Source: Desulfobacterium sp. (GTDB lineage Bacteria; Desulfobacterota; Desulfobacteria; Desulfobacterales; Desulfobacteraceae). From it: a DNA stretch of 64,000 nt. The position numbers and the translations under genes were made by a program. A model generated the notes under the pieces. It ran no database searches. It was not told the origin of the DNA and saw nothing but the letters and a program-made list of their open reading frames with translations. Location of the stretch: contig JAEINR010000003.1 in assembly GCA_016342325.1 (NCBI GenBank), forward strand, positions 35,106 through 99,105. Direction: 5' to 3'. Positions 1 through 64,000 of this stretch are shown in pieces (positions within the stretch are counted from its first letter, which is position 1; each line of letters opens with the position of its first letter).

Positions 1-2
1 TC

Positions 3-575
3 AACTCCATCCTCAACCTTGCCAGGATCGAGAGCCGCAGCTACGGGGCTGAACTGACACGGGTGGACCTGGTCGAGGTGACCCGGAACTTTTGCGACAA
101 GAACCAGACCCTGTTTCGCAATCTTGCCATCACCATCACCAACCCCGAGAATCGACGGTTTGTTTATCCGGTCAACCTGCTTTTGTTTGAGATGCTCCTG
201 ATGAATATCCTCTCCAACGCGGAAAAGTACAACAACGGTGGAAAACCCGCCGTGGAGATCGTGTTCAATCTCCACAAGCAGCGGCTTTCCATCGAGTTCT
301 CCGACAACGGCATTGGGATTGAGCCGGCAGAGATTAAGAAAATTTTCAGAAAATTCTACCAGACTGGCAGGCAGGAGGAGACCAACGTCAAGGGCAGCGG
401 TCTGGGCCTCTATCTGGTATTCAGCATTGCAAAGATACACGGATGGAGGGTTTCTGCCAAGAGTCGGGGTAAGGGAGAAGGGGCCACCTTCATCCTCACC
501 TCGCCCCGGGAGGATTTTGGCGATATCAATGGGAGAAATTTATGGAAGATGCTGAAAAAAAGCGCATCCTGGTAG
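3..575 (+). CDS. Sensor histidine kinase, C-terminal part (5' truncated by window edge)
   Basis: Frame open from base 3 (NSILNLARIE, end of HisKA); HATPase_c boxes NILSNAEKY, FSDNGIGI, FRKFYQ, GSGLGL; overlaps an OmpR-type regulator. Confidence 0.9.
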   Translation, partial: NSILNLARIESRSYGAELTRVDLVEVTRNFCDKNQTLFRNLAITITNPENRRFVYPVNLLLFEMLLMNILSNAEKYNNGGKPAVEIVFNLHKQRLSIEFSDNGIGIEPAEIKKIFRKFYQTGRQEETNVKGSGLGLYLVFSIAKIHGWRVSAKSRGKGEGATFILTSPREDFGDINGRNLWKMLKKSASW

Positions 576-1273
576 TCGAGGATGAAGCGCACATAGCCGA
601 AGGGATTAAGCTTAATCTCACCATGCAGGGATACGGGGTGAGGATCGCCGCGGACGGGATCGCAGGCCTTGACCAGTGGCGGCACTGGCACCCTGACCTG
701 ATCATCCTCGATATCATGCTGCCCATGATCGACGGGTTGTCTGTCTTGAGAAGCATCCGCAATGAGGATGAAAAGTTGCCCGTGCTCATCCTCTCTGCCA
801 AGGGCACTGCCGAAGACAGGGTGCAGGGACTGCGCTGCGGCGTGGACGACTACCTTGCCAAACCCTTTGACCTGGATGAGTTCCTTTTACGGGTTGAACG
901 GCTCCTTGCCAGAAAATCGTGGTATGTTGAGGATAGTCCCCCCCCGGGACCTGAGGAGCCTCCCTTTCCCGGGGAAACCTACAGGTTCGGTGATAACCTG
1001 GTCAACTTCACCACCTGCCAGGCAGAATCCATGGCCGGGACCATCACCCTGACCGAGCAGGAGATCAAGCTGCTCAAGGTGTTCATTGCAAACCGGGGCA
1101 AGCCCGTGGCCCGGGAGAAGCTTCTGGAGGCCGGCTGGGGGTACTCCGGCACCACCACCACCCGGACCGTTGACAATTTCATGGTGAGATTCAGAAAGTA
1201 TTTTGAAAAAAACTCGAAAAAGCCTGTTTATTTCAAGAGCCGCCGTTCAGTGGGATACATCTTTGACCATTAG
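542..1273 (+). CDS. OmpR/PhoB-family response regulator
   Basis: REC motifs ILVVEDE, LDIMLP, AKPF; winged-helix RTVDNFMVRFRKYFE...GY. Confidence 0.93.
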   Translation: MEDAEKKRILVVEDEAHIAEGIKLNLTMQGYGVRIAADGIAGLDQWRHWHPDLIILDIMLPMIDGLSVLRSIRNEDEKLPVLILSAKGTAEDRVQGLRCGVDDYLAKPFDLDEFLLRVERLLARKSWYVEDSPPPGPEEPPFPGETYRFGDNLVNFTTCQAESMAGTITLTEQEIKLLKVFIANRGKPVAREKLLEAGWGYSGTTTTRTVDNFMVRFRKYFEKNSKKPVYFKSRRSVGYIFDH

Positions 1274-2001
1274 CCATGGATTTTTCCGGTTACCAGACTG
1301 AGGGAGTAGCGGGTGCCAATGGTCGTTGTGAGGATCGATACAGGGGCTTCCACGCCATGGTGCAAAATTTGGCCGTCAATCACTTCCACCTTGTAAAGGC
1401 TTTCATTAAATCCCTTTTTGATGTACTTTAAAAAAGCCTCCTTGATTGTCCAGTGTTTGAAAATATCCTGGGCCATGGTCCCCATGGAGGCCAGCTCGTT
1501 TTGGGTAAAAGCGGTTTTCATGAACGAGCTGTCGGGTGTCTTCCCGATCTCTTCGATGTCAAGACCGATGTCTATCCCCTCCCTTGTGGTGAGGCCGACG
1601 GCAGCATAGTCGCCCGAGTGGGAGATGGAGATCCTGAACCCGGGAAGACCTTTTATAAAAGGTGCACCTTCGTCCTGGTGCATGACCGTGATTTCGGTTA
1701 TGGGCGTATCGTTGTTCAGGGCCCTTTGCACCATGGTCTTGACAAGAAACCGTCCGGCCATCCATTCGACCTGTTTCTTGAGGCTCCTGAACCTGTTCAC
1801 CATCTCAATCTCCCCGGGGGAGAGAAAAACGGTCCGGAAATCTTCTTTTTTAAACAATCGGTTTCTTTTTACCTGGAAATTATGCCAACCGTTTTCTGCC
1901 ATAAGGCAGTGGTTGAGAAACGAGGAGATGCTGTGGTAACAGATCCTGGTTCCGGGTTCAGGTTCAAAGCAGTTGCAGGATAGTCTCTCTTTATCTTCCA
2001 T
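1270..2001 (-). CDS. Sfp-type 4'-phosphopantetheinyl transferase
   Basis: WMAGRFLVK, GAPFI, ISISHSGDY, IGLDIEE, HWTIKEAFLK motifs; 243 aa. Confidence 0.9.
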   Translation of the reverse strand: MEDKERLSCNCFEPEPGTRICYHSISSFLNHCLMAENGWHNFQVKRNRLFKKEDFRTVFLSPGEIEMVNRFRSLKKQVEWMAGRFLVKTMVQRALNNDTPITEITVMHQDEGAPFIKGLPGFRISISHSGDYAAVGLTTREGIDIGLDIEEIGKTPDSSFMKTAFTQNELASMGTMAQDIFKHWTIKEAFLKYIKKGFNESLYKVEVIDGQILHHGVEAPVSILTTTIGTRYSLSLVTGKIHG

Positions 2002-2032
2002 GGTGTCGTCCTGGGGTGTCTGTTGGTTGTTT

Positions 2033-2106
2033 TTAGCTTCTTCGCTCTGATTTTACGTTGCTTTGGCAAGAGAATCAGAACTTTTGGGTTCTGGTTTGTC
2101 CGGGTT
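2033..2106 (+). repeat. Dispersed intergenic repeat family A, copy 1
   Basis: GCTCTGATTTT..TTGGCAAGAGAATCAGAA..GGTTCTGG.TTGTCC.GGTT; manual alignment to 20814, 44180 and 49227. Confidence 0.8.
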
Positions 2107-2237
2107 CGAATGGAGGGGTTATGACCTCTGTAATAAAAAATAATAGCATAACATAGGTGCTGATCAACCTTAAGTCAACTGGCTTGTTCCCACGACGTGT
2201 CTGTTCGGAATGTTTTTTAACCCAAAGAGGCAAACCC

Positions 2238-4382
2238 ATGACCGTAAGAGCAAAATTGATATCCCTGGGGCTGTTGAGCCTCCTTGCGACCAGCATCCTT
2301 TTCGGGGTGAGCTGGTACTCCATGTCAGCCAAAGCCCGCCTTGATAACGATCTTGAAACCCTTGCCACCATGAACCTTGCCATGTTCAAGGCCATTGTCC
2401 GGGAAAAGGAGTTTTTCATTGATCATGATCTTGAAAACACCCGCCGGGCGGAAGAACATTTTGACACCATCCGGGAATCCATTCACCGGGTGAAGCAGGG
2501 GCTGTTTTTTGACCGTGAAGAGGTGGATTCCCTTGCCAAAACCGTTGATAACTATCGAATCGCCCTTTTATCCCTGTTTGATGTGGAGATCAAGGTTCAG
2601 GGGATTCTCAAGGAGATCGAACAACAGGTTGCAACGTTCAACACCGGGTTCATGGAGCGCAATGCCTCCCCCGGGGACCCGCTCAATGCCGGTCAATCCT
2701 CTCCTGGTGTAAAGGTCTGGGAAATCCTTGAAAAACAGGGGGTGGTCCTGGTGAGCAAGACCGTTGGGAGCGTTAACCGGGATCTCATGGTCAACCAGGA
2801 CATGATGGGTTTTTATAAGACTACCAAGGCCGTGTTTGAAATTCTGGACAAGGTGAAGGCGATCGCAGGCCCCCTGAAGATCCGTCTTACAGCCGAGGGG
2901 CGGGAAGATCTCCATGGAGACATCGATCGGTTCATCCAAACGGCTGAATTTTTGCCGGGGCAGGTCCGGGCCCTGATTAACCTTTGGCCCGGACGGTCAA
3001 AGCTGCTGGTCAACCTTGACGATTCAAGAAAAAAGATGGTGGGATACCTCAACCTGATCTCAAAAAACGCCAGGGCCCAGGAAAAGAAGCAGGAGCGGAT
3101 GCTGTTTTGGGTCAACCTTGCCGTGTTTGGCATGGTCGTCCTGATCCTTGTGATCGGGGGCTCCCTGACACTGGCCGCAGTTCTGGATCCCATCCAGAAA
3201 GCGGCCCTAGGATTAAAAAATATTGCCCAGGGCAAGGGGGATCTGACCCAGAGTCTTGCGGTGGGTGCGGATGACGAGATCGGGGCCCTTGCCACTTGGT
3301 TCAATGCATTTATCCGGAAGCTGAGGGAGCTTGTGACCCGGATCAGCGACAATGTCCGGGTGCTGGGGGGCGCTTCTTCAGATCTGCTATCCATCTCCCG
3401 GCAGCTGGAAGAGCGGGCGTCGGGCATGGACCGCCAGGCCGTGACAACGGTGGGTCTCATACAGAAGACCCTGGGCAGGTTCAAGGCCATGGGTGCATCC
3501 ACCGCCGAGGTGAGTGTCAGGATCGACTCGGTGGCCCTGTCGTCGGCCACGGTTTGCCGGAAACTTGACAACAGCAGGACGGCGGTGGACAGTCTCTCCT
3601 CAGCCGTGACATCCCTGGCCTGTGCCATGGAAGAGATTTACGCGACCCTGAATGAGGTGACCGCCAACGCATCCCACGGATCCACCATCACCTCTGACGC
3701 CGCAACAAAGGCAGAGGATACCAACGCCATCGTCACCGTCATGGGCACCTCGGCAGCCGAGATCGGGGACGTGATCGACCTGATCCAGGACATCGCCTTT
3801 CAGACCAATTTGCTTGCCCTGAACGCTTCCATCGAAGCTGCCGGGGCAGGGGAGGCGGGCAGGGGGTTTGCCGTGGTGGCCAACGAGGTAAAGGCCCTTT
3901 CCAAGCAGACTTCAAAGGCCAGCCGGGATATCAGGGCCAAGGTTAAATTCATGCAGACCAGCACCAACACCGCGGTGACGGCCATCCAGGCCATTGCTGC
4001 GGTTGTCCGGGAAGTGGACGTGATCATGGGATCCATTGCCACGGCCGTTGAAGAGCAGACAAAAACAGTCAATGACATTTCCAAAACTATTTCAAAGACG
4101 GCCGGGGATTCGGAAACCGTGGCGGAAAACATGGAGGAGCTGGTCCGGTTCGAGGCAGAGGTGAGCCGGGCAGTGGGCGAGGTGGCCCAGGCGTCCAAAG
4201 CCATTGCTCAGCAACTGGCCAAGGCGTCCGACGACAGTGACCAGGTCCTGAAGACCATGGAGACCCTGAGCCTTGATGTGGAGAGCACGGCCCAGAGTGC
4301 CGAGAGCACCAAACGGCAGGCAGGGGATCTTTCCGTGATTGCCAGAAACCTTGAAACCGTGATGGAGGAGTTCAAAATCTGA
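2238..4382 (+). CDS. Methyl-accepting chemotaxis protein (2 TM, HAMP, MA domain)
   Basis: [36 protein letters not shown] hairpin tip; [22 protein letters not shown]; AGAGG RBS before ATG 2238 (ORF track start 2157 is an alternative). Confidence 0.93.
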
Positions 4383-4411
4383 CACGCATCAGCAGGAGGA
4401 GGACGAAACCG

Positions 4412-4882
4412 GTGATGGGGGATAACAACGGTTCAGACACAAGGGGATGGCAGGTTGTCCGGTTCACCATCGACGACCTTTCCATGGGGATCGACATCCT
4501 GGGGGTCAGGGAGGTGACCGTCATTGCCAGGATCACCCCGGTCCAGCAGGCGCCTTCCTTTGTCAGGGGACTGATCAATTTAAGGGGGCAGACGGTGACG
4601 GTGGTGGACCTTGGCGTGAAACTGGGCAGGCCCGGGAGAACTGTGGGCGAACAGGCCCACGTCATTGTCCTGAAACAAGCCCATGTGGGGATACTGATTG
4701 ACACCATCGGGGAGATCGTTCCTGTGGCCGGAGGGATCGAGCCTGTCCCTTCCACCATGGGTTTTGTTGAAAACGATGCCATTGAAGGTGTTGTCAACCT
4801 GGAACATGATCCAGTGCTCATTGTTTCCCCGGAGGGATTCCTGGATTCCATGGTAACGAACTCCAGGGGGGAAAAAGCGTGA
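4412..4882 (+). CDS. cheW: Chemotaxis adaptor CheW
   Basis: ITPVQQAPSFVRGLINLRGQTVTVVDL; lies between MCP and CheA. Confidence 0.9.
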   Translation: MMGDNNGSDTRGWQVVRFTIDDLSMGIDILGVREVTVIARITPVQQAPSFVRGLINLRGQTVTVVDLGVKLGRPGRTVGEQAHVIVLKQAHVGILIDTIGEIVPVAGGIEPVPSTMGFVENDAIEGVVNLEHDPVLIVSPEGFLDSMVTNSRGEKA

Positions 4883-7524
4883 CCATGGGCAACTCCCAGA
4901 ATTTGACTCCGGGCTTTGCCAGGGAGTTTATTGCCGATATACGGGACGACCTGGAGGTGTTGGAACCGGATCTTCTGGCCATGGAGGCGTTGGGGAGTAA
5001 TGTCGGCTGTGACCTTGTCAACAACGCCTTCAGGGCCGTTCACAGTATCAAGGGGGGAGCCGGGTTCGCCGGGCTTACCCACCTTGGCGACCTTGCCAAC
5101 TCCATGGAAAACGTCCTCACGGCGTTGAGGGAAAAGAAACTTTCCCTGGTTTTTCCTGTGCCGGATGTCCTGCTGGCCGGGCTGGACAGGATGAAAACCC
5201 TGGTGGCGGCCCTGGATTCCGACACCCAGCCCTCCCATGAAAGGGAGAAACTGGCTTTGGAAGCCTTGATTTCATCCCCTGACGGCACTGTGTACCATGG
5301 GCGCTGTGGCCCTTTCCTGGCGGACCGGCTGGGACGTATGCTGGATCCGGGCGTTCTCAAGAAGGCCGTGTCCCAGGGAAAGCTGATCTATGCCGTTGAA
5401 TTCGATCCCCAACAGGATTTTTTGGAGAAAAACCGGAGGGTTCGGGAGCTGTTAACAGATATCGAGAGCATCGGAGAACTTGTTTTTGCCGATTTTGACC
5501 CAACCCTGGCACCCGGGACTCTTGGCCCGGGACAAGGACCCCTTACGGCGGTGGTTGCCACCATCCTGGATCCTGATTTCCTGGCCCAGGTGCTTGAGGT
5601 GGAATCCAGCCGGATCATCCCCCTTGACCCGGACGCCATGGAATTCCCTGAACCCTCTCCCCAAGTGCCACCTGGGTCAGAGCACCCGGAAGCTTCGGGG
5701 GCGGGCATGGCCATGTCTCCTTTACCCAATGGTTTGCCCCAGGAGGTACCCGCCACAACCATCCGGGTCAATGTGGAACTGATCTCCCGGTTGATGAACC
5801 TTGCAGGCGAACTTGTGCTGACCCGCAATCAGTTTCGATCCCTGGTGGAGAGGATCGCCGTGCAGGATGCCGGGGTCAACCAGGTGATGCAGTCCCTTAA
5901 CACGGTGACATCCCTGATCCAGGAAGATATCATGCGGTTGCGGATGCAACCCTTTGGCAACCTTGTTTCAAGGTTCAGGAGGATCGTCCGGGACCTTTCA
6001 AATAGCCTTGGCAAACGGGTGGATCTCCTGGTGGAGGGCGGGGAAGTGGAGCTGGACAAGCGCGTGTTGGAGGGGCTTGCCAACCCCTTTACCCATTTGG
6101 TGAGAAATTTTGTCGACCACGGCATTGAAACGCCCGATTCCCGGAAACGGGCAGGCAAGCCAACCAATGGAACCATCCTGATAAGGGTGGGTCAGCAGGG
6201 TGGCCAGGTCCATATCTCTATCCAGGACGACGGCCGGGGCATCGATCCCGATACCATTGGTGCCGTTGCCGTTGACAAAGGGCTTGTCACCCGGGAGAGT
6301 GTGTTCTCCATGACGGACAAGGAGAAGATCAACCTGGTGTTCAAACCCGGTGTATCAACCGCTGAGACCATCACCGACCTGTCCGGGCGGGGAGTGGGAA
6401 TGGATGTGGTCAAGACCAATATCGAGAACCTCAAGGGGCGGATCGAGATCGAGTCGACCCCGGGCCGGGGCACCCGGGTGCAAATCACCATTCCCCTGAC
6501 CCTTGCCATTGTTTCCGCCCTGATCGTTGGCACCGGCGGGCTTAGGTTCGCCATTCCCCATATGCAGATGCAGGAGGTTTTCCATCTAAAGCCGGGGGAG
6601 CTTCAAACTTGCGTGGAGCGGGTTGGCGGTTTTGATGTGCTGGGTTTCAGGGGAGGGCTGCTGCCGGTGGTGAGGCTCAGGACACTTCTTGGAATAGAGA
6701 CCCTTTTTTTTGATTCCATAACCCGGGAGGAACGGAGGGAGCGCAGGTTCTCCATTTCCGGTCCCAGGAGAGGACAGGATCGGCGCAAGCAGGCCGGGGG
6801 GGGCATTTTTGTGATCGTGCTCAAACAGGGTATCAATCGCTTCGGGTTGCTTGTGGAAGAGATGTTCGACACCGAGGAGATCGTTGTCACCCCCCTGGGG
6901 CCGGGGCTTTCAACCTGTGTTTGTTTCAGCGGATCTACGTTTAACGGTGATAGTGGGGTGATCATGATCCTGGATGCCCCTGGCATGGCAGACCAAGCAC
7001 GTCTGGGATTTGGGGCGGTGGCCCGGGAGGAAAAGCGGCGCAGGGGCGGAAAGCTTGGAGAGGAAAAGCAAGGGCTCTGCCCTGTCAACCTTATGCTTTT
7101 CTCCTTTGCCCCGGATGACTATTTTGTGGTACCACTGGCGTCCCTGGCACGGCTTGACGTGATCCGGCCCACGGATATCCACACGGTAGGGCAACAACGG
7201 TTCATGGACCACAAGGGGACAACCACGACCCTTTTTTTTCTGGATGAAATCATCCCGGTTGCCCCCTGTGAGCCCAGTGGCGGTCCGGTGGGCGTGATCT
7301 TTCCCAGGGGGCTCGGTGTCAGCGCAGGCATTGTGGTGGGAATGGTCATGGATACCGTGGCGTTTTGTGAAAGTATGAACACCGACCCGGTCTCTCCCGA
7401 CGGAATTCGGGGCACGGCCTTTATCGGTAACAGACGGGTGCGGTTCCTGGACATGGAGCACATTTCAAAGCGGATGGAAACACTGGTAGAAACAGCGGGT
7501 TCAATGATTGGAGAAGAGGAATGA
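4879..7524 (+). CDS. cheA: Chemotaxis histidine kinase CheA (Hpt, dimerisation, HATPase, two CheW-like domains)
   Basis: FRAVHSIKG Hpt His; HLVRNFVDHGIE; DDGRGID; SGRGVGMDVV; second CheW-like C-terminal domain. Confidence 0.93.
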   Translation: MTMGNSQNLTPGFAREFIADIRDDLEVLEPDLLAMEALGSNVGCDLVNNAFRAVHSIKGGAGFAGLTHLGDLANSMENVLTALREKKLSLVFPVPDVLLAGLDRMKTLVAALDSDTQPSHEREKLALEALISSPDGTVYHGRCGPFLADRLGRMLDPGVLKKAVSQGKLIYAVEFDPQQDFLEKNRRVRELLTDIESIGELVFADFDPTLAPGTLGPGQGPLTAVVATILDPDFLAQVLEVESSRIIPLDPDAMEFPEPSPQVPPGSEHPEASGAGMAMSPLPNGLPQEVPATTIRVNVELISRLMNLAGELVLTRNQFRSLVERIAVQDAGVNQVMQSLNTVTSLIQEDIMRLRMQPFGNLVSRFRRIVRDLSNSLGKRVDLLVEGGEVELDKRVLEGLANPFTHLVRNFVDHGIETPDSRKRAGKPTNGTILIRVGQQGGQVHISIQDDGRGIDPDTIGAVAVDKGLVTRESVFSMTDKEKINLVFKPGVSTAETITDLSGRGVGMDVVKTNIENLKGRIEIESTPGRGTRVQITIPLTLAIVSALIVGTGGLRFAIPHMQMQEVFHLKPGELQTCVERVGGFDVLGFRGGLLPVVRLRTLLGIETLFFDSITREERRERRFSISGPRRGQDRRKQAGGGIFVIVLKQGINRFGLLVEEMFDTEEIVVTPLGPGLSTCVCFSGSTFNGDSGVIMILDAPGMADQARLGFGAVAREEKRRRGGKLGEEKQGLCPVNLMLFSFAPDDYFVVPLASLARLDVIRPTDIHTVGQQRFMDHKGTTTTLFFLDEIIPVAPCEPSGGPVGVIFPRGLGVSAGIVVGMVMDTVAFCESMNTDPVSPDGIRGTAFIGNRRVRFLDMEHISKRMETLVETAGSMIGEEE

Positions 7525-7594
7525 TTATGGGGAGCGGGGCATGTGATGTCAAAAAGGGAAATAAGGAAAGTCTGATCCCAATAAGGAGGCGTAG

Positions 7595-7993
7595 ATGAAG
7601 TTTCTTGTTGTGGATGACAAGGCATCTGTTCGTTCGACCATGGTGGATATTCTGGCCGGACTTGGATTCAACGATGTGACGGAGGCCGTGGACGGCAGTG
7701 ATGCCTGGTTTAAGCTAAAGGCGGAGTTTGAAGGGGTGAAGCCTGAGACGTTCGATCTGATCATCTCCGACATGGAGATGCCCGCGATGACGGGGCTGGA
7801 TCTGTTAAAGGCCGTGAGGGGGGATCGGAACCTGAAGGAGACCCCCTTTATCATGGTAACGAGCATCAATACCAAAGAGACGATTATTGCCAGCATGAAG
7901 CTCGGGATCAAGGCTTACATCATCAAGCCCTTTACCAAGGAATCCGTGGCGGCCAAACTGGTGCAGGCAGGTTTTTTAAAGAAGACGGATTGA
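7595..7993 (+). CDS. cheY: Single-domain response regulator CheY
   Basis: LVVDD, ISDMEMP, MVTS, IIKPF; GGAGG RBS. Confidence 0.88.
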   Translation: MKFLVVDDKASVRSTMVDILAGLGFNDVTEAVDGSDAWFKLKAEFEGVKPETFDLIISDMEMPAMTGLDLLKAVRGDRNLKETPFIMVTSINTKETIIASMKLGIKAYIIKPFTKESVAAKLVQAGFLKKTD

Positions 7994-8073
7994 CCGGGTA
8001 TGGTGGGCCTGGCCCCATGACCAGGTCCGTTTTTTTACTCCGGAAACGATTGGCCGTATGTCTTCCGGGATTT

Positions 8074-10185
8074 TTATCCCAGAAAGGACTGGCCATAGGT
8101 TTTCCAGATGTCCAGGGCAATGCGCAGGGGTTTCATCATGGGAACCGTGTAGGTATGAAGTTTTTTTTCGGCCATGTAGGCCCTGCAGCGGTCCACATAG
8201 GGTGAGAATCCCCGTGGGGAAATGATCAGGGGTTTGGTTAACTCATCCCGTAATTCCACAAGACGTTCCGGCAGGTATTCAGAGAGTAACGGCACCTGGA
8301 GGTAGATGGCGGCAATGATCACATCCGTGTGGGGATCTTTATCCACGATGCGGATGGATTCCAGGAGTCTTTCATCGCCACAGTTGCCAAAGAGATCAAT
8401 GGGATTATTCCCCACATTTTTCAAAATTTTATCGCTGATCGCTTTCTGTTCAGGCTTCAGGTCTTTTTCAATCAAGTCCTGCATTCGTTTTCTGGTTTCA
8501 GGGACAAACTCGGCCAGGCGCATGCCTTCTTCCGTGACCTGGTCTGCGATTAAAATACCGGCCCCGCCGCCAACACTGACCACGGCAATGCGTTTGCCGT
8601 CTGTTTTGGGTTGGCTGGTGAGGATGGAAATAACATTGACCAGGATTTTCGGATCCTCTGTCAGCTCCTCCACCAGATAAAAACCGGCTTGCTGACAACA
8701 GGCTTTAAAGGCTTCATGGCTGCCGGCAAGGGAGGCCGTGTGGGAAAGGGCCGCTTCCGCCCCCCCGCCCATTCCGCCCTTGATGATCAGGACAGGCTTT
8801 TTGCGGGCAACGGCTTTTCCCACTTTCATCAGTTTCAGGCCGTCGGCCACCCCCTCCAGGTAAATGGCGATGATTTTTATTTTCGGATCATCCCCCATGT
8901 GGGCCAGAATTTCCGGAACGCCCACACTGCCGGCATTTCCAATGGAGACCCATTTGCCGAGATTTTGGTTGTCCGCACCGAACATTTCAAGAAGTTCAAG
9001 GCCGATTCCGCCGCTTTGGGAGATCACGCCGACACAATTGGATGTTGCCGCAGGTACGGACCGTTGAACCGGTATGTAGTTGGTGTTGAGCCCGGAGAAG
9101 TTGTCAATCACTCCCATGCAGTTGGGGCCGATAAATGCGACCTTGTAGGTTTCACTGAGACGGATAAGTTTATCTTCAAGATCTTTCCGGCCCATTTCGG
9201 CAAAACCGTCGCTGAATATGATGGCCCCTTTTCCCCCCAGTTTGCAGAAATCCTCAAAGATGGCGACCGTTCTTTCGGAACTGACGGCAAACACACAGAC
9301 TTCCGGTACTTCAGGCAGAGCGGAAAGAGAGGGATAACAGGTGAGCCCGTGTATTGTCTTCAGTTTGGGATGCACCGGATAGAGATGTTTGATGCCCATG
9401 CAGTTTTTCAGTATCACGCCGCCCTGGGTGCCTGGCCGGGACGCACCGATGACAGCAACTGATTGGGCGTTGAAAATGGCATTGACACTATCGCGTTTCC
9501 AGTCTCTGACATCCATGGACATTGGGGCCACAACATTCGTATCCCGGATCAGCCTGGCGTCCACAACGGCGTATCCGTTTTCATAGGCAATGACCGGATT
9601 CAGGTCCAGTTCACAGATGTCCGGATTTTCGGCCATGAGCCTTGACACATTGATGACCAACTCAATAATGCTGTCCCGGTCATATTGCTGTCCCCGGAAT
9701 CCGTCAAGCACTTTTCCCGCCCGTGTGTTTGACAGCATCCGTTCCACATCTTTTACGGATAACACACCGATGCCCATGGCCGCATCGGAATACAATTCCA
9801 CAAAAATGCCGCCCAGGCCGATCATGGTGATGGGACCGAATCCGGGATCCTGTTTCGCCCCAACAAGAAGTTCAAATCCTTTGTCTGCCATTTTCTGGAT
9901 CAGCAGCCCTTCTTTCTCTTCCCTGGAAAACCCCTTGATTTTTTTTTCAATGGTCAGACAGGCCGCTTCCAACTGGGTTGGGTCTTTAATGTCCAAAAAG
10001 ACCACCCCTTGGTCGGATTTGTGGATAATCTTTTTTGAAACAGGCTTTACCACTACCGGATAGGTTATTTCATCGGCAGCCTTGACCGCATCTGCTGTGT
10101 CATACACCTGTCTGCCTTGGGCCTGTATATTATATTTTTGCAATAACTCGGCACTTTCTTCAAAGTTTATCTGCTGTTTATCCAT
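8074..10185 (-). CDS. ADP-forming acetate/acyl-CoA ligase, ATP-grasp (beta) domain N-terminal to CoA-binding (alpha) domains
   Basis: IIHKSDQGVV, GAKQDPGFGP, ELDLNPVI, then VAVIGAS, GPNCMG, SQSGG, ALSHTASLAG (phospho-His), NNPIDL. Confidence 0.88.
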   Translation of the reverse strand: MDKQQINFEESAELLQKYNIQAQGRQVYDTADAVKAADEITYPVVVKPVSKKIIHKSDQGVVFLDIKDPTQLEAACLTIEKKIKGFSREEKEGLLIQKMADKGFELLVGAKQDPGFGPITMIGLGGIFVELYSDAAMGIGVLSVKDVERMLSNTRAGKVLDGFRGQQYDRDSIIELVINVSRLMAENPDICELDLNPVIAYENGYAVVDARLIRDTNVVAPMSMDVRDWKRDSVNAIFNAQSVAVIGASRPGTQGGVILKNCMGIKHLYPVHPKLKTIHGLTCYPSLSALPEVPEVCVFAVSSERTVAIFEDFCKLGGKGAIIFSDGFAEMGRKDLEDKLIRLSETYKVAFIGPNCMGVIDNFSGLNTNYIPVQRSVPAATSNCVGVISQSGGIGLELLEMFGADNQNLGKWVSIGNAGSVGVPEILAHMGDDPKIKIIAIYLEGVADGLKLMKVGKAVARKKPVLIIKGGMGGGAEAALSHTASLAGSHEAFKACCQQAGFYLVEELTEDPKILVNVISILTSQPKTDGKRIAVVSVGGGAGILIADQVTEEGMRLAEFVPETRKRMQDLIEKDLKPEQKAISDKILKNVGNNPIDLFGNCGDERLLESIRIVDKDPHTDVIIAAIYLQVPLLSEYLPERLVELRDELTKPLIISPRGFSPYVDRCRAYMAEKKLHTYTVPMMKPLRIALDIWKTYGQSFLG

Positions 10186-10288
10186 GGTCGTCCTTAACTT
10201 TATATAACGGCGTTTATATTATAATTTCAATTATCAGGGTCGGTTTTTAACCTGGGTATTATTCTGAGTGTTTGAAATGCTGATGGAC

Positions 10289-10369
10289 TATAGTGCCGGT
10301 GAAATGACATGATGCCATCCTGACCCTTATTAGTAGGTAGCGGTATCAATTGATTTGACCAGAGCAATA
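10289..10369 (+). mobile_element. MITE-like repeat family B, copy 1 (81 bp)
   Basis: TATAGTGCCGGTGAAATGACATGATGCC...GGTATCAATTGATTTGACCAGAGCAATA; imperfect terminal inverted repeats with TA ends; four copies in window. Confidence 0.7.
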
Positions 10370-10706
10370 ACAAGGTTTTTTTATGTGATGTGTATACCTC
10401 ATGCTTAACGAATAAATTTTAAAAGAAATTTTGTTGAAAATAATATACTTATATCTCGTATAAAAATCAAAGAATATTCCGGCAATTACTTCCCTAGGCT
10501 GAATGTTGTAGGAATTCCACGGTTGAGCAGTTCAATTCTTTTCCAAAGAGTGCTTTTCTGCCGAATTTACCGATCCTGGTTTTAAAATGCCCCTGGTCCT
10601 GGTATGGTCAGGGGGCGGATACAGAACCGTTGAGAAAATAAGTACGGTGCAGTTAATCAGGCCATCCCGATCCATGACCGGGGATGGCTGCAAATCCGGA
10701 GGCAAT

Positions 10707-11207
10707 ATGAATTCCCAAGACATTTTCAAACATGCCCTGACCTATGAAAAAAAGATCCGGGATCTATACCGATCTGCCGTGGAAACCATTGACGACAAAC
10801 GGGGAAAAGCCATTTTTAAGGCCCTGGCCGATGATGAACAATCCCATGTTGATTTTCTGGAATACAGCCTGGATCTGCTGGCATCGGCCAAGGAGATTGA
10901 TATCGAAAAGCTCGGGTCCGCTATTCCCGTGCCGGTTGAAGACCATATCAAACAGATGAAAGAAAAGATTCCTGAACAGATGCTGGGGGATGTCAAGCGG
11001 GTTCTGAATGCGGCCCTGGTCCTTGAGATCGAAACCAGTAAATTTTATAAAAAAGCCTGTGGGGATTCCCAGGGAAGGATCAAGGAGATCCTTGAAAAAT
11101 TTTATGAGATTGAACAGCGTCATGTGGCGGTGGTCCAGATTGAACTGGACCAGGCCACCGGCAGCGGTTTCTGGTTTGGTTTTATGGAAAAGGATATGGA
11201 AGATTAA
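10707..11207 (+). CDS. Ferritin-like / rubrerythrin-family diiron protein
   Basis: ALTYEKK..LY, LADDEQSH, ALVLE..FY, IEQRH diiron motifs; GGAGG RBS before ATG 10707. Confidence 0.85.
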   Translation: MNSQDIFKHALTYEKKIRDLYRSAVETIDDKRGKAIFKALADDEQSHVDFLEYSLDLLASAKEIDIEKLGSAIPVPVEDHIKQMKEKIPEQMLGDVKRVLNAALVLEIETSKFYKKACGDSQGRIKEILEKFYEIEQRHVAVVQIELDQATGSGFWFGFMEKDMED

Positions 11208-11286
11208 CAAGGGGTAAAGAGTGACCTGCCGGGGGGGATGTATGCCCGCAAGCCCCCCGGGAAATCAACGTTAGGACCCTAGGCTC

Positions 11287-13341
<2,055 letters not shown>

Positions 13342-13367
13342 TTAAAATTAAATGTCCAGGTTAGGAT

Positions 13368-13396
13368 AAAGGGCAGGAGAGGACTCCTGCCTTTTT
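13368..13396 (-). terminator. Intrinsic terminator downstream of the surface-protein gene (possibly bidirectional)
   Basis: AAAGGGCAGGAG-AGGA-CTCCTGCCTTTTT hairpin with A/T tracts. Confidence 0.6.
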
Positions 13397-13428
13397 ATAC
13401 GATATGCAACGATTCCCTTTTTGAGACA

Positions 13429-14763
13429 TTATCTGCGTCTTACGGACCTTACAGCGATTCCAGCCAAAAGCATACCGATAAATGCCGTCAATGGCGCGGC
13501 CATGCCGGAGGGCGTTGTTATGGTGTTGATAAAACAGCTGCTGGTGTCGGAGGCCTCAGAAGAAGACGTCCCTGGAGCAAACACGGTCAGGTGATCTACA
13601 AAGAAGGTCACCTGGCCAATGGGGTTCTCGTATAGAATATTGGCTGTCGGAACCGTATCTCCAGTCCCGCTTTCAATCAAGGAAACGGCATCCGCATAGT
13701 AAATAAATGCTTTTGGGGCGGCAAAATCCCCCGTCGTGATCACCGTTGTATCAAAGGGAATGGTGATTTCGATTCGGCTGATTTCACCTGTCTCCAGGGG
13801 GAGACCTGTGTCATTGTCGATGGCGTTGATCTCCACGTACATCCCGGGGGTACCGTTGCTGTATTTACTGGTGTCGGTTTTGACAATGGTATTAATCTCC
13901 AGGGTTGCGGATTTTGCCAGGCCATTGACCGGTACGGTCACTTCAACCGTATCGTAATTATCCTTATCCGCGCCATTATTGAATTTGCCGCCTGGGATGG
14001 ATACGGATTTCCGGGTAGCGGACGAGGGTTCATTCTTTCTGTAGGTGAACGCCTGGTTACGGATGTAAACCGTATCGCTTCCCGGTTTGACGAGAAGAAC
14101 AAAATCATTGTTAACCATGGTAAAAGAGACAACCCCGTCATTGAATGCGGTCAGTATTTCACCCGCCTCTTCAGCATCATACACTTTCACATCTTCGGCA
14201 CCGGTCAGTGGCCCGGAGCCATTGTCCGCTTTGATGGATACCCGCACGATTCCATCCGCCGGCGCACCCACGGTAATGGCCAGTGGTGTTTCCCGGTACA
14301 GTGTCAACGTGGTACTTTCAGCCCCTTCGTCCCACAGATCGGGGACCTCAACCATATCCTTGACATAGTACCCGTCCTTGGACGCAAAGGCCTTCCATCC
14401 GGTACTTGAAGCCTCTACCGGTAACGTGATGCTGTAGTTGGATTCCTCGTTTGTATCTGTTGGGCTTTCATAGGTATTTTTGTCTGCATTAAAAACCGTC
14501 ACCAGGGCATCGGTCACAAGGGCACCCGCCTGGTCCACCACGTTTCCTTTAATGACAAATTGACCTTCTTTTTTCAACCCAACGGTTACCTCTGTCTTGT
14601 CCCTAGGGGTTGTCTGCTCTATGGCCCCATTGCCCTCGTCACCGGTGTTGTCGATAACAGCCGAGCCGACGTTAAGCGACTTGGCTGCAAAAACAGTTTG
14701 TCCACCCCCCAGGCTGATGAACAACCCTATAATGGGTATGACAAAAATCTTGAATATCTTCAT
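13429..14763 (-). CDS. Secreted surface protein with carboxypeptidase-regulatory-like beta domain and CFI-box-like CTERM anchor
   Basis: N-terminal signal peptide; Thr/Asp/Gly-rich beta character; C-terminus SSCFINT + hydrophobic helix + RSVRRR. Confidence 0.7.
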   Translation of the reverse strand: MKIFKIFVIPIIGLFISLGGGQTVFAAKSLNVGSAVIDNTGDEGNGAIEQTTPRDKTEVTVGLKKEGQFVIKGNVVDQAGALVTDALVTVFNADKNTYESPTDTNEESNYSITLPVEASSTGWKAFASKDGYYVKDMVEVPDLWDEGAESTTLTLYRETPLAITVGAPADGIVRVSIKADNGSGPLTGAEDVKVYDAEEAGEILTAFNDGVVSFTMVNNDFVLLVKPGSDTVYIRNQAFTYRKNEPSSATRKSVSIPGGKFNNGADKDNYDTVEVTVPVNGLAKSATLEINTIVKTDTSKYSNGTPGMYVEINAIDNDTGLPLETGEISRIEITIPFDTTVITTGDFAAPKAFIYYADAVSLIESGTGDTVPTANILYENPIGQVTFFVDHLTVFAPGTSSSEASDTSSCFINTITTPSGMAAPLTAFIGMLLAGIAVRSVRRR

Positions 14764-15382
14764 AAGATTACTTCCTCTCTATATTAATTTGGATTTCTAT
14801 TTGTTTTTGAATTGCCCGTAGATCATTCGTCTTCCGTGGAAAGCCTTGTTTTAGGGGGGCAGTTCTTCGGATGATTTAGGCGGGAGGAGGGGGCCTTTTA
14901 TAGAATGTGGACGTGTAAACAGAGTGAACCTGGCCCGGTCGAATGGAACACGCCTTAAAAAGGGTTGCCTCCGGAAGACCTGCGGCCAGGGGGAATAGTC
15001 CCATCAGGAAGATTGAAGAAAATTTCTTTTTAGAACTTTTCACAAACACCTTTAAGCGTTTTGCACTCACATTCTTTACCGGAACGAAATTATAAGATAA
15101 CCGTGAACAAGTTATTCGATAGCACATTCTTTCAGAATATTCACCCTGTTTCAATACTCGGGATGACAGTGTCTATCCCTAGGCCACCGGCAGCCCGTCG
15201 TCATGTGCGAATTCACCGGAGGGGCCTTGGCTGGCCGGGGGGTAAAATCCGGATAAATAGATCTTTGGTTGATACTTTCTTCGGCTCGCTGTTATGATCA
15301 ATTTCAATTTGAAGGATCGGTGGACGTTTTGAAGGGTCGGTGGGCGTTCTCTGATGAACGGTTGCCCCCGGGTAAAGGAGGA

Positions 15383-18121
15383 ATGAATTTTATGCAGGGA
15401 ATCGTTTTTGTCTATGATCCTGTGGCGGCTGGGAAAAATGATTGTTTTACCGTGAAACTCGAGGAGAGGAGATGGAACGGGAAACGGTGGTGTTCCCAAA
15501 GCGTTGACCAGATTTTTACCGTGTCGGATCTCAAGCGTTTCGGCAGCCGCATGGTGGATAAAAACCTGTTTGCCGCGGCCTTCCGGAGTGAATCGGAATT
15601 CCGGAGTGCCGAAGCGCGCTTTTTTTCCGGAGACGAGGAGTTTACCCGGCTTCGGATTTCCACAGTCGAGGTTCCGGAATTTATAAAAAACGCCGCAAAA
15701 TCAAAGTCGCTCTGTGACAGTAACGGTTCTCCTTTCGGATTCAAGGTGATCCGGGATGCCATGCCCGGTGTGGCACTGGCGGAGGCAGATGGAGAATTTG
15801 CGGTCTCTGTGACGTTGAAGGGCAAAAGGATGTCCCTTGCGGACTATGTGCTTCCAGGGCCGCATATGGCGGCGGTGTTCGGAAAAACCGTGATCACCCT
15901 GAAAACCGGTTTTCCCGGGGATTTTTTCAAGCGGTTTCCCTGTGGAAAGCGGTTTCCTGTCCAAGATTATGATCGGGTGGTGGATCTTCTTGCCGGCTTT
16001 TCCGATCACATCGCAATTCTTCTTCCGGACAGGAAGGAGATGCGGGTGATTCGTCCCGAGGACCTGGAACCGGTGCTCTCCTTTGATGGGGATCTGCGGT
16101 TTGCTGATCTGGGATTTAATTATCCCGGGGGGATTCATGTCTCGAAAACGGAAACCCGTGAAACCATATTTGACCGTGAAAAACACCTGGAGCTCCACAG
16201 AAACCCGGCCCAAGAGGCGTATTATAAAAAGGTTCTGCAGGAAGCAGGCGCCGCCTTCCGGGGCGCATCCCGGGGGGACTGGTTCTTTTCGTCCATGGGG
16301 TTGGAATCGGTGCTCAGGGTGTTGGAAGGTCAGGGCTTTCAGCTCTTGGTGGAAGGAAAACCCTTGCGCACGGATGCCAAAATCTCCTGGCGCCTGTCGG
16401 TTATGGAAGACATGATTTGTGTGGGCGGAGAGATCTCCTTTGGAAAGAACCGGACCGATTTTGAAGGGTTGTTTGACGGTTTTCTGTGCGGACAGTTCTG
16501 GTTTGAGCTTCCGGACGGTTCCTGCGGCTTCATGGGAAAAGCCGTGGGAGAGGTGCTGAAGAACCTTGAAGCTCGGGGGGATTTCAAGGATGATGCGGTT
16601 CTGTTCAGCCGGTTTGACTTTGCCCATGTGGCAGAGGTGATGGCCGGTGCTGGCCATGTGACCCGGGATGCCGGATTCTTGGATCTGAATAATTTTGGGG
16701 ATGCCCGGCAACATGATGACCCCTTTAAACTATCTGCCGGCCTTGAAACCATTTTAAGACCGTATCAGAAGCTGGGGACAGGCTGGCTTTACGGACTGAA
16801 AAAAAGAGGGCTTTGCGGCATCCTGGCAGATGATATGGGATTGGGGAAAACCCTCCAGGTCCTGGCCTTTCTCAAAGGGCTTAAAGACGCCGGTGAGACA
16901 GGCCCTTCACTTCTGATCGTTCCGAAGACCTTGATCTGGAACTGGGAGTCGGAGATCCTTAAATTCACACCGGATCTCGATTTCAGGCTGCATACCGGCG
17001 TTGACAGAACCCGGGATAAGAAAAAACTCACGGGCTGTGATCTGGTGATCACGTCCTATGCCCTTGTTCTGAAGGACGCGGATCTGTTTAAAAGCATCTT
17101 CTGGAACAACCTTATCCTGGACGAGGCCCAGGCCATCAAGAATCCGGATGCCCGGACAACCCGGGAGATTAAAAAACTGGGTGCCGATTTCAGGCTGTCC
17201 CTTTCCGGGACCCCGGTGGAGAATCGCCCACTGGATCTCTGGAGCCAGTTTGATTTTCTTATGCCCGGATTCCTTGGCACCCGGGACGGGTTTCAAGATC
17301 TTTATGAAACCGGGAAAAGCCCGGATGCCCTCAAGACCCTGGTGCACCCTTTTTTGCTCCGAAGGCTGAAAAGCCAGGTATGCAGGGAACTGCCGCCTAA
17401 AACAGAGGAGATCCTTTATTGTGATTTTGAAGATGAACAGAAAGCGCTTTACGACAAGGTGCTTGGCAAGGAGCGGAACCGGCTTTTCCATGGCAAGGCC
17501 GGGGATAACGAGGGGGCAGAATCCGGAGCGATCCATATCCTTACGGCACTGTTGAGGCTTCGCCAGATCGCCTGCCATCCGGCCCTGTCCGGGGAAGATA
17601 TTCCAGGGGATATTTCAAGCGGAAAACTGTCACGGGTGTTGGCCACCGCCCTTGAAATCATTGAAGGCGGGTATAAAATTCTGGTGTTCTCCCAGTTTAC
17701 AGGACACCTGAAAAAAGTGCGGGAATGCTTTGATGGTGCGGAAATCCCGAGCTTTTATCTGGACGGCAGTACAACAGACCGGAAAACCGTGATTGACGAT
17801 TTCAAGTCCAGCAAAGGCCCCTGCGTGTTTTTTATTTCCCTGAAGGCCGGCGGTGTGGGGCTGAACCTGACGGAAGCCGGATATGTGTTTCTCCTGGATC
17901 CCTGGTGGAATCCTTCGGCGGAAAATCAGGCTGTGGACCGGAGTCACCGGATCGGCCAGGATAGTCCTGTCACCGTTTACCGATTTATCACCAAGGGGTC
18001 CATCGAAGAGAAGGTGGCGCTGTTACAGAAGAAAAAAACCGCCATGGTTCAGGCGGTTGTCGGGGATGGGGATGGGGCAGTTCCCTTTACCGAAGCGGAA
18101 CTGGCGGATCTCCTTGGTTGA
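15383..18121 (+). CDS. SNF2-family (SWI2/SNF2) ATPase/helicase
   Basis: LADDMGLGKT, LDEAQAIKN, LSGTPVENR, VFSQFT, ISLKAGGVGLNL, QAVDRSHRIGQ; AAGGAGG RBS before ATG 15383. Confidence 0.92.
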   Translation: MNFMQGIVFVYDPVAAGKNDCFTVKLEERRWNGKRWCSQSVDQIFTVSDLKRFGSRMVDKNLFAAAFRSESEFRSAEARFFSGDEEFTRLRISTVEVPEFIKNAAKSKSLCDSNGSPFGFKVIRDAMPGVALAEADGEFAVSVTLKGKRMSLADYVLPGPHMAAVFGKTVITLKTGFPGDFFKRFPCGKRFPVQDYDRVVDLLAGFSDHIAILLPDRKEMRVIRPEDLEPVLSFDGDLRFADLGFNYPGGIHVSKTETRETIFDREKHLELHRNPAQEAYYKKVLQEAGAAFRGASRGDWFFSSMGLESVLRVLEGQGFQLLVEGKPLRTDAKISWRLSVMEDMICVGGEISFGKNRTDFEGLFDGFLCGQFWFELPDGSCGFMGKAVGEVLKNLEARGDFKDDAVLFSRFDFAHVAEVMAGAGHVTRDAGFLDLNNFGDARQHDDPFKLSAGLETILRPYQKLGTGWLYGLKKRGLCGILADDMGLGKTLQVLAFLKGLKDAGETGPSLLIVPKTLIWNWESEILKFTPDLDFRLHTGVDRTRDKKKLTGCDLVITSYALVLKDADLFKSIFWNNLILDEAQAIKNPDARTTREIKKLGADFRLSLSGTPVENRPLDLWSQFDFLMPGFLGTRDGFQDLYETGKSPDALKTLVHPFLLRRLKSQVCRELPPKTEEILYCDFEDEQKALYDKVLGKERNRLFHGKAGDNEGAESGAIHILTALLRLRQIACHPALSGEDIPGDISSGKLSRVLATALEIIEGGYKILVFSQFTGHLKKVRECFDGAEIPSFYLDGSTTDRKTVIDDFKSSKGPCVFFISLKAGGVGLNLTEAGYVFLLDPWWNPSAENQAVDRSHRIGQDSPVTVYRFITKGSIEEKVALLQKKKTAMVQAVVGDGDGAVPFTEAELADLLG

Positions 18122-18204
18122 TCATGTCCAGGGCCATGGCGGGCGGCGCTCTCCAGGGCGGTCTGTTTCCCGGATTGGCGGCCGACGATCTGGCCGTTGC
18201 AGAT

Positions 18205-18241
18205 CCACAGCGCCATGGGGGCGCTCTCCATGGCGCTGTGG
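18205..18241. terminator. Perfect 14-bp-stem hairpin between convergent genes
   Basis: CCACAGCGCCATGG-N9-CCATGGCGCTGTGG; no U-tract, so terminator role is uncertain. Confidence 0.45.
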
Positions 18242-18250
18242 AATACGCTG

Positions 18251-19267
18251 TTATTCTACGGAATAACCCGGAATAAAATCAGGTTCCCTGACCGTTTTCA
18301 TGGAGATGGCCTCCTCGGGACAAACCGTTGCACATTGACCGCATCCCAGGCATTTTTCTTCGTTCACTTCAGCGATGCCGTCTTTGTTCATGGCAATCGC
18401 TCCAAACCAGCACCGTTCTTCACACAGGCCGCAGGCGGAACATTTGTCGTCCGCAATGGCCGGACTGTAACGGCTTGGATCACAAAGGGAGACACCGTTT
18501 GCCACCAGCATGGAGAAAGACTGACAGCAACACCCGCAGCAATTGCAGATGAACCCGCCGATATCGGCTTTATTCATGGTGACGTGGACAAGGCCCGCCG
18601 CCTGGGCGCTTTCTATGATTTCAAGGGCTTCCGCCTGGGTTACTTCGCGACCGGATCCCCTTTCAATGGTGTATTCCGCCCCCCGGTTCACTTGAAGACA
18701 CACCTCCAAGGGGGCGTCGCATTTACCCATGGTCAGTCTGCACGTGCATTTGGTGACCGCTAATCGATCGGCTTTCTCGATGGTTTGCCTTACGTCTTCC
18801 GTGGTAAGCACTTTCACCTTTCCCGTGTCAATGGATTTATTGACGGGAATAACCCGGGTAAACGGCTTGGGTATGAATTGCTCTATCAACGGTGCCAGCT
18901 TCGGCCATTCCTCCTCCATATACTGTTTCCACAGACCGTAAAAAGCCTTGGGAGCTCCGGGCCAGACAATGCTTGCATCATGGAACTGGGCAATATGAGC
19001 CGGAGCCCTAAAGGTTTCAACCCCGTCTTTCATTCTTTTAAACGCCAGTCCTTTGTGAAATAGATCGGCAAGGTCCGACGCGATTTCTTTTTCACTACGG
19101 TCCAATTTCACCGCTAACGAATTTTTGGTTCCAGGCAAAGAGATCAAAAGTGCAGCCTGTTCTGCATTGATCATGAATTCAAGTATCCGGGGGATCCAAA
19201 TCGAATCTTCATGGAACATATTCGCGGCAAATTGTTGATAGGGTGATTTCTCGGTCATGGTGATCAT
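18251..19267 (-). CDS. Iron-sulfur protein with Cys-rich core and C-terminal 2x[4Fe-4S] ferredoxin domain
   Basis: KCTCR..CDAPLEVC, ICNCCGCCC, CSACGLCEERC, CLGCGQCATVCP. Confidence 0.82.
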   Translation of the reverse strand: MITMTEKSPYQQFAANMFHEDSIWIPRILEFMINAEQAALLISLPGTKNSLAVKLDRSEKEIASDLADLFHKGLAFKRMKDGVETFRAPAHIAQFHDASIVWPGAPKAFYGLWKQYMEEEWPKLAPLIEQFIPKPFTRVIPVNKSIDTGKVKVLTTEDVRQTIEKADRLAVTKCTCRLTMGKCDAPLEVCLQVNRGAEYTIERGSGREVTQAEALEIIESAQAAGLVHVTMNKADIGGFICNCCGCCCQSFSMLVANGVSLCDPSRYSPAIADDKCSACGLCEERCWFGAIAMNKDGIAEVNEEKCLGCGQCATVCPEEAISMKTVREPDFIPGYSVE

Positions 19268-19468
19268 TCTCCAAAAATTAGTAAATGTAAATACTGCACT
19301 TGAGCATGAAATCGGTCGATCTGTGGCCTTTTGTAATCTCTACCTGATCAGCTTTCCATTTCAGCAGCGTGTCTATTTGCTTTTTCTATATTTGGGTCAT
19401 GTTTCTTCTCAGATGGTCCAGCGTTATCCCTGGATCCAGGCTGTGGCATAAAGGTTCCGGGTAAAATT

Positions 19469-20053
19469 TTAAGACCGAACAAACTCAAACAGCAGAGCAT
19501 AATCGTGATCATCAGCAGCCTTGAGAGCTTCAATGTACTTTTGTCTGGTTTTTCCGGATTTTGCCAGATTAGTGCCTTGTCCCCAGGAGAAAATATCCAC
19601 ATTGAATATTTTCTCCAGGATCAGGTCAGCCATATATCTTGAATGCCTGCCATTGCCATTCGAAAATGGATGAATAAAAACAAGCTTGTGATGAAACCTT
19701 GCTGCAAACTCATCCGGAGGATATGTGTTGAATTCTATCCATGCGTTTGCATCATCGCATAGTGTTTGCAACTCCACCTCAATCAAGCGGGGCGGGACCC
19801 CGATATTTTTGTCGGTCTTCCGGAATTTGCCGGCCCAGGACCAGACGTTTGAAAACATCTTTTTGTGCACATCACAAATAAACTTGGGATCCAAGCTATT
19901 TCTTTTTTTCAGTTTGCTTCCCCAGGTCATGGCTTCTTTGATGTTTTCGGCCTCCCAGAAGTCTAATTCCCCCCTGGTTGATATATGCGTCAGCAAAAGT
20001 CCCTGAAGTTCATCGTAATCAAGCGGAGTTGCATCTTTTTCGTATTCGATCAT
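19469..20053 (-). CDS. Mobile mystery protein B (Fic domain)
   Basis: Fic motif HPFSNGNGRHSR; DATPLD..E N-terminus; WAGKFRKT; paired with an HTH gene; lower GC than flanks. Confidence 0.88.
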   Translation of the reverse strand: MIEYEKDATPLDYDELQGLLLTHISTRGELDFWEAENIKEAMTWGSKLKKRNSLDPKFICDVHKKMFSNVWSWAGKFRKTDKNIGVPPRLIEVELQTLCDDANAWIEFNTYPPDEFAARFHHKLVFIHPFSNGNGRHSRYMADLILEKIFNVDIFSWGQGTNLAKSGKTRQKYIEALKAADDHDYALLFEFVRS

Positions 20054-20526
20054 GACTTGTTATTTTTGTCCCACAAAGATGACGGAGAATCTAAGATATC
20101 ATCCACAATACTTTTAAATATGCTTTCACGGTTTTTCTCCTCAAGATTCTGACCTTCCAAGTTCATGGTATGCATGATCCTGTTGAGTTTTTTTCGCGCT
20201 TTGGATGTGGCCTGTTTCTTTACCGTATCTTCTAAGCTTGACCGGGGGACAAATCCATATACAAACACGCAATCGAGTTCGTCTGCTACCCGCTGCATGG
20301 TTTTTATCGTAAGGCTGCCTGTGAGTTCGTCCTGCTCTATCCTGGGAATCCTGGAGCTATGCACGCCAAGGCGGCCCGCCAATTGACGCATATTCATCCC
20401 AAGCGCATCCCGGATCGCACGAATCCATCCCCGCGCCGGTCTGTTAACCGAAGAAAGGACTGAAAACTGCTTTAAGGTCTTGTCCGATTGCTCTCTAATT
20501 AGTTTTTGCTGTTCTTTTCGTTTCAT
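20050..20526 (-). CDS. Mobile mystery protein A (XRE-type HTH)
   Basis: PARGWIRAIRDALGM..QLAGRLGV, HTMNLEGQ; 4-bp overlap with the Fic gene. Confidence 0.88.
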   Translation of the reverse strand: MKRKEQQKLIREQSDKTLKQFSVLSSVNRPARGWIRAIRDALGMNMRQLAGRLGVHSSRIPRIEQDELTGSLTIKTMQRVADELDCVFVYGFVPRSSLEDTVKKQATSKARKKLNRIMHTMNLEGQNLEEKNRESIFKSIVDDILDSPSSLWDKNNKS

Positions 20527-20566
20527 ATCAATACATATATATAAGTGGTTACGGTTAATTTATTTA

Positions 20567-20595
20567 TATATACATATGCAAAACGTGGTTGTCAA
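20567..20595 (-). promoter_or_regulatory. Sigma70-type promoter of the mobile mystery operon
   Basis: TTGACA-17 bp-TATATA on the minus strand, about 40 bp upstream of the start codon. Confidence 0.6.
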
Positions 20596-20813
20596 ACTAT
20601 ATATATATAATGGTTGTTTGCCTTTTATTACCAAATGTTTCAATCCTCAATTGTCCGAATCCTAACCGTTTTCGTTCACCCGTTGAACAACCAGTGGTTG
20701 TAAATTCATCTCGATTCGTTTGGAATAACGAGTTGACTGGTTAGTGATTTGTATTTTTGACAACTGGATGGCGGGACTGACCCAATTCTGCCTGTTTCCT
20801 TGGCGGTCACAGC

Positions 20814-20892
20814 TTAGCCTCTTAGCTCTGATTTTCGTGTTTTTTTGGCAAGAGAATCAGAAAAACGCTTTGGTTCTGGCTTGTCCAGGTTA
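20814..20892 (+). repeat. Dispersed intergenic repeat family A, copy 2
   Basis: TTAGCCTCTTAGCTCTGATTTTCGTG...GGCAAGAGAATCAGAAAAACGCTTTGGTTCTGGCTTGTCCAGGTTA; same orientation as copy 1. Confidence 0.82.
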
Positions 20893-20897
20893 GGGGT

Positions 20898-21161
20898 CTC
20901 CTGGAACTTGAGGGTTCCCTGGTAGTGGCGGGTGCCGGTGTATCCCCCTTGCCCGCGTCCAGCCTGTCCGCGATATAGTGGGCAAGCTTTGCGGCCGTGT
21001 TGAGATTCCTGAGTTTCAGATCCTCGGGCACCGTGAGTCCGAACTTGGCAGAGACCTTTGCAAAGATCTCCACCTGTTTTACCGTGTCAATGCCCAGATC
21101 CGCCTCAAGGTCAAGATCCGCATTAAGCATGTCAGTGGTGTCGCCAGTCTGCTCGGCAATG
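20898..21161 (-). pseudogene. Relic of the megasynthase: truncated ACP4-like domain joined to a DH fragment
   Basis: 20957-21161 aligns to 24551-24755 (about 12 mismatches in 205 bp, manual count); 20898-20934 is identical to 22505-22541; helix I missing and an in-frame stop just upstream. Confidence 0.82.
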
Positions 21162-21399
21162 TAAAGACAGCACCTTCTACCGGATCAGGTTTCCTTTTCC
21201 TCTCCACGCATCTCTTCTGCAGTTCAGAACAACATGGAAGTGTTGGGGATCAAGGAGGAAAAGGGATGGGGGCTAAAATGAAGGGATTTTGTGGGCTGAG
21301 TGCAAAAAACGTAACCGAAGATGAAAAAAAGGTAACTTTTTCGGGGATTGTTTTGAGTGCCTGTCTTTTAATTGTTTTAGATAACAAGTGATTATGAAT

Positions 21400-21416
21400 T
21401 TGGCACGCTCTTTGCT
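21400..21416 (+). promoter_or_regulatory. Sigma54 (-24/-12) promoter
   Basis: TTGGCACGCTCTTTGCT matches TGGCAC-N5-TTGC(A/T); upstream of 21533. Confidence 0.75.
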
Positions 21417-21532
21417 TTCGCTTAGGGCGTAAACGCGAATCCATGGAAGGAAAAACGGATTTTCAAGGTGGTTCTTTTTGTAAAAAACAAAAACGAAACT
21501 ATAGGATAATTACTCTCAAAGGAGAAACCAAC

Positions 21533-21838
21533 ATGATAACAAACAGGGAACGGACATATTCCAGTGCTGCCTTCCAGATGGAAAATCCGGGAATTTTTTA
21601 TCAATTCAAGTTGTGGAAAACCCCCTCAGAACCGATGTTCGGCCTTGTGAAAAAAGGCTCCAGGGCCCTGGCATCCATTAACGCCGGAGACATTCTTACC
21701 ATGACCTATTATTTTCAGGATAAAACCATGCCAACCGAAAGGCGGGTCACCCGGGTCAAGTCCATTACCGACGGCAATGACCTGGGGTATAAAGATCACT
21801 TTGTGATTGCCTTGGACCTTGATTCCATTGAAAACTGA
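21533..21838 (+). CDS. Small degenerate PilZ-like protein
   Basis: AAAGGAG RBS; YQFKL..GDIL.M.YY..RV.SIT..GY.DHF.IAL pattern recalls deltaproteobacterial PilZ-like proteins; RxxxR and DxSxxG motifs absent. Confidence 0.5.
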   Translation: MITNRERTYSSAAFQMENPGIFYQFKLWKTPSEPMFGLVKKGSRALASINAGDILTMTYYFQDKTMPTERRVTRVKSITDGNDLGYKDHFVIALDLDSIEN

Positions 21839-21964
21839 TAGGATGCGGTATGAACCCATTTTTAATGGAAACAGTGACATCGGTGTGGAGGGCAGGCATG
21901 GAGACCCATGCCCGCCGGGGTGAGGATGACCACCTGCTAATGAATCATCCCCACATCAATTCAA

Positions 21965-24900
21965 TCAGGCCGGGGAGGGAACGCCATAGGTGACCCTGTG
22001 GTCGATCCGGTCTTCCTGGGCCAGCTTGTTGAGCTTGACCATCTTAAAGTCGATGACCTCTACAAAGAGGTTGCCCTCCTTGTCCACAAGCTGGAGCTGG
22101 TAGGTGTTGGTTTCCTTATCAGAGGCGGTCTTTGTGGTCAGGCAGTAGTACTCCTGGTCCTTTTCCGGCTTCTGGTAAAACTTCATGGTCTTGATGTCAT
22201 AGGGCAGCACTGTCTGGGACGAGGTAAAGAACTCGAATAAACCGCCTGTCTGGAACATGGCATCCACCAACACCACTGGGGACTGGAGGTTGGGCTCGGT
22301 CACGCCCGTGAAGAACTCCTTTTGGCTGGCATCTTTGACCGTGGTCACCAGGGTGGTTTCGTCAAAGGAGTTGACGTCCGTGATGGTGTTGAACAGTCCG
22401 TCCATGAACAGTCGTCTTGGGTGGTATACGATCTCCCCAAGCGTGCCGTCCACCTTGACCGGGTTGAACTCGGGGAGTTCCACACGCTTGTTCCCAAGCG
22501 GGGACTCCTGGAACTTGAGGGTTCCCTGGTAGTGGCGGGTGGGATCCCCCATCACCACACCCTTGGGGTTCTTGAACCGGGAGGTGATGGTGCAGTCGAA
22601 CAGCCCGTCTGCCTTGCGGTTACCCGTGACTTCCAGTTCCTTTGGCCGTCCCTTGAGGATCTTAATGCCGTAGGGGATGGAAAAGTCGGAGAGTTCCGTA
22701 AGCATCTCCTGGTCCCCGGCAAGGGCGGTTGCCGCTTCGGCCAGGGTTTCAATGCCCGTGGCCCCGAGAAACACCGGCACATCTTCCATGGCGTGGTCCA
22801 GGAGGAACAGATCCCGCTTCAGATCCAGGGTCCTTCTGAACTCGATCCTTGCGTCATCCTTTGACACCATGTCATCGAGGAAGGGGAAGGCTGGGTTGTT
22901 GGGCTCGCCCAGGAGACCGTCCCGGTCAAAGCTGTAGTCAAGGCCTGAGATAATCACTTCTACCTCGGTTCTGTCCAGAAGATCCGCCATAAAGAACCCG
23001 ATGCCCTGGTCCAGGGGCAGGAATTCGAGCCCCCGCTCTTTTAGTACCGTGATCACCGTGGGGTTGGTGGCCATGCCCGCGCCTGACCAGGCAGTCCAGT
23101 CATATACCTTGAAGTTTCGTTCTGGGAAGAGTTGCTGCTGCCGTAGCGCCATCTTGGCGATGAGGTCGTTGGCCGCAGTATAGTCTGCCTGGCCTTCGTT
23201 GCCGAATCGTGCCGTCACCGAAGAGAAGGTGCAGAAGAAACCATACTCCCTGGATGCCATGGCTGACAGGAGGTTGAGCATTCCCTTGACCTTGACATCC
23301 ACCACCCGCTGGAAGGCGTTGAGCTCTTTCTTGGGGATGAACTGGCTCATCTCAAGGCCGGCTGCGTGGATGACACCGTGGATGGTGTCATGGCTTGCCA
23401 CGGCCTTGTTGACCGCATCCGGGTCAGTCACGTCGGCGGCATGGTAGGTCACATGGACCCCCAGGGATCTTAAGGCGTCGATGTTGGCTGCGGATTCCCG
23501 CATGTTCACGATCCTGTCCACCCGTTTGCGGATCTCCAGGGGACGGCCCTTGGGCATCTCTTTCTTGACCAGGGCCATGATGCCGGCTTGGTCGAGATCC
23601 GTTGCCAGGAAGGCATCGTCCATACCGAAGATGTCGCTGCTGCCCAGGATTACAAGATCGGTTTTATAGGTTTTGACGACCTGTTTGAGGATCTCAAAGG
23701 TGATGCCCCTTGCGCCGCCGGTGACAAGCAGGGTGGTGTTTTTTTCGATCATGGGTGCCTTTGTTTCCGGCACCTGCTGATCCATGGTCAGGACATACCG
23801 TTTTCCGTCCCTGTATCCCACTTCGCACCGGTCACAGTCCGAGCTCAGCTCGTCTATGAAGGTGGCAATGGTTTTTTCCACGTCTGCTCCATGGGACTCG
23901 GCCGTGAAATCAACGATCTTGACCCGGGTTTGGGCCATCTCCTTGGTCACGGTCTTCAGCAGGCCGGACAGGCCTGCAAAGCCCGGATGGATCCTGCCGC
24001 AATTCTTGCCGTAGGGAAAGACAATGGAGTCAAACCCCAGGCTTGCGATGAGGGAGCCTGGCTGGCCGAGCTTGTCATACAGCCCCTTTATGAGGACAAA
24101 CATGGATGTGACGGCGGTGTTGACATAGGTAGCATCCATTGCCGTGTCGGAAAAGTAGTGGTCCAGATGGGCAAAGTGGAGAAGACCGTTGATCTTTTTG
24201 TGCCGGGTCTTCAACTGCTTGACGCAGGCTTCGACGCTGGCCGTATCGCCCAGGTTCACCGTGGTGTCGGCTTTTTTTCCGGCACCGAGGGTGATCACCT
24301 TTCCTTTTTGGGCCTTGATGGCCTGGATCGCCGTGTCGGCAAATCCGTGGCTGTCAAGGGTGACCACAAAGGTCTTGTTGCTGAAGGGGTTGGCCTTGGG
24401 TTCGGCAACCGGGGTTTCTTTTATCCCCATCACCATGCGTTTGACCAGGGAGAGGGGATCGGCTGCTGCCGGGGTATTCACTGGGTTCTCAACCGGTGCG
24501 ATCGGTGCGACCGGTGCGGATTTTCCGTTCTTTGGGGCGGGTGCGCCGGTATCCAGCCTGCCTGCGATATAGTGGGCAAGCTTTGCGGCGGTGTTGAGAT
24601 CCCTGAGTTTCAGATCCTCGGGCACCGTGAGTCCGAACTTGGCAGAGACCTTTGCAAAGATCTCCACCTGTTTTACCGTGTCAATGCCCAGATCCGCCTC
24701 AAGGTCGAGATCTGCATCCAGCATGTCGGTGGTGTAGCCGGTCTGCTCGGCAATGATCTCCTGGATGGTGGTCACAGGGCCTGCCGGCTCATAGGTCCCT
24801 TTCTCTTTCGAGTTTTTTTTGTCACCGCCACCCTTGGGCGGGGTGTCGTTGTCGTCCGGTCCTGCCATGGTGTCCAGGTAGTCGGCAAGCTTCGCAATGG

Positions 24901-27900
24901 TGTTGAGATCCCGAAGTTTCAGGTCTTCAGGCACGGTCAGCCCGAAATGGGTGGACGCCTTTGCAAAGATCTCCACCTGTTTCACCGTGTCGATGCCCAG
25001 ATCCGCCTCAAGGTCGAGATCCGCCTCTAACATGTCGGTGGTGTACCCGGTCTGCTCGGCAATGATCTCCTTTACCGTGTCCATGGTCTTGGAACCCGCT
25101 GGTGGGGCCGCTGGAACAACCGGAGCAGCTGCTGGTGCGGTTGGGGTGTCGCTTGTGGTCACCGTGGTGCTGAAGTAGGCACCCAGCTTGGCAATGGTGT
25201 TGAGATCTCTTAACTTCAGGTCTTCAGGCACGGCCAGTCCGAAATGGGTGGCCGCCTTTGCAAAGATCTCCACCTGTTTTACCGTGTCAATGCCCAGATC
25301 CGCCTCAAGATCGAGATCGTCCTCGAGCATGTCGGTGGTGTACCCGGTCTGCTCTGCAATGATCTGTTTGATGGCGTCATCCATTGCGGCATCGCCAGCG
25401 CCATCGTCGGCACCAGGGGCGTCTTTCGCAATGGCCGTCACGCCGGCCTTCTGGCCCACGTAGGCTGCAAGCTTTGCAATGGTGTTGAGATCCCGGAGTT
25501 TCAGGTCCTCGGGCACGGAAAAACCGAACTTACCTGCTGTCCTTGCAAAGATCTCCACCTGTTTTACCGTGTCAATGCCCAGATCCGCCTCAAGGTCGAG
25601 ATCGTCCTCAAGCATGTCGGTGGTGTAACCGGTCTGCTCGGCAATGATCTCCTTGATGATGGAAAGGGGCCCTGGTCCGGCTTGGCTCGGTAGGGCCGGT
25701 GCTGCCAGGGGAGGCGCAATGGCTTCCACCTGGGGTGCTGTAACTTCCAGGACCTTGGGAACCGGGTTTGTCTCGCCATCCACCACACAGAGGGTGTTGT
25801 CGATGATCTTGAGCTCCGGGGTGTCGGTTTCGCTGATACGCTGGAGCCATCCAAGGTAAGCCGCGTTGTTCTCAAATTCATTCTCCTGGATGCGTTTGAT
25901 GAACACAAAGGCAAAATGGGATCCGAATCCCGCGGCCAGGTGAAGCCCGTATTCGGCATCAATGGCGCCGGTGTTGGTGAAGTTGAGATCCTTGAAGTGA
26001 TCGGGTATGTTCTTCAGGTTGGCAATGGGCGGGGCCTTGCGCTTCTGAAGGGCCTTGACCAGCACCACATCCTCCACCGCAGCCCCCAGGGTATGACCGG
26101 TGAAGCCCTTGGTGTTGGAGATGGCGACCTTGCTCAGATGGTCCTTGAAGGTGGTCCTGAGGGCCGTTACCTCGGCATCGGCACTGCCGCCCCTGGCCGG
26201 GGTGTAGGTCTCGTGGGACATGAACAACAGCTTGTCCGCATAGTCCTCAACCTTGAGGCCGTGGCGCTTTTCCACGATATCGACGAATCGCTTCATCTCG
26301 TGGGACATGTGGGGCACGTCGATGTTAAAGGTGTGATAGGCGCTGTTGGCCATGTGGGTTCCCAGGATCTCGGCCTGGCCGTTCATTCCCCTGGCCTTGA
26401 CCGTTGACTCCCGCTCCACGATGAGGCCCACGGCCCCGCTGCCGAGGATGGTGCCGTTGCGCTCCGCATCAAAGGGTTTGGCTGCCTCGGAGACCCGTTT
26501 CTTTACGGTGGCGGCACCCAGGGCAAGAAAGCCCGTGCCCACCCACTGGTTCTGGGCCGATGAGGTGGCGTTCTCGCCGCCTACTACGATGACCCGCTTG
26601 CAGCGGCCCACCCGGATCCAGTCCTCGGCAATGCCCATGGCCTGGGTGGTGGATGCGCAGGCGCTGGATACCAGGGTGTTGGGTCCCTTAGCCCGGATGA
26701 TCTGGGCAAGGTGGGCCGCCCCCAGGGGACAGTGGTTGGAAAGGAAGTTCCGGTCAAACTTGTAGGGCCCGAGATCACTTCGTTTCCGTGACTTGATCTT
26801 GAAGAACCAGTCGGTGATCTCCTCCTTGACGGCAATGTCCTGGATTTTTTCCATGAGGTAGTAGTAGATGTTCTCAAATTCCTCATAGGGTTTCAGGTAG
26901 AGCCGGTCGTAGAGGTATTTTTCCATCTCGTTGATCAAGGTCTCGCTGTTGGGAAAGAGCGATGTGATGATAACGCCGGTATCGTCCTGCATCTCCTTGG
27001 GCAGGGCAAATCCGTCCGGGATCATCCGGGTGCCGGTGGAGGCCTTTTTATACTGCATCACAAGGGGGATGCCAGCATCCTTGAGGGCTTCGATACCTGC
27101 AGCAACGGCCAGGGACATGCTGATGTCGTACTGGGCCTTGATGCCGTACTCGTCGGTGAGGTCAAAGTAGCCCAGCTGGCCTGCAAGGTGGATCACATCC
27201 TCGGTGCGGGTGATCTCCACGAACCGTGCATTGCCGTCGGGCTGTTTAAAGAGCCGGGTGATGTTCTTGTCCGTGATTCGCTTCTGGTCTTCCAGATCCA
27301 GGGGCTCGATAAAGTTGGTCCCGGCGAGGATCTGGTCGAAGTTGTCCGCGGCAAAAACCCGCTTTGCCTTGCCAGGAAGTCCCACGGACACGCCTGAGAT
27401 CACGATGGGTTCGGTGGTGAAGTCAAACCGTTCCACGGCCTCGATGGCGGTGTTTCGCTTTTGGCGAAGGAACTCGTCATGGAGAAGCTTGTCCGTGATA
27501 TCCTGGTTCTTCATCTTAAATGCGGCAAAATCATCATCCGTGGAAATCCGGGTCGATTTTTCATCCCGTGCAAGGACAGCTACCGTGGAGGGTGCATTCG
27601 TGGTCTCTGGCAGGGCGGGTTTTCTCGTGAAGATGCTGTTGAATGATTTAAGATGGTTGCGGCACTCCTTAAAGCTTTCCACCTCGCCTTTTTTGGCATC
27701 AACGGTGACGGCCGTCTGGTACTCGGCAATGTTGATGTTCTTCAAAAGGTTGGTGAGCAGCCGGGACGGGCCGATCTCGATGAAGTGGGTCTTGCCTGCG
27801 GAATAGACAGACTCAATGGACCGGATGAACTCCACCGGGTTGGTGATCTGCTTTGCAAGGAGATCCTTGACCGCCCGCCGGTTCTCGGGGTAGGGCGTTG

Positions 27901-30900
27901 CCGTGACATTGGAGATCACCCGTCCGAAGCGGGTTTCGTTGAATGTGATGGTGTCAAGAAAGTCCCTCAGTTCCTGGGCCGCCTCGCTGAACAGCGGGGT
28001 GTGGAAGGCGCCTGAGAGGTTGAGCTTCTTGTACACCACATGGTTCTCGGACAGATAGGAGCAAAAGTTCTTGATGGCTTCGGCATTTCCCGAAACCGCG
28101 GTCTGGTTCTCGCTGTTCTTGTTGGTGATGTAGATGTCGGAAAGAAAGGACTTCCGGATGAAGCTGGCTGTCTCTTTTTCGTTCCTGAACACCACCATGA
28201 TCTTGCCCGGATGTTTCAGGCTTGCCTGCTTCATGAGCTCCGATCGTTTGATGATCAGCCGCATGGCAGGGTCAAAGTTGAGCATGCCGCTGCAGAAAAG
28301 GGCGGTGTACTCTCCGACACTGTGGCCGATGAAGAGATCCGGGCTGAATCCCTGGGCGCTGAGCCGCTCAAACAGGGCGGCCGACGACAGGAACACGGCC
28401 GGCTGGGTGTTTTCCGTGAGGTTCAGCCGTTCGTCATTTCCGAACATGATCTCAAGCAGGGAGTAGCCCCGCTCCTTGACAAAGATCGCCTCCCCCTGGT
28501 CCATGAAGGCCCGGATCACGGAATCCTTGTCATAGAGGTCCTTCATCATGCCGGGGCGCTGGGCGCCCTGGCCGGAAAGAAGGGCCACCATGCGTTGCTT
28601 TTTGCCGTCTCCGTCCGCCGAGTAGGAGACCGTGGTTTCTGTGGCAGGCGTCTGGAAGTTCTCCTGGGCCGCGGTGGAAACCGCTGTGCCGTTGAACTTT
28701 CGTTCCCCGGTCAGGGCGGCGGGCAGGGTGGTGATGAGCATGTGGCAGTGATTGCCGCCGATGCCGTTGACATTGGAGGCGATCTTCATGGGCCTGTTTT
28801 TGCCCACCGGGGTCAACCCGGCACAGTGCTTGAGGATCGTGCTGTCCTTCATGGTGGAGTTTTCTGCTGAATAGTTGAAATCCGGCAGCACGGTTCGTTT
28901 CTGGTTCATCAGTGCAAGCTTTGCCAGGGCAACGGCTGGGTTGGCCGCCTTGAAATAGCCGAACTGGGGCTTGACGTTTCCGCAATAGACCGGGTGGTTG
29001 AAGCATTTTTCCGCCACCTGTTTTTCGATCATGTCCCCAAGGACGTTGGAAAAGGCGAACAGGTCCAGGTGGTCGACATCCTTTTTCCGGGTGTTGTTTT
29101 TCTGGTAGCACTCGTTGATGGTTTTTACAAAGGTGGTTTCAGAGGGTGCCAGAAGGTGGTCCGGAGCACTGGACTTGATGGCGATCTGGTTGAGCTCAGC
29201 CAGGATGGTCATTCCGGCCTCTTTGGCCTTCTTATATGTGGTGAGCACGTGGATGGCAGCGCCCTCGCCCATGACGTAGCCGTCGGCCCGCTGGTCAAAG
29301 AAGTTGCACTCGTTATCCGACAAAAGGCCCAGGCGTTTGAAGGCCATGAGCACCGCAGGATAGAGATTGGCGTCCACGCCCCCTGCCAGGACATAGTCAA
29401 GGTCCTTGAACAACAGGTTCCTGGCCCCGTTTCTGAGGGCGATCACCGAAGACGCACAGGAGGCGTCCACCACATAGTTGGCGCCGTTAAGCCCAAAGTG
29501 GTTGGCGATCCTGCCCGAAATGATGTTGGACAAAAGTCCGGGGGTGGTGTCTTCGTTGTTCTCGGGAATCCGGGCGCGGATGGCGTCGATAAGTTCCCCT
29601 GCAACAGCGTCGGCCTTTCCTTCTGCCAATCCCTGGGTCTGTTGGATGATCTCCCTTACCAGGTTTTTCCTGACCCTGAGGATGTTCTTGTTCTGTCGCT
29701 CTCCAGGGATGGTGCCGAGGATGACCCCGGTACGGTTGCCCTCTGTAAGGTACTTGCCAAGGCCGGATGTTTCGATGGCCTCGTCTGCTGCATCCAGACC
29801 ATAGAGCTGGCCCGGCTCCAGGGAGCGAACCGTCTTCGGGGGGGTCCGGTATTTGGCGTTGTTGAACTTGAAATCCTTGATCACTCCCGCTTTTACCATG
29901 GGAAGGTGGTAGATGGATTTTTTGTCAAAGGCGGCATAGGCGTCGTTGGAAAAACGTTCCTCAGGGATGGGAGAAAGCTGTTTCTCTCCGGTTTCCAGGT
30001 GTTGCCAGAACTCCTGGGTGTTTTTTGCCCCGGGCATGCAGACACCGAGGCCGGCCACAACGATTCTGTCATCGTTGAAGTCGTAGTCCGTGTCCGTGAA
30101 GATGGTTCTTTCTACGGGGGTATAATCCTTGCGATACTCCTCCACAACCATGTGGTAGTTGATGCCTCCGAATCCGTAGGCGCTGATACCGGCCTTTCGG
30201 GTGGCGTTGTTCTCCGGCAGCCAGGGGCGTTGCTCTTCCAGGATGTAGAGGGCGCTGTCCGAGAGATCGTGGTTATGGGAGAGCTTCTCAAATTGGCCGT
30301 TGGGGGGCAGGATGCCGTTCTTGACCGCCATGATCGCCTTGGCTAGGCCTGCGGCCCCGGCGCCGCCCAGGAGATGGCCGATCTGGGACTTGACCGAACT
30401 GATGCCGGCCTTTGTATCTCCGTAGATCATCTTCAGGGTGCTGAGTTCTGCCTGGTCGCCCATGATGGTGCTGGTGCCGTGGGCCTCGATAAAGCCGATG
30501 TCAGCGGGGGTGATGTCTGATTTCATCTTTTCAAAGCAGCGTTCCAGGGCCAATGCCTGGCCCTGGATCTTGGGGGCGGCAATGGACTTGCCCTTGCCGT
30601 CGGAACTGGATCCGATGGCCTTGATCACGCCCAGGACGGTGTCACCGTCCCGGAGGGCATCCTTCATCCGCTTGAGAACAAAGGAGGCGGCACCCTCGCC
30701 CAGGACAAAGCCGTCGGCCCGCTCATCAAAGGGGTAGGACCCCTTGGCGGAAAGGGCGCCCATCTTGCAGAAGCCGACAAAGGATTCCGGTGTAAGGTGG
30801 GTGTTGACCCCGCCCACGATCACCTGGTCCACCTCGCCTGCGAGGAGTTCTCCCTGGGCCGCCTCAATGGCGGTGAAGGAGGAGGCGCAGGCAGCGTCAA

Positions 30901-33598
30901 CAATATAGTTGGGGCCTCTTACGCCCAAGTGCCTTGCAACCCTGGAGGCTTCGATATTGAGCAGCATGCCGTGGATCGGGTCATAGCCCGGGTTGTCTCC
31001 CTCAATCCCTTTCCGGAGCTGGGCAATGATTTTTTCCTTTTCCGGGTCAGTGAGGGCGGTATAGCTTTCCGTCTTTTCCAGCATGGCAATCACTTCGGGA
31101 AAGTGGTACTTGAATTGGAGATCGTTGCCAAGCTCGTTGCCCAGGCACGTGGCAACGATGACCGCGGTGCGTTCGGGATCGTTTACCCGAAGCTGGTTGT
31201 CTTCACCGAGATAACCCGCATCCGTTACTGCCTGGTAGGTGGCTTCCAGGAGCATCTGCTGGCTTCTGGAGAGTCTTGCCGCCTTTTCTTCGGTGTAGCC
31301 GAACCGCTCGCCGTCAAATTTGTAGTCATCCACAAGGCCGGCCATGAGGGTGTAGCTCTTGTCCTCGGCGGACTTGTCAGGATCAAAGTAGAGGTCGTGG
31401 CGCATGCGGGTGTCGGGGATTTCCTGGATGGCGTACCGTTTCTCAAGGATCGACTCCCACAGCTGATCCGGGGAGCTGGCTCCCGGCAGGATGCATCCCA
31501 TGCCGATGACGGCGATTTCGTCGTTGATGCTGTTGTGGTCGGAGGAGAAGATCTCCAGGGCCCCGAGATTCCTGAACAGGGTCTCTTTATCGTTGAACAG
31601 GGTTGAGTGGATGTCGTCAATGGAGATCGGGGCGTTGAAAAAAGCCAGGCTGTCCCCCACAAGAAAGTTGCCCAGCTCCTTGTGCTTCTCTCCTTCAAAA
31701 TAAGTGAAGTTTTCCACGCCCGGGTTCTTGAAATCCGGCAGAAACCCTTTGGCGCCGATGAGCAGGGAGCCGATGTTTCGTTTCTCAAAGGAGCGCTTCC
31801 GTTTCACCAGGGGCTCGCGGTTTCGGATCATCTCCTTTTCGGTCTTGATCATCATCCGGGCAAACTCGGTGGGGGCGGTTCTGGAAGCCAGGCCAACGCT
31901 CCCGCCGATCACCATGGTATCGTTCTCTTTTGAGATGATCTCCTGGTACTGCGCTTTGATGCTTCCGGTCTCGACAATTTCCTTGGAAAAGAGATAGGCG
32001 CTTCCCACCTGGATACCGATTTTGGTTCCCTTGGCCGCAAGGATGGATGAGAGACCTGAGATGAACCAGGATCCGAATGCGGTTGAGATGCCGCCGGCAA
32101 ACACAAGGCTTTGGCTTGATATGTCCATCTCTTTGGAATTGATCAGTTTGGACACGGCCGCTTCCCACAGGACAAGGCTTGACAGGGAGCCGATGTGACC
32201 GCCGGCCTCCTTGCCCTCAAGGATGAACCGGGTGCAGCCGTTCTTTTCCGCACTTTCCAGCATGGATAGGGACGGGGTGTGGAGATAGGTCTTGGTTCCC
32301 GCCTTTTCAAGCTCCTGGGCCTGGGAGGCGATGCCCCCTGCAAACAGGGCAAAGGGAACCTTGTATTGTTTGACCATGGCCAGATGCTTTTCAACGGCCG
32401 GATTAAAGGCCTCGATGCCGACCAGGCCTGCGCCAAAGGTTTTTACCTTTCCATGGGCGCCCTTGAGCATGGCATCGGCAAGGGGGGCGGGAAGGCTTCC
32501 CACTGCAAAGAAGGGCAGGGCGCCGGCTTCAAGCACCTGGGCGGCAAAATCGGCATTGTCGCTGATGTTTGCCATGGGGCCCTGGATCAGGGGCAGGGCC
32601 GTGCCGTGCTCCTTGGCAAGGGCCGTACCCGGGCGAATGGGATCATGGCTGTCAACCTGTTTGAGGCTCTCTCCGATGGTGGTGAAGAAGGTTGAGATCA
32701 TCTCTTCAAGATCCGTGGAAACAGATGCGAAATCCTTGGCAAATATGGCGTCCTGGCCTAGGAAGAAGAGGCTCTGGACCGGCGTGGCGTCCGTGTCCCC
32801 AAGGGATGTGATCTTTTTGGATATCTCCTGATAGATGGTCCGGCCGGCATCTTTGCCTTCGCCAAGAACGATGGCCTCTTCCTTGAGATCCTTGGCCACC
32901 TTTGTACCGAGCTTTGCAAACACCCTGTATCTTGTGTGGTTGTCAACGATGATCTCCAGGGAGTCGCCTTCGTCTACCGAGGAAAGAAGCTTTTTGAAGT
33001 TGTCCGAAAGCGGGCTCTCGTTGCTGAGCCACAACTGGCTGTCCAGGACCACGGCGCTTGCCCCTGCGGCAAACATGCCTGCGGCCGTGTACCGGCCCAC
33101 ACCACCGTGGATCACGATGGGAAGGACGCTGTTTTGAAGATACCATTGCATGAGGATAAAGGCGGAGTAATTGGAGACCCTTCCCCCCGCCTCGTTTCCC
33201 TTAAGAATCAGACCATGGGGTTCCACCGCCTCGATGGCATCGGTCATGTCAATGTCCCTGACCTCGAGGATGATCTTTGTTTCTGAAAATCCGTCAAGAT
33301 CAACCGGTGTCTCCCCCTTGCCAAGGGGGATGACCACACAGTTAAGATTGGGGGCGTTCAGGGCCTTGAGCCCCTCAAGGAGGGTCTCGTCCGGGCTCAC
33401 CAGCCGCACGCCAAAGAGAATGTCGGTCATGGCAAGGGTTTTTACCCGGTTAAGGATTTCCGTGTTTGAAAGAAATTCACTGTCAAATACGGGGAGGGCT
33501 CCGGCCCTGAACGCCCTGGAAAAGAAGTCCAGGTTAAAGACCTTGGACGGATTGTAGACCATTAACGGGAGTCTAGAATTGAAAAGTCTTGTTATCAT
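21965..33598 (-). CDS. Single-polypeptide Pfa-like iterative type I PKS/FAS: FabK/PfaD-like ER x2, KS, KS (CLF-like), malonyl-AT, KS, ACP x4, KR, PKS-type DH
   Basis: EAGGR/EAGGH TIM barrels; DAACASS/EAHGT/GHLLG; DASCASS without His pair; GHSVG + GAFH; SACAST/SHET/GHTLG; 4x EADLGIDTVKQVEIF; TGGARGIT..YTAAN; DHAM..DAMFQ. Confidence 0.92.
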   Translation of the reverse strand: MITRLFNSRLPLMVYNPSKVFNLDFFSRAFRAGALPVFDSEFLSNTEILNRVKTLAMTDILFGVRLVSPDETLLEGLKALNAPNLNCVVIPLGKGETPVDLDGFSETKIILEVRDIDMTDAIEAVEPHGLILKGNEAGGRVSNYSAFILMQWYLQNSVLPIVIHGGVGRYTAAGMFAAGASAVVLDSQLWLSNESPLSDNFKKLLSSVDEGDSLEIIVDNHTRYRVFAKLGTKVAKDLKEEAIVLGEGKDAGRTIYQEISKKITSLGDTDATPVQSLFFLGQDAIFAKDFASVSTDLEEMISTFFTTIGESLKQVDSHDPIRPGTALAKEHGTALPLIQGPMANISDNADFAAQVLEAGALPFFAVGSLPAPLADAMLKGAHGKVKTFGAGLVGIEAFNPAVEKHLAMVKQYKVPFALFAGGIASQAQELEKAGTKTYLHTPSLSMLESAEKNGCTRFILEGKEAGGHIGSLSSLVLWEAAVSKLINSKEMDISSQSLVFAGGISTAFGSWFISGLSSILAAKGTKIGIQVGSAYLFSKEIVETGSIKAQYQEIISKENDTMVIGGSVGLASRTAPTEFARMMIKTEKEMIRNREPLVKRKRSFEKRNIGSLLIGAKGFLPDFKNPGVENFTYFEGEKHKELGNFLVGDSLAFFNAPISIDDIHSTLFNDKETLFRNLGALEIFSSDHNSINDEIAVIGMGCILPGASSPDQLWESILEKRYAIQEIPDTRMRHDLYFDPDKSAEDKSYTLMAGLVDDYKFDGERFGYTEEKAARLSRSQQMLLEATYQAVTDAGYLGEDNQLRVNDPERTAVIVATCLGNELGNDLQFKYHFPEVIAMLEKTESYTALTDPEKEKIIAQLRKGIEGDNPGYDPIHGMLLNIEASRVARHLGVRGPNYIVDAACASSFTAIEAAQGELLAGEVDQVIVGGVNTHLTPESFVGFCKMGALSAKGSYPFDERADGFVLGEGAASFVLKRMKDALRDGDTVLGVIKAIGSSSDGKGKSIAAPKIQGQALALERCFEKMKSDITPADIGFIEAHGTSTIMGDQAELSTLKMIYGDTKAGISSVKSQIGHLLGGAGAAGLAKAIMAVKNGILPPNGQFEKLSHNHDLSDSALYILEEQRPWLPENNATRKAGISAYGFGGINYHMVVEEYRKDYTPVERTIFTDTDYDFNDDRIVVAGLGVCMPGAKNTQEFWQHLETGEKQLSPIPEERFSNDAYAAFDKKSIYHLPMVKAGVIKDFKFNNAKYRTPPKTVRSLEPGQLYGLDAADEAIETSGLGKYLTEGNRTGVILGTIPGERQNKNILRVRKNLVREIIQQTQGLAEGKADAVAGELIDAIRARIPENNEDTTPGLLSNIISGRIANHFGLNGANYVVDASCASSVIALRNGARNLLFKDLDYVLAGGVDANLYPAVLMAFKRLGLLSDNECNFFDQRADGYVMGEGAAIHVLTTYKKAKEAGMTILAELNQIAIKSSAPDHLLAPSETTFVKTINECYQKNNTRKKDVDHLDLFAFSNVLGDMIEKQVAEKCFNHPVYCGNVKPQFGYFKAANPAVALAKLALMNQKRTVLPDFNYSAENSTMKDSTILKHCAGLTPVGKNRPMKIASNVNGIGGNHCHMLITTLPAALTGERKFNGTAVSTAAQENFQTPATETTVSYSADGDGKKQRMVALLSGQGAQRPGMMKDLYDKDSVIRAFMDQGEAIFVKERGYSLLEIMFGNDERLNLTENTQPAVFLSSAALFERLSAQGFSPDLFIGHSVGEYTALFCSGMLNFDPAMRLIIKRSELMKQASLKHPGKIMVVFRNEKETASFIRKSFLSDIYITNKNSENQTAVSGNAEAIKNFCSYLSENHVVYKKLNLSGAFHTPLFSEAAQELRDFLDTITFNETRFGRVISNVTATPYPENRRAVKDLLAKQITNPVEFIRSIESVYSAGKTHFIEIGPSRLLTNLLKNINIAEYQTAVTVDAKKGEVESFKECRNHLKSFNSIFTRKPALPETTNAPSTVAVLARDEKSTRISTDDDFAAFKMKNQDITDKLLHDEFLRQKRNTAIEAVERFDFTTEPIVISGVSVGLPGKAKRVFAADNFDQILAGTNFIEPLDLEDQKRITDKNITRLFKQPDGNARFVEITRTEDVIHLAGQLGYFDLTDEYGIKAQYDISMSLAVAAGIEALKDAGIPLVMQYKKASTGTRMIPDGFALPKEMQDDTGVIITSLFPNSETLINEMEKYLYDRLYLKPYEEFENIYYYLMEKIQDIAVKEEITDWFFKIKSRKRSDLGPYKFDRNFLSNHCPLGAAHLAQIIRAKGPNTLVSSACASTTQAMGIAEDWIRVGRCKRVIVVGGENATSSAQNQWVGTGFLALGAATVKKRVSEAAKPFDAERNGTILGSGAVGLIVERESTVKARGMNGQAEILGTHMANSAYHTFNIDVPHMSHEMKRFVDIVEKRHGLKVEDYADKLLFMSHETYTPARGGSADAEVTALRTTFKDHLSKVAISNTKGFTGHTLGAAVEDVVLVKALQKRKAPPIANLKNIPDHFKDLNFTNTGAIDAEYGLHLAAGFGSHFAFVFIKRIQENEFENNAAYLGWLQRISETDTPELKIIDNTLCVVDGETNPVPKVLEVTAPQVEAIAPPLAAPALPSQAGPGPLSIIKEIIAEQTGYTTDMLEDDLDLEADLGIDTVKQVEIFARTAGKFGFSVPEDLKLRDLNTIAKLAAYVGQKAGVTAIAKDAPGADDGAGDAAMDDAIKQIIAEQTGYTTDMLEDDLDLEADLGIDTVKQVEIFAKAATHFGLAVPEDLKLRDLNTIAKLGAYFSTTVTTSDTPTAPAAAPVVPAAPPAGSKTMDTVKEIIAEQTGYTTDMLEADLDLEADLGIDTVKQVEIFAKASTHFGLTVPEDLKLRDLNTIAKLADYLDTMAGPDDNDTPPKGGGDKKNSKEKGTYEPAGPVTTIQEIIAEQTGYTTDMLDADLDLEADLGIDTVKQVEIFAKVSAKFGLTVPEDLKLRDLNTAAKLAHYIAGRLDTGAPAPKNGKSAPVAPIAPVENPVNTPAAADPLSLVKRMVMGIKETPVAEPKANPFSNKTFVVTLDSHGFADTAIQAIKAQKGKVITLGAGKKADTTVNLGDTASVEACVKQLKTRHKKINGLLHFAHLDHYFSDTAMDATYVNTAVTSMFVLIKGLYDKLGQPGSLIASLGFDSIVFPYGKNCGRIHPGFAGLSGLLKTVTKEMAQTRVKIVDFTAESHGADVEKTIATFIDELSSDCDRCEVGYRDGKRYVLTMDQQVPETKAPMIEKNTTLLVTGGARGITFEILKQVVKTYKTDLVILGSSDIFGMDDAFLATDLDQAGIMALVKKEMPKGRPLEIRKRVDRIVNMRESAANIDALRSLGVHVTYHAADVTDPDAVNKAVASHDTIHGVIHAAGLEMSQFIPKKELNAFQRVVDVKVKGMLNLLSAMASREYGFFCTFSSVTARFGNEGQADYTAANDLIAKMALRQQQLFPERNFKVYDWTAWSGAGMATNPTVITVLKERGLEFLPLDQGIGFFMADLLDRTEVEVIISGLDYSFDRDGLLGEPNNPAFPFLDDMVSKDDARIEFRRTLDLKRDLFLLDHAMEDVPVFLGATGIETLAEAATALAGDQEMLTELSDFSIPYGIKILKGRPKELEVTGNRKADGLFDCTITSRFKNPKGVVMGDPTRHYQGTLKFQESPLGNKRVELPEFNPVKVDGTLGEIVYHPRRLFMDGLFNTITDVNSFDETTLVTTVKDASQKEFFTGVTEPNLQSPVVLVDAMFQTGGLFEFFTSSQTVLPYDIKTMKFYQKPEKDQEYYCLTTKTASDKETNTYQLQLVDKEGNLFVEVIDFKMVKLNKLAQEDRIDHRVTYGVPSPA
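24551..25665 (-). repeat. Four tandem near-identical ACP-coding repeats inside the megasynthase
   Basis: Repeated DNA AGATCTCCACCTG..ACCGTGTC.ATGCCCAGATCCGCCTCAAG at about 300-bp spacing with Pro/Ala-rich linkers. Confidence 0.92.
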
Positions 33599-33755
33599 AG
33601 CAATGTATCTCCATTATATGTCGCTTTAAATGAGGCACTCCGTAAAAAATGGGGTGTTCCCTCTTGCTTGCGTGTTCTTTATTTTTGGGATCCAGGACAA
33701 AGGCATGGATCAATCGGGGCTTTCCACCCCTGGGTGTAATAATGTTGCAACTTAA

Positions 33756-33772
33756 TACAACTATTGTGCCAA
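33756..33772 (-). promoter_or_regulatory. Putative sigma54 promoter of the megasynthase
   Basis: Minus strand TTGGCACAATAGTTGTA (canonical -24, TTGT variant at -12); about 160 bp upstream of the ATG, next to a divergent sigma54 activator. Confidence 0.55.
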
Positions 33773-33910
33773 GCTGACTTAAAATAAACATTGTCCCGAA
33801 ATCAAAGGGGTTTCTTTGGGGTTGCCTTGTCTCCTTTGGTGTGATAGCTGTGGGAGGGTATACATATAATGGACATGGCGTGTGCAATTTGTGCATGGGA
33901 CGGAGGAAGT

Positions 33911-35395
33911 GTGAAAAAAGAGAGATTGAGCAGTGAAGAGCGGGGGTTTTTCAGGATGGTCTACCATGCCGCCTTTGCCAACCCGTTCAGCGAGCTGAGG
34001 GAAAAGCTGGATCGTAAGATTGCGGGCCATTTTCCGGGACTTTCCAAGAGCGAGAGCGGTGACCGGTACATCCGGGAGATAGACATGCGGATCCGTCGCC
34101 TGGAGAAGGAGGGCAGGGGGCATCTTGACTCCTTCAGCGGCCAGGACAGGAGCATTATCAAGATTGTGTTTCTGTTTGATCTGTTTTACAAGTTCCGGGA
34201 CCGGTTTGACCGGCTCATCGTGGATCAGATCAAGGCCGGGGATGAATCTGTACCTGTTGTGTTTGCAGACGAGGCCATGGCCATTATCCGAAGACGGGGG
34301 ATTCCGGAAGAGACCATCCTCCACTATTTTGCCTTTTCCTACCAGCTGAGGCGGGCTTTTTTCTTCATCTCCCACTCCCTTGTGGGCAACAGCCAGTGCA
34401 TGAAGACCCTGCGACGCAATCTGTGGAATAATGTTTTTACCCACAATATCGATCTCTACGACCGGTACCTGTGGAACCGCATGGAGGATTTCTCAACCTT
34501 AATCCTGGGGGAGACCGGCACGGGAAAGGGAACTGCGGCCATGGCCATGGGCCGAAGCGGTTATATTCCTTTTGATTTGAAAAAGAGGCGGTTTTCCGTC
34601 AGCTTTACCCGGGCCTTCAGCTCGTTGAACCTGTCCCAGTTTCCCGAGGCCCTGCTGGAATCAGAGTTGTTCGGTCACAAAAAAGGGGCGTTTACCGGGG
34701 CGGTTGAGGACTACCAGGGTGTGTTTGACCGGTGCAGTCCCCACGGCTCCATTCTGCTGGACGAGATCGGAGAGGTGGCGGACCATGTGCAGGTCAAGCT
34801 GCTCCAAGTCCTGCAGGAACGGTTTTTCACCCCGGTGGGAAGCCATTCACAGTCCAGGTTCCAGGGCCGGGTCATTGCTGCAACCAACCGGTCTGTTTCC
34901 GCCATCCTCAACGGAGAGGTTTTCAGGGACGATTTTTATTACAGGCTCTGTTCCGACATCATCGAGGTGCCGCCGTTGCGGGAAAGAATCAGCCAGGACC
35001 CCACCGAGCTGGACGATCTTTTGGAGTTCACGGTGAAGCGGATGGCCGGTTCCGCCTCCGGGGAGCTGACCACCCGGGTGAAGCGGGTCATCAACAAAGA
35101 GCTCGGTCCGGATTACCGCTGGCCCGGAAATGTGAGGGAGCTTGAGCAGTGTGTGAGACGGGTGATGATGCGCAAAAGCTATGAAGGCCGGGAGCAGGCC
35201 GGAAAAAAAGATCTTGGGGAGCGGCTTGCCCAGGGCATCAAGGCCGGAAATATGGCGGTTTCATCCTTAATCGCCGGGTATTGCACCCTGCTGTACCGGG
35301 AGCACAATACCTATGAACAGGTGGCCAAAAGAACCGGGTTGGACAGGCGAACCGTAAAAAAATATATTGACGGTTTTAAGGATAATGTCGCATAA
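33911..35395 (+). CDS. Sigma54-dependent enhancer-binding protein with unrecognised N-terminal domain
   Basis: GETGTGKG, ESELFGHKKGAFTGA, LLDEIGE, WPGNVRELEQ, C-terminal HTH; GGAGG RBS before GTG 33911. Confidence 0.9.
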   Translation: MKKERLSSEERGFFRMVYHAAFANPFSELREKLDRKIAGHFPGLSKSESGDRYIREIDMRIRRLEKEGRGHLDSFSGQDRSIIKIVFLFDLFYKFRDRFDRLIVDQIKAGDESVPVVFADEAMAIIRRRGIPEETILHYFAFSYQLRRAFFFISHSLVGNSQCMKTLRRNLWNNVFTHNIDLYDRYLWNRMEDFSTLILGETGTGKGTAAMAMGRSGYIPFDLKKRRFSVSFTRAFSSLNLSQFPEALLESELFGHKKGAFTGAVEDYQGVFDRCSPHGSILLDEIGEVADHVQVKLLQVLQERFFTPVGSHSQSRFQGRVIAATNRSVSAILNGEVFRDDFYYRLCSDIIEVPPLRERISQDPTELDDLLEFTVKRMAGSASGELTTRVKRVINKELGPDYRWPGNVRELEQCVRRVMMRKSYEGREQAGKKDLGERLAQGIKAGNMAVSSLIAGYCTLLYREHNTYEQVAKRTGLDRRTVKKYIDGFKDNVA

Positions 35396-35553
35396 CAGAT
35401 AGCAAGATTTGGTGTGGCATTGTTGCAAGGGTTGGTTCGCCGGTAGCTCTCCCACGTAACCACTTATAAATGTTTGCACTTGAATTGATACTAATGCACC
35501 CGTTATAAAAGAAACGGGATCTATTCATATTCGAAAAGCGATAACTTGAAAGG

Positions 35554-36486
35554 GTGATATCCATGCTCAATTTTCTTCCAGGGATGTTAAAGGGTGGGCT
35601 CTCATTTATACTCTATCTTCTCAACACGGTAATCCTGTGCACCGTCCTGTGTTTTGTGGCCCTTATCAAGTTTATCGTTCGCATCCCCTTGGTTATCCGG
35701 GCATGCGACAGGGGGCTGATCACTATCAGCACCCTCTGGATCACCTTTAATTCATTGAATTCAGCCTTGTTTAATCGCATTCAGTGGGATGTCCGGGGGG
35801 TGGAGAACCTTGATCCCAAGGGCTGGTACCTGGTGGTTTCCAACCACCAATCCTGGGTCGATATCCTTGTGCTTCAAACGGTGTTCAACAAGAAGATCCC
35901 GTTCTTGAAATTCTTTCTGAAAAAAGAACTTATCTGGGTGCCGTTCCTCGGCCTTGCCTGGTGGGCCCTTGATTTTCCCTTCATGCAGCGATACTCAAGG
36001 AAGTTTCTGGAAAAGTATCCCCATCTGAAAGGAAAGGATCTCGAGAGCACCCGCAGGGCCTGTGAAAAGTTCAGGACCACGCCGGTGTCGGTGATGAATT
36101 TTGTCGAAGGCACACGGTTTTCGGAAAATAAGCACCAGGCCCAGGGATCCGGTTTTAAGCAGCTGTTGAAGCCAAGGGCCGGCGGCGTTGCCTTTGTGCT
36201 CGGCGCCATGGGCCACTGTCTTCACAAGGTGGTCAACGTGACCATTGTTTACCCGGACGGGGTCGACAACTTCTGGGGATTTATCTCGGGACGGGTGAGG
36301 CACATCATCCTGGATGTGGAAGTGTTGCCGGTGACCGAGGAGATCACCGGGGATTATTTCAACAATACTCGGTTCAAGCAGCATTTTTGTGCCTGGCTCA
36401 ACGACCTGTGGGAGGATAAGGATCGCAAGATCGAGGAGATCCTCGATGGTAACCGGTCGGGCCGCTCCACCGTCAGTGGGCGGTGA
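35554..36486 (+). CDS. PlsC-family acyltransferase, YihG-like
   Basis: SNHQSWVDI (HX4D), FLKFFLKKELIWVPFLGLAWWALDFPFMQRYS, FVEGTRF, LLKPRAGG. Confidence 0.88.
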   Translation: MISMLNFLPGMLKGGLSFILYLLNTVILCTVLCFVALIKFIVRIPLVIRACDRGLITISTLWITFNSLNSALFNRIQWDVRGVENLDPKGWYLVVSNHQSWVDILVLQTVFNKKIPFLKFFLKKELIWVPFLGLAWWALDFPFMQRYSRKFLEKYPHLKGKDLESTRRACEKFRTTPVSVMNFVEGTRFSENKHQAQGSGFKQLLKPRAGGVAFVLGAMGHCLHKVVNVTIVYPDGVDNFWGFISGRVRHIILDVEVLPVTEEITGDYFNNTRFKQHFCAWLNDLWEDKDRKIEEILDGNRSGRSTVSGR

Positions 36487-38578
36487 CCCGCATCTCCCAC
36501 CATCCCTTCTCCTTGTCCTGGCCGGGCTGGGTAAACCTGAGTTCCTTGATCTTGGCCCGTTTAAGGGTCTTTTCTATCTTGGTTTCCGAGTGGATTCCTG
36601 CCACTGTGGTGCCGGCGGTCAGCACGTTGGTGACATCGATCTCGGCATTCCCCGGGGTCTTCTTGGCCCAATCAACGAGTTGATCCCGCTCCAGGATAAA
36701 ATTTCCCAGTTTCCCTTTCTCGGTTTTGATGGTCTCTAGGATCTTTTGAAGCCTGTCTTCCAAAAACTCCACGGTTTCAAAGTTACTGTTCAGGTCCTCT
36801 TCGGCAGTGGCTGTCTTCTTTTTCAGCTGTTGGAGCCTGATCTTCATCTCCTCCAGTTCCTCCTGATCCTTGGATTTGTCCAGGGCGGCACTCTTGTCCG
36901 TGGTTTCCCGCTGGGCCGTCAGCAGGCGATCCTGGATATGGGCTAGATGGGAAGTGGTTTCCTGTTTCTCCTTGAGCTCGAGCTCAAGTTTTTCCTTATC
37001 CTCCTTGGAGAGAATAAGGGTCTTTCTACTTTGGGCAATGGCCGATTTGAGCTGTTCCATTTCTTTCTGGATAAAGATGTCCACCCCCACCTTCAACTTG
37101 GTGGGTTTTGACCGATCCGTGCCCACGCTCTCCGCATAGATTCCCATTTTGGAGGTGATCTCCGAGGCGATGATCTTGCCCTGGTTGATGATGCAGGCCC
37201 CGCTGTTCTCAAGGGTGGATTCAACGATCTCCTTGGTGGTATAGATGTCGCCCATGCAGAGGATTTTTGATTTGTGGATGAACTTTGCCCAGACATTTCC
37301 CTTGGCATAGATTACGGCCTCGTTGATGCCGCCGGCAATGCTCAAGTCCCCTTCGGCATGGATGATACCGCCGTCGATCTCCTCGGCCCGGATGCTTTCT
37401 CCTGTGACCTTGAAGCCGCTCTGGACGCATCCCTTGATCTTGACGTTTCCCTTGTAGTCGATATGGCCGGTCTCGTAATCCACATTCCCTTTGGCGATAA
37501 ATTCATCCAGCACGTCCACGATTCCGGACCAGGCGAGTTTCGGCTGGCCGGCGACCTTGGCAACGAGCTTCAACCCATCTTCGGACAGCTTGACTCCTTT
37601 GCCGTATTTCATCTTTATATCCTTGGCTGGAGGGAGGGTTGAGACCTCACCGAATACGTTTCTCCCGTCCCGGCCTTCCACAAGGGGTATTTTTTCCGCC
37701 AAAATCTCTCCGGCAGGCATCTTTGGAATTTCACCCCTCTCCTTGAAGTCAATGGCTCCCTTTTTATTAATTTTTCCCACCTTGAGGGTGTCGGCTTCAA
37801 AAAAGTATTTGATGGAGGCGTCAACCGGTTTCTGGGGTTTGATGCCCGTAGCGATCCTGAAGGGTTTTGTCTTAAAACCACTGGATTTGATGAAGCCGTT
37901 GATCAGGGTTTTATCCACAATGCCGAAGACAATGTGTTTTTCCGACAGCATCTCCTCGATCTCCTGGGCGGATATGGTATCGTCAAAGTCATCGGTCTTG
38001 GAGATAAATGCGGCAAGGGCATCCTGGGGAAGCATCAGGTTGATTCCGCCCTTCAGGGTTTCCGTGGTATATGAATTGTCAGGTTCTTCGGCTGAGTCCT
38101 TTTCCGGGTTTTGGCCGGGCTGCCCTGCCTGTTTCTTCTGGGCCTGGTGGAGCTCCCTCAGGCGGTTTTGCTCCTTGAGAATATAGTCCCGCTGGCGGGT
38201 GGTGATCATTCCGGCATCCATCAGTATATCCCCCAACAGCTTGGAGCGTTTGTGCCGGGTCATCTCCTGCTTTTGTTCATCCAGTGCCAGCTTGAGAAGA
38301 CCGTTGGAGATAAAGCCCTTTTCAATGGCAATGGTGCCGAATTTGACATCCTTGGTCCGGATATCCATGGCTCTGGATGCGGTGACAAGCCGTTTCATGT
38401 CAAGGTCTGAAACCAGCTCGTGCTCCAGCAGATACTCAAGAAATGAGCGGTCTGGCTGGCCGGTATTCCTGCTCGCGTTCCAGGCAGTGTCAAGGTCCTT
38501 TTGTTCGATGAGACCGTGTTTGAGGGCCAGCTGTCCAATGATGGGGTAGTGATTGTTTCTGTTACCGGATTCTGTCAT
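36473..38578 (-). CDS. FapA/DUF342-family protein with N-terminal MshEN-like repeats
   Basis: GNVDYETGHIDYKGNVKIKGCVQSGFKV and beta-helix segments; C-terminal coiled coil; three LGxxL..G.I..L.EQ-like motifs at the N-terminus. Confidence 0.8.
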   Translation of the reverse strand: MTESGNRNNHYPIIGQLALKHGLIEQKDLDTAWNASRNTGQPDRSFLEYLLEHELVSDLDMKRLVTASRAMDIRTKDVKFGTIAIEKGFISNGLLKLALDEQKQEMTRHKRSKLLGDILMDAGMITTRQRDYILKEQNRLRELHQAQKKQAGQPGQNPEKDSAEEPDNSYTTETLKGGINLMLPQDALAAFISKTDDFDDTISAQEIEEMLSEKHIVFGIVDKTLINGFIKSSGFKTKPFRIATGIKPQKPVDASIKYFFEADTLKVGKINKKGAIDFKERGEIPKMPAGEILAEKIPLVEGRDGRNVFGEVSTLPPAKDIKMKYGKGVKLSEDGLKLVAKVAGQPKLAWSGIVDVLDEFIAKGNVDYETGHIDYKGNVKIKGCVQSGFKVTGESIRAEEIDGGIIHAEGDLSIAGGINEAVIYAKGNVWAKFIHKSKILCMGDIYTTKEIVESTLENSGACIINQGKIIASEITSKMGIYAESVGTDRSKPTKLKVGVDIFIQKEMEQLKSAIAQSRKTLILSKEDKEKLELELKEKQETTSHLAHIQDRLLTAQRETTDKSAALDKSKDQEELEEMKIRLQQLKKKTATAEEDLNSNFETVEFLEDRLQKILETIKTEKGKLGNFILERDQLVDWAKKTPGNAEIDVTNVLTAGTTVAGIHSETKIEKTLKRAKIKELRFTQPGQDKEKGWWEMRVTAH

Positions 38579-38596
38579 GGGGCCGGATGCCTTTCG

Positions 38597-40300
38597 TTAG
38601 AAGATTGCCGATAGTATACCTGCAATGATAAAATGTGATTCAACTATAAATTCAAGTCGTGTGCCTGGAAGAATTTTTCCTTTTTTGCTGGAGTTGACCA
38701 CATAGAGCATGGAAACAGGGAGCAAGGCCAGTAATAATCCAGTTTTCGGGATAATGGTGAATAGCGTCGACAGGGCAAGCGTAAGGGATACGGTCAGCAG
38801 AACCCCGAAAATGAGGGTGATGCTCTGTTTCTCTCCAAGAAGAATGGGAAGGGTTTCTTTGCCGGTGATTCTGTCCCCCTGTATCTCCAGGAGGTCAAAA
38901 AAGGCGGTCCTTGCAAACACAAGTCCTGTGGAAAAGATCAGCGCCGGCAGGAACCCAAGGCCTGTGGGGTCAGAAACCGCAGGGAGAATGGCGGTGACCG
39001 TTCCCCAGGCTGCGGCAATGAGCAGGGTCTTTGAACCCGGAATATCCTTGATCCGCTTGATCCCGGAGGATCCCGGGAGAATTCTCAGGTTGTAGGAGAG
39101 CCCCAGCAGGCTCATCACGAACAGAATGGCAAAGGAGAGGGGGCTTGTGAAAATGGTGAGGCAGAGCCCTCCCGCCCCGCTTACCAGGGCAAGAAGAATG
39201 AGATAAGGGCGGTTATCCCTGTAAAATCTCGCCCTGTCCGGGTGATTGTATCGGTCCGACTTGATGGTAAACAGATTGTTGATGACCTGCATGGAGAGGA
39301 TGTAGAGCATGGCCACGGCTGCATGGCTGAGGCTGTTGTCCAATCCCTGTAGCATGGCGCAGGCATAGGTGAGGCAACCGGCCCCCAGGGAGAGCAGAAA
39401 GTTGGTCTTGAGAAGAAAGCTCAGCCCGGTCAAGACCACGGATGTCAGGGTGCCGTGTTTTTTTCCAAGGGCGTCCTCAAGGGTTCTGCAGGTCTTGTTG
39501 ATGATCCAGTTGGGAGTGGACGCTCCGGCCGTGATGGCGATGCTCTCGGCCTTGGAGAGGGTCTCAAGGTCAAGCTCGGAGACATCTTCGATGTGAAAGG
39601 CGGGTTTTCCGGAATCCCTTGCTACCTGGGCGAGCCGCTGGGTGTTGCCGCTCTGCTTTCCGCCGATCACCACCACGGCATCGTTGGTTTCGGTAATTCT
39701 CCGGGTTTCGGTCTGGCGCTTTTCCGTGGAGTCGCAGATGGTGTCAAACACCTTGTAGTCCGGGTGGTTCTCCCGGGCCCAGGTCTTGACTTTTTCAAAA
39801 AGATGGGTGTCCTGGGTTGTCTGGGCAACGATGATCGCTTTGTCATATTCGGGAAGGCCTTGCAGTTCCTCCATGGAGGATGCTGTGACTCCCCGTTCTT
39901 CGGAATGGCCCAGAAGCCCTTTGACTTCAGGATGATCACGGTCCCCCAGGATGATGCTTGCGTACCCCTTTTGGGCATGCTTTTTGATGATGGTCTGAAC
40001 CCGGATTACCCTGGGGCAGGTGGCGTCGATCACCGTGAAACCGGCCTGCTTCAACTGTTCCTGGTCCTGGGGCGGGACGCCGTGGGCCCTGATGAGGATG
40101 GTTCCCTCACCTTTCTCCGGGATCTGGTTGATGCTGGGAATGCCTTTCTCTTCCAGCATTTTAAGGATCTGGGGATTATGGATCAGCGGGCCGTAGGTGC
40201 AGATGCTCCCCTGGGTGGTGTTGGAGGCGTCCAGCACTATTTCGACTGCACGGCGAACGCCCATGCAGAATCCTGCGGTTCTGGCGATGGTGATCTTCAT
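38597..40300 (-). CDS. ispH: 4-hydroxy-3-methylbut-2-enyl diphosphate reductase fused to a UbiA-like multi-TM domain
   Basis: AGFCMGV, IHNP, RAHG, DATCP, HPEV, AQTT, TICDST, SGNT, TAGASTP; then about 280 aa with ~8 TM and DLLEIQGD..KETLPILLG. Confidence 0.88.
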   Translation of the reverse strand: MKITIARTAGFCMGVRRAVEIVLDASNTTQGSICTYGPLIHNPQILKMLEEKGIPSINQIPEKGEGTILIRAHGVPPQDQEQLKQAGFTVIDATCPRVIRVQTIIKKHAQKGYASIILGDRDHPEVKGLLGHSEERGVTASSMEELQGLPEYDKAIIVAQTTQDTHLFEKVKTWARENHPDYKVFDTICDSTEKRQTETRRITETNDAVVVIGGKQSGNTQRLAQVARDSGKPAFHIEDVSELDLETLSKAESIAITAGASTPNWIINKTCRTLEDALGKKHGTLTSVVLTGLSFLLKTNFLLSLGAGCLTYACAMLQGLDNSLSHAAVAMLYILSMQVINNLFTIKSDRYNHPDRARFYRDNRPYLILLALVSGAGGLCLTIFTSPLSFAILFVMSLLGLSYNLRILPGSSGIKRIKDIPGSKTLLIAAAWGTVTAILPAVSDPTGLGFLPALIFSTGLVFARTAFFDLLEIQGDRITGKETLPILLGEKQSITLIFGVLLTVSLTLALSTLFTIIPKTGLLLALLPVSMLYVVNSSKKGKILPGTRLEFIVESHFIIAGILSAIF

Positions 40301-41166
40301 GAAAGCGTGCTTAACAGTTCCACAAGTCTCTGGAACTCCTCTTTGGTTTTAAATCCTATTTCAAACCGTCCTTTATCCCCCTTGCTTTTGATCTTGACCG
40401 TGGAGTTGACCTTTTGGGACAGGGTCGCACAGAGTTTTTTTAACTCCCGGTCCTGGGATGGGGGTGCAGGGGGCGCCGGTTTTTCCTGTTCGGCCTTGAT
40501 TTGCTGTACCAGCTGTTCCGTTGCCCGGACAGAGAGTGCTTTATCCATCACCTTGAGCCATGCCCTGATCTGGTTGTCTTCAGATCCTGCTCCCAAAATC
40601 GCCCGGGCATGTCCGGTGGAGATCTCTTTTTTGGCGAGGCTCTGGCGTATGGCCTCGGGCAGTCCCCTGAGCCTCAGGAAGTTTGCAATGGTGGAGCGGT
40701 TTTTTCCGATGCGCTTTGCAACCATTTCCTGGGTGTAGTTGAATTCCGAGATAAGCCGGTGATAGGCCTCGGCTTCCTCCAGGGGGTTGAGGGCCTCCCG
40801 CTGGATGTTTTCGATGATGGAGACCTCCAGCATCTGTTCATCCGTAAGGTCCCTGACAAGGGCGGGAACATGGCTGAATTCCGCTTTTTGAGCGGCCCGG
40901 AAGCGTCGCTCCCCGGCAATGAGCTCATAGGTGTCGTTCTGTTTCCTGACCAGCACCGGCTGGAGAATCCCCTGTTCCATGATGGAGTCTTTGAGTCTCT
41001 CAAGGTCCTCCTCCACAAAGGTGGTACGGGGTTGGAATCTGTTGGGGATGATATCCTCGATCCTGCACATGAAAAAGTCGCTGGGGTTGTCATCCAAGGA
41101 TTCAAGGTCGGGAATCAGGGCGGATATACCTCTGCCAAGTCCTGTGTTCTTCTTTTTTTTGCTCAT
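40297..41166 (-). CDS. parB: ParB/Spo0J partition protein
   Basis: LGRGISALI, PNRFQPR, LIAGERRFRA, IENIQREALNPLEEA, GHARA. Confidence 0.95.
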   Translation of the reverse strand: MSKKKKNTGLGRGISALIPDLESLDDNPSDFFMCRIEDIIPNRFQPRTTFVEEDLERLKDSIMEQGILQPVLVRKQNDTYELIAGERRFRAAQKAEFSHVPALVRDLTDEQMLEVSIIENIQREALNPLEEAEAYHRLISEFNYTQEMVAKRIGKNRSTIANFLRLRGLPEAIRQSLAKKEISTGHARAILGAGSEDNQIRAWLKVMDKALSVRATEQLVQQIKAEQEKPAPPAPPSQDRELKKLCATLSQKVNSTVKIKSKGDKGRFEIGFKTKEEFQRLVELLSTLS

Positions 41167-41921
41167 CTTTGGAGAAGTTCCTTTGCAAGGTCCAGATAGC
41201 TCTTGGAGCCTTTGGAGGCGGGATCGTAAACAATCACCGGCATGCCGAAACTGGGGGCTTCGCCCAGTTTGACGTTCCGGGGTATTTTTGTTTTGAAAAT
41301 CATCTCTTTAAAATGATTCTCAGCATCTTCGACAACCTGGCGGGCCAGGTTGGTTCTTCGGTCATACATGGTCAAAAGTATTCCTTTTATCTTCAGGCCG
41401 GGGTTGAGGGATAGCTTTATCCGTTTGATGGTGGCAAGAAGCTGCCCCAGGCCTTCCAGGGCGAAAAACTCGCTCTGAAGAGGAATGATAACTGAATCGG
41501 CCGCCGTGAGTGCGTTCAGAGTCAACAGGCTCAGGGACGGGGGGCAGTCGATGATGACATAGTCGTACGGGTCCTTTACCCCGGCAAGAAGCTTTTTGAG
41601 CACCTCCTCCCTTCCTTGGGATGCCATCATTTCAACCTCAAAACCAATCAGATCCACATTGGCAGGAAGTATCTTCAGGTTTTTCACCTGGGTGGAAATG
41701 ATGAGCTCATGGGGCTCGCTCTCCCGGATGAGACCGTGGTACAGGGAACGAGCAAGGGAGGGCTTGTCTATCCCGGTGGCCGTTGTTGCATTGGCCTGGG
41801 GATCACAGTCCACAAGCAGGGTTTTTTTCCCTGAAACGGCAAGGGCAGCGGAAAGATTCACCGCCGTGGTGGTCTTGCCCACGCCCCCTTTCTGGTTGGA
41901 TATGCAGATGGTTTGTGTCAT
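41163..41921 (-). CDS. parA: ParA/Soj partition ATPase
   Basis: NQKGGVGKTTT, DCDPQANAT, IIDCPPSL, IPRNVKLGEAPSFG. Confidence 0.95.
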   Translation of the reverse strand: MTQTICISNQKGGVGKTTTAVNLSAALAVSGKKTLLVDCDPQANATTATGIDKPSLARSLYHGLIRESEPHELIISTQVKNLKILPANVDLIGFEVEMMASQGREEVLKKLLAGVKDPYDYVIIDCPPSLSLLTLNALTAADSVIIPLQSEFFALEGLGQLLATIKRIKLSLNPGLKIKGILLTMYDRRTNLARQVVEDAENHFKEMIFKTKIPRNVKLGEAPSFGMPVIVYDPASKGSKSYLDLAKELLQR

Positions 41922-42057
41922 AGTGATGAACAGATATCACACTTCCGGGGGCAGGGCAAATGCAAATAACGGGCAACTGTGTCGGTTATTCTCAAACCGT
42001 TTACGGCATTTCAGGTTTTCCTGACTAAACAGGCTTGAACACAGGTAAAAATCATCA

Positions 42058-42459
42058 TTATTGCCTGTGACCGGGTAAAACGTCCAGGCGTATTCTTCGT
42101 GTTCTGGGGCCGTCAAACTCGCAGAAAAAGACTCCCTGCCAGGCCCCGAGAACCAGGGCGCCCTTTTCCACCATAAGGGTCTGGGAGGTTCCCACCAGGG
42201 TCGTTTTGACATGGGCTGCGGCGTTTCCTTCCAGATGGCGGTAGTTGTCTTCCCAGGGAACCAGCTTTTTCAGCACGCTGACCATGTCGGTTCGGACATC
42301 CGGGTCCCAGGCTTCGTTGATGGTGATCCCGGCCGTGGTGTGCAGGGAAAAAAGATGGACAATGCCGTTCCTGATGCCTGTTTCGGCGACGGCCTGTTTG
42401 ATTCTGTCGGTTACGTCGATCATTTCGCTTTTCCGGGTTGACTTGACGGTGATCAGCAT
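42058..42459 (-). CDS. yjbQ: YjbQ/UPF0047 family protein
   Basis: HTTAGITINE, HLEGNAAAHVK, LGAWQGVFFCEFDGPRTR. Confidence 0.9.
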   Translation of the reverse strand: MLITVKSTRKSEMIDVTDRIKQAVAETGIRNGIVHLFSLHTTAGITINEAWDPDVRTDMVSVLKKLVPWEDNYRHLEGNAAAHVKTTLVGTSQTLMVEKGALVLGAWQGVFFCEFDGPRTRRIRLDVLPGHRQ

Positions 42460-42501
42460 AGGGATTCCTTGTGATTTTGTGTTGACGGGGGCGGGCTTCT
42501 T

Positions 42502-42582
42502 TATAATGCTGGTCAAATGACGTGATACCAACTCACGTAATATTAATACGTAGCGGTATCAATTGGCCTGACCAGAGCTATA
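42502..42582 (+). mobile_element. MITE-like repeat family B, copy 2 (81 bp)
   Basis: TATAATGCTGGTCAAATGACGTGATACC...GGTATCAATTGGCCTGACCAGAGCTATA. Confidence 0.72.
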
Positions 42583-42757
42583 ATTGTCCGTTGGATTTAA
42601 ACATATTAATAAAAAGAGAATTAGGCAAGCCTGACCCCGATTGCTTCTATTGCTTTCCCGGTCAGGTAGGCCTTGGCCGCAAGATTTTGGTACCGGGCCG
42701 GAAGCGGTGGTGCTGTCCGGGGTTGAAATCCCAAAGGATATCAAGTATAGAATTGAT

Positions 42758-44182
42758 ATGAAACCGTTGAAATCAAAATTGCTATCAACCATAGTTGCAA
42801 TCGTGCTGGTTGTATTCCTCTCCTTTTCCCAGGCCCTGGCGCTTTCCGTCAAGGAGGAGAAGGAGATGGCTGAAAAATTCATGACCATGATCCGGAAGCA
42901 GATGACCCTTATCGACGATCCCCTTGCCTTAAGCCTTGTCAGGGAAATAGGCAAAAGGGTGGTAGCCCAACTGCCGCCCCAGCCCTTTGAATACACCTTT
43001 CACATCGTGGACAGCGATCAGTTCAACGCCTTTGCGTCCCCCGGGGCCAACATTTTTGTTAACAGGGGGTTGATCACCTCCCTTGATAATTCAGATGAGC
43101 TCGCAGGAATCCTCGGTCATGAATCCGGCCATGCTGCCTGTCGCCATATTTCCCAGATGATCGACAAGTCAAAGCTTGTGAACATCGGCACCCTTGCAGG
43201 GGTGCTGGCCGGTGTGCTTGTGGGGGCCAAAGGCGGCGGGGATTCGGCCCAGGCCGTGGTCATGGGTACCCTGGCAACGGGTCAGACAGCCATGCTGGCC
43301 TACAGCCGGGAAAACGAGGAGGAGGCGGATCAAAAAGGTCTCGCCTACATAAAAAAGGCAGGGTTTTCTCCGGACGGCCTCCTGACCGGCCTGGAAAAGA
43401 TCCGGGCCAACGACTGGTACGGTACGGAGAGTATCCCCGGATACCTGAAGACCCATCCCGGTTCCAAGGAGCGGATCATCTACATCCAGTCCTGGCTCCA
43501 GGACCACATAAAAGAACCTGTGATCGATAACGGTATCGATCCGAGCCGGTTTGAGATGGTAAAATATCGGCTGGCAGGGCTATACGGGTACGAGGATGCC
43601 ACGGAAACCATGCTGATGAAAATGCTGAAACAGCAACCGGACAATGCTGCCGTCCATTACGGACTCGCCCTGGTGCTGGTGCGGAAATCGCGGTTGGATC
43701 AGGCCCTTTCCCACTTGAAGCAGGGGCTTGCACTGAAGGTGTTTGATCCCTGGCTCCTGATGGAGCTGGGCAGGGTATATGTGTTGAAGGGGGAGCCGGA
43801 AAAAGCCCTGGAGGTTCTTCAAGGGCTTGACTCTGTTGCGGATCTAAAGCTTCCCTTTCTCTTTTACCGGGGGAGTGCAAGGCATGACCTGGGCCTGCTG
43901 GACAAGGCCAAGGAAGATTTCACGGGGGTGGTCGAGGCCGATTGCACGACCTTTCCAAGGGTTTACTACAACCTGGCAAGCATTGCCGGAAAGGAGGGAA
44001 AACAGGGTCTTTCCCACTATTACCTTGGCCTCTACTACCACAAGATAAACGATGGAAAAAATGCCCTGTTTCATCTTGAAAAAAGTCTCCCGGACCTCAT
44101 CGATTCCGACAGGATCGAGAAGGCCGGGAAGATCATATCCGAGCTTAAAAAACAGAAGAAAATAGTGTTGTTCAAGTCTTAA
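42758..44182 (+). CDS. M48-family (BepA/YfgC-like) zinc metalloprotease with TPR repeats
   Basis: Signal peptide; FNAFASPG; LGHESGH (HExxH); YSRENEEEAD; THP; TPR-like C-terminus. Confidence 0.9.
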   Translation: MKPLKSKLLSTIVAIVLVVFLSFSQALALSVKEEKEMAEKFMTMIRKQMTLIDDPLALSLVREIGKRVVAQLPPQPFEYTFHIVDSDQFNAFASPGANIFVNRGLITSLDNSDELAGILGHESGHAACRHISQMIDKSKLVNIGTLAGVLAGVLVGAKGGGDSAQAVVMGTLATGQTAMLAYSRENEEEADQKGLAYIKKAGFSPDGLLTGLEKIRANDWYGTESIPGYLKTHPGSKERIIYIQSWLQDHIKEPVIDNGIDPSRFEMVKYRLAGLYGYEDATETMLMKMLKQQPDNAAVHYGLALVLVRKSRLDQALSHLKQGLALKVFDPWLLMELGRVYVLKGEPEKALEVLQGLDSVADLKLPFLFYRGSARHDLGLLDKAKEDFTGVVEADCTTFPRVYYNLASIAGKEGKQGLSHYYLGLYYHKINDGKNALFHLEKSLPDLIDSDRIEKAGKIISELKKQKKIVLFKS

Positions 44183-44251
44183 CCCGGACCGGCCAGAACC
44201 AAAGCGGTTCTCTGATTTTCCTGCCAAAAGAACACGAAAATCAGAGATAAG
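44180..44251 (-). repeat. Dispersed intergenic repeat family A, copy 3
   Basis: Reverse complement aligns to copy 2; its terminal TAA is the stop codon of the M48 gene. Confidence 0.8.
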
Positions 44252-44262
44252 AGTTTCGCTTA

Positions 44263-46296
44263 TCAGGCCTTGTCAAACCGTGAAAACTGCATGGTATAAG
44301 TGCCCCGGCCCTGGGTGGCGGATCTGAGGGCCGTGGAGTAGCCGAACATCTTTGCCAGGGGAACCGTTGCCGTGACGACCTGCACATCAGCCTTTGGGGT
44401 GATGGCTTCGATCTTGCCGCCCCGGGTGTTGAGGTCGGCGATGGCATCCCCCATGTTCTTATCCGTGAGGAACACTTCCACATCCATGATGGGCTCCAGG
44501 AGAAACATTCCTGCCTTTTCCAAGGCATTTCTGCAGGCCATGGAGGCGCATACGGAAAAGCCCAGGTCCGAACTCTGGGATTCGTTGAACGATCCGCCGG
44601 CAAGAACGATTTCAATGTCAACCACGGGATACCCCCGGAGAAATCCGCTCTCAAGGGCGTCCTTTGCCCCTTTTTCAACGGCTGCAACATATTGTTCCGG
44701 AATCTCATCTTCCGGGGCCTCGCAGCGAAAGCTGATCCCGTCTCCCCTTTCCTGGGGATTGAGCTGAAGTGTTACCTCGGCAAAGTGGTGTTTTCCGGAG
44801 ATCTCCCGGTCAAACACGGCATGGCCTTGGGATTTGACTTCCAGGGCCTCCCGGTAGACAACCTGGGGTTTGCCCACGTTTACTTCGGTCTTAAATTCCC
44901 GTTGCATGCGGCTGATGATGATCTCAAGGTGGAGTTCGCCCATGCCGGAGAGGATGGTCTGCCCCGTGTCTTCATCCGTTGTCACGGTAAGGGTGGGATC
45001 CTCGATGGTGAATTTCTTCAGCACCTCGTCGAGCTTTTCCTGGTCTGCATGGGTCTTGGGTTCGATGGCGATGGAGATGACCGGTTTGTCAAACTCCATT
45101 TTTTCAAGCAGTATGGGCGTTTTTTCAGAGCAGAGCGTCTCTCCTGTGGAGGTGTCCTTGAGCCCGACAATGCCGACGATGTCGCCGGCAGAGGCTGACT
45201 CGACCCGTTCCCGCTTGTTGGCGTGCATCTGCAGGATCCTTGAGAGCTTCTCTTTTTTCTTGAGGGCGGGATTGTAGACCTCCGAGCCGGAAACAAGGGT
45301 GCCGCTGTAGATCCTTGCAAAGGAGAGCTTTCTTCCTTCGATCATGGAGACCTTGAAGATGAGCGCAGCCAGGGGGGCTGATTTCTGGGCCGGGTACGCG
45401 ATGGGCTCTTCCGTGTCCGGGTGGATGCCGGGCATGGGCGGAATGTCCACAGGACTTGGTAGAAAAGCTTGTATGGCGTCGAGCAATGGCTGTATGCCCT
45501 TGTTCCTCAGGGCTGTTCCGCAGAGCACGGGAACGAGCTTTCTTTCGATGGTGGCCCTTCGGATGGCGTCCGTAAGATCTGCCGGGGGGATGGGTTCCTC
45601 TGACAGGTAGAGTTCCATGATCTCGTCGTCCACCTCTGCCACGGTTTCGATCAACTTCTCCCTGAATTCTTCGGCCTCATCCTTCAGGTCCGGGTTGATC
45701 TCGTTTGTGGTGAACTCCGCACCCATGGTGTCATCATCCCAGGTGATCTCCTTCATGGTCAGAAGATCGATCACCCCTGTGTAGGTCTCCTCTTTTCCAA
45801 CCGGAATCTGGATCATCAGGGGATTTGCCTTGAGCCTCTCCTTCATCATTTCAACGACGTTGAAAAAGTCGGCTCCGGTTCTGTCCATCTTGTTGATAAA
45901 GGCCATTCTTGGCACTTTGTAGCGGTCGGCCTGGCGCCACACGGTTTCGGATTGGGGCTCCACGCCTCCCACGGCACAGAATACCCCCACGGCGCCGTCC
46001 AGTACCCTCAGGGCCCTTTCGACTTCAATGGTGAAATCCACGTGGCCCGGGGTGTCGATGATCTGGATCTGGGAGGTCTTCCACTGGCAGGTGGTAACGG
46101 CCGAGGTGATCGTGATCCCCCGGTTTTGTTCATCCTCCATCCAGTCCATGACCGCCTCGCCGTCATGGACCTCTCCTATCTTGTGGGAGCGGCCTGTGTA
46201 GTAGAGGATCCGTTCGGTGACCGTTGTTTTGCCCGCATCTATGTGGGCCATGATTCCGATGTTGCGTATCTGCTTAATATTGGTTTTTTTGGTCAT
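44263..46296 (-). CDS. fusA: Elongation factor G paralog, outside the rpsL-rpsG-fusA-tuf context
   Basis: [49 protein letters not shown]. Confidence 0.93.
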
Positions 46297-46443
46297 GGTT
46301 ATTTCTGCATGCTTGTTTCGTAAAAGTTAAGATCAAAAGGCCTGGTCAGGGTTTTGGACCGGCACCGGATGAGAATCGTCGCTGGTTTTCCGGTCAGGCT
46401 TCAGCATGATGCCATAGCATAAACCTTTAAATTAAAAAAATAT

Positions 46444-46472
46444 TTGATACCGTATTGGTTGAAAAGTGTCAA
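46444..46472 (-). promoter_or_regulatory. Putative sigma70 promoter of the EF-G paralog
   Basis: TTGACA-17 bp-TATCAA on the minus strand. Confidence 0.5.
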
Positions 46473-46683
46473 GAAAATAACCTGTGGGGGATAGTGGGGC
46501 TGGTTTTCTTGATGTAAGCGATGGGGTTGGGGTTTTTTATCGAATTCATTGGGTTGGGGTTGTGGCGGCGCTGGCCGCGTTTGTATAATCCTGTAATCCG
46601 CTTGACAGGGTTATTTTTTTAAACTAAGGGTATGACTGAGCGCTCGATCAATATTGTGGTTCTAACATTATTTGGAGGAAAAC

Positions 46684-47433
46684 ATGGAGGAGAAGGACAC
46701 AGTACTCGAAGATGCCGACCATGGGCTGTTATTGAAAATGGTTGTGGATTCGTTCAGAAGAACCCTGGTCCACTATGGTCAGTGGTTTGCCCAGGTGGAA
46801 CATCAGCTTGGTACTGAAAAGGCCATGGATGTAGAAAGCGGGGTGTGGGATGCAACCTTGAAAAACCAGATGGGTCGCCTGGGTAAGACCCTGGGATTTG
46901 AGGTGGTCGACGGCGTACCGGCGGCACTCACGGAGATGTCCAGGGAGGATCTTCTGGGCCTTTTGAAAACCATGGGCGTGAACTGGCTTGCCAACGACGG
47001 CATCTGGTTCCAGGCTGTTGAGCAGCGGCATGGTATGAACGATGCCAAACGGTGCAACGACACCTGTTGGACCCGCTACTCACCCTATGAGGCAAAAAGA
47101 ATCAAGGAGGTCCTTGATTTGCCGGAAAACGGCGGTATTCCGGCCCTGAAAAAGGCTCTGAAGTTCCGTATGTACGCCACCCTCAACCGGCAATCCATCG
47201 AAGATATCGATGAAAACACCATCATCTTTCGCATGAACGAGTGCCGGGTCCAGGTGGCGCGAAAGCGAAAAGGGCTTGATGATTATCCGTGCAAGTCCGT
47301 GGGCCTGGTCGAATACCCCTATTTTGCCGCAGCCATTGATCCAAGGATTACCACCGAATGTATCGGCTGCCCGCCGGACGATCATCCTGAAGATTGGTAC
47401 TGCGCCTGGAAGTTCACCTTGAACAATCCTTGA
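46684..47433 (+). CDS. DUF6125-like protein with internal duplication
   Basis: GGAGG RBS; repeated H/D-G-x-WF..VE motif (VHYGQWFAQVE, ANDGIWFQAVE); CRVQ.AR.RKGL..YPC; CIGCPPD. Confidence 0.65.
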   Translation: MEEKDTVLEDADHGLLLKMVVDSFRRTLVHYGQWFAQVEHQLGTEKAMDVESGVWDATLKNQMGRLGKTLGFEVVDGVPAALTEMSREDLLGLLKTMGVNWLANDGIWFQAVEQRHGMNDAKRCNDTCWTRYSPYEAKRIKEVLDLPENGGIPALKKALKFRMYATLNRQSIEDIDENTIIFRMNECRVQVARKRKGLDDYPCKSVGLVEYPYFAAAIDPRITTECIGCPPDDHPEDWYCAWKFTLNNP

Positions 47434-47448
47434 CCCTAGGAGGTTGCC

Positions 47449-47952
47449 ATGTCCAACAACATTCTTGATTTTTCCATGAACCGTTGTACCAGCGTCAGGG
47501 CCATCGATACCACCCGTCTTAAATCCGAGTGTACCCTTCGGGATTCCTTCACCGACGCAAGGGTGGAAATCATCGTTGCCATGCCTGATCTTACCATCTC
47601 CAGTGTCACAGGCCATTTCCACCACGCCTGGCTTAGGGAAAGCGATACCCTTGGGCCCGTTTTTGATAAACTTGTCGATGTCAGGGTGGGGCCCGGCATG
47701 CTCAAAATCATTAAGGGACTCGTCGGGGAGGCCGAGCACCTGAAAGAGCTCACCTACATGGTGGAGGAGTGCTGCCACGGTGTTATTCTCTCCCTGACGA
47801 AAAAGGTGCTGCTCAAGGCCCCGGATGATGAGGCTGCTAAGGCCGATTTCTATTCCAACATGGTGATGGAGAGCATCCGGCTCTACGACCGCTGTGCCGC
47901 CTTTGCCAAGGGCACACCGCTGGTGGAAGGCTATGAACGCCGGAATCCTTAA
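47449..47952 (+). CDS. DUF2889-like protein
   Basis: GGAGG RBS; similar pattern to the N-terminus of the next gene (R.GPG..K.I..L.G); EECC. Confidence 0.55.
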   Translation: MSNNILDFSMNRCTSVRAIDTTRLKSECTLRDSFTDARVEIIVAMPDLTISSVTGHFHHAWLRESDTLGPVFDKLVDVRVGPGMLKIIKGLVGEAEHLKELTYMVEECCHGVILSLTKKVLLKAPDDEAAKADFYSNMVMESIRLYDRCAAFAKGTPLVEGYERRNP

Positions 47953-47969
47953 AAAAAGGGGGGAGTTTC

Positions 47970-49178
47970 ATGCTGGAATTTATGCGAAGCAAACGTGTGA
48001 GCGTGGCCCGAAAAGATCCGGAAACCTTCTCCATTCAGGCGGAACTGGATGATTCCATCTATAGCCTCGGGCTTTCTCTAAGGGTTCGAATCCGTGACCT
48101 GAAATGCCTTTCCATCAAGGGAGAGTGGCGGCGTTGGACCACCCCCGAATGTCCCCGGGCCCTTGGGTTCCTGGACCAGGCAGAGGGGTTCATTCTTGGG
48201 CCCGGCATTGAGGATAGAATTCACAAGACCCTGGGCCGAAACGCCTGCCGGCATTTTGCAAACCTGTTGATCGAATGCGCCCAGGTGGCCCAGGCGACCC
48301 AAAAGATGGTTCAATGGGAACAGGCAAAGGAAAGCGCACCGGATCTAACCCTCAAGGCGTTCATGGCCGGGAACGGGAGCAAACGCCCGGGGCTGACCGC
48401 TGGTGGTGATGGGGTCCCCGATTCCAGGGAAGGTTCAGGGGAAAGACCCGGGATTCAGGTCGTTGAAAACCAGGGACAACCGGTCCCGGTCCCGGAGAAA
48501 CCGGAACGCAATAACGACAATAAGCTAGGCCTGACCCCTGGGAATGGGTTTATGGTCGATCTTCATATCCACACCTTCCCTGCCTCTGCCTGTGCCTCTG
48601 ATTCCGCCGGGGCCATGGTTGCAGCAGCAAGGGAGAGGGGACTTGATGCCCTGTGTCTCACCGATCACAACCATGTGTGGCCCCAAAGGGCCGTGGACAG
48701 TTTGATGGATCACCTCAATTTCAGGATCTTCAGGGGCAATGAAATCATGACCGACCAGGGAGATATGCTGGTCTTTGGGTTTGACCAGGCCATTGAAACG
48801 GTGATCAAGCTCAAGGAGCTTGCCGACCTTGTGGAAAGGGCCAAGGGATTCATGATCGCGGCCCATCCCTTCCGGGGGTTCCTGACCTTTGGTACGGGCC
48901 AGCTCGGATTGACCCCCCAAAAGGCCATGGAGAGGGAGATGTTTAACCATGTCCACGCCATGGAGACCCTGAACGGAAAGGTCACCCAAAAGGAGAATCT
49001 CCTTGCCGCCCAGGTCGCCGAGGGTTTGGGGCTCCCCTGTACCGGGGGGAGCGATGCCCATGACGTTTCAAGTGTCGGTCGCTACGCAACACGGTTCAAT
49101 GACGCCCTTGCAAGCGAACAGGCGCTTGTTGAAGCCCTTCGGTCCGGTGCCTGTGCCCCGGTTTCGTTTTTCACCTGA
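47970..49178 (+). CDS. DUF2889-like domain fused to a PHP-family phosphoesterase
   Basis: TPECP..GPG..NACRHFANLL; then DLHIHT, LTDHN, AAHPFR, ETLNG, GGSDAH. Confidence 0.78.
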   Translation: MLEFMRSKRVSVARKDPETFSIQAELDDSIYSLGLSLRVRIRDLKCLSIKGEWRRWTTPECPRALGFLDQAEGFILGPGIEDRIHKTLGRNACRHFANLLIECAQVAQATQKMVQWEQAKESAPDLTLKAFMAGNGSKRPGLTAGGDGVPDSREGSGERPGIQVVENQGQPVPVPEKPERNNDNKLGLTPGNGFMVDLHIHTFPASACASDSAGAMVAAARERGLDALCLTDHNHVWPQRAVDSLMDHLNFRIFRGNEIMTDQGDMLVFGFDQAIETVIKLKELADLVERAKGFMIAAHPFRGFLTFGTGQLGLTPQKAMEREMFNHVHAMETLNGKVTQKENLLAAQVAEGLGLPCTGGSDAHDVSSVGRYATRFNDALASEQALVEALRSGACAPVSFFT

Positions 49179-49226
49179 CCCTGATCGGACAAGCCGGTAC
49201 GAAAGAGAAAATTTGATTTTCTTGCT

Positions 49227-49298
49227 TAACCTGGACAAGCCAGAACCAAAGTGTTTTTCTGATTCTCTTGCCAAGGTAACATAAAAATCAGAGCAAAG
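49227..49298 (-). repeat. Dispersed intergenic repeat family A, copy 4
   Basis: TAACCTGGACAAGCCAGAACCAAAG...TCTGATTCTCTTGCCAA...AAAATCAGAGCAAAG; followed by a partial echo AAAATCAGCGCTAAG. Confidence 0.82.
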
Positions 49299-49361
49299 AG
49301 CCTGAATAGCGCGAAAATCAGCGCTAAGACGCTAATAAATAATGAACAGGAGATTGTTTCC

Positions 49362-50774
49362 ATGGAGACTAAACCTGACTGGGAAAAAACGGTAAGACGG
49401 TTGGAGCAGTTGTTGCGGCTCAAATCCTTTCCCGTTGCCTTTAAAATGGCTGAAAACCGGGAGATTCTCGAAACTACCCCCTTTCTTCGCAGGCCGGAAA
49501 AGCAGCAGACCCTCTGCCAGATGCTGAACCTTGTGCGTAATTTCGACTGGACCGTGGGAGCGGAATTGAAGGATTTCATGTTTCCCACCTGTCCTTCCAT
49601 ACTGGGGCTCCGGGACCTGCCCGAGACCCACCGGGACGGCACCTTCAGAAGCATTGTCTGGGTTGCCACCAAGGCGGATGGTCGACGGTTTGAAGCGTCG
49701 ATCCCACGGCTTGAAACCGGAAAGTACCAGGCGGTGCTCATGGCGCCCCTGGTCTACAATCCCTTTGAGCCGGACATCGTGCTGATCTACTGCAACCCGG
49801 CCCAGATCATGCTGCTTGTTAATTCTTTGCAGTTCACCGATTACCAGGTGATGGAGTTCTCCTGTGTCGGGGAAAGCTCCTGTTCCGATGCCATTGTCCG
49901 CTGTTATGATACCCAGAGACCCTGTGTGGGTATCCCCTGTTATGGAGAACGCCGCTACGGCCATGCCCAGGACGACGAAATGGTTATGGCGCTTCCCGCC
50001 AACTTGGTGACAAAGGCCCTTGCCGGGATGGAGGCCCTTTACCGCCGGGGAGTTCGCTACCCCATCAGCTTTGCCGGTGCCGAAGCCGATCCCCTGGATC
50101 AGTTTCCGGTCCAATACAAGCGTCTTGATACCATGATGGCAAAGTTGAAGGGAGATGACCGGCAACTGCTTCTTGGGGTGACCGGCGGCATTGGAACGGG
50201 CAAGACAACCGTGGCCAACCTGTTGCGGGAAAAGGGTGCGCCCATCATCGATTTTGATCTTCTGGCCCGGGAGGTGGTGGAACCGGGAACCAGAGGGTTT
50301 GACGATATTGTCGATTATTTTGGTTCCCAGGTGCTTGATACGGATGGGACCCTGGACCGGAAAAGACTCTCCAAGATCGTATTCGGTGATATGGAGAAGA
50401 GGAAAAAGCTTGAGAGTTTTACCCATCCTGCCATCTATGAGGCATTTTTCAGGGAAGTCGATCTTATTGCCCGGGAAGATCCCGGGGCCGTCATTCAGGT
50501 GGTGATCCCCCTGTTGGTGGAGTTGAACCTCCAGTATTTGTTTGACAGGCTTCTGGTGGTTTACGTGCCTGAAGAACTCCAGGTCCGTCGGTTGGCCCAA
50601 CGGGACGGCATCTCCATGGATGAGGCCGCGACGATTCTTAAATCCCAGATTCCCATCGATGAAAAGCGTCAATTTGCCGATTTTGTCGTGGATAACAGCG
50701 GAAGCCTGGACGAAACCCGCGAACAGGTGGATGAACTCTGGAGCACCATTGAGAAATATAAAATGGAGGAATAG
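49362..50774 (+). CDS. coaE: DUF169 domain fused to dephospho-CoA kinase
   Basis: N-terminal LRLKSFPVAFK..LCQ..PDIVLIYCNPAQ..SCSD..PCYGERRYG; C-terminal GVTGGIGTGKT, LDRK.L..IVF, THPAI, SQIPIDEK..ADFVVDNSG. Confidence 0.82.
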   Translation: METKPDWEKTVRRLEQLLRLKSFPVAFKMAENREILETTPFLRRPEKQQTLCQMLNLVRNFDWTVGAELKDFMFPTCPSILGLRDLPETHRDGTFRSIVWVATKADGRRFEASIPRLETGKYQAVLMAPLVYNPFEPDIVLIYCNPAQIMLLVNSLQFTDYQVMEFSCVGESSCSDAIVRCYDTQRPCVGIPCYGERRYGHAQDDEMVMALPANLVTKALAGMEALYRRGVRYPISFAGAEADPLDQFPVQYKRLDTMMAKLKGDDRQLLLGVTGGIGTGKTTVANLLREKGAPIIDFDLLAREVVEPGTRGFDDIVDYFGSQVLDTDGTLDRKRLSKIVFGDMEKRKKLESFTHPAIYEAFFREVDLIAREDPGAVIQVVIPLLVELNLQYLFDRLLVVYVPEELQVRRLAQRDGISMDEAATILKSQIPIDEKRQFADFVVDNSGSLDETREQVDELWSTIEKYKMEE

Positions 50775-50956
50775 TAAATCAATTGTTGACGAAAGGCGTG
50801 GAAATCTTGTATTCGAATTAGATGTCTTTTCGAGCTGAACTGCTGCGACCTAAGAAAACGACTTAAGAAACTATTGATAAATAGCGCCTGTCGAGGCGCT
50901 TTACGATGAACGATATCATATGAATGAATTCAAGAAGAAAAGGACAGGTTGTTATT

Positions 50957-52510
50957 ATGGGAGTAATAGCAGACAAGATCAAGGACCTTGGTGAGCGAGA
51001 AAAAAGGATCCTTGGCATGGGGGGCGAAAAAGCCCTTGAAAAGCGACGTGAAAAGGGAAAACTAAATGCCAGGGAGAGATTGGACCTCTTGTTTGACCAG
51101 GGGACCTTCCGGGAGGTGGACATGTTTGTCACCCACCGGTGCACCAATTTCGGCATGGAAGAAAAGGAGATCCATGCCGACGGCGTTGTAACCGGCCACG
51201 GCAAGATCGACGGCCGCATCGTATTTGCCTATGCCCAGGATTTTACCTCCCGGGCGGGAAGCATGGGCGAGATGCAGGCCAAGAAGATCTGCAAGGTCAT
51301 GGACATGGCCATGAAGGCTGGCGCCCCCATGGTGGGCATCAACGACTCCGGCGGCGCCCGGATCCAGGAGGGGGTGGATGCCCTGTCCGGATACGGCGAG
51401 ATCTTTTTCAGAAACGCATCCGCTTCCGGCGTGATTCCCCAGATTTCCGCCATCATGGGTCCCACGGCAGGCGGTGCGGTCTACTCACCGGCCATGACCG
51501 ACTGGATCTTCATGGTCAAGGACACCAGCTACATGTTCATCACAGGTCCCCAGGTGATCAAGTCCGTGACAGGGGAGGAGATCAGCCAGGAAGACCTGGG
51601 CGGCGCCATGACCCACAACGAAAAGAGCGGCGTAGCCCAGTTTGCCTGCGAGTCTGACCAGGACGCCCTGGAAAGAATCCGGCAACTGCTTTCCTACCTT
51701 CCTTCTAACAACATGGAAGAGCCGCCGTTCAAGGAAACCGGGGATGATCCCCACCGCATGGCCCCGGAGCTTGACACCCTTATTCCGGATAACCCGAACC
51801 AGAGCTACGATATCAAGGATGTGATCACCTCTGTTGTGGACAACGGAGAGTATTTTGAGCCCCACGAATACTTTGCCAAGAATATCGTGATCTGTTTTGC
51901 AAGACTCAACGGCCGGGTCATCGGCATCATCGCCAACCAGCCCAACTTCCTTGCAGGATGTCTTGATATCAATGCATCGGACAAGGCCACACGGTTCATC
52001 CGGTTTTGTGATTCTTTTAACATTCCCCTGCTCACCATTGCCGACGTACCTGGTTATCTTCCCGGAAGCGATCAGGAGTGGAGCGGCATCATCCGCCACG
52101 GGGCCAAGTTACTTTGGTGCTATTCCGAGGCCACGGTGCCGAAACTGTTGCTCATCACCCGTAAGGATTACGGCGGATCCTATATTGCCATGTGCTCAAG
52201 GCACCTTGGTGCGGACATGGCCTTTGCATGGCCAAGCGCCCAGATCGCGGTCATGGGAGCCGGAGGAGCGGCCAACATCATCCATGCAAGGGAGATCAAA
52301 GGGTCGGACGATCCTGTTGCCAAGCGGGCCGAAAAGATCGAGGAGTATGAAGATCTTTTCTCAAATCCCTATTGCGCAGCCAGCCGGGGATATGTGGATG
52401 CAGTGATCCGGCCGGCCGAAACACGGGCCCGCCTGGTGGATGCCCTGGAGGCCATGGGCACCAAGCGCGAGATGAGACCTGCAAAAAAACATGGAAACAT
52501 TCCGGTATAA
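50957..52510 (+). CDS. Acyl-CoA carboxyltransferase beta subunit (PccB/MmdA/transcarboxylase 12S-like)
   Basis: DSGGARIQEG, GPTAGGAVYSP, DVPGYLPG, RKDYGGSY, KKHGNIPV. Confidence 0.95.
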   Translation: MGVIADKIKDLGEREKRILGMGGEKALEKRREKGKLNARERLDLLFDQGTFREVDMFVTHRCTNFGMEEKEIHADGVVTGHGKIDGRIVFAYAQDFTSRAGSMGEMQAKKICKVMDMAMKAGAPMVGINDSGGARIQEGVDALSGYGEIFFRNASASGVIPQISAIMGPTAGGAVYSPAMTDWIFMVKDTSYMFITGPQVIKSVTGEEISQEDLGGAMTHNEKSGVAQFACESDQDALERIRQLLSYLPSNNMEEPPFKETGDDPHRMAPELDTLIPDNPNQSYDIKDVITSVVDNGEYFEPHEYFAKNIVICFARLNGRVIGIIANQPNFLAGCLDINASDKATRFIRFCDSFNIPLLTIADVPGYLPGSDQEWSGIIRHGAKLLWCYSEATVPKLLLITRKDYGGSYIAMCSRHLGADMAFAWPSAQIAVMGAGGAANIIHAREIKGSDDPVAKRAEKIEEYEDLFSNPYCAASRGYVDAVIRPAETRARLVDALEAMGTKREMRPAKKHGNIPV

Positions 52511-52519
52511 GGTGGGGAA

Positions 52520-52735
52520 ATGGATAGAAAAAAGATGGCTGCCGCAACAGCTGCGGTGGTGACCTATATCAAGACCCAGGAAGAGGCCGCAGCTTTTGCT
52601 CCGCCCCTGGAGGAGACGCCCATGGCATTGGCCCAGACTGGGCCGCCGGCCGGGGCTGTCAATACCTGGGGCATGGCCGGCAGGGGGGACCAGATGCAGG
52701 GTCGTACCCTGATGCAGATGGGTGTTTTTCGATAA
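52520..52735 (+). CDS. Small accessory subunit (epsilon/MmdD-like)
   Basis: 71 aa between the two carboxyltransferase genes; AATAAV..Y helix, Pro/Ala linker, WGMAGR motif. Confidence 0.6.
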   Translation: MDRKKMAAATAAVVTYIKTQEEAAAFAPPLEETPMALAQTGPPAGAVNTWGMAGRGDQMQGRTLMQMGVFR

Positions 52736-52813
52736 CATGCAGGCCTGGGGCTGCCGATGCAGCAACGTGATAATGAAAAGCCAATGGCTACAGCATATTG
52801 ATAGGAGAGTGTA

Positions 52814-54868
52814 ATGAGTGAACATGGCAGAATAAACATGTGTGAGATTAATTGTGAAAAAGAGAGGCCCAAGGCCAAAAAACCCCTGTTGATTGAAGAT
52901 CTCTCCCTCAGGGACGGTCATCAATCCCTGTTTGCCACAAGGGGAAGAACCGAGGACATGATCCCCGTGGCCGAGCGAATGGACGAGGTGGGGTTCTGGG
53001 CCATGGAAGTATGGGGCGGCGCCACCTTTGATACCATGCATCGCTTTCTCAACGAAGATCCCTGGGAGCGGATCAGAACCCTGAAACGCTACGTCAAGAA
53101 AACCCCCTTTTCCATGCTGCTCCGGGGCCAGAATCTCGTGGGGTATCGAAACTATGCCGACGATGTGGCCAAGGCGTTTGTCAACAGAGCTGCTGACAAC
53201 GGCATGGACGTGTTCCGTACCTTTGACGCCCTGAACGATTACCGGAATTTCGAAGCTGTGGCCCCGGTCATCAAAAGCTGCGGCAAACATTTCCAGGGAT
53301 GTATCTGCTACTCCCTGACCGAGCCAAGGATGGGCGGTACCGTCTACACCCTGGAGTACTATGTCAACAAGGCAAAGGAGCTTGTGGACATGGGGGCGGA
53401 CAGCATCTGTGTCAAAGACATGGCAGGCCTCATGGCGCCCTACGATGCCTATGCCCTTATCAAGGCCCTCAAGGAGAACGTGGACGTTCCCATCAATCTC
53501 CATTCCCACTTCACCTCGGGCATGGCGCCCATGACCCACCTCAAGGCCGTTGAGGCAGGCGTGGATATCCTGGATACCTGCCTGACCCCCTACGCCTACC
53601 GAACCTCCCATCCGGCCCTGGAGCCCATGGTGATGTCTTTGATCGGTACGGACCGGGATACGGGTTTTGATATTGAGACCCTGGCCTCCATCAACGAGAC
53701 CCTGGAGAAGGAGATCCTTCCCAAGTACCGCCATCTGCTGGATGACACCAAGGTGTCGGTGATCGACATCAATGTGCTGCTCCACCAGACCCCGGGGGGA
53801 ATGCTCTCCAACCTGGTGAACCAGCTCAGGGACATGGACGCCCTTGACCGGATCGGTGAGGTGTATAAGGAGCTTCCCAGGGTGAGAAAGGAGCTGGGGC
53901 AGATTCCCCTGGTTACCCCCACAAGCCAGATCGTGGGAACCCAGACCGTCAACAACGTGCTGTTTGACACCCCGGATGAGCGTTATAAGATGATCACGGC
54001 CCAGGTCAAGGATCTGTGCTACGGTCTTTATGGAAAGACGGCCGTACCCATTGATGCGGAAGTTCAGAAAAAGGCGCTCAAGGGATATGACCGGGGCGAA
54101 GAGCCCATCTCCTGCAGGCCTGCCGAGGTGCTCAAACCCGAGCTTGAGGCGGCCAAAGCTGAGATCAAGGGGCTGGCCGTGGATGAGGATGATCTCATCC
54201 TCTACACCCTGTTTCCTGTCACCGGCAAGAAGTTTCTCCAGCGAAAATATGGAAAAGAGGCGGTTCCCGAGAGCATGAAGTCCATTACCCTGGATGATGT
54301 GGAACGCCAGGCGGATATCATTAAAAAAGCAAAGGCCGGAGAGCTTGTCGAAAGCAAGCTGAACGGCGAGTCCCCGGAAAAAACAGAGTGCTTAAGAACC
54401 TTTAATGTCTTTGTGGATGACGAGTGCTTTGAGGTTGGGGTTGACGAAGTGGGTGGTGCGCCGGTGATCGCCTATGCCCAGCCCGCCCAGGCCGCGCCCC
54501 CGGCGGCACCCGGTCAGCCCGTGCCCCTCCAGGGAGGCACGGTTCCACCGCCGCCCCCGGCTCCTGCCGCTTCAGCGCCTGCGCCCAAGGCAGCTCCGGC
54601 GACCGCTGCAAAGCCCGCAGCACCGGCAGCAAAGCCAGCAGCAGCAGCCGCTACGGGTGCCCCGGTAACGGCGCCCATGCCCGGCATGATCATCAAATAT
54701 GAGAAGAATGTGGGTGATGCCGTGAAAAAGGGTGACACCGTTGTGGTGCTCGAGGCCATGAAAATGGAAAACGCCCTGCCGGCTCCGGCTGACGGGGAGA
54801 TAACGGCTCTTAATTTCGGTTCAGGGGATTCCGTGTCCAAGGGGGATGTCCTTGCTGTAATAGGGTAG
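52814..54868 (+). CDS. Pyruvate/oxaloacetate carboxyltransferase fused to biotin carrier (OadA/PycB/5S+1.3S-like)
   Basis: LRDGHQSL, WGGATFD, EDPWER, KDMAG, HSHFT, PGGMLSNL, VTPTSQIVG; Ala/Pro linker; EAMKME biotinylation site. Confidence 0.95.
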   Translation: MSEHGRINMCEINCEKERPKAKKPLLIEDLSLRDGHQSLFATRGRTEDMIPVAERMDEVGFWAMEVWGGATFDTMHRFLNEDPWERIRTLKRYVKKTPFSMLLRGQNLVGYRNYADDVAKAFVNRAADNGMDVFRTFDALNDYRNFEAVAPVIKSCGKHFQGCICYSLTEPRMGGTVYTLEYYVNKAKELVDMGADSICVKDMAGLMAPYDAYALIKALKENVDVPINLHSHFTSGMAPMTHLKAVEAGVDILDTCLTPYAYRTSHPALEPMVMSLIGTDRDTGFDIETLASINETLEKEILPKYRHLLDDTKVSVIDINVLLHQTPGGMLSNLVNQLRDMDALDRIGEVYKELPRVRKELGQIPLVTPTSQIVGTQTVNNVLFDTPDERYKMITAQVKDLCYGLYGKTAVPIDAEVQKKALKGYDRGEEPISCRPAEVLKPELEAAKAEIKGLAVDEDDLILYTLFPVTGKKFLQRKYGKEAVPESMKSITLDDVERQADIIKKAKAGELVESKLNGESPEKTECLRTFNVFVDDECFEVGVDEVGGAPVIAYAQPAQAAPPAAPGQPVPLQGGTVPPPPPAPAASAPAPKAAPATAAKPAAPAAKPAAAAATGAPVTAPMPGMIIKYEKNVGDAVKKGDTVVVLEAMKMENALPAPADGEITALNFGSGDSVSKGDVLAVIG

Positions 54869-54872
54869 ATCT

Positions 54873-54952
54873 TAAAGTGTCGGTCAAATGACGTGATACC
54901 AGTCTACCATTATTAATAAGTAGCGGTATCAATTGGTCTGATCAGAGCTATA
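54873..54952 (+). mobile_element. MITE-like repeat family B, copy 3 (80 bp)
   Basis: TAAAGTGTCGGTCAAATGACGTGATACC...GGTATCAATTGGTCTGATCAGAGCTATA. Confidence 0.72.
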
Positions 54953-54964
54953 AGTTGAATATGG

Positions 54965-55001
54965 AGCGGGCCCGGCATCTTGCCGGGCCCGCTTTTTTTT
55001 T
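54965..55001 (+). terminator. Intrinsic terminator after the carboxyltransferase operon
   Basis: AGCGGGCCCGGCA-TCT-TGCCGGGCCCGCT followed by a T run. Confidence 0.85.
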
Positions 55002-55471
55002 GGGGGGGTGCCACTTGCCGGCACTTGGTCTTTGTCACGCACGCTAACGCCTTCCTCCCTCCGCTATAAAAGATGAATCACCCTCCCCAAGAGATCCCGG
55101 TGGGGATCAATGGTGATCAATTGTTCCAGGCCCATGGATCCTATCGGGTCAACCTGGAACATGATACTTCCATAAAGTCGTCCGCTTCCGGATAAATTTA
55201 CTTCCGAATAATTCAAAAATTCGTTCCAAACATCGTTCATTGCGACATGTCTGTATGGGGTTTAAATAGCCTTTAATATTAACGGGTTGTGGTTGGGTTG
55301 TGGTTGGGTTGTTCGGCTTTGGTTCCAGGCACCTTAAGGTTTGGAAACATTGGGCTTGATCTTGTTTGGCATTGAATTCAACCTCAATCCATGAAGATTG
55401 TCACACTTTCGAACGGATTGATTTTAGATTTTTTGCTGGGCCAAGAAGATTCTCAACGCTTGTTTTTACCG

Positions 55472-55494
55472 CCGAATATATTGGATATATTCGG
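55472..55494. promoter_or_regulatory. Palindromic candidate operator upstream of satP
   Basis: CCGAATATA-TTGGA-TATATTCGG, with TATAAT at 55501. Confidence 0.45.
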
Positions 55495-55521
55495 TTTAGT
55501 TATAATTCAAACTTAGGGGGA

Positions 55522-56091
55522 ATGATGTCTGAGCAGCAAACATTAGGTAATCCGGCAGTCGTAGGGTTAGCAGGATTTGGTCTAACCACAATGATTCTTC
55601 AAATTCACAATCTTGGGTTTTGCGGCATCGGACCGGTTCTCGCCCTCGCGTTCGTGTTCGGCGGTGCTGCGCAATTGATCGCAGGTTACCAGGAGTTTAA
55701 AGTCGGTAATAATTTCGGATACAGCGCCTTTTGCTCCTATGGGGCCTTTTGGATCTCATTGGGTATTATCTGGCTCCTTAATCATTTTAACATTTATAAG
55801 CTCAGCGGTACCGACGTGGGGTGGTTCCTTGTGGTCTGGACCCTTTATACTGCCATCATGTGGATTCCTGCCATGAAAATTCACGGTATGATGGGACTGA
55901 CCTTTACCCTTCTGCTCATCGGTTTTATCCTCCTGGACCTGGCACATTTCGGATTCCCATGGCTGACCAAGATCGCGGGTGTGGAATTGATATTATGCGC
56001 TTTATGTGCCTGGTACATGATGGCCCATGTGATCTATGCCCAGGTCTTTGGCCGGGATGTTCTCCCTGTGGGCAAACCCTGGATTAAGTAG
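55522..56091 (+). CDS. satP: SatP/YaaH (GPR1/FUN34) acetate/succinate transporter
   Basis: LGNPAVVGLAGFGLTT, GGAAQLIAG..EF, FCSYGAFW; 6 TM. Confidence 0.9.
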   Translation: MMSEQQTLGNPAVVGLAGFGLTTMILQIHNLGFCGIGPVLALAFVFGGAAQLIAGYQEFKVGNNFGYSAFCSYGAFWISLGIIWLLNHFNIYKLSGTDVGWFLVVWTLYTAIMWIPAMKIHGMMGLTFTLLLIGFILLDLAHFGFPWLTKIAGVELILCALCAWYMMAHVIYAQVFGRDVLPVGKPWIK

Positions 56092-56099
56092 AGAAAAAC

Positions 56100-56133
56100 T
56101 GCCTGGGTGGCAGCGATGGCTGCCACCCAGGCA
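56100..56133. terminator. Perfect 15-bp-stem hairpin between satP and mce
   Basis: TGCCTGGGTGGCAGC-GATG-GCTGCCACCCAGGCA; no U-tract, may be a stability or processing element. Confidence 0.45.
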
Positions 56134-56186
56134 TCATAAATACGGTCATTAATAACCATTTTACGCACAATGTAACAGGAGGATAT

Positions 56187-56591
56187 ATGAATATCTTAAA
56201 AATTGATCACCTGGGAATTGCGGTAAAGAGCATTGAGAACGGTAAAAATTTCTGGTCAGACGTTTTGGGTATGGAATTCGCGGGAACAGAAACCGTGGCG
56301 GCCCAGAAGGTGACGACTGCGTTTCTGCCCGTTGGAGAAAGTGAGGTCGAACTCCTCGAATCCACCGCCGACGATGGCCCTGTTGCAAAGTATATTGCGA
56401 AAAAAGGGGAAGGCATCCAGCATGTCGCATTCAGGGTGGAAAACATCGAAGATGCCCTTGAAGAACTCAAGGCCAAGGGCATCCGGCTCATTGATGAGAC
56501 GCCGCGACAGGGAGCTGGGGGGGCAAGGATCGCATTCCTCCATCCCAAGGCGACATCCGGCGTCCTGGTGGAGCTTTGCCAGAGGGATTAG
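56187..56591 (+). CDS. mce: Methylmalonyl-CoA epimerase
   Basis: IDHLGIAV, VELLES, GEGIQHVAF, AFLHPK.T.GVLVEL. Confidence 0.93.
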   Translation: MNILKIDHLGIAVKSIENGKNFWSDVLGMEFAGTETVAAQKVTTAFLPVGESEVELLESTADDGPVAKYIAKKGEGIQHVAFRVENIEDALEELKAKGIRLIDETPRQGAGGARIAFLHPKATSGVLVELCQRD

Positions 56592-56693
56592 CCAAAAATA
56601 ACCTGTTTGATTTGTAACCCTTGTTGTCATACGAATTTTACCATTAATCGTGGGGATGACGAATTCCCATCCCGAATGAATAAGGAAATTTCA

Positions 56694-58817
56694 ATGTCAC
56701 AAAATCCCGATCTAAACACCTGGAAAGAGCTTGCAACAAAAGAACTCAGGGGAAAACCCCTGGAGTCCCTGGAGATCCCCACTCCCGAAGGGATCAAGAT
56801 CAACCCCCTTTACACTGCCAAAGATCTGGAACGGGTCGAATTCATGGACAACCTGCCCGGGTTTGAACCCTTTGTCCGGGGTCCAAAGGCCACCATGTAT
56901 GCCGGAAGGCCCTGGACCATCCGCCAGTATGCCGGATTCTCAACGGCCAAGGAGTCCAACGCCTTTTATCGCAAAAACCTTGCCGCAGGCCAGAAGGGGC
57001 TCTCCGTGGCATTTGACCTTGCCACCCACAGGGGATACGATTCGGATCATCCCAGGGTTTCCGGCGATGTAGGAAAGGCCGGGGTGGCCGTGGATTCCGT
57101 GGAGGACATGAAGATCCTCTTTGACCAGATTCCCCTGGACAAGATGTCGGTGTCCATGACCATGAACGGGGCCGTGCTGCCCATCCTTGCCGGTTATATC
57201 GTGGCCGCGGAAGAGCAGGGCGTCAAACCCGAACAGCTTACGGGAACCATCCAGAACGATATCCTCAAGGAGTACCTGACACGGAACACCTACATCTATC
57301 CGCCGACCCCCTCCATGCGGATCATTTCAGATATCATCGCGTATTGTTCCGAGAAAATGCCAAAGTACAACACGGTGAGCATCAGCGGCTACCACATGAT
57401 GGAAGCGGGTGCGGACAGTGTGCTCCAGACGGCATTTACCCTGGCCGACGGCCTTGAGTATGCCAAGGCCGCCATGGGCGCAGGGCTTGACATTGATGCC
57501 TTTGCCCCCAGACTTTCCTTCTTTTTTGGCATCGGCATGAACTTTTTCATGGATATCGCCATGCTCAGGGCGGCCCGGTTTCTTTGGGCTGAACTCATGG
57601 GGCAATTTAATCCCAAGAATCCCAAATCCAAGATGCTCCGAACCCATTGCCAGACCTCGGGCTGGAGCCTGACCCAGCAGGATCCCTACAACAACATCAT
57701 CCGCACCACGCTGGAGTGCATGTCCGCCGTCCTTGGCGGCACCCAGAGCCTCCACACAAATAGCTTTGACGAGGCCGTGGGCCTGCCCACCGAGACCTCG
57801 GCCAGGATCGCCAGGAACACCCAGATCATCGTCCAGGAGGAGTCCAAGGTGACAAGCGTGGTGGATCCCCTTGGCGGCTCCTACTATGTGGAATCCCTGA
57901 CCCAGAACATCATTGACGAGGTTCGAAAGATATTAAAGGAGGTCGAAGATCTGGGTGGCATGGCCAAGGCCATTGAGACCGGCATGCCCAAGATGCGCAT
58001 CGAAGAGGTGGCAGCGAGGCGCCAGGCCCGGATCGACCAAGGCAAGGACGTGATTGTTGGCGTGAACAAATATACCCTGGACGAGGAGATTCCCCTGGAT
58101 GTGCTTGAGATCTCCGATGATGTTCGGGTGGAACAGATCCAACGGCTCACGACCATCAAGGCGACCCGGGATGACGACAGGGTGAACACGGCTCTTGCGG
58201 CTCTTACCAAGGCCGCAGAGGGTGACGCCAACCTTCTGGCTGCAGCCATTGAGGCGGTCAGGGCCCGGGCCACCGTGGGCGAGGTTTCCGATGCCATGGA
58301 AAAGGTGTTTGGCCGGTTTGTGGCCACCACCCAGTGCATCTCCGGGGTCTACGCCTCCGAGTGCGGCGATTCCGAGGTCTTGGCATCCATTCGAAAAAGG
58401 ACCGAAGACTTCGAGAAAACGTCGGGCCGTCGCCCCAGGATCCTCCTGACCAAGATGGGCCAGGACGGCCATGACCGGGGGGTCAAGGTGATTGCCACGG
58501 CCTATGCGGATTTTGGCTTTGACGTGGATATAATCCCCATGTTCCAGACCCCGGAAGAGGCGGCCCGCATGGCGGTTGAGAACGATGTCCATGTGGTGGG
58601 CGTGTCAAGCCTTGCCGCAGGTCATAAGATCCTGGTTCCCGCCCTGATCGCGGCGCTGAAACAGGAAGGCGCCGGGGATATCCGGGTGGTTGTGGGGGGC
58701 ATCATTCCGCCCTGTGATTACGATTTTCTCACCGGGGCCGGTGCCGTTGAGATCTTCGGGCCCGGCACCGTTGTAACCGATTCGGCCAACCGGACCCTGA
58801 ATGCCATTGGCGCGTGA
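56694..58817 (+). CDS. scpA: B12-dependent methylmalonyl-CoA mutase
   Basis: [53 protein letters not shown]. Confidence 0.96.
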
Positions 58818-59809
58818 GTGCGCCCATGACTTACACAAATGGGTTTGATCTGAAACAATATGTAGACGGGGTGCTCAAAGGTCAGCGGCGAAGCATTGCC
58901 AAGGCCATCACCCTGGTGGAGAGCTCGCTTCCGGAGCACCGGAAGCTTGCCGCAAAGATGATGGAGGGGCTGCTTCCATACACGGGGAAATCCGTGCGCC
59001 TGGGCATCACCGGGGTGCCCGGGGTGGGAAAATCCACCTTTGTGGAAAATTTAGGTCTTTTGCTTGTGGAGGATGGGTTCAAGGTTGCCGTGCTTGCGGT
59101 GGATCCCTCCAGCAGTAGGAGCGGCGGCAGTATCCTGGGTGACAAGACCCGGATGGAAAGGCTTGCTGCCCATCCTTCCACCTTTATCCGCCCCTCTCCC
59201 TCGGGGGAGACCCTGGGGGGGGTGGCGGCAAAGACCCGGGAGACCCTTCTTGTGTGCGAGGCCGCAGGCTATGACGTGGTCCTTGTGGAGACCGTGGGGG
59301 TGGGCCAGTCTGAAATCAGCGTGGCCACCATGGTGGATTTTTTCCTTGCCCTCATGATTACCGGCGCCGGGGACGAACTCCAGGGCATTAAAAAAGGAGT
59401 GCTCGAGGTGGCCGATGCCATTGCCATCAACAAGTGTGACGGCGATAATATCGACCGGGCGGAAAAGGCGAGGCTGGAATATGAGATCGCCATGCACATC
59501 GTCACCCCTGAATCTTCTTCCTGGCGGCCCCCGGTTTGCACCTGTAGTTCAATCATTGAAAACGGCACCCGGAATGTATGGGATACGGTTCTTGAGCATA
59601 AAAAAATCATGACCGGGACAGGGGAGTTTGCCCAGCGAAGAAATCGCCAATCCCTCTCCTGGATGTGGGCCCTGGTGGAGGAGGGGCTTAAGGCGAAGTT
59701 CAGGCAGAATCGTCGCATTTCAAAGAGAATCCCGGAAATTTCCGGGTCGGTGGAACAGGAGTTGATATCACCCACGGCTGCGGCTGATGAGTTGTTGTCG
59801 TATCTATAA
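58814..59809 (+). CDS. meaB: MeaB/ArgK mutase-associated GTPase
   Basis: [47 protein letters not shown]. Confidence 0.95.
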
Positions 59810-59832
59810 ACCTATGAAAATGAGGATTGATT

Positions 59833-60990
59833 ATGAAAATACATGAGTACCAGGCAAAGGAGTTGTTCAGGACCTTTGGTGTGCCTGTCCCGGACGGAAG
59901 CGTGGCCTTTTCCGTGGAAGAGGCCGTGGAAGTCGCCAAGGGGCTTGGGAGTTATCCTGTCGTAGTCAAGGCCCAGATCCATGCCGGGGGCCGGGGAAAG
60001 GGCGGGGGCGTCAAACTTGCCGCATCCGAGGACGAAGCAATGGGTTTTGCCGACGATATCCTTGGCATGACGCTTGTGACCCACCAGACCGGCCCTGAAG
60101 GAAGGGTCGTGAATAAGCTGTTGGTGGAAGCGGGCCAGGAGATCGCAACGGAGTTATATCTGAGTCTCCTGGTGGACAGGGCCACGGCCGGTATCGTGAT
60201 CATGGCCAGCCAGGAAGGGGGTATGGATATTGAAGAGGTTGCGGCCTCAACCCCGGAAAAAATCATCAAGGTGAGGGTCGATCCCCTCACGGGCATCCAG
60301 GGCTACCATTTGAGGGAGGTAGGGTTCGGTCTTGGTTTGCCAAAGGCCGCCCTTAGGGAATTTTCAACGCTGCTCAAAAATCTTTACACCCTGTTTGTTA
60401 AAAATGACTGCTCCCTTTTGGAGATCAATCCCTTGATTCTTACCAAGGATGACAGGGTTATGGCGTTGGACGCCAAGGTGGATATCGATTCCAACGCCCT
60501 GTTTCGCCATAGATCGCTCCTGGATCTCAGGGATCTTGACGAGGAGGATCCCCTGGAGGTGGAGGCTTCCAATTTTAATCTCAACTACATTAACCTTGAC
60601 GGCAACGTGGGCAACATCGTCAACGGTGCAGGCCTTGCCATGGCCACCATGGATATCATCAAGAACGCAGGGGCTGAACCGGCTAACTTCATGGATGTGG
60701 GGGGGGGAGCCACGGCCGAGATGGTGGAGAATGCCTTAAGGATAATCCTCAAGGACGAAAAGGTAAAAGCGGTGCTTATCAACATCTTCGGCGGCATTCT
60801 GCGCTGTGACGTTTTTGCCGAGGGCATTGTCGCAGCCGCCCAAAAGGTCGGTATTACCATTCCCGTTGTTGTCCGTATGGAAGGGACCAATGTGGAAAAG
60901 GGCAAAGAGATCCTTGCTGTTTCCGGTCTTAACCTGATCAATGCCGTGGACTTAAAGGATGCAGCCGAAAAGGTTGCAGCAGCCATATAA
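59833..60990 (+). CDS. sucC: Succinyl-CoA synthetase beta subunit
   Basis: [54 protein letters not shown]. Confidence 0.96.
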
Positions 60991-61063
60991 ATCATATCGG
61001 GCTGAAACTTAAGCAAAAATTCCAGCTTGAGCAAAAGCCCGATCCAGCCATGGGGAGAACGTT

Positions 61064-61933
61064 TTGAGTATATTTGTGAATAAAGAAACAAGGCTAGTTG
61101 TCCAGGGAATCACGGGCAAGGAAGGCCAGTTCCATACAAGGCAGTGCATCGAGTATGGCACCAATGTGGTTGCCGGGGTCACCCCCGGCAAGGGCGGCCA
61201 GACCATGGACAAGGTACCGGTATTCAATACGGTCCGGTCTGCGGTTGAGGCAACAGGGGCCAACACGAGCATGATATTTGTTCCCCCGCCGTTCTGTGCC
61301 GATGCCATCATGGAGGCGGCGGACAGCGGGGTTGCACTTATCATTGCCATCACCGAGGGCATTCCCGTGCTCGACATGGTGAAAGTGAAGAATTTTTTGG
61401 CCACAAAGACCTGTCGGCTTATCGGGCCTAACTGTCCGGGCATCATCACCCCCGGAGAGTGCAAGATCGGCATCATGCCGGGCAAGATCCATTTGGCAGG
61501 AGGACCTGTGGGGGTGATTTCCCGGTCAGGAACCCTCACCTACGAGGTGGTGGATCAGCTCACCAAGCTTGGCATTGGCCAGACCACCTGCATCGGTATT
61601 GGCGGTGATCCCGTGAACGGTACCAACTTTATTGATGTCCTTGGGGCCTTTGAGAACGATCCCGATACCCAGGCGATTGTCATGGTCGGCGAGATCGGGG
61701 GCAACGCAGAAGAGGAGGCCGCCGCCTACATCAAGGCCCATGTGACCAAGCCTGTGGTGGGATTCATCGCAGGGTTGACAGCCCCTCCCGGAAGAACAAT
61801 GGGCCATGCCGGCGCCATCATCAGCGGCAACAGCGGCACGGGCCAGGCCAAGATCGAAGCCATGGAGCAGAACGGTATTCGGGTCTGCAAGAACCTCGGT
61901 ACCATTGGAGAAACTTGTAAAGAGTTTTTTTAA
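61064..61933 (+). CDS. sucD: Succinyl-CoA synthetase alpha subunit
   Basis: [37 protein letters not shown]; TTG start. Confidence 0.96.
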
Positions 61934-61973
61934 TATTGGGTATTGAGTAGTGGGTCGGTTCAGAGTTTAACAT

Positions 61974-62054
61974 TATTGCTCTGGTCAGGCCAATTGATAC
62001 CGATACGTATAAATAATGGCAAGATCGGCATCATGTCATTTGACCGGTACTATA
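61974..62054 (-). mobile_element. MITE-like repeat family B, copy 4 (81 bp)
   Basis: Reverse complement reads TATAGTACCGGTCAAATGACATGATGCC...GGTATCAATTGGCCTGACCAGAGCAATA. Confidence 0.72.
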
Positions 62055-62105
62055 ACATATGACGGCAGATGCGCCAACCAGGACGTCTGTCGTCAAGGAG
62101 AATAG

Positions 62106-62930
62106 ATGGAACGCTTGATAGTCAACGATGGAATCAAAAAGAGCAAAATCCCGGCACGGCTGGACCTTGCCCAGAGCGGCACCGGCCTTGTGCTCGGGCT
62201 GTTCATGTGGGTTCACATGTGCCTGGTGGGAAGTATTGTGCTGGGAAAAGGCTCTTTCAACTTTGTGGCAAAAACCATGGAACTCTCGTTCCTTTCCAGC
62301 ACGGGACACGGATACCCCTCGGTCGTATTTTTTGCGGTGCTTGGCGTGTTCTCGCTCTTTATCATCCATGCCGCCCTGGGGGTGAGGAAGTTTCCCATCT
62401 CCTGGAAGGAGCACACCATCATCCGGTCCCAGATGGGCATGATGAAACACAGTGACACCAACCTCTGGTACTGGCAGGTGGTCACTGGATTTATCATGTT
62501 TTTCCTGGGATCCGCTCATCTCTTTATCATGCTCACCCATCCCGGCCAGATCGATCCCTATCTCTCTGCGGATCGGGTATTTTCTTCACACATGTGGCCC
62601 CTCTATCTTGTGCTCCTGGTTTGCGTGGAACTCCACGGCACCATCGGGCTCTACAGGCTTTGCATGAAGTGGGGCTGGTTTGGGGGCAAGGATCCGGTTA
62701 AGTCCAGAAAAAGGCTTAAGATGCTCAAGAACCGGATCACGATCTTTCTTCTTAGCCTTGGATTGATCGCCCTCCTGGTTTTCTTCATCATCGGATGGCG
62801 CCACAGCGACCGTGTGGGAGAGCCCTACAACCTGGGCCACATCACGGTTATAGCCGGGACGGCCCCCGACCTTTCCGTTGTCCCTGGGGAACCGGAAGCC
62901 AATGATCACACGATATCAAACGAGGAGTAA
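62106..62930 (+). CDS. frdC: Fumarate reductase/succinate dehydrogenase diheme cytochrome b subunit
   Basis: DLAQSGTGL..FMWVHM, IIHAALGVRKFP, SAHL, ELHGTIGLYR (four His); 5 TM; Wolinella FrdC type. Confidence 0.9.
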   Translation: MERLIVNDGIKKSKIPARLDLAQSGTGLVLGLFMWVHMCLVGSIVLGKGSFNFVAKTMELSFLSSTGHGYPSVVFFAVLGVFSLFIIHAALGVRKFPISWKEHTIIRSQMGMMKHSDTNLWYWQVVTGFIMFFLGSAHLFIMLTHPGQIDPYLSADRVFSSHMWPLYLVLLVCVELHGTIGLYRLCMKWGWFGGKDPVKSRKRLKMLKNRITIFLLSLGLIALLVFFIIGWRHSDRVGEPYNLGHITVIAGTAPDLSVVPGEPEANDHTISNEE

Positions 62931-62933
62931 TCG

Positions 62934-64000
62934 ATGAAAGTCATATATACGGATTCACTTGTCATCGGTGGCGGTCTTGCAGGATTGAGAATCGCCATCG
63001 CATCCAGGCAGCGGGGGTATGATACCATTGTCCTCTCCCTCATGCCTGCAAAACGTTCCCATTCGGCAGCGGCCCAGGGCGGCATGCAGGCAAGCCTGGG
63101 TGCCAGCATCAAGGGCGAGGGCGATAACGAAGAGGTCCATTTCGAAGACACGGTCAAGGGCAGTGACTGGGGGTGTGACCAGGACGTTGCCAGGATGTTC
63201 GTTAACACAGCCCCCAAGGCGATCCGCCAGCTCACGGCCTGGGGCGTTCCCTGGAGCCGGGTCAGAAAAGGCGACCGCCAGGTGGTGATCAACGGCAAGA
63301 AGGTGACCATCACCGAGAAGGGCGAGGCCCACGGGCTTATCACCTCCCGGGATTTCGGGGGCACCAAAAAGTGGCGGACCTGCTTCACCAGTGACGGTAC
63401 CGGCCACACCATGCTCTACGCCATGGACAACAAGGCCATAGAGCTCGGTATCCCCGTCCACGAGAGAAAGGAGGCCATCGCCCTTATCCACGAAGATGGT
63501 GTTTGCTACGGTGCCGTTGTAAGGGATCTTGTCACAGGGGAACTCACCGCCTACGTGGCCAAGGCCACCACCATTGCCACCGGCGGTTACGGCCGGCTCT
63601 ACGCCGTGACCACCAATGCCGTGATCTCCGAGGGCATCGGCACGGCCATCGCCCTTGAGACCGGGGTGGCAACCCTGGGTAACATGGAGGCGGTCCAGTT
63701 CCATCCCACGGCCATCGTACCCGTGGGCATCCTCACCACCGAAGGGTGCCGGGGAGACGGGGGCCTGCTCCTGGACAAGGAAGGGTATCGGTTCATGCCG
63801 GACTACGAGCCGGACAAGAAAGAGCTTGCCTCACGGGACGTGGTTTCCCGGCGCATGACCGAGCATATGAGAAAGGGCAAGGGCGTTTCGTCACGGTACG
63901 GAGACCATCTGTGGCTGGATATCACCTTGCTGGGTAAAGAGCATATCAATAAAAACCTGAGGGAGGTCAAGGAGATCTGCGAATATTTCCTTGGCATCGA
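62934..64000 (+). CDS. frdA: Fumarate reductase/succinate dehydrogenase flavoprotein (3' truncated by window edge; absent from ORF track)
   Basis: GGAG RBS; [27 protein letters not shown] (FAD His), [34 protein letters not shown]. Confidence 0.94.

What the first reader, a model, noticed from the sequence alone, without database searches (positions are those of the whole stretch)
1270..2001. Sfp-type PPTase 20 kb from the megasynthase: candidate Thr-modifying enzyme
Seen: intact GxDxE and WxxKEAxxK motifs, an unusual Cys/His-rich N-terminal extension (LSCNCF..ICYH..NHC), the same strand as the PKS, and no carrier protein beside it. Inference: it is the PfaE-equivalent, and if the DT ACPs are functional its active site should show compensating changes.
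Basis: partly seen in the sequence, partly recalled or inferred. Interest (0 to 1): 0.62.

Follow-up and report, generated by a model that had tools for sequence, protein, structure and literature searches.

The report
Partner transferase of threonine carrier domains
This gene encodes an ordinary-looking enzyme of the type that attaches the phosphopantetheine arm to carrier proteins, but it belongs to a clade found almost only in genomes with a giant lipid synthase whose carrier domains have threonine where all studied ones have serine, so it is the obvious candidate for a threonine-linked version of that attachment, which has not been described.

Summary
Window 1270-2001 (minus) encodes a 243-aa Sfp-type phosphopantetheinyl transferase with intact Mg/catalytic motifs, 20 kb from, and co-oriented with, a 3877-aa megasynthase whose four ACPs read LGIDTVKQVE.

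In 401 Desulfobacterales genomes the PPTase clade and the Thr-ACP motif occur together in 57, the PPTase alone in 4, the motif alone in 1, and neither in 339. The PPTase lies directly beside the megasynthase in many relatives, including Spirochaetota. In this lineage an ~18.7 kb block flanked by a ~75 bp direct repeat separated the two genes.

- The Cys/His residues of the N-terminus are not conserved beyond the genus. That region is a normal, confidently folded part of the enzyme.
- No Thr-specific change is visible at the catalytic residues. The clade signatures (KKQxEW, GAP) persist in the one relative whose megasynthase has Ser-ACPs.

In three closed genomes this clade is the only detectable PPTase, although two of them carry both Ser and Thr carriers. 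The enzyme therefore probably accepts both. Transfer to threonine remains inferred, not shown.

The parts
1270..2001 (-). Sfp-type (type II) 4'-phosphopantetheinyl transferase gene, 243 aa
   Evidence: ORF. Pfam PF01648 and PF22624 above cut-off. AF2 model pLDDT 88.5. Foldseek matches 2cg5 (TM 0.70) and 4mrt (TM 0.62).
1552..1566 (-). G146-L-D148-I-E150, the Mg2+-binding motif (Sfp D107/E109)
   Evidence: Alignment to Sfp 1qr0/4mrt. D148 invariant and E150 in 98% of 51 clade sequences.
1426..1452 (-). W184-T-I-K-E188-A-F-L-K192, the catalytic Glu/Lys motif (Sfp E151/K155)
1762..1779 (-). K75-K76-Q77-V-E79-W80, a clade signature where Sfp has EDAHRT. A related KRKxDF occupies this position in the second PPTase sub-clade.
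   Evidence: The signature is also kept (KVQxEW) in the Ser-ACP-associated ortholog of G064, so it is not Thr-specific.
1846..2001 (-). Predicted beta-hairpin (10-24) plus helix (25-32), then a lower-confidence loop.
   Evidence: AF2. The region is present in all orthologs, but the Cys/His are not conserved.
2033..2106 (.). Copy 1 of a ~75 bp direct repeat, about 30 bp upstream of the PPTase start
   Evidence: Collinear blocks of 90-100% identity with 20814-20891.
2107..20813 (.). ~18.7 kb intervening block. It holds MCP-CheW-CheA, ADP-forming acyl-CoA synthetase, a rubrerythrin-like protein, an enoate-reductase-like protein, an SNF2 helicase, an Fe-S protein and a Fic/HTH pair.
   Evidence: Pfam for the genes from 8074 on; the MCP, CheW and CheA names are my reading of the translations, not a family search. 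The block is absent between PKS and PPTase in congeners G003-G007.
20814..20891 (.). Copy 2 of the ~75 bp direct repeat, abutting the PKS relic
20893..21161 (-). Relic of PKS 3' sequence: an ACP4 fragment (94.6% identical to 24552-24755) fused to a DH fragment (97.6% identical to 22500-22541). It still reads GIDTVKQVE.
21965..33598 (-). 3877-aa megasynthase (ER-KS-KS-AT-KS-4xACP-KR-DH), the presumed substrate of the PPTase
24566..25657 (-). Four tandem ACP domains, each with Thr at the canonical Ser position (DLGIDTVKQVEIF)
   Evidence: About 30 other PP-binding domains in the genome all have Ser.
3..1273 (+). Histidine kinase C-terminus plus OmpR-type response regulator. These are convergent neighbours of the PPTase, conserved next to it across the family.
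   Evidence: tblastn at 53-96% identity next to PPTase orthologs in 11 relatives. The kinase and regulator names are my reading of the translations, not a family search.

Best explanation
The gene encodes the cognate holo-synthase of the megasynthase at 21965-33598.

Proposed mechanism: it uses CoA and Mg2+ (D148, E150, E188), with E188/K192 as the catalytic pair. It transfers 4'-phosphopantetheine onto the hydroxyl of the threonine in each DLGIDTVKQVEIF carrier domain. It most likely also accepts serine carriers, which would make it a Ser/Thr-tolerant Sfp-type PPTase rather than a Thr-only one.

History of the locus: ancestrally the gene lay directly downstream of the megasynthase. In the lineage of this genome an ~18.7 kb block, flanked by a ~75 bp direct repeat, was inserted between them.

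What is shown: family and fold; intact catalytic residues; co-distribution and synteny with the Thr-ACP megasynthase; the insertion scar.

What is inferred: that the ACP threonine is the attachment site, that this enzyme performs the transfer, and that it has dual specificity.
For: 1. Family and fold.

2. The substrate anomaly is real and under selection.
- All 4 ACPs have Thr, against Ser in every other carrier of the genome.
- ACP2 has no Ser anywhere in its folded core.
- The Thr is kept in every orthologous ACP seen in Desulfobacterales, with one exception (G064, point 7), and in two Spirochaetota subfamilies. All four Thr codons are used.

3. Co-distribution.
- Among 401 Desulfobacterales genomes: 57 both, 4 PPTase only, 1 DT only, 339 neither (Fisher p = 3e-63, not corrected for phylogeny).
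- Within families f12, f52, f58 and f67 presence and absence of the two covary.
- Two of the four 'PPTase only' genomes hold fragments of the megasynthase whose ACP part is not assembled.
- All 13 other genomes with a PPTase ortholog have the DT motif, including Leptospirales, a Spirochaetes MAG and a 'Bacteroidales' MAG.

4. Synteny.
- The PPTase is within about 150 bp downstream of the megasynthase in G003-G007, G009, G036 and G040.
- It is about 3 kb from the ACPs in L092 and L094-L097, and upstream of the megasynthase in L099.
- A clade PPTase lies within ~11 kb at 8 of 11 Spirochaetota loci examined.

5. PPTase number.
- Genomes with the megasynthase usually have two PPTases, and those without it usually have one.

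6. Dual specificity.
- In closed genomes G315 and G018, and in G030, this clade is the only PF01648 hit.
- Those genomes nevertheless encode both AcpP-type DSL carriers and DT ACPs.

7. A natural Ser variant.
- In G064 the orthologous megasynthase reads LGIDSIKQVEIF (codon TCA) and is paired with a clade PPTase.
- Ser and Thr are therefore interchanged at exactly this position, as expected if it is the attachment site.

8. Why a special enzyme would be needed.
- E. coli ACP(S36T) cannot be phosphopantetheinylated (PMC3340395).

9. Insertion scar.
Against: - There is no biochemical or proteomic evidence that Thr carries phosphopantetheine.
- The catalytic residues are fully canonical, and no Thr-specific substitution can be named.
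- This genome has two other PPTases (C153, inside an NRPS cluster; C17, ~200 aa), either of which could in principle act on the ACPs.
- One genome (G239, 100% complete but in 320 contigs) has a clade PPTase and no detectable megasynthase.
- One genome (G429, 81% complete) has the megasynthase and no PPTase.
- Much of the co-distribution reflects shared vertical descent.
- 'Only PPTase in the genome' rests on the sensitivity of one Pfam model.
- In one search only two candidates per genome were scored, so genome-wide presence of the PPTase in Spirochaetota was not assessed.
Confidence: 0.66

Rival explanations
1. It is a general-purpose Sfp-type PPTase that works only on serine carriers (AcpP, the PUFA-like DS synthases, NRPS carriers). 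Its linkage to the Thr-ACP megasynthase would then be a historical accident, and the Thr-ACPs would be either unmodified or non-functional.
For: - The catalytic site is canonical.
- In G315, G018, G030 and G064 it is the only PPTase detected, so there it must serve Ser carriers.
- E. coli ACP S36T is not modifiable.
Against: - The clade is essentially absent from the 339 Desulfobacterales genomes that lack the megasynthase, although those genomes also have AcpP and often DS-type synthases.
- Adjacency to the megasynthase has been kept or re-created in several arrangements and in different phyla.
- The megasynthase has intact KS Cys, AT GHSxG and KR Tyr motifs, no other carrier, and 2-8 strictly conserved Thr-ACPs. 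That pattern is hard to explain for dead domains.
Confidence: 0.12
2. The Thr-ACPs are phosphopantetheinylated, but by the ~200-aa housekeeping PPTase (the C17:128046 type) or by another enzyme. This PPTase would have a different client.
For: The window's genome and most relatives carry a second PPTase. Here the clade PPTase is no longer clustered with the PKS.
Against: - In G315, G018 and G030 no second PPTase is detectable, yet DT ACPs are present.
- The housekeeping type occurs in nearly all genomes regardless of the megasynthase, whereas the clade PPTase tracks the megasynthase.
- No alternative client co-distributes with the clade PPTase.
Confidence: 0.12
3. The enzyme transfers something other than plain phosphopantetheine, or the Thr-ACPs carry their acyl chain through a different linkage. 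The enzyme would then be a neofunctionalised PPTase homologue.
For: The clade differs from Sfp at positions that in Sfp lie near the CoA 3'-phosphate and adenine (KKQxEW for EDAHRT; GAP for GKP) (the assignment of those Sfp positions to CoA binding is from my own knowledge of the Sfp-CoA structure).
Against: - The Mg ligands, H128 and the E188/K192 pair are all retained.
- The Ser variant in G064 keeps the same signatures.
- There is no positive evidence for another donor.
Confidence: 0.05

Closest known systems
Sfp (Bacillus subtilis) and human AASDHPPT, the prototype type II PPTases (PDB 4mrt, 1qr0, 2cg5)
   Same: - Same two-lobed fold (Foldseek TM 0.62-0.70).
- Same Mg ligands (D148/E150/E188 = Sfp D107/E109/E151), same K192 = K155 and H128 = H90.
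- Broad acceptor range is typical of this group.
   Different: - Only 20-27% identity.
- Clade signatures: KKQxEW (Sfp EDAHRT), GAP (Sfp GKP), ISISH (Sfp FNISH), F198.
- The presumed acceptor residue is Thr, whereas all characterised members act on Ser.
PfaE, the dedicated PPTase of PUFA (Pfa) synthases
   Same: Both are stand-alone Sfp-type PPTases genetically coupled to a Pfa-like iterative megasynthase with tandem ACPs. The role in the pathway is the same.
   Different: By the motif scheme quoted in Shulse & Allen 2011 (PMC3098273):
- It lacks P0 ((L/V)Rx(L/V)LS; here FRTVFLS).
- It lacks P1b (FNxSH) and has P1b' (hShxH; here ISISH).
- It has only the relaxed P1a (xGxP; here EGAP).
Its client ACPs read DTVKQVEIF rather than DSIKRVEIL.
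[quoted passage not shown]
   Same: The paper lists Type S among clusters with an associated PPTase that carries P1a and P1b' motifs, which matches this protein. A Desulforapulum autotrophicum MAG holds an ortholog (36% identity) and four DT ACPs.
   Different: - The paper does not mention threonine.
- I could not see its figure, so I could not confirm that Type S is this exact architecture.
- In the Desulforapulum MAG examined, the PPTase and the PKS are on different contigs.
PcpS-type single PPTases (Pseudomonas aeruginosa) that serve both primary and secondary metabolism
   Same: In G315, G018, G030 and G064 the clade enzyme appears to be the sole PPTase of the cell, as PcpS is (structural match 7bcz).
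   Different: The sequence clade is different, and in most genomes a separate ~200-aa housekeeping PPTase coexists with it.

Membership tests
Sfp-type (type II) 4'-phosphopantetheinyl transferase superfamily | PF01648 (ACPS) domain above the gathering threshold | tested here: met
   41.3 bits against a cut-off of 25.
Sfp-type (type II) 4'-phosphopantetheinyl transferase superfamily | A single ~230-aa chain with two similar lobes (N-terminal PPTase-like half plus C-terminal half) | tested here: met
   PF22624 at 31.6 bits against 27. AF2 model pLDDT 88.5. Foldseek to 2cg5/4mrt with E 1e-13 to 5e-15 and TM 0.62-0.70.
Sfp-type (type II) 4'-phosphopantetheinyl transferase superfamily | Mg2+ ligands and catalytic pair (Sfp D107, E109, E151, K155) and the His that binds the CoA 3'-phosphate (H90) | tested here: met
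   D148, E150, E188, K192 and H128 align to these residues. D148, E188, K192 and H128 are invariant and E150 is present in 98% of 51 clade sequences.
Sfp-type (type II) 4'-phosphopantetheinyl transferase superfamily | Transfers 4'-phosphopantetheine from CoA to a carrier-protein serine | not testable with these tools
   This needs an enzyme assay. The cognate carriers here have Thr at that position.
PfaE-type (PUFA-specific) PPTases, motif definition quoted in PMC3098273 | P0 motif (L/V)Rx(L/V)LS | tested here: not met
   The sequence is F55-R-T-V-F-L-S61, so the Arg is out of register.
PfaE-type (PUFA-specific) PPTases, motif definition quoted in PMC3098273 | P1a motif K(G/D)KP, relaxed to x(G/D)xP | tested here: inconclusive
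   E111-G-A-P114 fits only the relaxed form. The Lys is replaced by Ala in 94% of the clade.
PfaE-type (PUFA-specific) PPTases, motif definition quoted in PMC3098273 | P1b motif (F/S)NxSH | tested here: not met
   I124-S-I-S-H128 is the P1b' form hShxH.
NCBIfam equivalogs HetI, AusB, AcpT | Score above the curated equivalog cut-off | tested here: not met
   HetI 43.9 against 370; AusB 43.5 against 225; AcpT 34.2 against 174.
AcpS-type (type I) PPTase | ~120-aa single-lobe protein acting as a trimer | tested here: not met
   243 aa with two lobes. AcpS structures match only one half (TM 0.3). The acpS models score far below their cut-offs.

The most novel reading that the evidence does not exclude
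This clade would be the first phosphopantetheinyl transferases that naturally load a threonine, producing O-(4'-phosphopantetheinyl)-threonine. Its members are found in Desulfobacterales, in Spirochaetota and in one MAG labelled Bacteroidales. They would retain activity on serine carriers and would have spread together with a family of Thr-ACP megasynthases as a two-gene module.
Probability: 0.55. Interest if true: 0.8.

Novelty: new variant of a known kind. Interest (0 to 1): 0.66.

Why it matters
In every characterised acyl, peptidyl and aryl carrier protein, phosphopantetheine is attached to a serine. An S-to-T change is used in the laboratory as a 'dead' control (E. coli ACP S36T, PMC3340395).

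A large, conserved family of megasynthases with threonine at that position therefore implies either a new form of the modification or a new way of using carrier domains. Naming the enzyme that co-distributes and clusters with those synthases makes the question directly testable with two small proteins, one ACP domain and this 243-aa enzyme.

If the enzyme does load threonine:
- It would add a new residue to the chemistry of a universal cofactor attachment.
- It would supply a tool with an orthogonal acceptor for carrier-protein labelling.
- It would allow heterologous activation of a megasynthase that may be the main fatty-acid synthase of many sulfate reducers. That role was suggested for Type S in PMC3098273.

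Tried and rejected
- Conserved metal site in the N-terminus: rejected. C9, C11, C20, H22, H31 and C32 are lost outside the genus, and the region is a confidently modelled hairpin plus helix of the normal fold.
- A Thr-specific active-site substitution: 51 clade sequences were compared with Sfp, AASDHPPT, the two paralogs of this genome and the Ser-associated G064 ortholog.
  - The clade signatures (KKQxEW, GAP, S125, F198) are also present in G064.
  - G064's own changes (L191S, G197S) fall at positions where ordinary Ser-PPTases carry an aliphatic residue (L or I, as in the clade) and Gly, as in the clade. No determinant could be named.
- Chimeric PPTase+KS3 query over 401 Spirochaetota genomes, meant to give a second co-occurrence table: only two candidates per genome were scored, so PPTase presence could not be tabulated. 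I used flank retrieval instead.
- The repeat finder missed the flanking repeat because of small indels. It was recovered by alignment and blastn.
- Literature searches for threonine phosphopantetheinylation or Thr-ACPs returned nothing relevant. The library is partial, so this is weak evidence of absence.
- A PPTase-ACP-CoA complex model could not be made, because only single window-encoded chains can be folded.
- The phylogeny separates the clade from the Sfp/AASDHPPT/C153 outgroup with 98% SH-aLRT support, but the C17 paralog (a very long branch) falls inside it. The tree does not resolve whether G064's Ser is ancestral or a reversal. Long branches (G064, G239, C17) are unreliable.
Full report
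**What is at the coordinates.**
Window 1270-2001 on the minus strand is a 243-aa ORF with an ATG start and an AGGA box 7 nt upstream. It matches Pfam ACPS (PF01648, 41.3 bits against 25) and the N-terminal PPTase domain PF22624 (31.6 against 27). It falls far below every NCBIfam equivalog cut-off (HetI, AusB, AcpT, AcpS).

By sequence its nearest solved relatives are Sfp and human AASDHPPT. An AlphaFold2 model built on 17 orthologs is confident (pLDDT 88.5, pTM 0.87). By Foldseek it matches AASDHPPT (TM 0.70), Sfp in complex with a carrier protein (4mrt, TM 0.62), PptT, PcpS and PptAb.

- G146-L-D148-I-E150 aligns to Sfp D107/E109.
- W184-T-I-K-E188-A-F-L-K192 aligns to Sfp W147..E151..K155.
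- I-S-H128-S-G aligns to Sfp S89-H90.

The gene is co-oriented with the 3877-aa megasynthase at 21965-33598 and lies 19,964 bp from it. Its neighbours are a convergent response regulator and a divergent chemotaxis receptor, not a carrier protein.

**The N-terminus.**
The Cys/His residues (LSCNCF, ICYH, NHC) exist. In an alignment of 17 orthologs, however, they are kept only in the closest relatives: C11, C20 and C32 within the genus, and nothing beyond it.

All orthologs have the ~50 N-terminal residues. Residues 10-32 are modelled as a beta-hairpin plus helix at pLDDT >90. AASDHPPT aligns over almost the full length of the protein. This is a normal part of the fold in this clade, not a conserved metal-binding extension.

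**The substrate anomaly.**
The megasynthase reads ER(NMO)-KS-KS-AT-KS-4xACP-KR-DH. All four ACPs read DLGIDTVKQVEIF, with Thr where the PP-binding model expects the Ser. About 30 other carrier domains of the same genome all have Ser. These include AcpP, NRPS/PKS carriers and three other tandem-ACP synthases that read DSIKRVEIL. ACP2 has no serine anywhere in its folded core, so no alternative attachment residue is conserved.

The Thr is kept in every ACP of the orthologous megasynthase retrieved, with one exception (G064, below):
- Desulfobacterales.
- A 'Bacteroidales' MAG.
- Sixteen Spirochaetota genomes in two subfamilies, DTVKQVEIF and DTVKQAEMF.

All four Thr codons are in use. This is purifying selection, not a sequencing artefact. 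An earlier agent reached the same conclusion for the ACPs (e1-5209462).

In 41 close relatives the PPTase ortholog (E <= 1e-25) is present in 25 of the 27 genomes that have the megasynthase. The two misses are 81% and 88% complete. It is present in none of the 14 genomes that lack the megasynthase.

I then searched 401 evenly drawn Desulfobacterales genomes for the nucleotide pattern encoding GIDTVKQV(E/D) (58 positive, 0 for the reversed control) and for the PPTase (61 positive at E <= 1e-15). The result:

| | DT motif present | DT motif absent |
|---|---|---|
| PPTase present | 57 | 4 |
| PPTase absent | 1 | 339 |

The odds ratio is about 4800 with p = 3e-63, uncorrected for shared ancestry. 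Presence and absence covary inside families f12, f52, f58 and f67. This indicates several independent joint gains or losses.

The five exceptions:
- G105 and G158 have megasynthase fragments whose repetitive ACP part is not assembled.
- G429 is 81% complete.
- G239 has a divergent clade PPTase and no detectable megasynthase.
- G064 is discussed below.

Starting instead from PPTase orthologs found in the GTDB species collection, all 13 genomes tested contain tandem DT motifs. These include a Leptospirales MAG and a Spirochaetes MAG whose PPTases are only 33% and 29% identical to ours. Identity of the PPTase and of the megasynthase to the window copies is correlated across 24 genomes (Spearman 0.90). 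In the PPTase tree the Desulfobacterales families come out as clades.

**Test: synteny.**
- The PPTase lies within about 150 bp downstream of the megasynthase, on the same strand, in five congeneric genomes (G003-G007), in G009, and in other families (G036, G040). The gap is 1.4 kb in G030 and 8 kb in G017.
- It lies about 3 kb downstream of the ACPs in five further Desulfobacterales MAGs, and upstream of the megasynthase in the 'Bacteroidales' MAG.
- In Spirochaetota a clade PPTase lies within ~11 kb at 8 of 11 megasynthase loci examined. It is immediately upstream in G699 and G595, and immediately downstream in all five loci of the second subfamily.

**How the window's layout arose.**
The histidine kinase and response regulator at window 3-1273 are the conserved convergent neighbours of the PPTase throughout the family. 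In G005-G007 the order is HK-RR, then PPTase, then PKS.

In the window, and in G002 and G001, a block beginning with the chemotaxis receptor gene adjoins the PPTase where G005-G007 have the PKS. In G002 the PKS lies about 25 kb from the PPTase on the same contig. In the window the block measures about 18.7 kb.

At the far end of that block lies a relic of PKS 3' sequence:
- An ACP4 fragment, 94.6% identical to the intact copy.
- A DH fragment, 97.6% identical.
- About 75 bp (20814-20891) collinear with the ~75 bp (2033-2106) that sit 30 bp upstream of the PPTase start.

It supports an ancestral PKS-PPTase junction that was split by an insertion or partial duplication.

**Is the enzyme Thr-specific?**
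Genomes with the megasynthase typically have two PPTases: this clade plus a ~200-aa housekeeping type. Genomes without it typically have one.

In the closed genomes G315, G018 and G064, and in G030 (98% complete), the clade enzyme is the only PF01648 match even at E <= 1. G315, G018 and G030 nevertheless encode AcpP-type DSL carriers alongside their DT ACPs, G018 and G030 also have DS-type tandem ACPs, and G018 has an NRPS-type carrier. Unless an unrecognisable PPTase exists, the clade enzyme must serve both Ser and Thr acceptors in these genomes.

G064 (closed, 2.1 Mb) has the orthologous 3636-aa megasynthase, but both its ACPs read LGIDSIKQVEIF (codon TCA). It keeps a clade PPTase 1.3 Mb away. 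Ser and Thr are thus exchanged in evolution at exactly this position. This is what one expects if the position is the attachment site and the enzyme tolerates both residues.

**Compensating changes.**
Across 51 clade sequences the catalytic and cofactor residues are canonical and conserved. Clade-specific conserved positions are:
- K75-K76-Q77-x-E79-W80 (Sfp EDAHRT).
- G-A113-P (Sfp GKP).
- S125 (Sfp N87).
- A164.
- F198.

The Spirochaetota second sub-clade has KRKxDF at the first site. However, the Ser-associated G064 enzyme keeps KVQxEW, GAP and F198. These signatures therefore mark the clade, or recognition of the KQVEIF-type ACP, rather than Thr as such. I could not identify a Thr-specific determinant from sequence.

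**Comparison with known systems.**
Functionally the enzyme is the PfaE of this system. By the motif scheme quoted in Shulse & Allen 2011 it lacks P0 and P1b and has P1b' (ISISH) and only the relaxed P1a (EGAP). That paper reports exactly this combination for the PPTase of its 'Type S' cluster from Desulfobacterium autotrophicum HRM2, which it suggested might be that organism's core fatty acid synthase (PMC3098273). The paper does not mention threonine.

E. coli ACP(S36T) is described as not modifiable by 4'-PP and is used as a dead control (PMC3340395). A 2026 abstract still defines PPTases as acting on conserved serines (PMC13001928). My searches found no report of phosphopantetheinyl-threonine, within the limits of a partial library.

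**Verdict.**
The interpretation as cognate PPTase is strongly supported by distribution and synteny in two phyla, with one further locus in a MAG labelled Bacteroidales. The Cys/His extension and the expected active-site compensation are not supported.

The most likely mechanism is ordinary Sfp-type chemistry applied to a threonine hydroxyl by a Ser/Thr-tolerant enzyme. My confidence is about 0.85 that it is the partner enzyme, and about 0.6-0.65 that it loads the Thr. The step onto threonine is inferred and needs the simple loading experiment described under next steps.

Noticed in passing
G064:C1:206441-211177 (L164, L172, L199, L201) and G064:C1:1549784-1550332 (L176): A closed 2.1 Mb Desulfobacterales genome carries the orthologous megasynthase with Ser instead of Thr in both ACPs (LGIDSIKQVEIF, codon TCA). 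It has the clade PPTase as its only PPTase. This is a natural Ser/Thr swap at the attachment position.
   Followed up: partly
window 3-1273 (+), and L035-L053: The histidine kinase / OmpR-type response regulator pair is the convergent neighbour of the PPTase in at least 11 relatives across the family, even where the megasynthase is hundreds of kb away. The PPTase-regulator linkage is thus more stable than the PPTase-PKS linkage.
   Followed up: partly
window 2107-20813: The block separating the PPTase from the PKS holds a chemotaxis cassette, an ADP-forming acyl-CoA synthetase, a rubrerythrin-like protein, an Oxidored_FMN/Pyr_redox_2 reductase, an SNF2 helicase, an Fe-S protein and a Fic/DOC + HTH pair. 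It is bounded by a ~75 bp direct repeat and a PKS relic (20893-21161).
   Followed up: partly
G000:C17:128046-128300 (L002) and G000:C153:37749-38060 (L001): The genome has no AcpS-type (~120 aa) PPTase. The apparent housekeeping enzyme is a ~200-aa Sfp-like protein conserved across the order. A third PPTase (247 aa) sits next to a type II thioesterase at the end of an NRPS/PKS cluster, beside a TonB-dependent receptor.
   Followed up: no
L231-L237 (Spirochaetota genomes G609, G634, G807, G539, G722, G669, G684); L261, L262, L265, L267, L271: There is a second, more divergent subfamily of Thr-ACP megasynthases (41-45% identity in the KS3 region; ACP motif DLGIDTVKQAEMF; ORFs ~1800-3100 aa). 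A PPTase sub-clade carrying KRKxDF in place of KKQxEW lies directly downstream. G494 has both subfamilies.
   Followed up: partly
window 33869-36486 (+): Divergently upstream of the megasynthase lie a sigma-54-dependent activator and a PlsC-type acyltransferase. The latter could off-load the product into a glycerolipid.
   Followed up: no
G239:C229:30243-30932 (L177): This is the only sampled genome with a clade PPTase (34% identity, long branch) and no detectable orthologous megasynthase. Its neighbours are unrelated, apart from a fatty-acyl reductase (NAD_binding_4) 4 kb away.
   Followed up: partly
G009:C244 and G267:C1:3884714-3888705: Genus g3 belongs to the window's own family, yet its megasynthase (49%) and its adjacent PPTase (32-33%) are as divergent as those of other families. 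This suggests replacement of the whole two-gene module by horizontal transfer.
   Followed up: no

What the first reader, a model, noticed from the sequence alone, without database searches (positions are those of the whole stretch)
24677..25570. All four ACP domains carry Thr instead of the phosphopantetheine-accepting Ser
Seen: every ACP reads EADLGIDTVKQVEIF, with ACG codons at 25568-70, 25283-85, 24986-88 and 24677-79 (residues 2677, 2772, 2871, 2974), and the relic has the same codon at 21083-85. No other Ser lies in the motif. Known: PfaA-type ACPs read LGIDS and PPTases modify that Ser; Ser substitution normally inactivates an ACP. KS, AT, KR and DH catalytic residues look intact, so the gene does not look like a decaying pseudogene. 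Inference: either carriers are phosphopantetheinylated on Thr by a specialised PPTase, which I know of no established example for, or these ACPs are non-acylated and a trans carrier is used. This is the best candidate for an undescribed system.
Basis: partly seen in the sequence, partly recalled or inferred. Interest (0 to 1): 0.92.

Follow-up and report, generated by a model that had tools for sequence, protein, structure and literature searches.

The report
Carrier domains with threonine attachment site
A giant fatty-acid/polyketide-type synthase from a sulfate-reducing bacterium, and a large cross-phylum family of its relatives, carry threonine where every studied acyl carrier protein has the serine that holds the phosphopantetheine arm, which points to an undescribed threonine-linked form of this universal cofactor attachment.

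Summary
All four ACP domains of the 3877-aa synthase (21965-33598, minus strand) read EADLGIDTVKQVEIF, with ACG Thr codons at the stated positions, and the Thr sits at the first residue of helix II, where ACPs carry the Ppant-Ser. It is not decay. Relatives found without using the ACP, and by an exhaustive HMMER search, form a large clade: at least 560 confirmed stretches in species-representative genomes from more than ten phyla. Every canonical ACP unit in that clade has Thr (230/230 and 401/401), all four Thr codons are used, and Thr and Ser units never share an array. The switch is a block: S-I-K-R to T-V-K-Q. A canonical Sfp-type PPTase lies just downstream of the synthase in most relatives and is fused to it in three. 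The window's PPTase (1270-2001) is that cognate enzyme, displaced by a 19.9-kb insertion. No trans Ser-ACP is linked. The best reading is that Thr is the Ppant acceptor. This is inferred, not shown. The gene family is known (Shulse and Allen Types S and R), but I found no mention of the Thr. In E. coli, ACP S36T is the standard unmodifiable mutant.

The parts
21965..33598 (-). Single 3877-aa iterative type I FAS/PKS-like 'secondary lipid' synthase: ER(NMO)-KS-KS(CLF-like)-AT-KS-ACPx4-KR-DH
   Evidence: ORF. Pfam and NCBIfam domains. Best NCBIfam hit is TIGR02813 PfaA at 928.6 bits, below its cutoff of 1010.1.
31799..33598 (-). N-terminal enoyl-reductase region (two NMO/FabK-like stretches, residues about 1-600)
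   Evidence: PF03060 NMO with 2 stretches. TIGR03151 FabK-like at residues 334-591.
30290..31522 (-). KS1 (residues 693-1103), Cys901/His1038/His1074 present
28799..30061 (-). Second KS-like domain (approximate bounds). It has Cys1378 but no His motifs, so it is CLF-like.
27740..28579 (-). Acyltransferase domain (residues 1674-1953), GHSVG and AFHT motifs
25919..27451 (-). Third KS-like domain (approximate bounds), Cys2311 and His2502
25436..25669 (-). ACP1; Thr2677, codon ACG at 25568-25570
25151..25384 (-). ACP2; Thr2772, codon ACG at 25283-25285
24854..25087 (-). ACP3; Thr2871, codon ACG at 24986-24988
24545..24778 (-). ACP4; Thr2974, codon ACG at 24677-24679
23132..23734 (-). Ketoreductase domain (residues 3289-3489), Tyr3473
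22013..22885 (-). PKS-type dehydratase domain (residues 3572-3862)
   Evidence: invariant His in alignment A1
1270..2001 (-). Cognate Sfp-type 4'-phosphopantetheinyl transferase, displaced 19.9 kb downstream of the synthase
   Evidence: Pfam ACPS plus AASDHPPT_N. Aligns to Sfp with the GxDxE and WxxKExxxK motifs. Orthologues lie 4-132 nt after the synthase stop in L003, L015, L016, L023, L025, L026 and L028, and overlap its last codons in L021. The flanking response regulator is shared with L003.
33869..35395 (+). Divergently transcribed sigma-54 activator, conserved beside the synthase in at least 16 Desulfobacterales relatives. It is the probable dedicated regulator.
20893..21161 (-). Non-coding relic of the synthase 3' end: an ACP4 copy (94.6% identical to 24552-24755, Thr codon at 21083-85) joined to a 42-nt DH fragment (97.6% identical to 22500-22541)
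   Evidence: It is absent from the nearest relative L002, whose homology with the window ends at 21891.
2002..21964 (.). About 19.9 kb lying between the synthase and its PPTase. It holds chemotaxis genes, an acetyl-CoA-synthetase-like gene, an SNF2 helicase, a Fer4 protein, the HTH-Fic pair and the relic. The segment is absent from the collinear locus L003.

Best explanation
The four tandem ACP domains are the working carriers of an iterative type I fatty-acid/polyketide-like synthase. Their Thr, the first residue of helix II, takes the place of the canonical Ser as acceptor of the 4'-phosphopantetheine arm. The arm is installed from CoA by the cognate Sfp-type PPTase (1270-2001). That enzyme sits directly downstream of, or fused to, the synthase in relatives, and in this genome was separated from it by a 19.9-kb insertion. 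The holo-ACPs would then be loaded by the AT and serve the KS, KR, DH and ER domains iteratively, under control of a conserved divergent sigma-54 activator.

Shown here: the Thr and its structural position; its invariance across a deep clade; the block-wise motif switch S-I-K-R to T-V-K-Q (plus L to F at +7) on helix II; the genetic linkage and fusion with PPTases; the absence of a linked Ser-ACP; and transcription of close relatives.

Inferred: that Thr is actually modified, that the linked PPTase does it, and that the co-varying helix II residues adapt the ACP to that enzyme.
For: (1) The Thr aligns with, and is modelled at, the Ppant-Ser position.
(2) A KR-DH-only query retrieves about 85 homologues at 38-63% identity, plus 25-30% identical type-R proteins, and all their ACPs carry Thr.
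(3) In 80 genome loci, 230 of 230 motifs are Thr, and all four codons are used.
(4) An exhaustive phmmer search (no pattern used) gives, in the top 150 cluster representatives, 107 proteins with only Thr canonical units (401 domains), 43 with only Ser (231 domains) and none mixed.
(5) One branch separates the Thr and Ser classes in a KR-DH tree.
(6) A PPTase lies in the flanks of 55 of 80 loci: 23 within 300 nt downstream, 21 within 8 kb on the same strand, and 3 in the same ORF. Pfam ACPS scores E = 4.6e-13 in L035.
(7) The window's PPTase is orthologous to those adjacent ones, and its neighbouring response regulator is shared with L003.
(8) All 57 Thr-linked PPTases keep the catalytic motifs.
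(9) Only L081 has a Ser-type ACP in its flanks, and the window has none.
(10) Metatranscriptome contigs tile the gene at 88-95% identity.
Against: There is no chemical evidence; nothing here measures a +340 Da adduct. In E. coli, ACP S36T cannot be modified and cannot complement an acpP deletion (PMC3340395), so Ser-to-Thr is normally inactivating, at least with AcpS. The linked PPTases show no visible active-site change that would explain acceptance of Thr. Their similarity to the window's PPTase is 23-99 bits, which overlaps the 42.7 bits scored by Sfp, so a dedicated clade is unproven. PPTase linkage is also found in the Ser-class sister clusters, so linkage shows that these ACPs are PPTase clients, not that Thr specifically is the acceptor. 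A housekeeping AcpP encoded elsewhere in the genome cannot be excluded from a 64-kb window.
Confidence: 0.7

Rival explanations
1. The Thr-ACPs stay unmodified (apo) and act only as structural or docking repeats. Chain growth uses a separate Ser-type ACP, such as housekeeping AcpP, supplied in trans.
For: S36T makes E. coli ACP unmodifiable. No PPTase lies within 10 kb of the synthase in the window or in the Desulfobacula/Desulfobacter/Desulfospira group. One locus (L081) does have a Ser-type standalone ACP nearby.
Against: An unused position would not stay Thr in 401 of 401 and 230 of 230 units while its codon drifts. Decayed units in relatives do lose it, for example DLGIDAVKQ in P0246, which shows what relaxation looks like. 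79 of 80 loci and the whole window lack a linked Ser-ACP. PPTases are adjacent or fused in most relatives. The megasynthase has no other carrier domain.
Confidence: 0.1
2. The Thr carries a different group, or is modified only inefficiently. For example, it might be acylated directly as an oxoester, bear another phosphodiester-linked cofactor, or serve as a deliberately poor PPTase substrate that throttles the amount of holo-enzyme.
For: Nothing here identifies the adduct. Thr hydroxyls are acceptors for other phosphodiester modifications in biology (general knowledge). The block change on helix II shows that the surface around the site has been remodelled.
Against: The only modifying enzyme consistently linked or fused is a canonical Sfp-type PPTase with intact CoA/Mg and catalytic motifs. 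A direct ester without a roughly 20-A arm could not reach the KS, KR, DH and ER sites (established FAS/PKS mechanism). Tandem arrays are thought to raise throughput (PMC3098273), which is at odds with a throttle.
Confidence: 0.12
3. The feature is an artefact or decay: a pseudogenised synthase, or a collapsed or mis-assembled repeat that propagated one mutant ACP.
For: All four Thr codons in the window are the identical ACG. ACP arrays break assemblies: there is an N-gap in L001 and many database entries are 'partial'. A relic copy lies downstream.
Against: The ORF is an uninterrupted 3877 aa with intact catalytic motifs. The same Thr is present in hundreds of independent assemblies, including isolate genomes, with varied codons. 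Close relatives are transcribed.
Confidence: 0.01

Closest known systems
Tandem ACP domains of PfaA-type PUFA synthases and heterocyst-glycolipid synthases (motif LGIDSIKRVEIL)
   Same: They are clearly homologous. They share the TGYP.EML..DLEADLG[IV]D leader, the four-helix fold, the tandem arrays with low-complexity linkers, and a position between KS/AT and KR-DH.
   Different: The attachment residue is Thr, not Ser. It co-varies with +1 Ile to Val, +3 Arg to Gln and +7 Leu to Phe. The two classes never mix within one array. The protein scores below the TIGR02813 PfaA cutoff and has no FabA-type DH/isomerase partner.
'Secondary lipid synthase' Type S (Desulfobacterium autotrophicum HRM2) and Type R (Koribacter, Solibacter, Elusimicrobium, Roseiflexus) of Shulse and Allen 2011 (PMC3098273)
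   Same: Taxa and architecture match. L042 (Elusimicrobium minutum) is KS-AT-KS-like-ACP4-KR-DH with a PPTase 14 nt downstream, as described for Type R. The window protein is the Desulfobacteraceae single-gene form. That paper suggested Type S may be the 'core' fatty acid synthase, because HRM2 lacks fabA and fabZ.
   Different: The paper does not mention the Thr: 'threonine' and 'serine' each occur zero times in its text. The products remain uncharacterised. I did not examine HRM2 itself, so assignment of the window protein to Type S is by architecture and taxonomy.
E. coli AcpP S36T
   Same: It is the same substitution at the same structural position.
   Different: There it abolishes 4'-PP modification and function, and it is used as the standard apo-locked control (PMC3340395; PMC13343975). 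Here Thr is the conserved wild-type state of a very large family.
Sfp-type (group II) PPTases such as Sfp, PfaE, HetI and AASDHPPT
   Same: The window's PPTase and all 57 Thr-linked PPTases have the two-lobed Sfp-type architecture and the G.P, SHS, G.D.E and W..KE...K motifs.
   Different: Their only linked clients have Thr at the acceptor site. No sequence feature explaining this was found.
Megasynthases with an integrated PPTase domain (fungal FAS alpha subunit; enediyne PKSE with KS-AT-ACP-KR-DH-PPTase). This comparison is from my own knowledge.
   Same: L035, L038 and L040 end in ...ACPn-KR-DH-PPTase within one ORF, the same logic of self-activation in cis.
   Different: Those known systems modify a Ser. 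The window's own enzyme is not fused.

Membership tests
Acyl carrier protein / PP-binding domain (PF00550) | Significant match to the PP-binding profile | tested here: met
   PF00550 at 104.5 bits against a cutoff of 20.8, four stretches. NCBIfam ACP models also match.
Acyl carrier protein / PP-binding domain (PF00550) | Four-helix bundle with the attachment residue at the N-terminus of helix II | tested here: met
   AF2 model with pLDDT 91.8 and helices at 2-13, 34-48, 58-61 and 64-75. Residue 34 is the Thr. Foldseek TM about 0.8 to solved ACPs.
Acyl carrier protein / PP-binding domain (PF00550) | Conserved Ser in the (D/E)xGxDS motif as Ppant acceptor | tested here: not met
   Thr in all four domains and in every canonical unit of the clade.
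Acyl carrier protein / PP-binding domain (PF00550) | Covalent 4'-phosphopantetheine installed by a PPTase | not testable with these tools
   Needs mass spectrometry. The only evidence here is genetic linkage and fusion with PPTases.
PfaA of PUFA synthases (TIGR02813) | Score above the curated family cutoff | tested here: not met
   928.6 bits against a cutoff of 1010.1.
PfaA of PUFA synthases (TIGR02813) | Tandem ACPs followed by KR and a PKS-type DH | tested here: met
PfaA of PUFA synthases (TIGR02813) | Partner with FabA-type DH/isomerase domains (PfaC), needed for cis double bonds | tested here: not met
   No FabA-like domain in the synthase or in the window ORFs that were scanned.
Shulse and Allen Type R/S secondary lipid synthases | KS-MAT-CLF-ACP(3-6)-KR core with an associated PPTase; found in Desulfobacteraceae, Acidobacteria, Elusimicrobia and Chloroflexi | tested here: met
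   Architectures, PPTase linkage, taxa, description in PMC3098273. HRM2 itself was not examined.
Sfp-type PPTase (for 1270-2001) | Two-domain fold of about 230 aa with the Mg/CoA motifs GxD(I/L)E and WxxKE(S/A)xxK | tested here: met
   Pfam ACPS plus AASDHPPT_N. Alignment to Sfp 1QR0/4MRT shows GLDIEE and WTIKEAFLKYIKKG.
Sfp-type PPTase (for 1270-2001) | Being the cognate activator of this synthase | tested here: met
   Orthologues lie immediately downstream of the synthase in eight Desulfobacterales loci. L003 shares the flanking response regulator. This is genetic evidence only.
A distinct 'Thr-specific' PPTase clade | Thr-linked PPTases form a clade separate from Ser-linked ones, or carry diagnostic residues | tested here: inconclusive
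   HMM scores of 23-99 bits for Thr-linked enzymes, 42.7 for Sfp and 22-26 for two Ser-linked sister enzymes. No diagnostic motif residue was found, and there were too few Ser-linked comparators.

The most novel reading that the evidence does not exclude
O-(4'-phosphopantetheinyl)-threonine is a natural and widespread post-translational modification. It defines a whole class of carrier domains (LGIDTVKQ) in lipid megasynthases across more than ten bacterial phyla. In Desulfobacteraceae, which were reported to lack fabA and fabZ, that synthase may be the housekeeping fatty-acid synthase. The Thr/helix-II block and its co-inherited PPTase would then form a carrier-PPTase pair insulated from the cell's Ser-ACP/AcpS system.
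Probability: 0.55. Interest if true: 0.88.

Novelty: new variant of a known kind. Interest (0 to 1): 0.78.

Why it matters
The Ser-Ppant linkage is treated as universal for ACP, PCP and ArCP domains. PROSITE and Pfam logic, antiSMASH-style 'active ACP' calls, and the routine use of S-to-T or S-to-A mutants as apo controls all assume it. A large natural class with Thr would add a new protein modification. It would show that PPTases can use a secondary alcohol, and it might give an orthogonal carrier/PPTase pair for labelling and pathway engineering. Annotation rules that would score these synthases as inactive would also need changing. The carriers include abundant sediment sulfate reducers, soil Acidobacteria and Chloroflexi whose lipid products from these synthases are unknown. 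The question is directly testable with one co-expression and one mass spectrum, and cultured carriers are available.

Tried and rejected
(1) Literature. Ten full-text searches covered the motif strings (LGIDT, DTVKQ and others), threonine phosphopantetheinylation phrases, PUFA synthase plus threonine, and follow-ups on Types R and S. None found a description of the Thr class. The library holds open-access papers and bioRxiv only, so absence is not proof. The HRM2 genome paper's 'pfa' hits were just 'Pfam'.

(2) An exact look-up of the window's synthase in the contig collection found nothing.

(3) PPTase specialisation. Motif-by-motif comparison of 57 Thr-linked PPTases with Sfp and two Ser-linked sister PPTases showed no diagnostic change. 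An attempt to harvest more Ser-linked PPTases from PfaA-type contigs gave a contig too short to help, so I dropped the phylogenetic test.

(4) Apparent mixed Thr/Ser arrays. Six proteins flagged by the alignment-based count turned out, on inspection, to have only Thr in canonical units plus one decayed or highly divergent extra unit.

(5) I considered and rejected recoding, pseudogene status and assembly artefact.

(6) I did not model a PPTase-ACP complex, because the tools return no coordinates for pocket analysis.

Full report
**1. The observation**

The region lies inside one uninterrupted 3877-codon ORF on the minus strand, 21965-33598. LGIDT occurs four times, at residues 2677, 2772, 2871 and 2974. 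Each Thr is encoded by ACG, at 25568-70, 25283-85, 24986-88 and 24677-79, and each sits in the identical 15-mer EADLGIDTVKQVEIF. The downstream relic has ACG at 21083-85, within a stretch broken by stop codons. No Ser is conserved among the four ACPs.

Pfam recognises four PP-binding domains. The whole protein reads NMO-type ER, KS, a second KS-like domain, AT, a third KS-like domain, four ACPs, KR and a PKS-type DH. KS1 (Cys901, His1038, His1074), AT (GHSVG) and KR (Tyr3473) have their catalytic residues. The second KS-like domain has the Cys but not the His motifs, so it is CLF-like.

phmmer against PDB sequences places the Thr in the column of the Ppant-Ser of AcpM and PigH. An AlphaFold2 model of ACP1 (pLDDT 91.8) is a four-helix bundle in which the Thr is the first residue of helix II.

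**2. Thr is a family trait, not decay**

To avoid circularity I first searched with the KR-DH tail only, which contains no ACP. About 85 homologues at 38-63% identity came back, from Desulfobacula, Desulfotignum, Desulfamplus, Desulfoluna, Desulfosarcina, Spirochaetota and Myxococcota. Every ACP visible in them reads LGIDTVKQVE[IV]F. More distant hits (25-30% identity) split into an Acidobacteria-type group with EADLGIDTVKQAEMF and a group with the canonical EADLGIDSIKRVEIL. Many entries are 'partial' only because assemblies break in the ACP repeats. In L001 the gene is one long ORF interrupted by an N-gap.

The best 80 loci span Desulfobacterota, Spirochaetota, Bacteroidales, Chloroflexota, Acidobacteriota, Elusimicrobiota, Myxococcota, Actinomycetota, Verrucomicrobiota, Gemmatimonadota, Planctomycetota and Dormibacterota, plus two archaeal-labelled MAGs. 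They include the cultured Desulfospira joergensenii, Desulfocicer vacuolatum, Desulfobacter vibrioformis and Nonomuraea rosea. The nearest relative of the window is a Desulfobacteraceae MAG at 87-88% identity.

In these loci, 230 of 230 ACP motifs have Thr, encoded by ACG (107), ACC (82), ACT (23) and ACA (18). The codon drifts while the residue stays fixed.

That scan was seeded with the motif, so I also ran an exhaustive phmmer of one ACP domain against 1.84 billion cluster representatives. It gave 4832 hits at E <= 1e-3. Among the best 150 proteins, 107 have only Thr in their canonical units (401 domains), 43 have only Ser (231 domains), and none mixes the two. Six apparent exceptions were single decayed or highly divergent extra units, such as DLGIDAVKQ in P0246.

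The two classes share the leader TGYP.EML..DLEADLG[IV]D and differ as a block on helix II: S-I-K-R-V-E-I-L against T-V-K-Q-[AV]-E-x-F. In a neighbour-joining tree of KR-DH, with ACPs excluded, a single branch separates the Ser class from the Thr class. This is consistent with one ancient switch.

**3. Link to a PPTase**

The ORF at 1270-2001 is a canonical Sfp-type PPTase. Pfam finds ACPS plus AASDHPPT_N, and it aligns to Sfp with GLDIEE and WTIKEAFLKYIKKG. Its orthologues occur throughout Desulfobacteraceae.

An HMM built from these orthologues finds a PPTase in the flanks of 55 of the 80 loci. In 23 it starts within 300 nt after the synthase stop. In 21 it lies within 8 kb downstream on the same strand, with a regular gap of about 5.5 kb in Acidobacteria. 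In three mutually divergent loci (L035, L038, L040) it is in the same ORF as the Thr-ACPs. Pfam confirms ACPS at the C-terminus of the 3824-aa L035 protein (E = 4.6e-13). Of the 25 loci without a PPTase, seven have 2.1 kb or less of downstream sequence.

In L003 the order is synthase, PPTase (4 nt after the stop; 55% identical to the window's enzyme), then a response regulator. That regulator is the orthologue (E = 2.5e-136) of the one abutting the window's PPTase at 542-1273. The window is therefore collinear with L003, except that about 19.9 kb is inserted between the synthase and its PPTase. The inserted DNA carries chemotaxis genes, an SNF2 helicase, a Fer4 protein and an HTH-Fic pair.

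At the synthase-proximal edge of the insertion lies the relic. It consists of an ACP4 copy (94.6% identical) joined to a 42-nt DH fragment (97.6% identical), and it is not shared with the nearest relative L002. The relic is thus a scar of that rearrangement.

A divergent sigma-54 activator (33869-35395) is conserved beside the synthase in at least 16 relatives.

**4. Testing the rivals**

*A trans Ser-carrier.* phmmer with E. coli AcpP, a generic PCP and the window's ACP, run against all ORFs of 55 aa or more in the 80 loci and the window, found a Ser-type standalone ACP only in L081. A motif scan of all six frames of the window found none.

*Decay.* This is excluded by the intact ORF and by conservation.

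*Expression.* Contigs from marine-sediment metatranscriptomes tile the whole gene at 88-95% identity. DNA carry-over cannot be excluded.

*A visibly specialised PPTase.* This is not supported. All 57 Thr-linked PPTases keep the G.P, SHS, G.D.E and W..KE...K motifs, with no diagnostic substitution. Their scores on the Desulfobacteraceae PPTase HMM (23-99 bits) bracket that of Sfp (42.7), while two Ser-linked sister PPTases score 22-26. The Ser-class sister clusters also carry a PPTase domain. Linkage therefore says 'these ACPs are PPTase clients' rather than 'this PPTase is Thr-specific'.

**5. Most likely mechanism**

The Sfp-type PPTase binds CoA-Mg2+. The Glu of W..KE activates the hydroxyl of the helix II N-terminal Thr, which attacks the beta-phosphate of CoA. 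This gives O-(4'-phosphopantetheinyl)-Thr and 3',5'-ADP. The four holo-ACPs are then malonylated by the AT and serve the KS, KR, DH and ER domains iteratively to build a fatty-acyl-type chain.

The co-varying residues at +3/+4 and +7 lie on the same helical face as the Thr. They plausibly re-tune recognition by the PPTase and by partner domains.

The modification, the enzyme responsible and the role of the co-variation are all inferred. Why Thr is used is unknown. Insulation from the cell's AcpS/AcpP system, or a phosphodiester more resistant to beta-elimination or to ACP phosphodiesterase, are speculations of mine.

**6. Comparison with what is known**

The synthase family was catalogued by Shulse and Allen (PMC3098273). 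Type R is KS-MAT-CLF-ACP3-6-KR with a downstream PPTase, in Koribacter, Solibacter, Elusimicrobium and Roseiflexus. Type S is Desulfobacterium autotrophicum HRM2, for which they suggested a 'core' FAS role because fabA and fabZ are missing. L042 (Elusimicrobium minutum) matches Type R. That paper never mentions Thr or Ser.

[quoted passage not shown] It is still used as the apo control (PMC13343975). Ten full-text searches found no report of Ppant on Thr or of the DTVKQ motif. The library is limited to open-access papers and preprints.

NCBIfam has no dedicated model. The best hit is PfaA, below its cutoff. Source annotations call these proteins 'SDR family oxidoreductase' or 'KR domain-containing protein'.

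**7. Verdict**

It generalises to a very large, deep, cross-phylum class of carrier domains. It rests on conservation, structural position and PPTase linkage or fusion, not on chemistry. 'Specialised PPTase' remains open.

I rate this a new variant of a known kind: a PfaA-like carrier/PPTase system with a different acceptor residue. Interest is high because it contradicts a textbook invariant and can be tested with one co-expression and one mass spectrum.

Noticed in passing
window 20893-21161 (-), and 2002-21964: A non-coding relic of the synthase 3' end (an ACP4 copy joined to a 42-nt DH fragment) marks the edge of an insertion of about 19.9 kb that separates the synthase from its PPTase. 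Locus L003 has the uninterrupted order synthase-PPTase-response regulator. The relic is absent from the nearest relative L002.
   Followed up: yes
window 19469-20053 (-) and 20050-20526 (-): An overlapping HTH (Xre-type) and Fic/DOC gene pair lies right next to the relic. It looks like a toxin-antitoxin-type or mobile module and may have travelled with the inserted segment.
   Followed up: partly
window 33869-35395 (+): A sigma-54-dependent activator, transcribed divergently from the synthase, is conserved in the same position in at least 16 Desulfobacterales loci. This implies sigma-54 control of the megasynthase.
   Followed up: partly
L035:3638-15109, L038:3-3932, L040:1-3132: Three divergent relatives encode the PPTase as a C-terminal domain of the Thr-ACP synthase itself (...ACPn-KR-DH-PPTase). 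L035 and L038 come from MAGs labelled as archaea (Methanobacteriota, Thermoplasmata), which could reflect horizontal transfer or mis-binning.
   Followed up: partly
P0246, P0330, P0245, P0289, P0383 (proteins): Some Thr-class arrays contain one extra degenerate ACP-like unit: DLGIDAVKQ in P0246, a divergent terminal DLGIDSELF in P0330, LGITSIK in P0245, and decayed units in P0289 and P0383. Units that lose the Thr also lose the rest of the motif.
   Followed up: partly
L033, L039, L047, L052, L053, L058, L061, L062, L066, L070, L073, L077 and others: In Acidobacteria-type loci the PPTase sits at a very regular distance of about 5.4-5.7 kb downstream of the synthase on the same strand, so a conserved set of intervening genes belongs to the cluster. 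Shulse and Allen mention an acetyl-CoA carboxylase gene in Koribacter. I did not annotate these genes.
   Followed up: no
L082, L083, L084 (Ser-class sister clusters): The nearest Ser-class relatives sit in split clusters (ER-KS, AT, ACP-KR-DH, KS, DH-PPTase fusion). Nearby genes include sulfotransferase, APS kinase, PAPS reductase, phosphodiesterase-family genes and glycosyltransferases, which suggests a sulfated or glycosylated lipid product.
   Followed up: no
window 38597-40300 (-): A single ORF fuses LytB/IspH (the last step of the MEP isoprenoid pathway) to a UbiA-family prenyltransferase.
   Followed up: no
window 49362-50774 (+): A single ORF fuses DUF169 to dephospho-CoA kinase (CoaE), the last enzyme of CoA synthesis. 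CoA is the Ppant donor. The ORF is followed by carboxyltransferase, biotin-carboxyl-carrier and methylmalonyl-CoA mutase genes.
   Followed up: no
window 35554-36486 (+): A PlsC-type acyltransferase lies two genes upstream of the synthase. A homologue was seen in only one relative's flank (L008), so linkage is weak.
   Followed up: partly
window 28799-30061 (-): The second KS-like domain keeps the active-site Cys (C1378) but lacks both His motifs. This is unusual for a chain-length-factor-type domain, which typically lacks the Cys.
   Followed up: no

What the first reader, a model, noticed from the sequence alone, without database searches (positions are those of the whole stretch)
21965..33598. 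Single-gene megasynthase fusing PfaD-, PfaC- and PfaA-like parts in a non-canonical order
Seen: a 3,877-aa ORF ordered ER*-ER-KS-KS*-AT-KS-ACP4-KR-DH, with no thioesterase or reductive release domain. Known: canonical PUFA synthases split these functions over PfaA-D, with KS-AT-ACPn-KR in PfaA and ER last or separate. A third KS between AT and the ACPs and an N-terminal double ER are unusual. Pfa-like secondary lipid clusters have been catalogued in Deltaproteobacteria, so the architecture may be in databases, but I cannot name a product. Inference: it makes a long-chain, largely reduced lipid or a two-chain condensation product.
Basis: partly seen in the sequence, partly recalled or inferred. 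Interest (0 to 1): 0.8.

Follow-up and report, generated by a model that had tools for sequence, protein, structure and literature searches.

The report
One-gene Pfa-like fatty acid synthase
A single 3,877-residue enzyme of a Desulfobacterium-like sulfate reducer holds every activity needed to build saturated fatty acids; its layout was catalogued in 2011 but its product is still unknown, and its carrier domains have threonine where all studied ones have serine.

Summary
ORF 21965-33598 (-) encodes 3,877 aa ordered ER'-ER-KS1-KS2'-AT-KS3-ACPx4-KR-DH, with no thioesterase or reductase.

The layout is not new. Shulse & Allen (2011) list ER-KS-CLF-AT-KS-ACP3-KR plus a PPTase for Desulfobacterium autotrophicum HRM2 as their "Type S"; the product is unknown, and they suggested it is the core FAS.

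What I add:
- The single-ORF layout is conserved in 47 related species genomes (Desulfobacteraceae, Desulfolunaceae, two Spirochaetota). All catalytic residues are invariant and dN/dS is about 0.13.
- ER, KS3 and AT resemble FabK, FabF and FabD. FabA-type isomerase domains and PfaB are absent, so this is not a PUFA synthase.
- A divergent sigma-54 activator (50 loci) and a YihG-family LPAAT (35 loci) are conserved neighbours. The PPTase lies 20 kb away here but is adjacent in some relatives.
- Every ACP has threonine at the phosphopantetheine-serine position (233/235 in the loci). This tracks KS3-containing architectures across phyla.

Best reading (0.5): a self-contained iterative FAS whose saturated acyl-ACPs go straight to phospholipid acyltransferases. 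The main rival is a specialised long-chain lipid. A two-chain condensation product is unsupported.

The parts
21965..33598 (-). Megasynthase ORF, 3,877 aa: ER'-ER-KS1-KS2'-AT-KS3-ACPx4-KR-DH
   Evidence: 47 full-length orthologs; dN/dS about 0.13
32624..33598 (-). ER' (aa 1-325): degenerate FabK-like TIM barrel. R140 replaces the catalytic His.
   Evidence: weak NMO hit; hhalign to ER 97.8%; never His in 48 orthologs; confident model, pTM 0.93
31529..32623 (-). ER (aa 326-690): FabK-type FMN enoyl-ACP reductase. H468 is invariant.
30104..31522 (-). KS1 (aa 693-1165): PfaA/PfaC-type KS with C904, H1040, H1075
   Evidence: TIGR02813 309 bits over PfaA positions 9-467; PfaC KS-CLF structure 6RIW E = 6e-70; triad invariant
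28679..30070 (-). KS2' (aa 1177-1640): CLF-like KS paralog. C1381 is kept; both His are lost (S1517, Y1548).
   Evidence: 29% identical to KS1
27629..28606 (-). AT (aa 1665-1990): FabD-like acyltransferase, probably malonyl-specific, with GHSVG (S1760) and GAFH (H1866)
   Evidence: TIGR00128 fabD 219.6 bits; motifs; invariant
25799..27451 (-). KS3 (aa 2050-2600): FabF-like KS with a helical insertion; C2314, H2462, H2502
   Evidence: PDB sequence hits are all FabF; model pLDDT 90, best folds FabF with TM 0.87; triad invariant in a 50-sequence cross-phylum alignment and in 48 orthologs
24464..25666 (-). Four tandem ACP domains (aa 2645-3045). Each has DLGIDTVKQVE, with Thr (2677, 2772, 2871, 2974) at the position of the phosphopantetheinylated Ser.
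22919..24271 (-). KR with its structural subdomain (aa 3110-3560): TGGARGI, Y3473, N3477
21968..22906 (-). PKS-type DH (aa 3565-3877): H3602, D3779, Q3783. The protein ends here.
33756..33771 (-). Sigma-54 -24/-12-like element TGGCACAATAGTTGTA, its 3' end 157 nt upstream of the ATG
   Evidence: A similar element was found upstream in 10 of 48 orthologous loci, against 0.7 expected. It is not universal.
33869..35395 (+). Divergently transcribed sigma-54-dependent activator (bEBP). Its N-terminal 200 aa match no known family.
   Evidence: same position and orientation in 49 of the 50 loci where a homolog was found
35554..36486 (+). YihG-family 1-acylglycerol-3-phosphate O-acyltransferase (LPAAT)
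   Evidence: NF058536 430.7 bits against a 260-bit cut-off; present at this position in 35 loci
1270..2001 (-). Sfp-type PPTase, ortholog of the PPTase that sits directly downstream of the megasynthase in relatives
   Evidence: Pfam ACPS; 55% identical to the L004 PPTase adjacent to its megasynthase; Type S PPTase YP_002604439, listed next to YP_002604438 and described as downstream for Type R in the text
20892..21160 (-). Relic: an ACP4-like fragment (94.6% nt identity to 24552-24755) joined to a 42-nt DH fragment. It is a remnant of a deleted partial copy, not a gene.

Best explanation
The gene encodes a self-contained, iterative type I fatty-acid synthase of the Pfa lineage (Shulse-Allen Type S).

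Proposed mechanism:
1. The FabD-like AT loads malonyl units onto the tandem ACPs.
2. Two condensing centres share the elongation cycles, as KS_A and KS_C do in PUFA synthases. One is the PfaC-like KS1/KS2' pair; the other is the FabF-like KS3.
3. KR, the PKS-type DH and the FabK-like ER fully reduce each beta-keto group. ER is buttressed by its dead paralog ER'.
4. There is no FabA-type dehydratase/isomerase, so the chains are saturated and unbranched.
5. There is no thioesterase because the finished acyl-ACP is used directly by glycerolipid acyltransferases. The conserved neighbouring YihG-type LPAAT is the obvious candidate, so the product ends up as membrane phospholipid acyl chains.
6. The ACPs are activated by the lineage's own Sfp-type PPTase, probably on the invariant Thr.

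The enzyme is probably a major, possibly the main, source of saturated fatty acids in Desulfobacteraceae.

Shown: domain set, intact active sites, conservation, synteny.
Inferred: division of labour between the KS centres, chain length, hand-off to the LPAAT, primary versus accessory role, Thr as the attachment site.
For: - The full reductive set is present, and every catalytic residue is invariant in 48 orthologs.
- Purifying selection acts on all domains, dN/dS 0.09-0.18.
- ER, KS3 and AT are closest to the FAS II enzymes FabK, FabF and FabD.
- No FabA-type DH and no TE or R domain were found.
- The single-ORF architecture is kept in 47 species genomes of Desulfobacteraceae and Desulfolunaceae plus two Spirochaetota, at 51-96% identity in KS3. 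This pattern looks like vertical, housekeeping-like retention.
- The YihG-family LPAAT (35 loci) and a dedicated regulator (50 loci) are conserved next to it.
- Housekeeping genes flank it: parAB, EF-G, ispH.
- Contigs 85-95% alike from two marine-sediment metatranscriptomes and one of another origin cover the whole gene. In the two sediment runs their depth equals or exceeds that over the neighbouring genes.
- Shulse & Allen report that HRM2 lacks fabA and fabZ, and they proposed Type S as its core FAS (PMC3098273).
- Precedent for release by an acyltransferase: the AGPAT domain of myxobacterial Pfa3 (my own knowledge).
Against: - I could not inspect whole genomes, so the absence of FAS II in these organisms is untested here. 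The 2011 claim could have missed lpxC-fabZ fusions.
- A dedicated sigma-54 activator suggests conditional rather than constitutive expression.
- Tandem ACPs and a CLF-like domain are hallmarks of accessory 'secondary lipid' synthases.
- Desulfobacteraceae contain abundant cis-monounsaturated and 10-methyl fatty acids. This enzyme alone cannot explain them, so another pathway must exist (my own knowledge).
- The contig depth from metatranscriptomes is a poor measure of expression and may include DNA.
Confidence: 0.5

Rival explanations
1. The chemistry is the same, but the role is accessory. The enzyme makes a specialised 'secondary' lipid chain, for example very long (C20 or more) saturated or partly reduced/hydroxylated acyl groups. 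It is switched on by the sigma-54 activator under particular conditions, and the YihG LPAAT places the chain at sn-2 of phospholipids. ArsA (C22-26) and HglE/C (C26-32) are examples in related synthases.
For: - It belongs to the Pfa-like 'secondary lipid synthase' radiation, in the same branch as the ArsA-type enzymes (PMC3098273).
- It has tandem ACPs (1-8 copies among orthologs) and a CLF-like KS2'.
- It has a dedicated divergent bEBP, and a -24/-12-like element occurs in 10 of 48 loci against 0.7 expected.
- A dedicated second LPAAT is more typical of a special acyl chain.
Against: - To my knowledge, no unusual long-chain lipid is known from the well-studied PLFA profiles of Desulfobacter, Desulfobacula or Desulfobacterium.
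- Retention across the family and the FAS II-like ER, KS3 and AT fit a bulk role.
- HRM2 reportedly lacks fabA and fabZ.
Confidence: 0.33
2. It is a heterocyst-glycolipid-like synthase (antiSMASH class hglE-KS). It would make long-chain hydroxylated alkyl chains for glycolipids that shield nitrogenase from oxygen, as proposed for Desulfobacterota in cold-seep surveys.
For: - A KS-CLF-AT block like HglC, and the lack of FabA-type DH domains, as in Type F.
Against: - There is no HglB-like ACP-thioester reductase, no extra KR (HglD) and no glycosyltransferase in the gene or among the ORFs scanned across the 64 kb window.
- An intact ER and DH predict full reduction rather than retained hydroxyl or keto groups.
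- The neighbour is a phospholipid LPAAT.
- These organisms are strict anaerobes.
Confidence: 0.05
3. One reading: two acyl chains are made and condensed head-to-head by the extra KS (an OleA/Pks13-like Claisen condensation) to give a two-chain product.
For: - Three KS-like domains, and KS2' keeps its Cys without the decarboxylating His residues, so it could hold an acyl chain.
Against: - KS3 has the full elongating Cys-His-His triad and a FabF fold.
- KS1/KS2' matches the PfaC KS-CLF didomain.
- The KS count equals that of ordinary Pfa synthases.
- There is no TE, FadD-like ligase, carboxyltransferase or OleBCD partner among the ORFs scanned in the window.
Confidence: 0.03

Closest known systems
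Shulse & Allen (2011) 'Type S' secondary lipid synthase, Desulfobacterium autotrophicum HRM2 YP_002604438 + PPTase YP_002604439
   Same: Same single-gene domain order (ER-KS-CLF-AT-KS-ACPn-KR), same genus-level taxon, same partner PPTase. The window gene is in effect an ortholog.
   Different: The 2011 annotation did not list the degenerate ER' or the C-terminal DH, and it gave 3 ACPs rather than 4. It knew of one genome only. The product was, and still is, uncharacterised. Here the PPTase lies 20 kb away rather than adjacent.
Types R and T (KS-MAT-'CLF'-ACP3-6-KR + PPTase) of Acidobacteria, Elusimicrobia, Chloroflexi and Clostridium thermocellum
   Same: Shares the core KS1-AT-KS3-ACPn-KR-DH, including the FabF-like KS3 (called CLF in 2011), the Thr-type ACP motif DLG[IV]DTVKQ[AV]E and a linked PPTase.
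   Different: They lack the N-terminal ER'-ER didomain and the KS2' insertion, so they are not self-sufficient for full reduction. ER'-ER was found only in Desulfobacterales and Spirochaetota, and every hit long enough to reach the next domain carries a KS after it.
Canonical PUFA synthase PfaABCD(E)
   Same: Tandem ACPs. The KS-CLF pair resembles PfaC (6RIW, E = 6e-70). KS1, ACP, KR and DH match the PfaA model TIGR02813. It is iterative, has two condensing centres and needs an Sfp-type PPTase.
   Different: - One polypeptide in a different order.
- No FabA-type DH/isomerase pair and no PfaB.
- The ER is FabK-like and N-terminal, not PfaD-like.
- The AT precedes a FabF-like KS.
- The whole-protein TIGR02813 score of 928.6 is below the cut-off of 1010.1.
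- The ACPs carry Thr instead of Ser.
- Polyunsaturated products are not expected.
ArsA/ArsD type I FAS of Azotobacter vinelandii (Type P) and Types M-O (ER-KS-MAT-ACPn-KR)
   Same: An N-terminal ER fused to KS-AT-ACP-KR. ArsA is a characterised saturated fatty-acid synthase whose product stays on the ACP and is passed directly to the next enzyme without a TE (my own knowledge of Miyanaga et al. 2008; domain order). It belongs to the same PPTase-motif and KS-tree branch, M-T.
   Different: No ER' duplicate and no KS2'/KS3 in the same polypeptide. Its partner is a type III PKS rather than an LPAAT. I could not check whether ArsA's ACP has Thr; one ArsA-like architecture, P0264, does.
Dissociated type II FAS (FabD, FabF, FabG, FabZ, FabK, AcpP) with PlsC-type acyltransferases
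   Same: AT, KS3 and ER are closest in sequence or fold to FabD, FabF and FabK. Acyl-ACP is consumed by acyltransferases without a thioesterase. The expected product is saturated acyl chains.
   Different: All activities are fused. KR and DH are of the PKS/Pfa type. The ACPs are tandem and have Thr. It has an additional PfaC-like KS-CLF pair.
Myxobacterial Pfa1-3, in which Pfa3 ends in an AGPAT domain
   Same: A Pfa-type synthase coupled to a 1-acylglycerol-3-phosphate acyltransferase for direct delivery into phospholipid (my own knowledge). Here the LPAAT is a conserved neighbouring gene.
   Different: The acyltransferase is a separate, divergently oriented YihG-family gene. The myxobacterial enzymes have FabA-type DH domains and make PUFAs.

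Membership tests
Shulse-Allen Type S secondary lipid synthase | Single polypeptide with the order ER-KS-CLF-AT-KS-ACPn-KR | tested here: met
   Segment-wise Pfam against Table S1 of PMC3098273
Shulse-Allen Type S secondary lipid synthase | Sfp-type PPTase gene linked to the synthase | tested here: inconclusive
   An orthologous PPTase is present in the window but 20 kb away (1270-2001). It lies within about 2 kb downstream in L001, L004-L007, L016, L058, L061 and L065, and upstream in L063 and L068.
Shulse-Allen Type S secondary lipid synthase | Host in the Desulfobacterium lineage | tested here: met
   The best genome match is a Desulfobacterium sp. MAG, 96% identity in KS3
PUFA synthase (PfaABCD) | Tandem ACP domains plus PfaA-type KS, KR and DH | tested here: inconclusive
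   The parts match TIGR02813 (309 bits for KS1, 204 bits for KR-DH), but the whole protein scores 928.6 against a cut-off of 1010.1
PUFA synthase (PfaABCD) | KS-CLF didomain of the PfaC type | tested here: met
   6RIW E = 6.1e-70 over aa 15-615 of the KS1-KS2' segment. KS2' lacks both His.
PUFA synthase (PfaABCD) | Two FabA-type dehydratase/isomerase domains that install cis double bonds | tested here: not met
   No FabA family hit in Pfam or NCBIfam on the whole protein or its segments. The only DH is of the PKS type.
PUFA synthase (PfaABCD) | PfaB acyltransferase and PfaD-type ER | tested here: not met
   There is a single FabD-like AT. The ER fold is closest to FabK (TM 0.85-0.88); PfaD ranks 40th with TM 0.41.
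PUFA synthase (PfaABCD) | Polyunsaturated C20-22 product | not testable with these tools
   Needs lipid analysis
Heterocyst glycolipid synthase (Hgl, antiSMASH hglE-KS) | HglB-like ACP-thioester reductase, extra KR and glycosyltransferase in the cluster | tested here: not met
   None in the gene or among the ORFs scanned across the 64 kb window
Phosphopantetheine carrier proteins (PF00550, PROSITE PS00012) | Serine in the D-S-L motif as the attachment site | tested here: not met
   All four repeats have D-T-V. HMMER alignments to PigH and Aquifex/Staphylococcus ACPs place the Thr on the Ser column.
Phosphopantetheine carrier proteins (PF00550, PROSITE PS00012) | Actually carries 4'-phosphopantetheine | not testable with these tools
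   Needs mass spectrometry of ACP co-expressed with the PPTase
Elongating beta-ketoacyl-ACP synthases (FabF/KAS II-like), for KS3 | Thiolase fold with a Cys-His-His triad | tested here: met
   Model pLDDT 90; FabF TM 0.87. C2314, H2462 and H2502 are invariant.
YihG-family LPAAT (the neighbour gene) | Full-length match above the NCBIfam equivalog cut-off | tested here: met
   NF058536, 430.7 bits against 260

The most novel reading that the evidence does not exclude
All KS3-containing Pfa-like synthases (Types R, S, T and relatives, spread over many bacterial phyla and some archaeal MAGs) carry their acyl chains on phosphopantetheine attached to a threonine instead of the universal serine. The arm is installed by the Sfp-type PPTase they travel with. 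This would make the carrier system orthogonal to the cell's AcpS/AcpP/AcpH machinery. In Desulfobacteraceae the ER-equipped version (this gene) would have become the principal fatty-acid synthase, feeding membrane phospholipids through the YihG LPAAT.
Probability: 0.3. Interest if true: 0.85.

Novelty: new member of a known kind. Interest (0 to 1): 0.5.

Why it matters
Desulfobacteraceae are among the main carbon oxidisers in marine sediments, and their fatty acids are used as biomarkers. If this one gene makes their bulk saturated acyl chains, it would be another bacterial lineage with a type I FAS for primary lipids, built from Pfa, PKS and FAS II parts. Isotopic and biomarker interpretations, and antibiotic-target assumptions about FAS II, would then need revisiting for this group.

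Independently, an invariant threonine at the phosphopantetheine site of hundreds of carrier domains challenges the textbook rule that the arm is always serine-linked. It points to a testable PPTase-carrier specificity that could serve as an orthogonal tagging pair. If the enzyme instead makes a conditional special lipid, the product is an unknown and widespread membrane component of sulfate reducers.

Tried and rejected
- A full-length homolog search timed out. I searched by segment instead. That database seems to hold only fragments of up to about 1,200 aa for this family, so the hit lengths there say nothing about fusion. Architecture was read from genome loci and from the representative library.
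- 'Split' versions in L001, L074 and L081 have overlapping out-of-frame ORFs, or come from assemblies of unknown quality. I did not treat them as genuine multi-gene forms.
- The sigma-54 promoter: the element is clear in the window and in 10 of 48 loci (0.7 expected), but a relaxed GG-N10-GC scan found nothing consistent in the other loci. Sigma-54 control is only suggested.
- The source organism or exact genome was not found. No sequencing run holds more than 20% of the sampled words, and the neighbour protein is not on record. No isolate RNA-seq could be laid on the gene. Only metatranscriptome contigs of relatives were available.
- No tRNA and no Rfam family was found in the window. The high-depth 80-nt spot at 20814-20894 is therefore unexplained.
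- Literature searches for threonine-linked phosphopantetheine, for the DLGIDTVKQVE motif and for a characterised Type R/S/T product found nothing relevant. This is absence in one library, not proof of novelty.
- The HRM2 genome paper does not discuss the gene.
I also could not retrieve ArsA to check its ACP motif.
Full report
**1. Observation**

The window has one ORF at 21965-33598 on the minus strand: ATG start, 3,877 aa. A GGAG lies 10 nt upstream of the ATG. The N-terminus MITRLFNSRLPL recurs in orthologs.

Pfam on nine overlapping segments, NCBIfam and motif mapping give the following domains:

| Domain | Residues | Key features |
|---|---|---|
| ER' | 1-325 | NMO, 24.7 bits, below cut-off |
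| ER | 326-690 | NMO, 48.5 bits; FabK model |
| KS1 | 693-1165 | C904, H1040, H1075 |
| KS2' | 1177-1640 | C1381, no His |
| AT | 1665-1990 | GHSVG, GAFH |
| KS3 | 2050-2600 | C2314, H2462, H2502 |
| ACP x4 | 2645-3045 | four repeats |
| KR | 3110-3560 | TGGARGI, YTAAN |
| DH | 3565-3877 | PKS-type; H3602, DAMFQ |

The protein ends right after the DH. No TE or reductase was found.

**2. The two degenerate domains are real**

- A profile-profile comparison of ER' with ER gives 97.8% probability, E = 7.7e-13 over 291 columns. It aligns KGNEAGGR140 with KEAGGH468, the catalytic His of FabK-type reductases.
- In 48 full-length orthologs this ER' position is K, R, C or Q and never H. H468 is invariant.
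- The AlphaFold model of aa 1-690 is confident (pLDDT 90, pTM 0.93) and consists of two alpha/beta barrels.
- Its best PDB matches are FabK structures (TM 0.85-0.88). PfaD appears only at rank 40 with TM 0.41. The ER is therefore FabK-like rather than PfaD-like.
- KS2' keeps the Cys (47/48) but has S and Y at the two His positions. It is 29% identical to KS1.
- The KS1-KS2' pair matches the solved PfaC KS-CLF didomain 6RIW at E = 6e-70.

**3. The 'third KS'**

- By sequence, KS3 hits only FabF/KAS II structures.
- Its model (pLDDT 90) superposes on FabF with TM 0.87 and carries an extra helical insertion.
- Its Cys-His-His triad is invariant in a 50-sequence alignment across phyla and in 48 orthologs. 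It is an active elongating KS, not a chain-length factor.
- The KS count (KS1, KS2', KS3) equals that of ordinary Pfa synthases (PfaA KS, PfaC KS, CLF). Only the position after the AT and the FabF-like type are unusual.

**4. Relatives and prior knowledge**

- A scan of one genome per GTDB species with the KS3 segment returned 79 loci. The best is a Desulfobacterium sp. MAG at 96% identity. The rest are Desulfobacteraceae (Desulfobacula, Desulfotignum, Desulfobacter, Desulfamplus), cultured Desulfoluna species at 52-54%, and two Spirochaetota MAGs.
- In 47 of these loci a single ORF of 3,550-4,263 aa covers the match. Domain mapping of eight of these full-length ORFs, chosen from the more divergent lineages, shows the same order with 1-8 ACPs.
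- dN/dS against two close relatives is 0.09-0.18 in every domain, including ER' and KS2'.
- Shulse & Allen 2011 already list D. autotrophicum HRM2 YP_002604438 as ER-KS-CLF-AT-KS-ACP3-KR with PPTase YP_002604439. This is their Type S, then known from that one genome. The product is unknown, and they suggested it may be the core FAS because HRM2 lacks fabA and fabZ. The window gene is an ortholog of that catalogued type.
- Their Types R and T (KS-MAT-'CLF'-ACPn-KR + PPTase) share the core. The KS of a Type-R-like locus is orthologous to KS1 (39%) rather than KS2' (26%). Many representative proteins have KS1-AT-KS3-ACPn-KR-DH.
- Type S is therefore Type R plus an N-terminal ER'-ER didomain and an inserted KS2'. 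The ER'-ER didomain gave only 52 database hits, from Desulfobacterales and Spirochaetota (some without a taxon label). Every hit long enough to reach the next domain has a KS after it.

**5. Surroundings**

- Directly upstream and divergent lies a sigma-54-dependent activator whose N-terminal 200 aa match no known family.
- Next to it is a gene that passes the NCBIfam equivalog cut-off for YihG-family 1-acylglycerol-3-phosphate acyltransferases (430.7 bits against 260).
- The activator is found in 50 of the related loci (at this position in 49 of them) and the LPAAT at this position in 35.
- A -24/-12-like element TGGCACAATAGTTGTA ends 157 nt upstream of the ATG. Comparable elements occur in 10 of 48 loci against 0.7 expected, but not in most Desulfobacula-type loci. 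Sigma-54 control is therefore suggested, not shown.
- The PPTase ortholog is at 1270-2001, 20 kb away. In L004-L007, L001 and L061 it directly follows the synthase.
- The rest of the window is ordinary chromosome: parAB, EF-G, ispH, chemotaxis genes and methylmalonyl-CoA pathway genes. No fab genes are present.

**6. Expression**

- No run holds the exact genome.
- Contigs 85-95% alike from three metatranscriptome runs (two of marine sediment, one of another origin) cover the gene end to end. In the two sediment runs their depth equals or exceeds that over the neighbouring FapA gene.
- Relatives are therefore transcribed in nature. The caveat is that contig depth is a crude measure.

**7. An unexpected feature: threonine carrier domains**

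- All four ACPs have DLGIDTVKQVE. HMMER alignments to solved ACPs put the T on the phosphopantetheinylated Ser of the D-S-L motif.
- In the 79 loci, 233 of 235 ACP motifs have T. Only one MAG (L059) has S.
- Among 120 cross-phylum KS3 homologs the count is 151 T to 1 S.
- A search of 1.84 billion cluster representatives with one ACP found 2,270 proteins at E <= 1e-10. In the best 149, the repeats within a protein are always all-T or all-S.
- T goes with KS3 architectures. S goes with the canonical PfaA order KS-AT-ACPn-KR (motif DLGIDSIKRVE). Exceptions: one S+KS3 protein (P0233); one T protein with an ArsA-like ER-KS-AT-ACP5-KR-DH order (P0264); and three T proteins mapped as KS-KS-AT-ACP4 without KS3 (P0194, P0224, P0253).
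- This matches the A-L versus M-T split that Shulse & Allen saw in PPTase motifs and in the KS tree.
- I found no paper that mentions it. Invariance implies function, most simply Thr-linked phosphopantetheine installed by the co-inherited PPTase. This is inference and needs mass spectrometry.

**8. Mechanism**

- Shown: a complete, intact set of FAS activities on one conserved polypeptide; no isomerising DH; no release domain; a conserved LPAAT neighbour.
- Inferred: iterative synthesis of saturated straight chains from malonyl units; division of elongation between KS1/KS2' and KS3; ER'/ER and KS1/KS2' acting as in-cis pseudo-dimers; direct acyl-ACP hand-off to glycerolipid acyltransferases.
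- The sequence cannot decide whether this is the bulk FAS (0.5, including the hand-off) or a conditional special-lipid synthase (0.33). The decisive inventory of FAS II genes in carrier genomes could not be run here.
- The Hgl-like glycolipid idea from metagenome surveys lacks the required partner enzymes.
- The two-chain condensation idea has no support.

**9. Verdict**

- The architecture is a new member of a kind catalogued since 2011, so it is not novel in itself.
- It stays interesting because the product is unknown, the enzyme is conserved across a whole ecologically important family, and its carrier domains break the serine rule.

Noticed in passing
window 24464-25666 (-); also L002-L081 and proteins P0001-P0321: All ACP repeats have Thr at the canonical phosphopantetheine-Ser position (DLGIDTVKQVE). 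The count is 233/235 in related loci and 151/152 in cross-phylum homologs. Within any one protein the repeats are all-T or all-S, and T tracks the KS3-containing architectures.
   Followed up: yes
window 20892-21160 (-): A relic of a partial second copy lies downstream of the gene. It is an ACP4-like piece (94.6% nt identity to 24552-24755, 88% aa) fused to a 42-nt fragment of the DH region (aa 3687-3700). The 102-aa 'ORF' 20822-21130 with a weak PP-binding hit is this relic.
   Followed up: yes
window 20814-20894: An ~80-nt stretch has very high contig depth (761 in a DNA metagenome, 104 in a metatranscriptome), and many contigs diverge on both sides. It behaves like a short repeated or mobile element or a small RNA. 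No tRNA or Rfam match, and it is single-copy in the window.
   Followed up: partly
window 21401-21416 (+): A perfect sigma-54 consensus TGGCACGCTCTTTGCT lies 27 nt upstream of a 131-aa ORF (21443-21838, +). That ORF has no Pfam match and was found only in the closest relative, L002.
   Followed up: no
window 38597-40300 (-): A 567-aa fusion of IspH/LytB (aa 3-274) with a UbiA-family prenyltransferase (aa 322-533). A homolog lies at the corresponding end, upstream of the synthase module, in 12 related loci.
   Followed up: no
window 1270-2001 (-) versus L004-L007, L001, L061: The Sfp-type PPTase follows the synthase directly in several relatives but is 20 kb away here. The intervening DNA holds chemotaxis genes, an SNF2 helicase, an HTH/Fic pair and an Fe-S protein, which suggests rearrangement or insertion downstream of the synthase.
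   Followed up: partly
window 19469-20526 (-): An HTH (Xre-type) gene overlaps a Fic/DOC-family gene, forming a toxin-antitoxin-like pair. It is absent from all related loci.
   Followed up: no
window 49362-50774 (+): A fusion of DUF169 (aa 13-220) with dephospho-CoA kinase CoaE (aa 270-450).
   Followed up: no
L082 10001-11698; proteins P0025, P0104, P0107: Stand-alone KS3-type proteins of about 550-565 aa, 44-50% identical to KS3, exist outside any megasynthase. One sits next to a class II aminoacyl-tRNA synthetase gene (PF00152 + OB anticodon-binding domain) on a 2.4 Mb contig; others are in Heimdallarchaeota MAGs. Their function is unknown.
   Followed up: no
L081 4284-7725: A Type-R-like synthase without an ER is preceded by an acyl-CoA dehydrogenase, ETF alpha/beta and an Fe-S/CCG oxidoreductase. 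This could be an alternative enoyl-reduction system acting in trans.
   Followed up: no
L059 (MAG OY759308) 3926-14833: This is the only ortholog whose ACPs have Ser (DLGIDSIKQVE) in an otherwise identical Type S architecture. It is a natural control for the Thr question.
   Followed up: no
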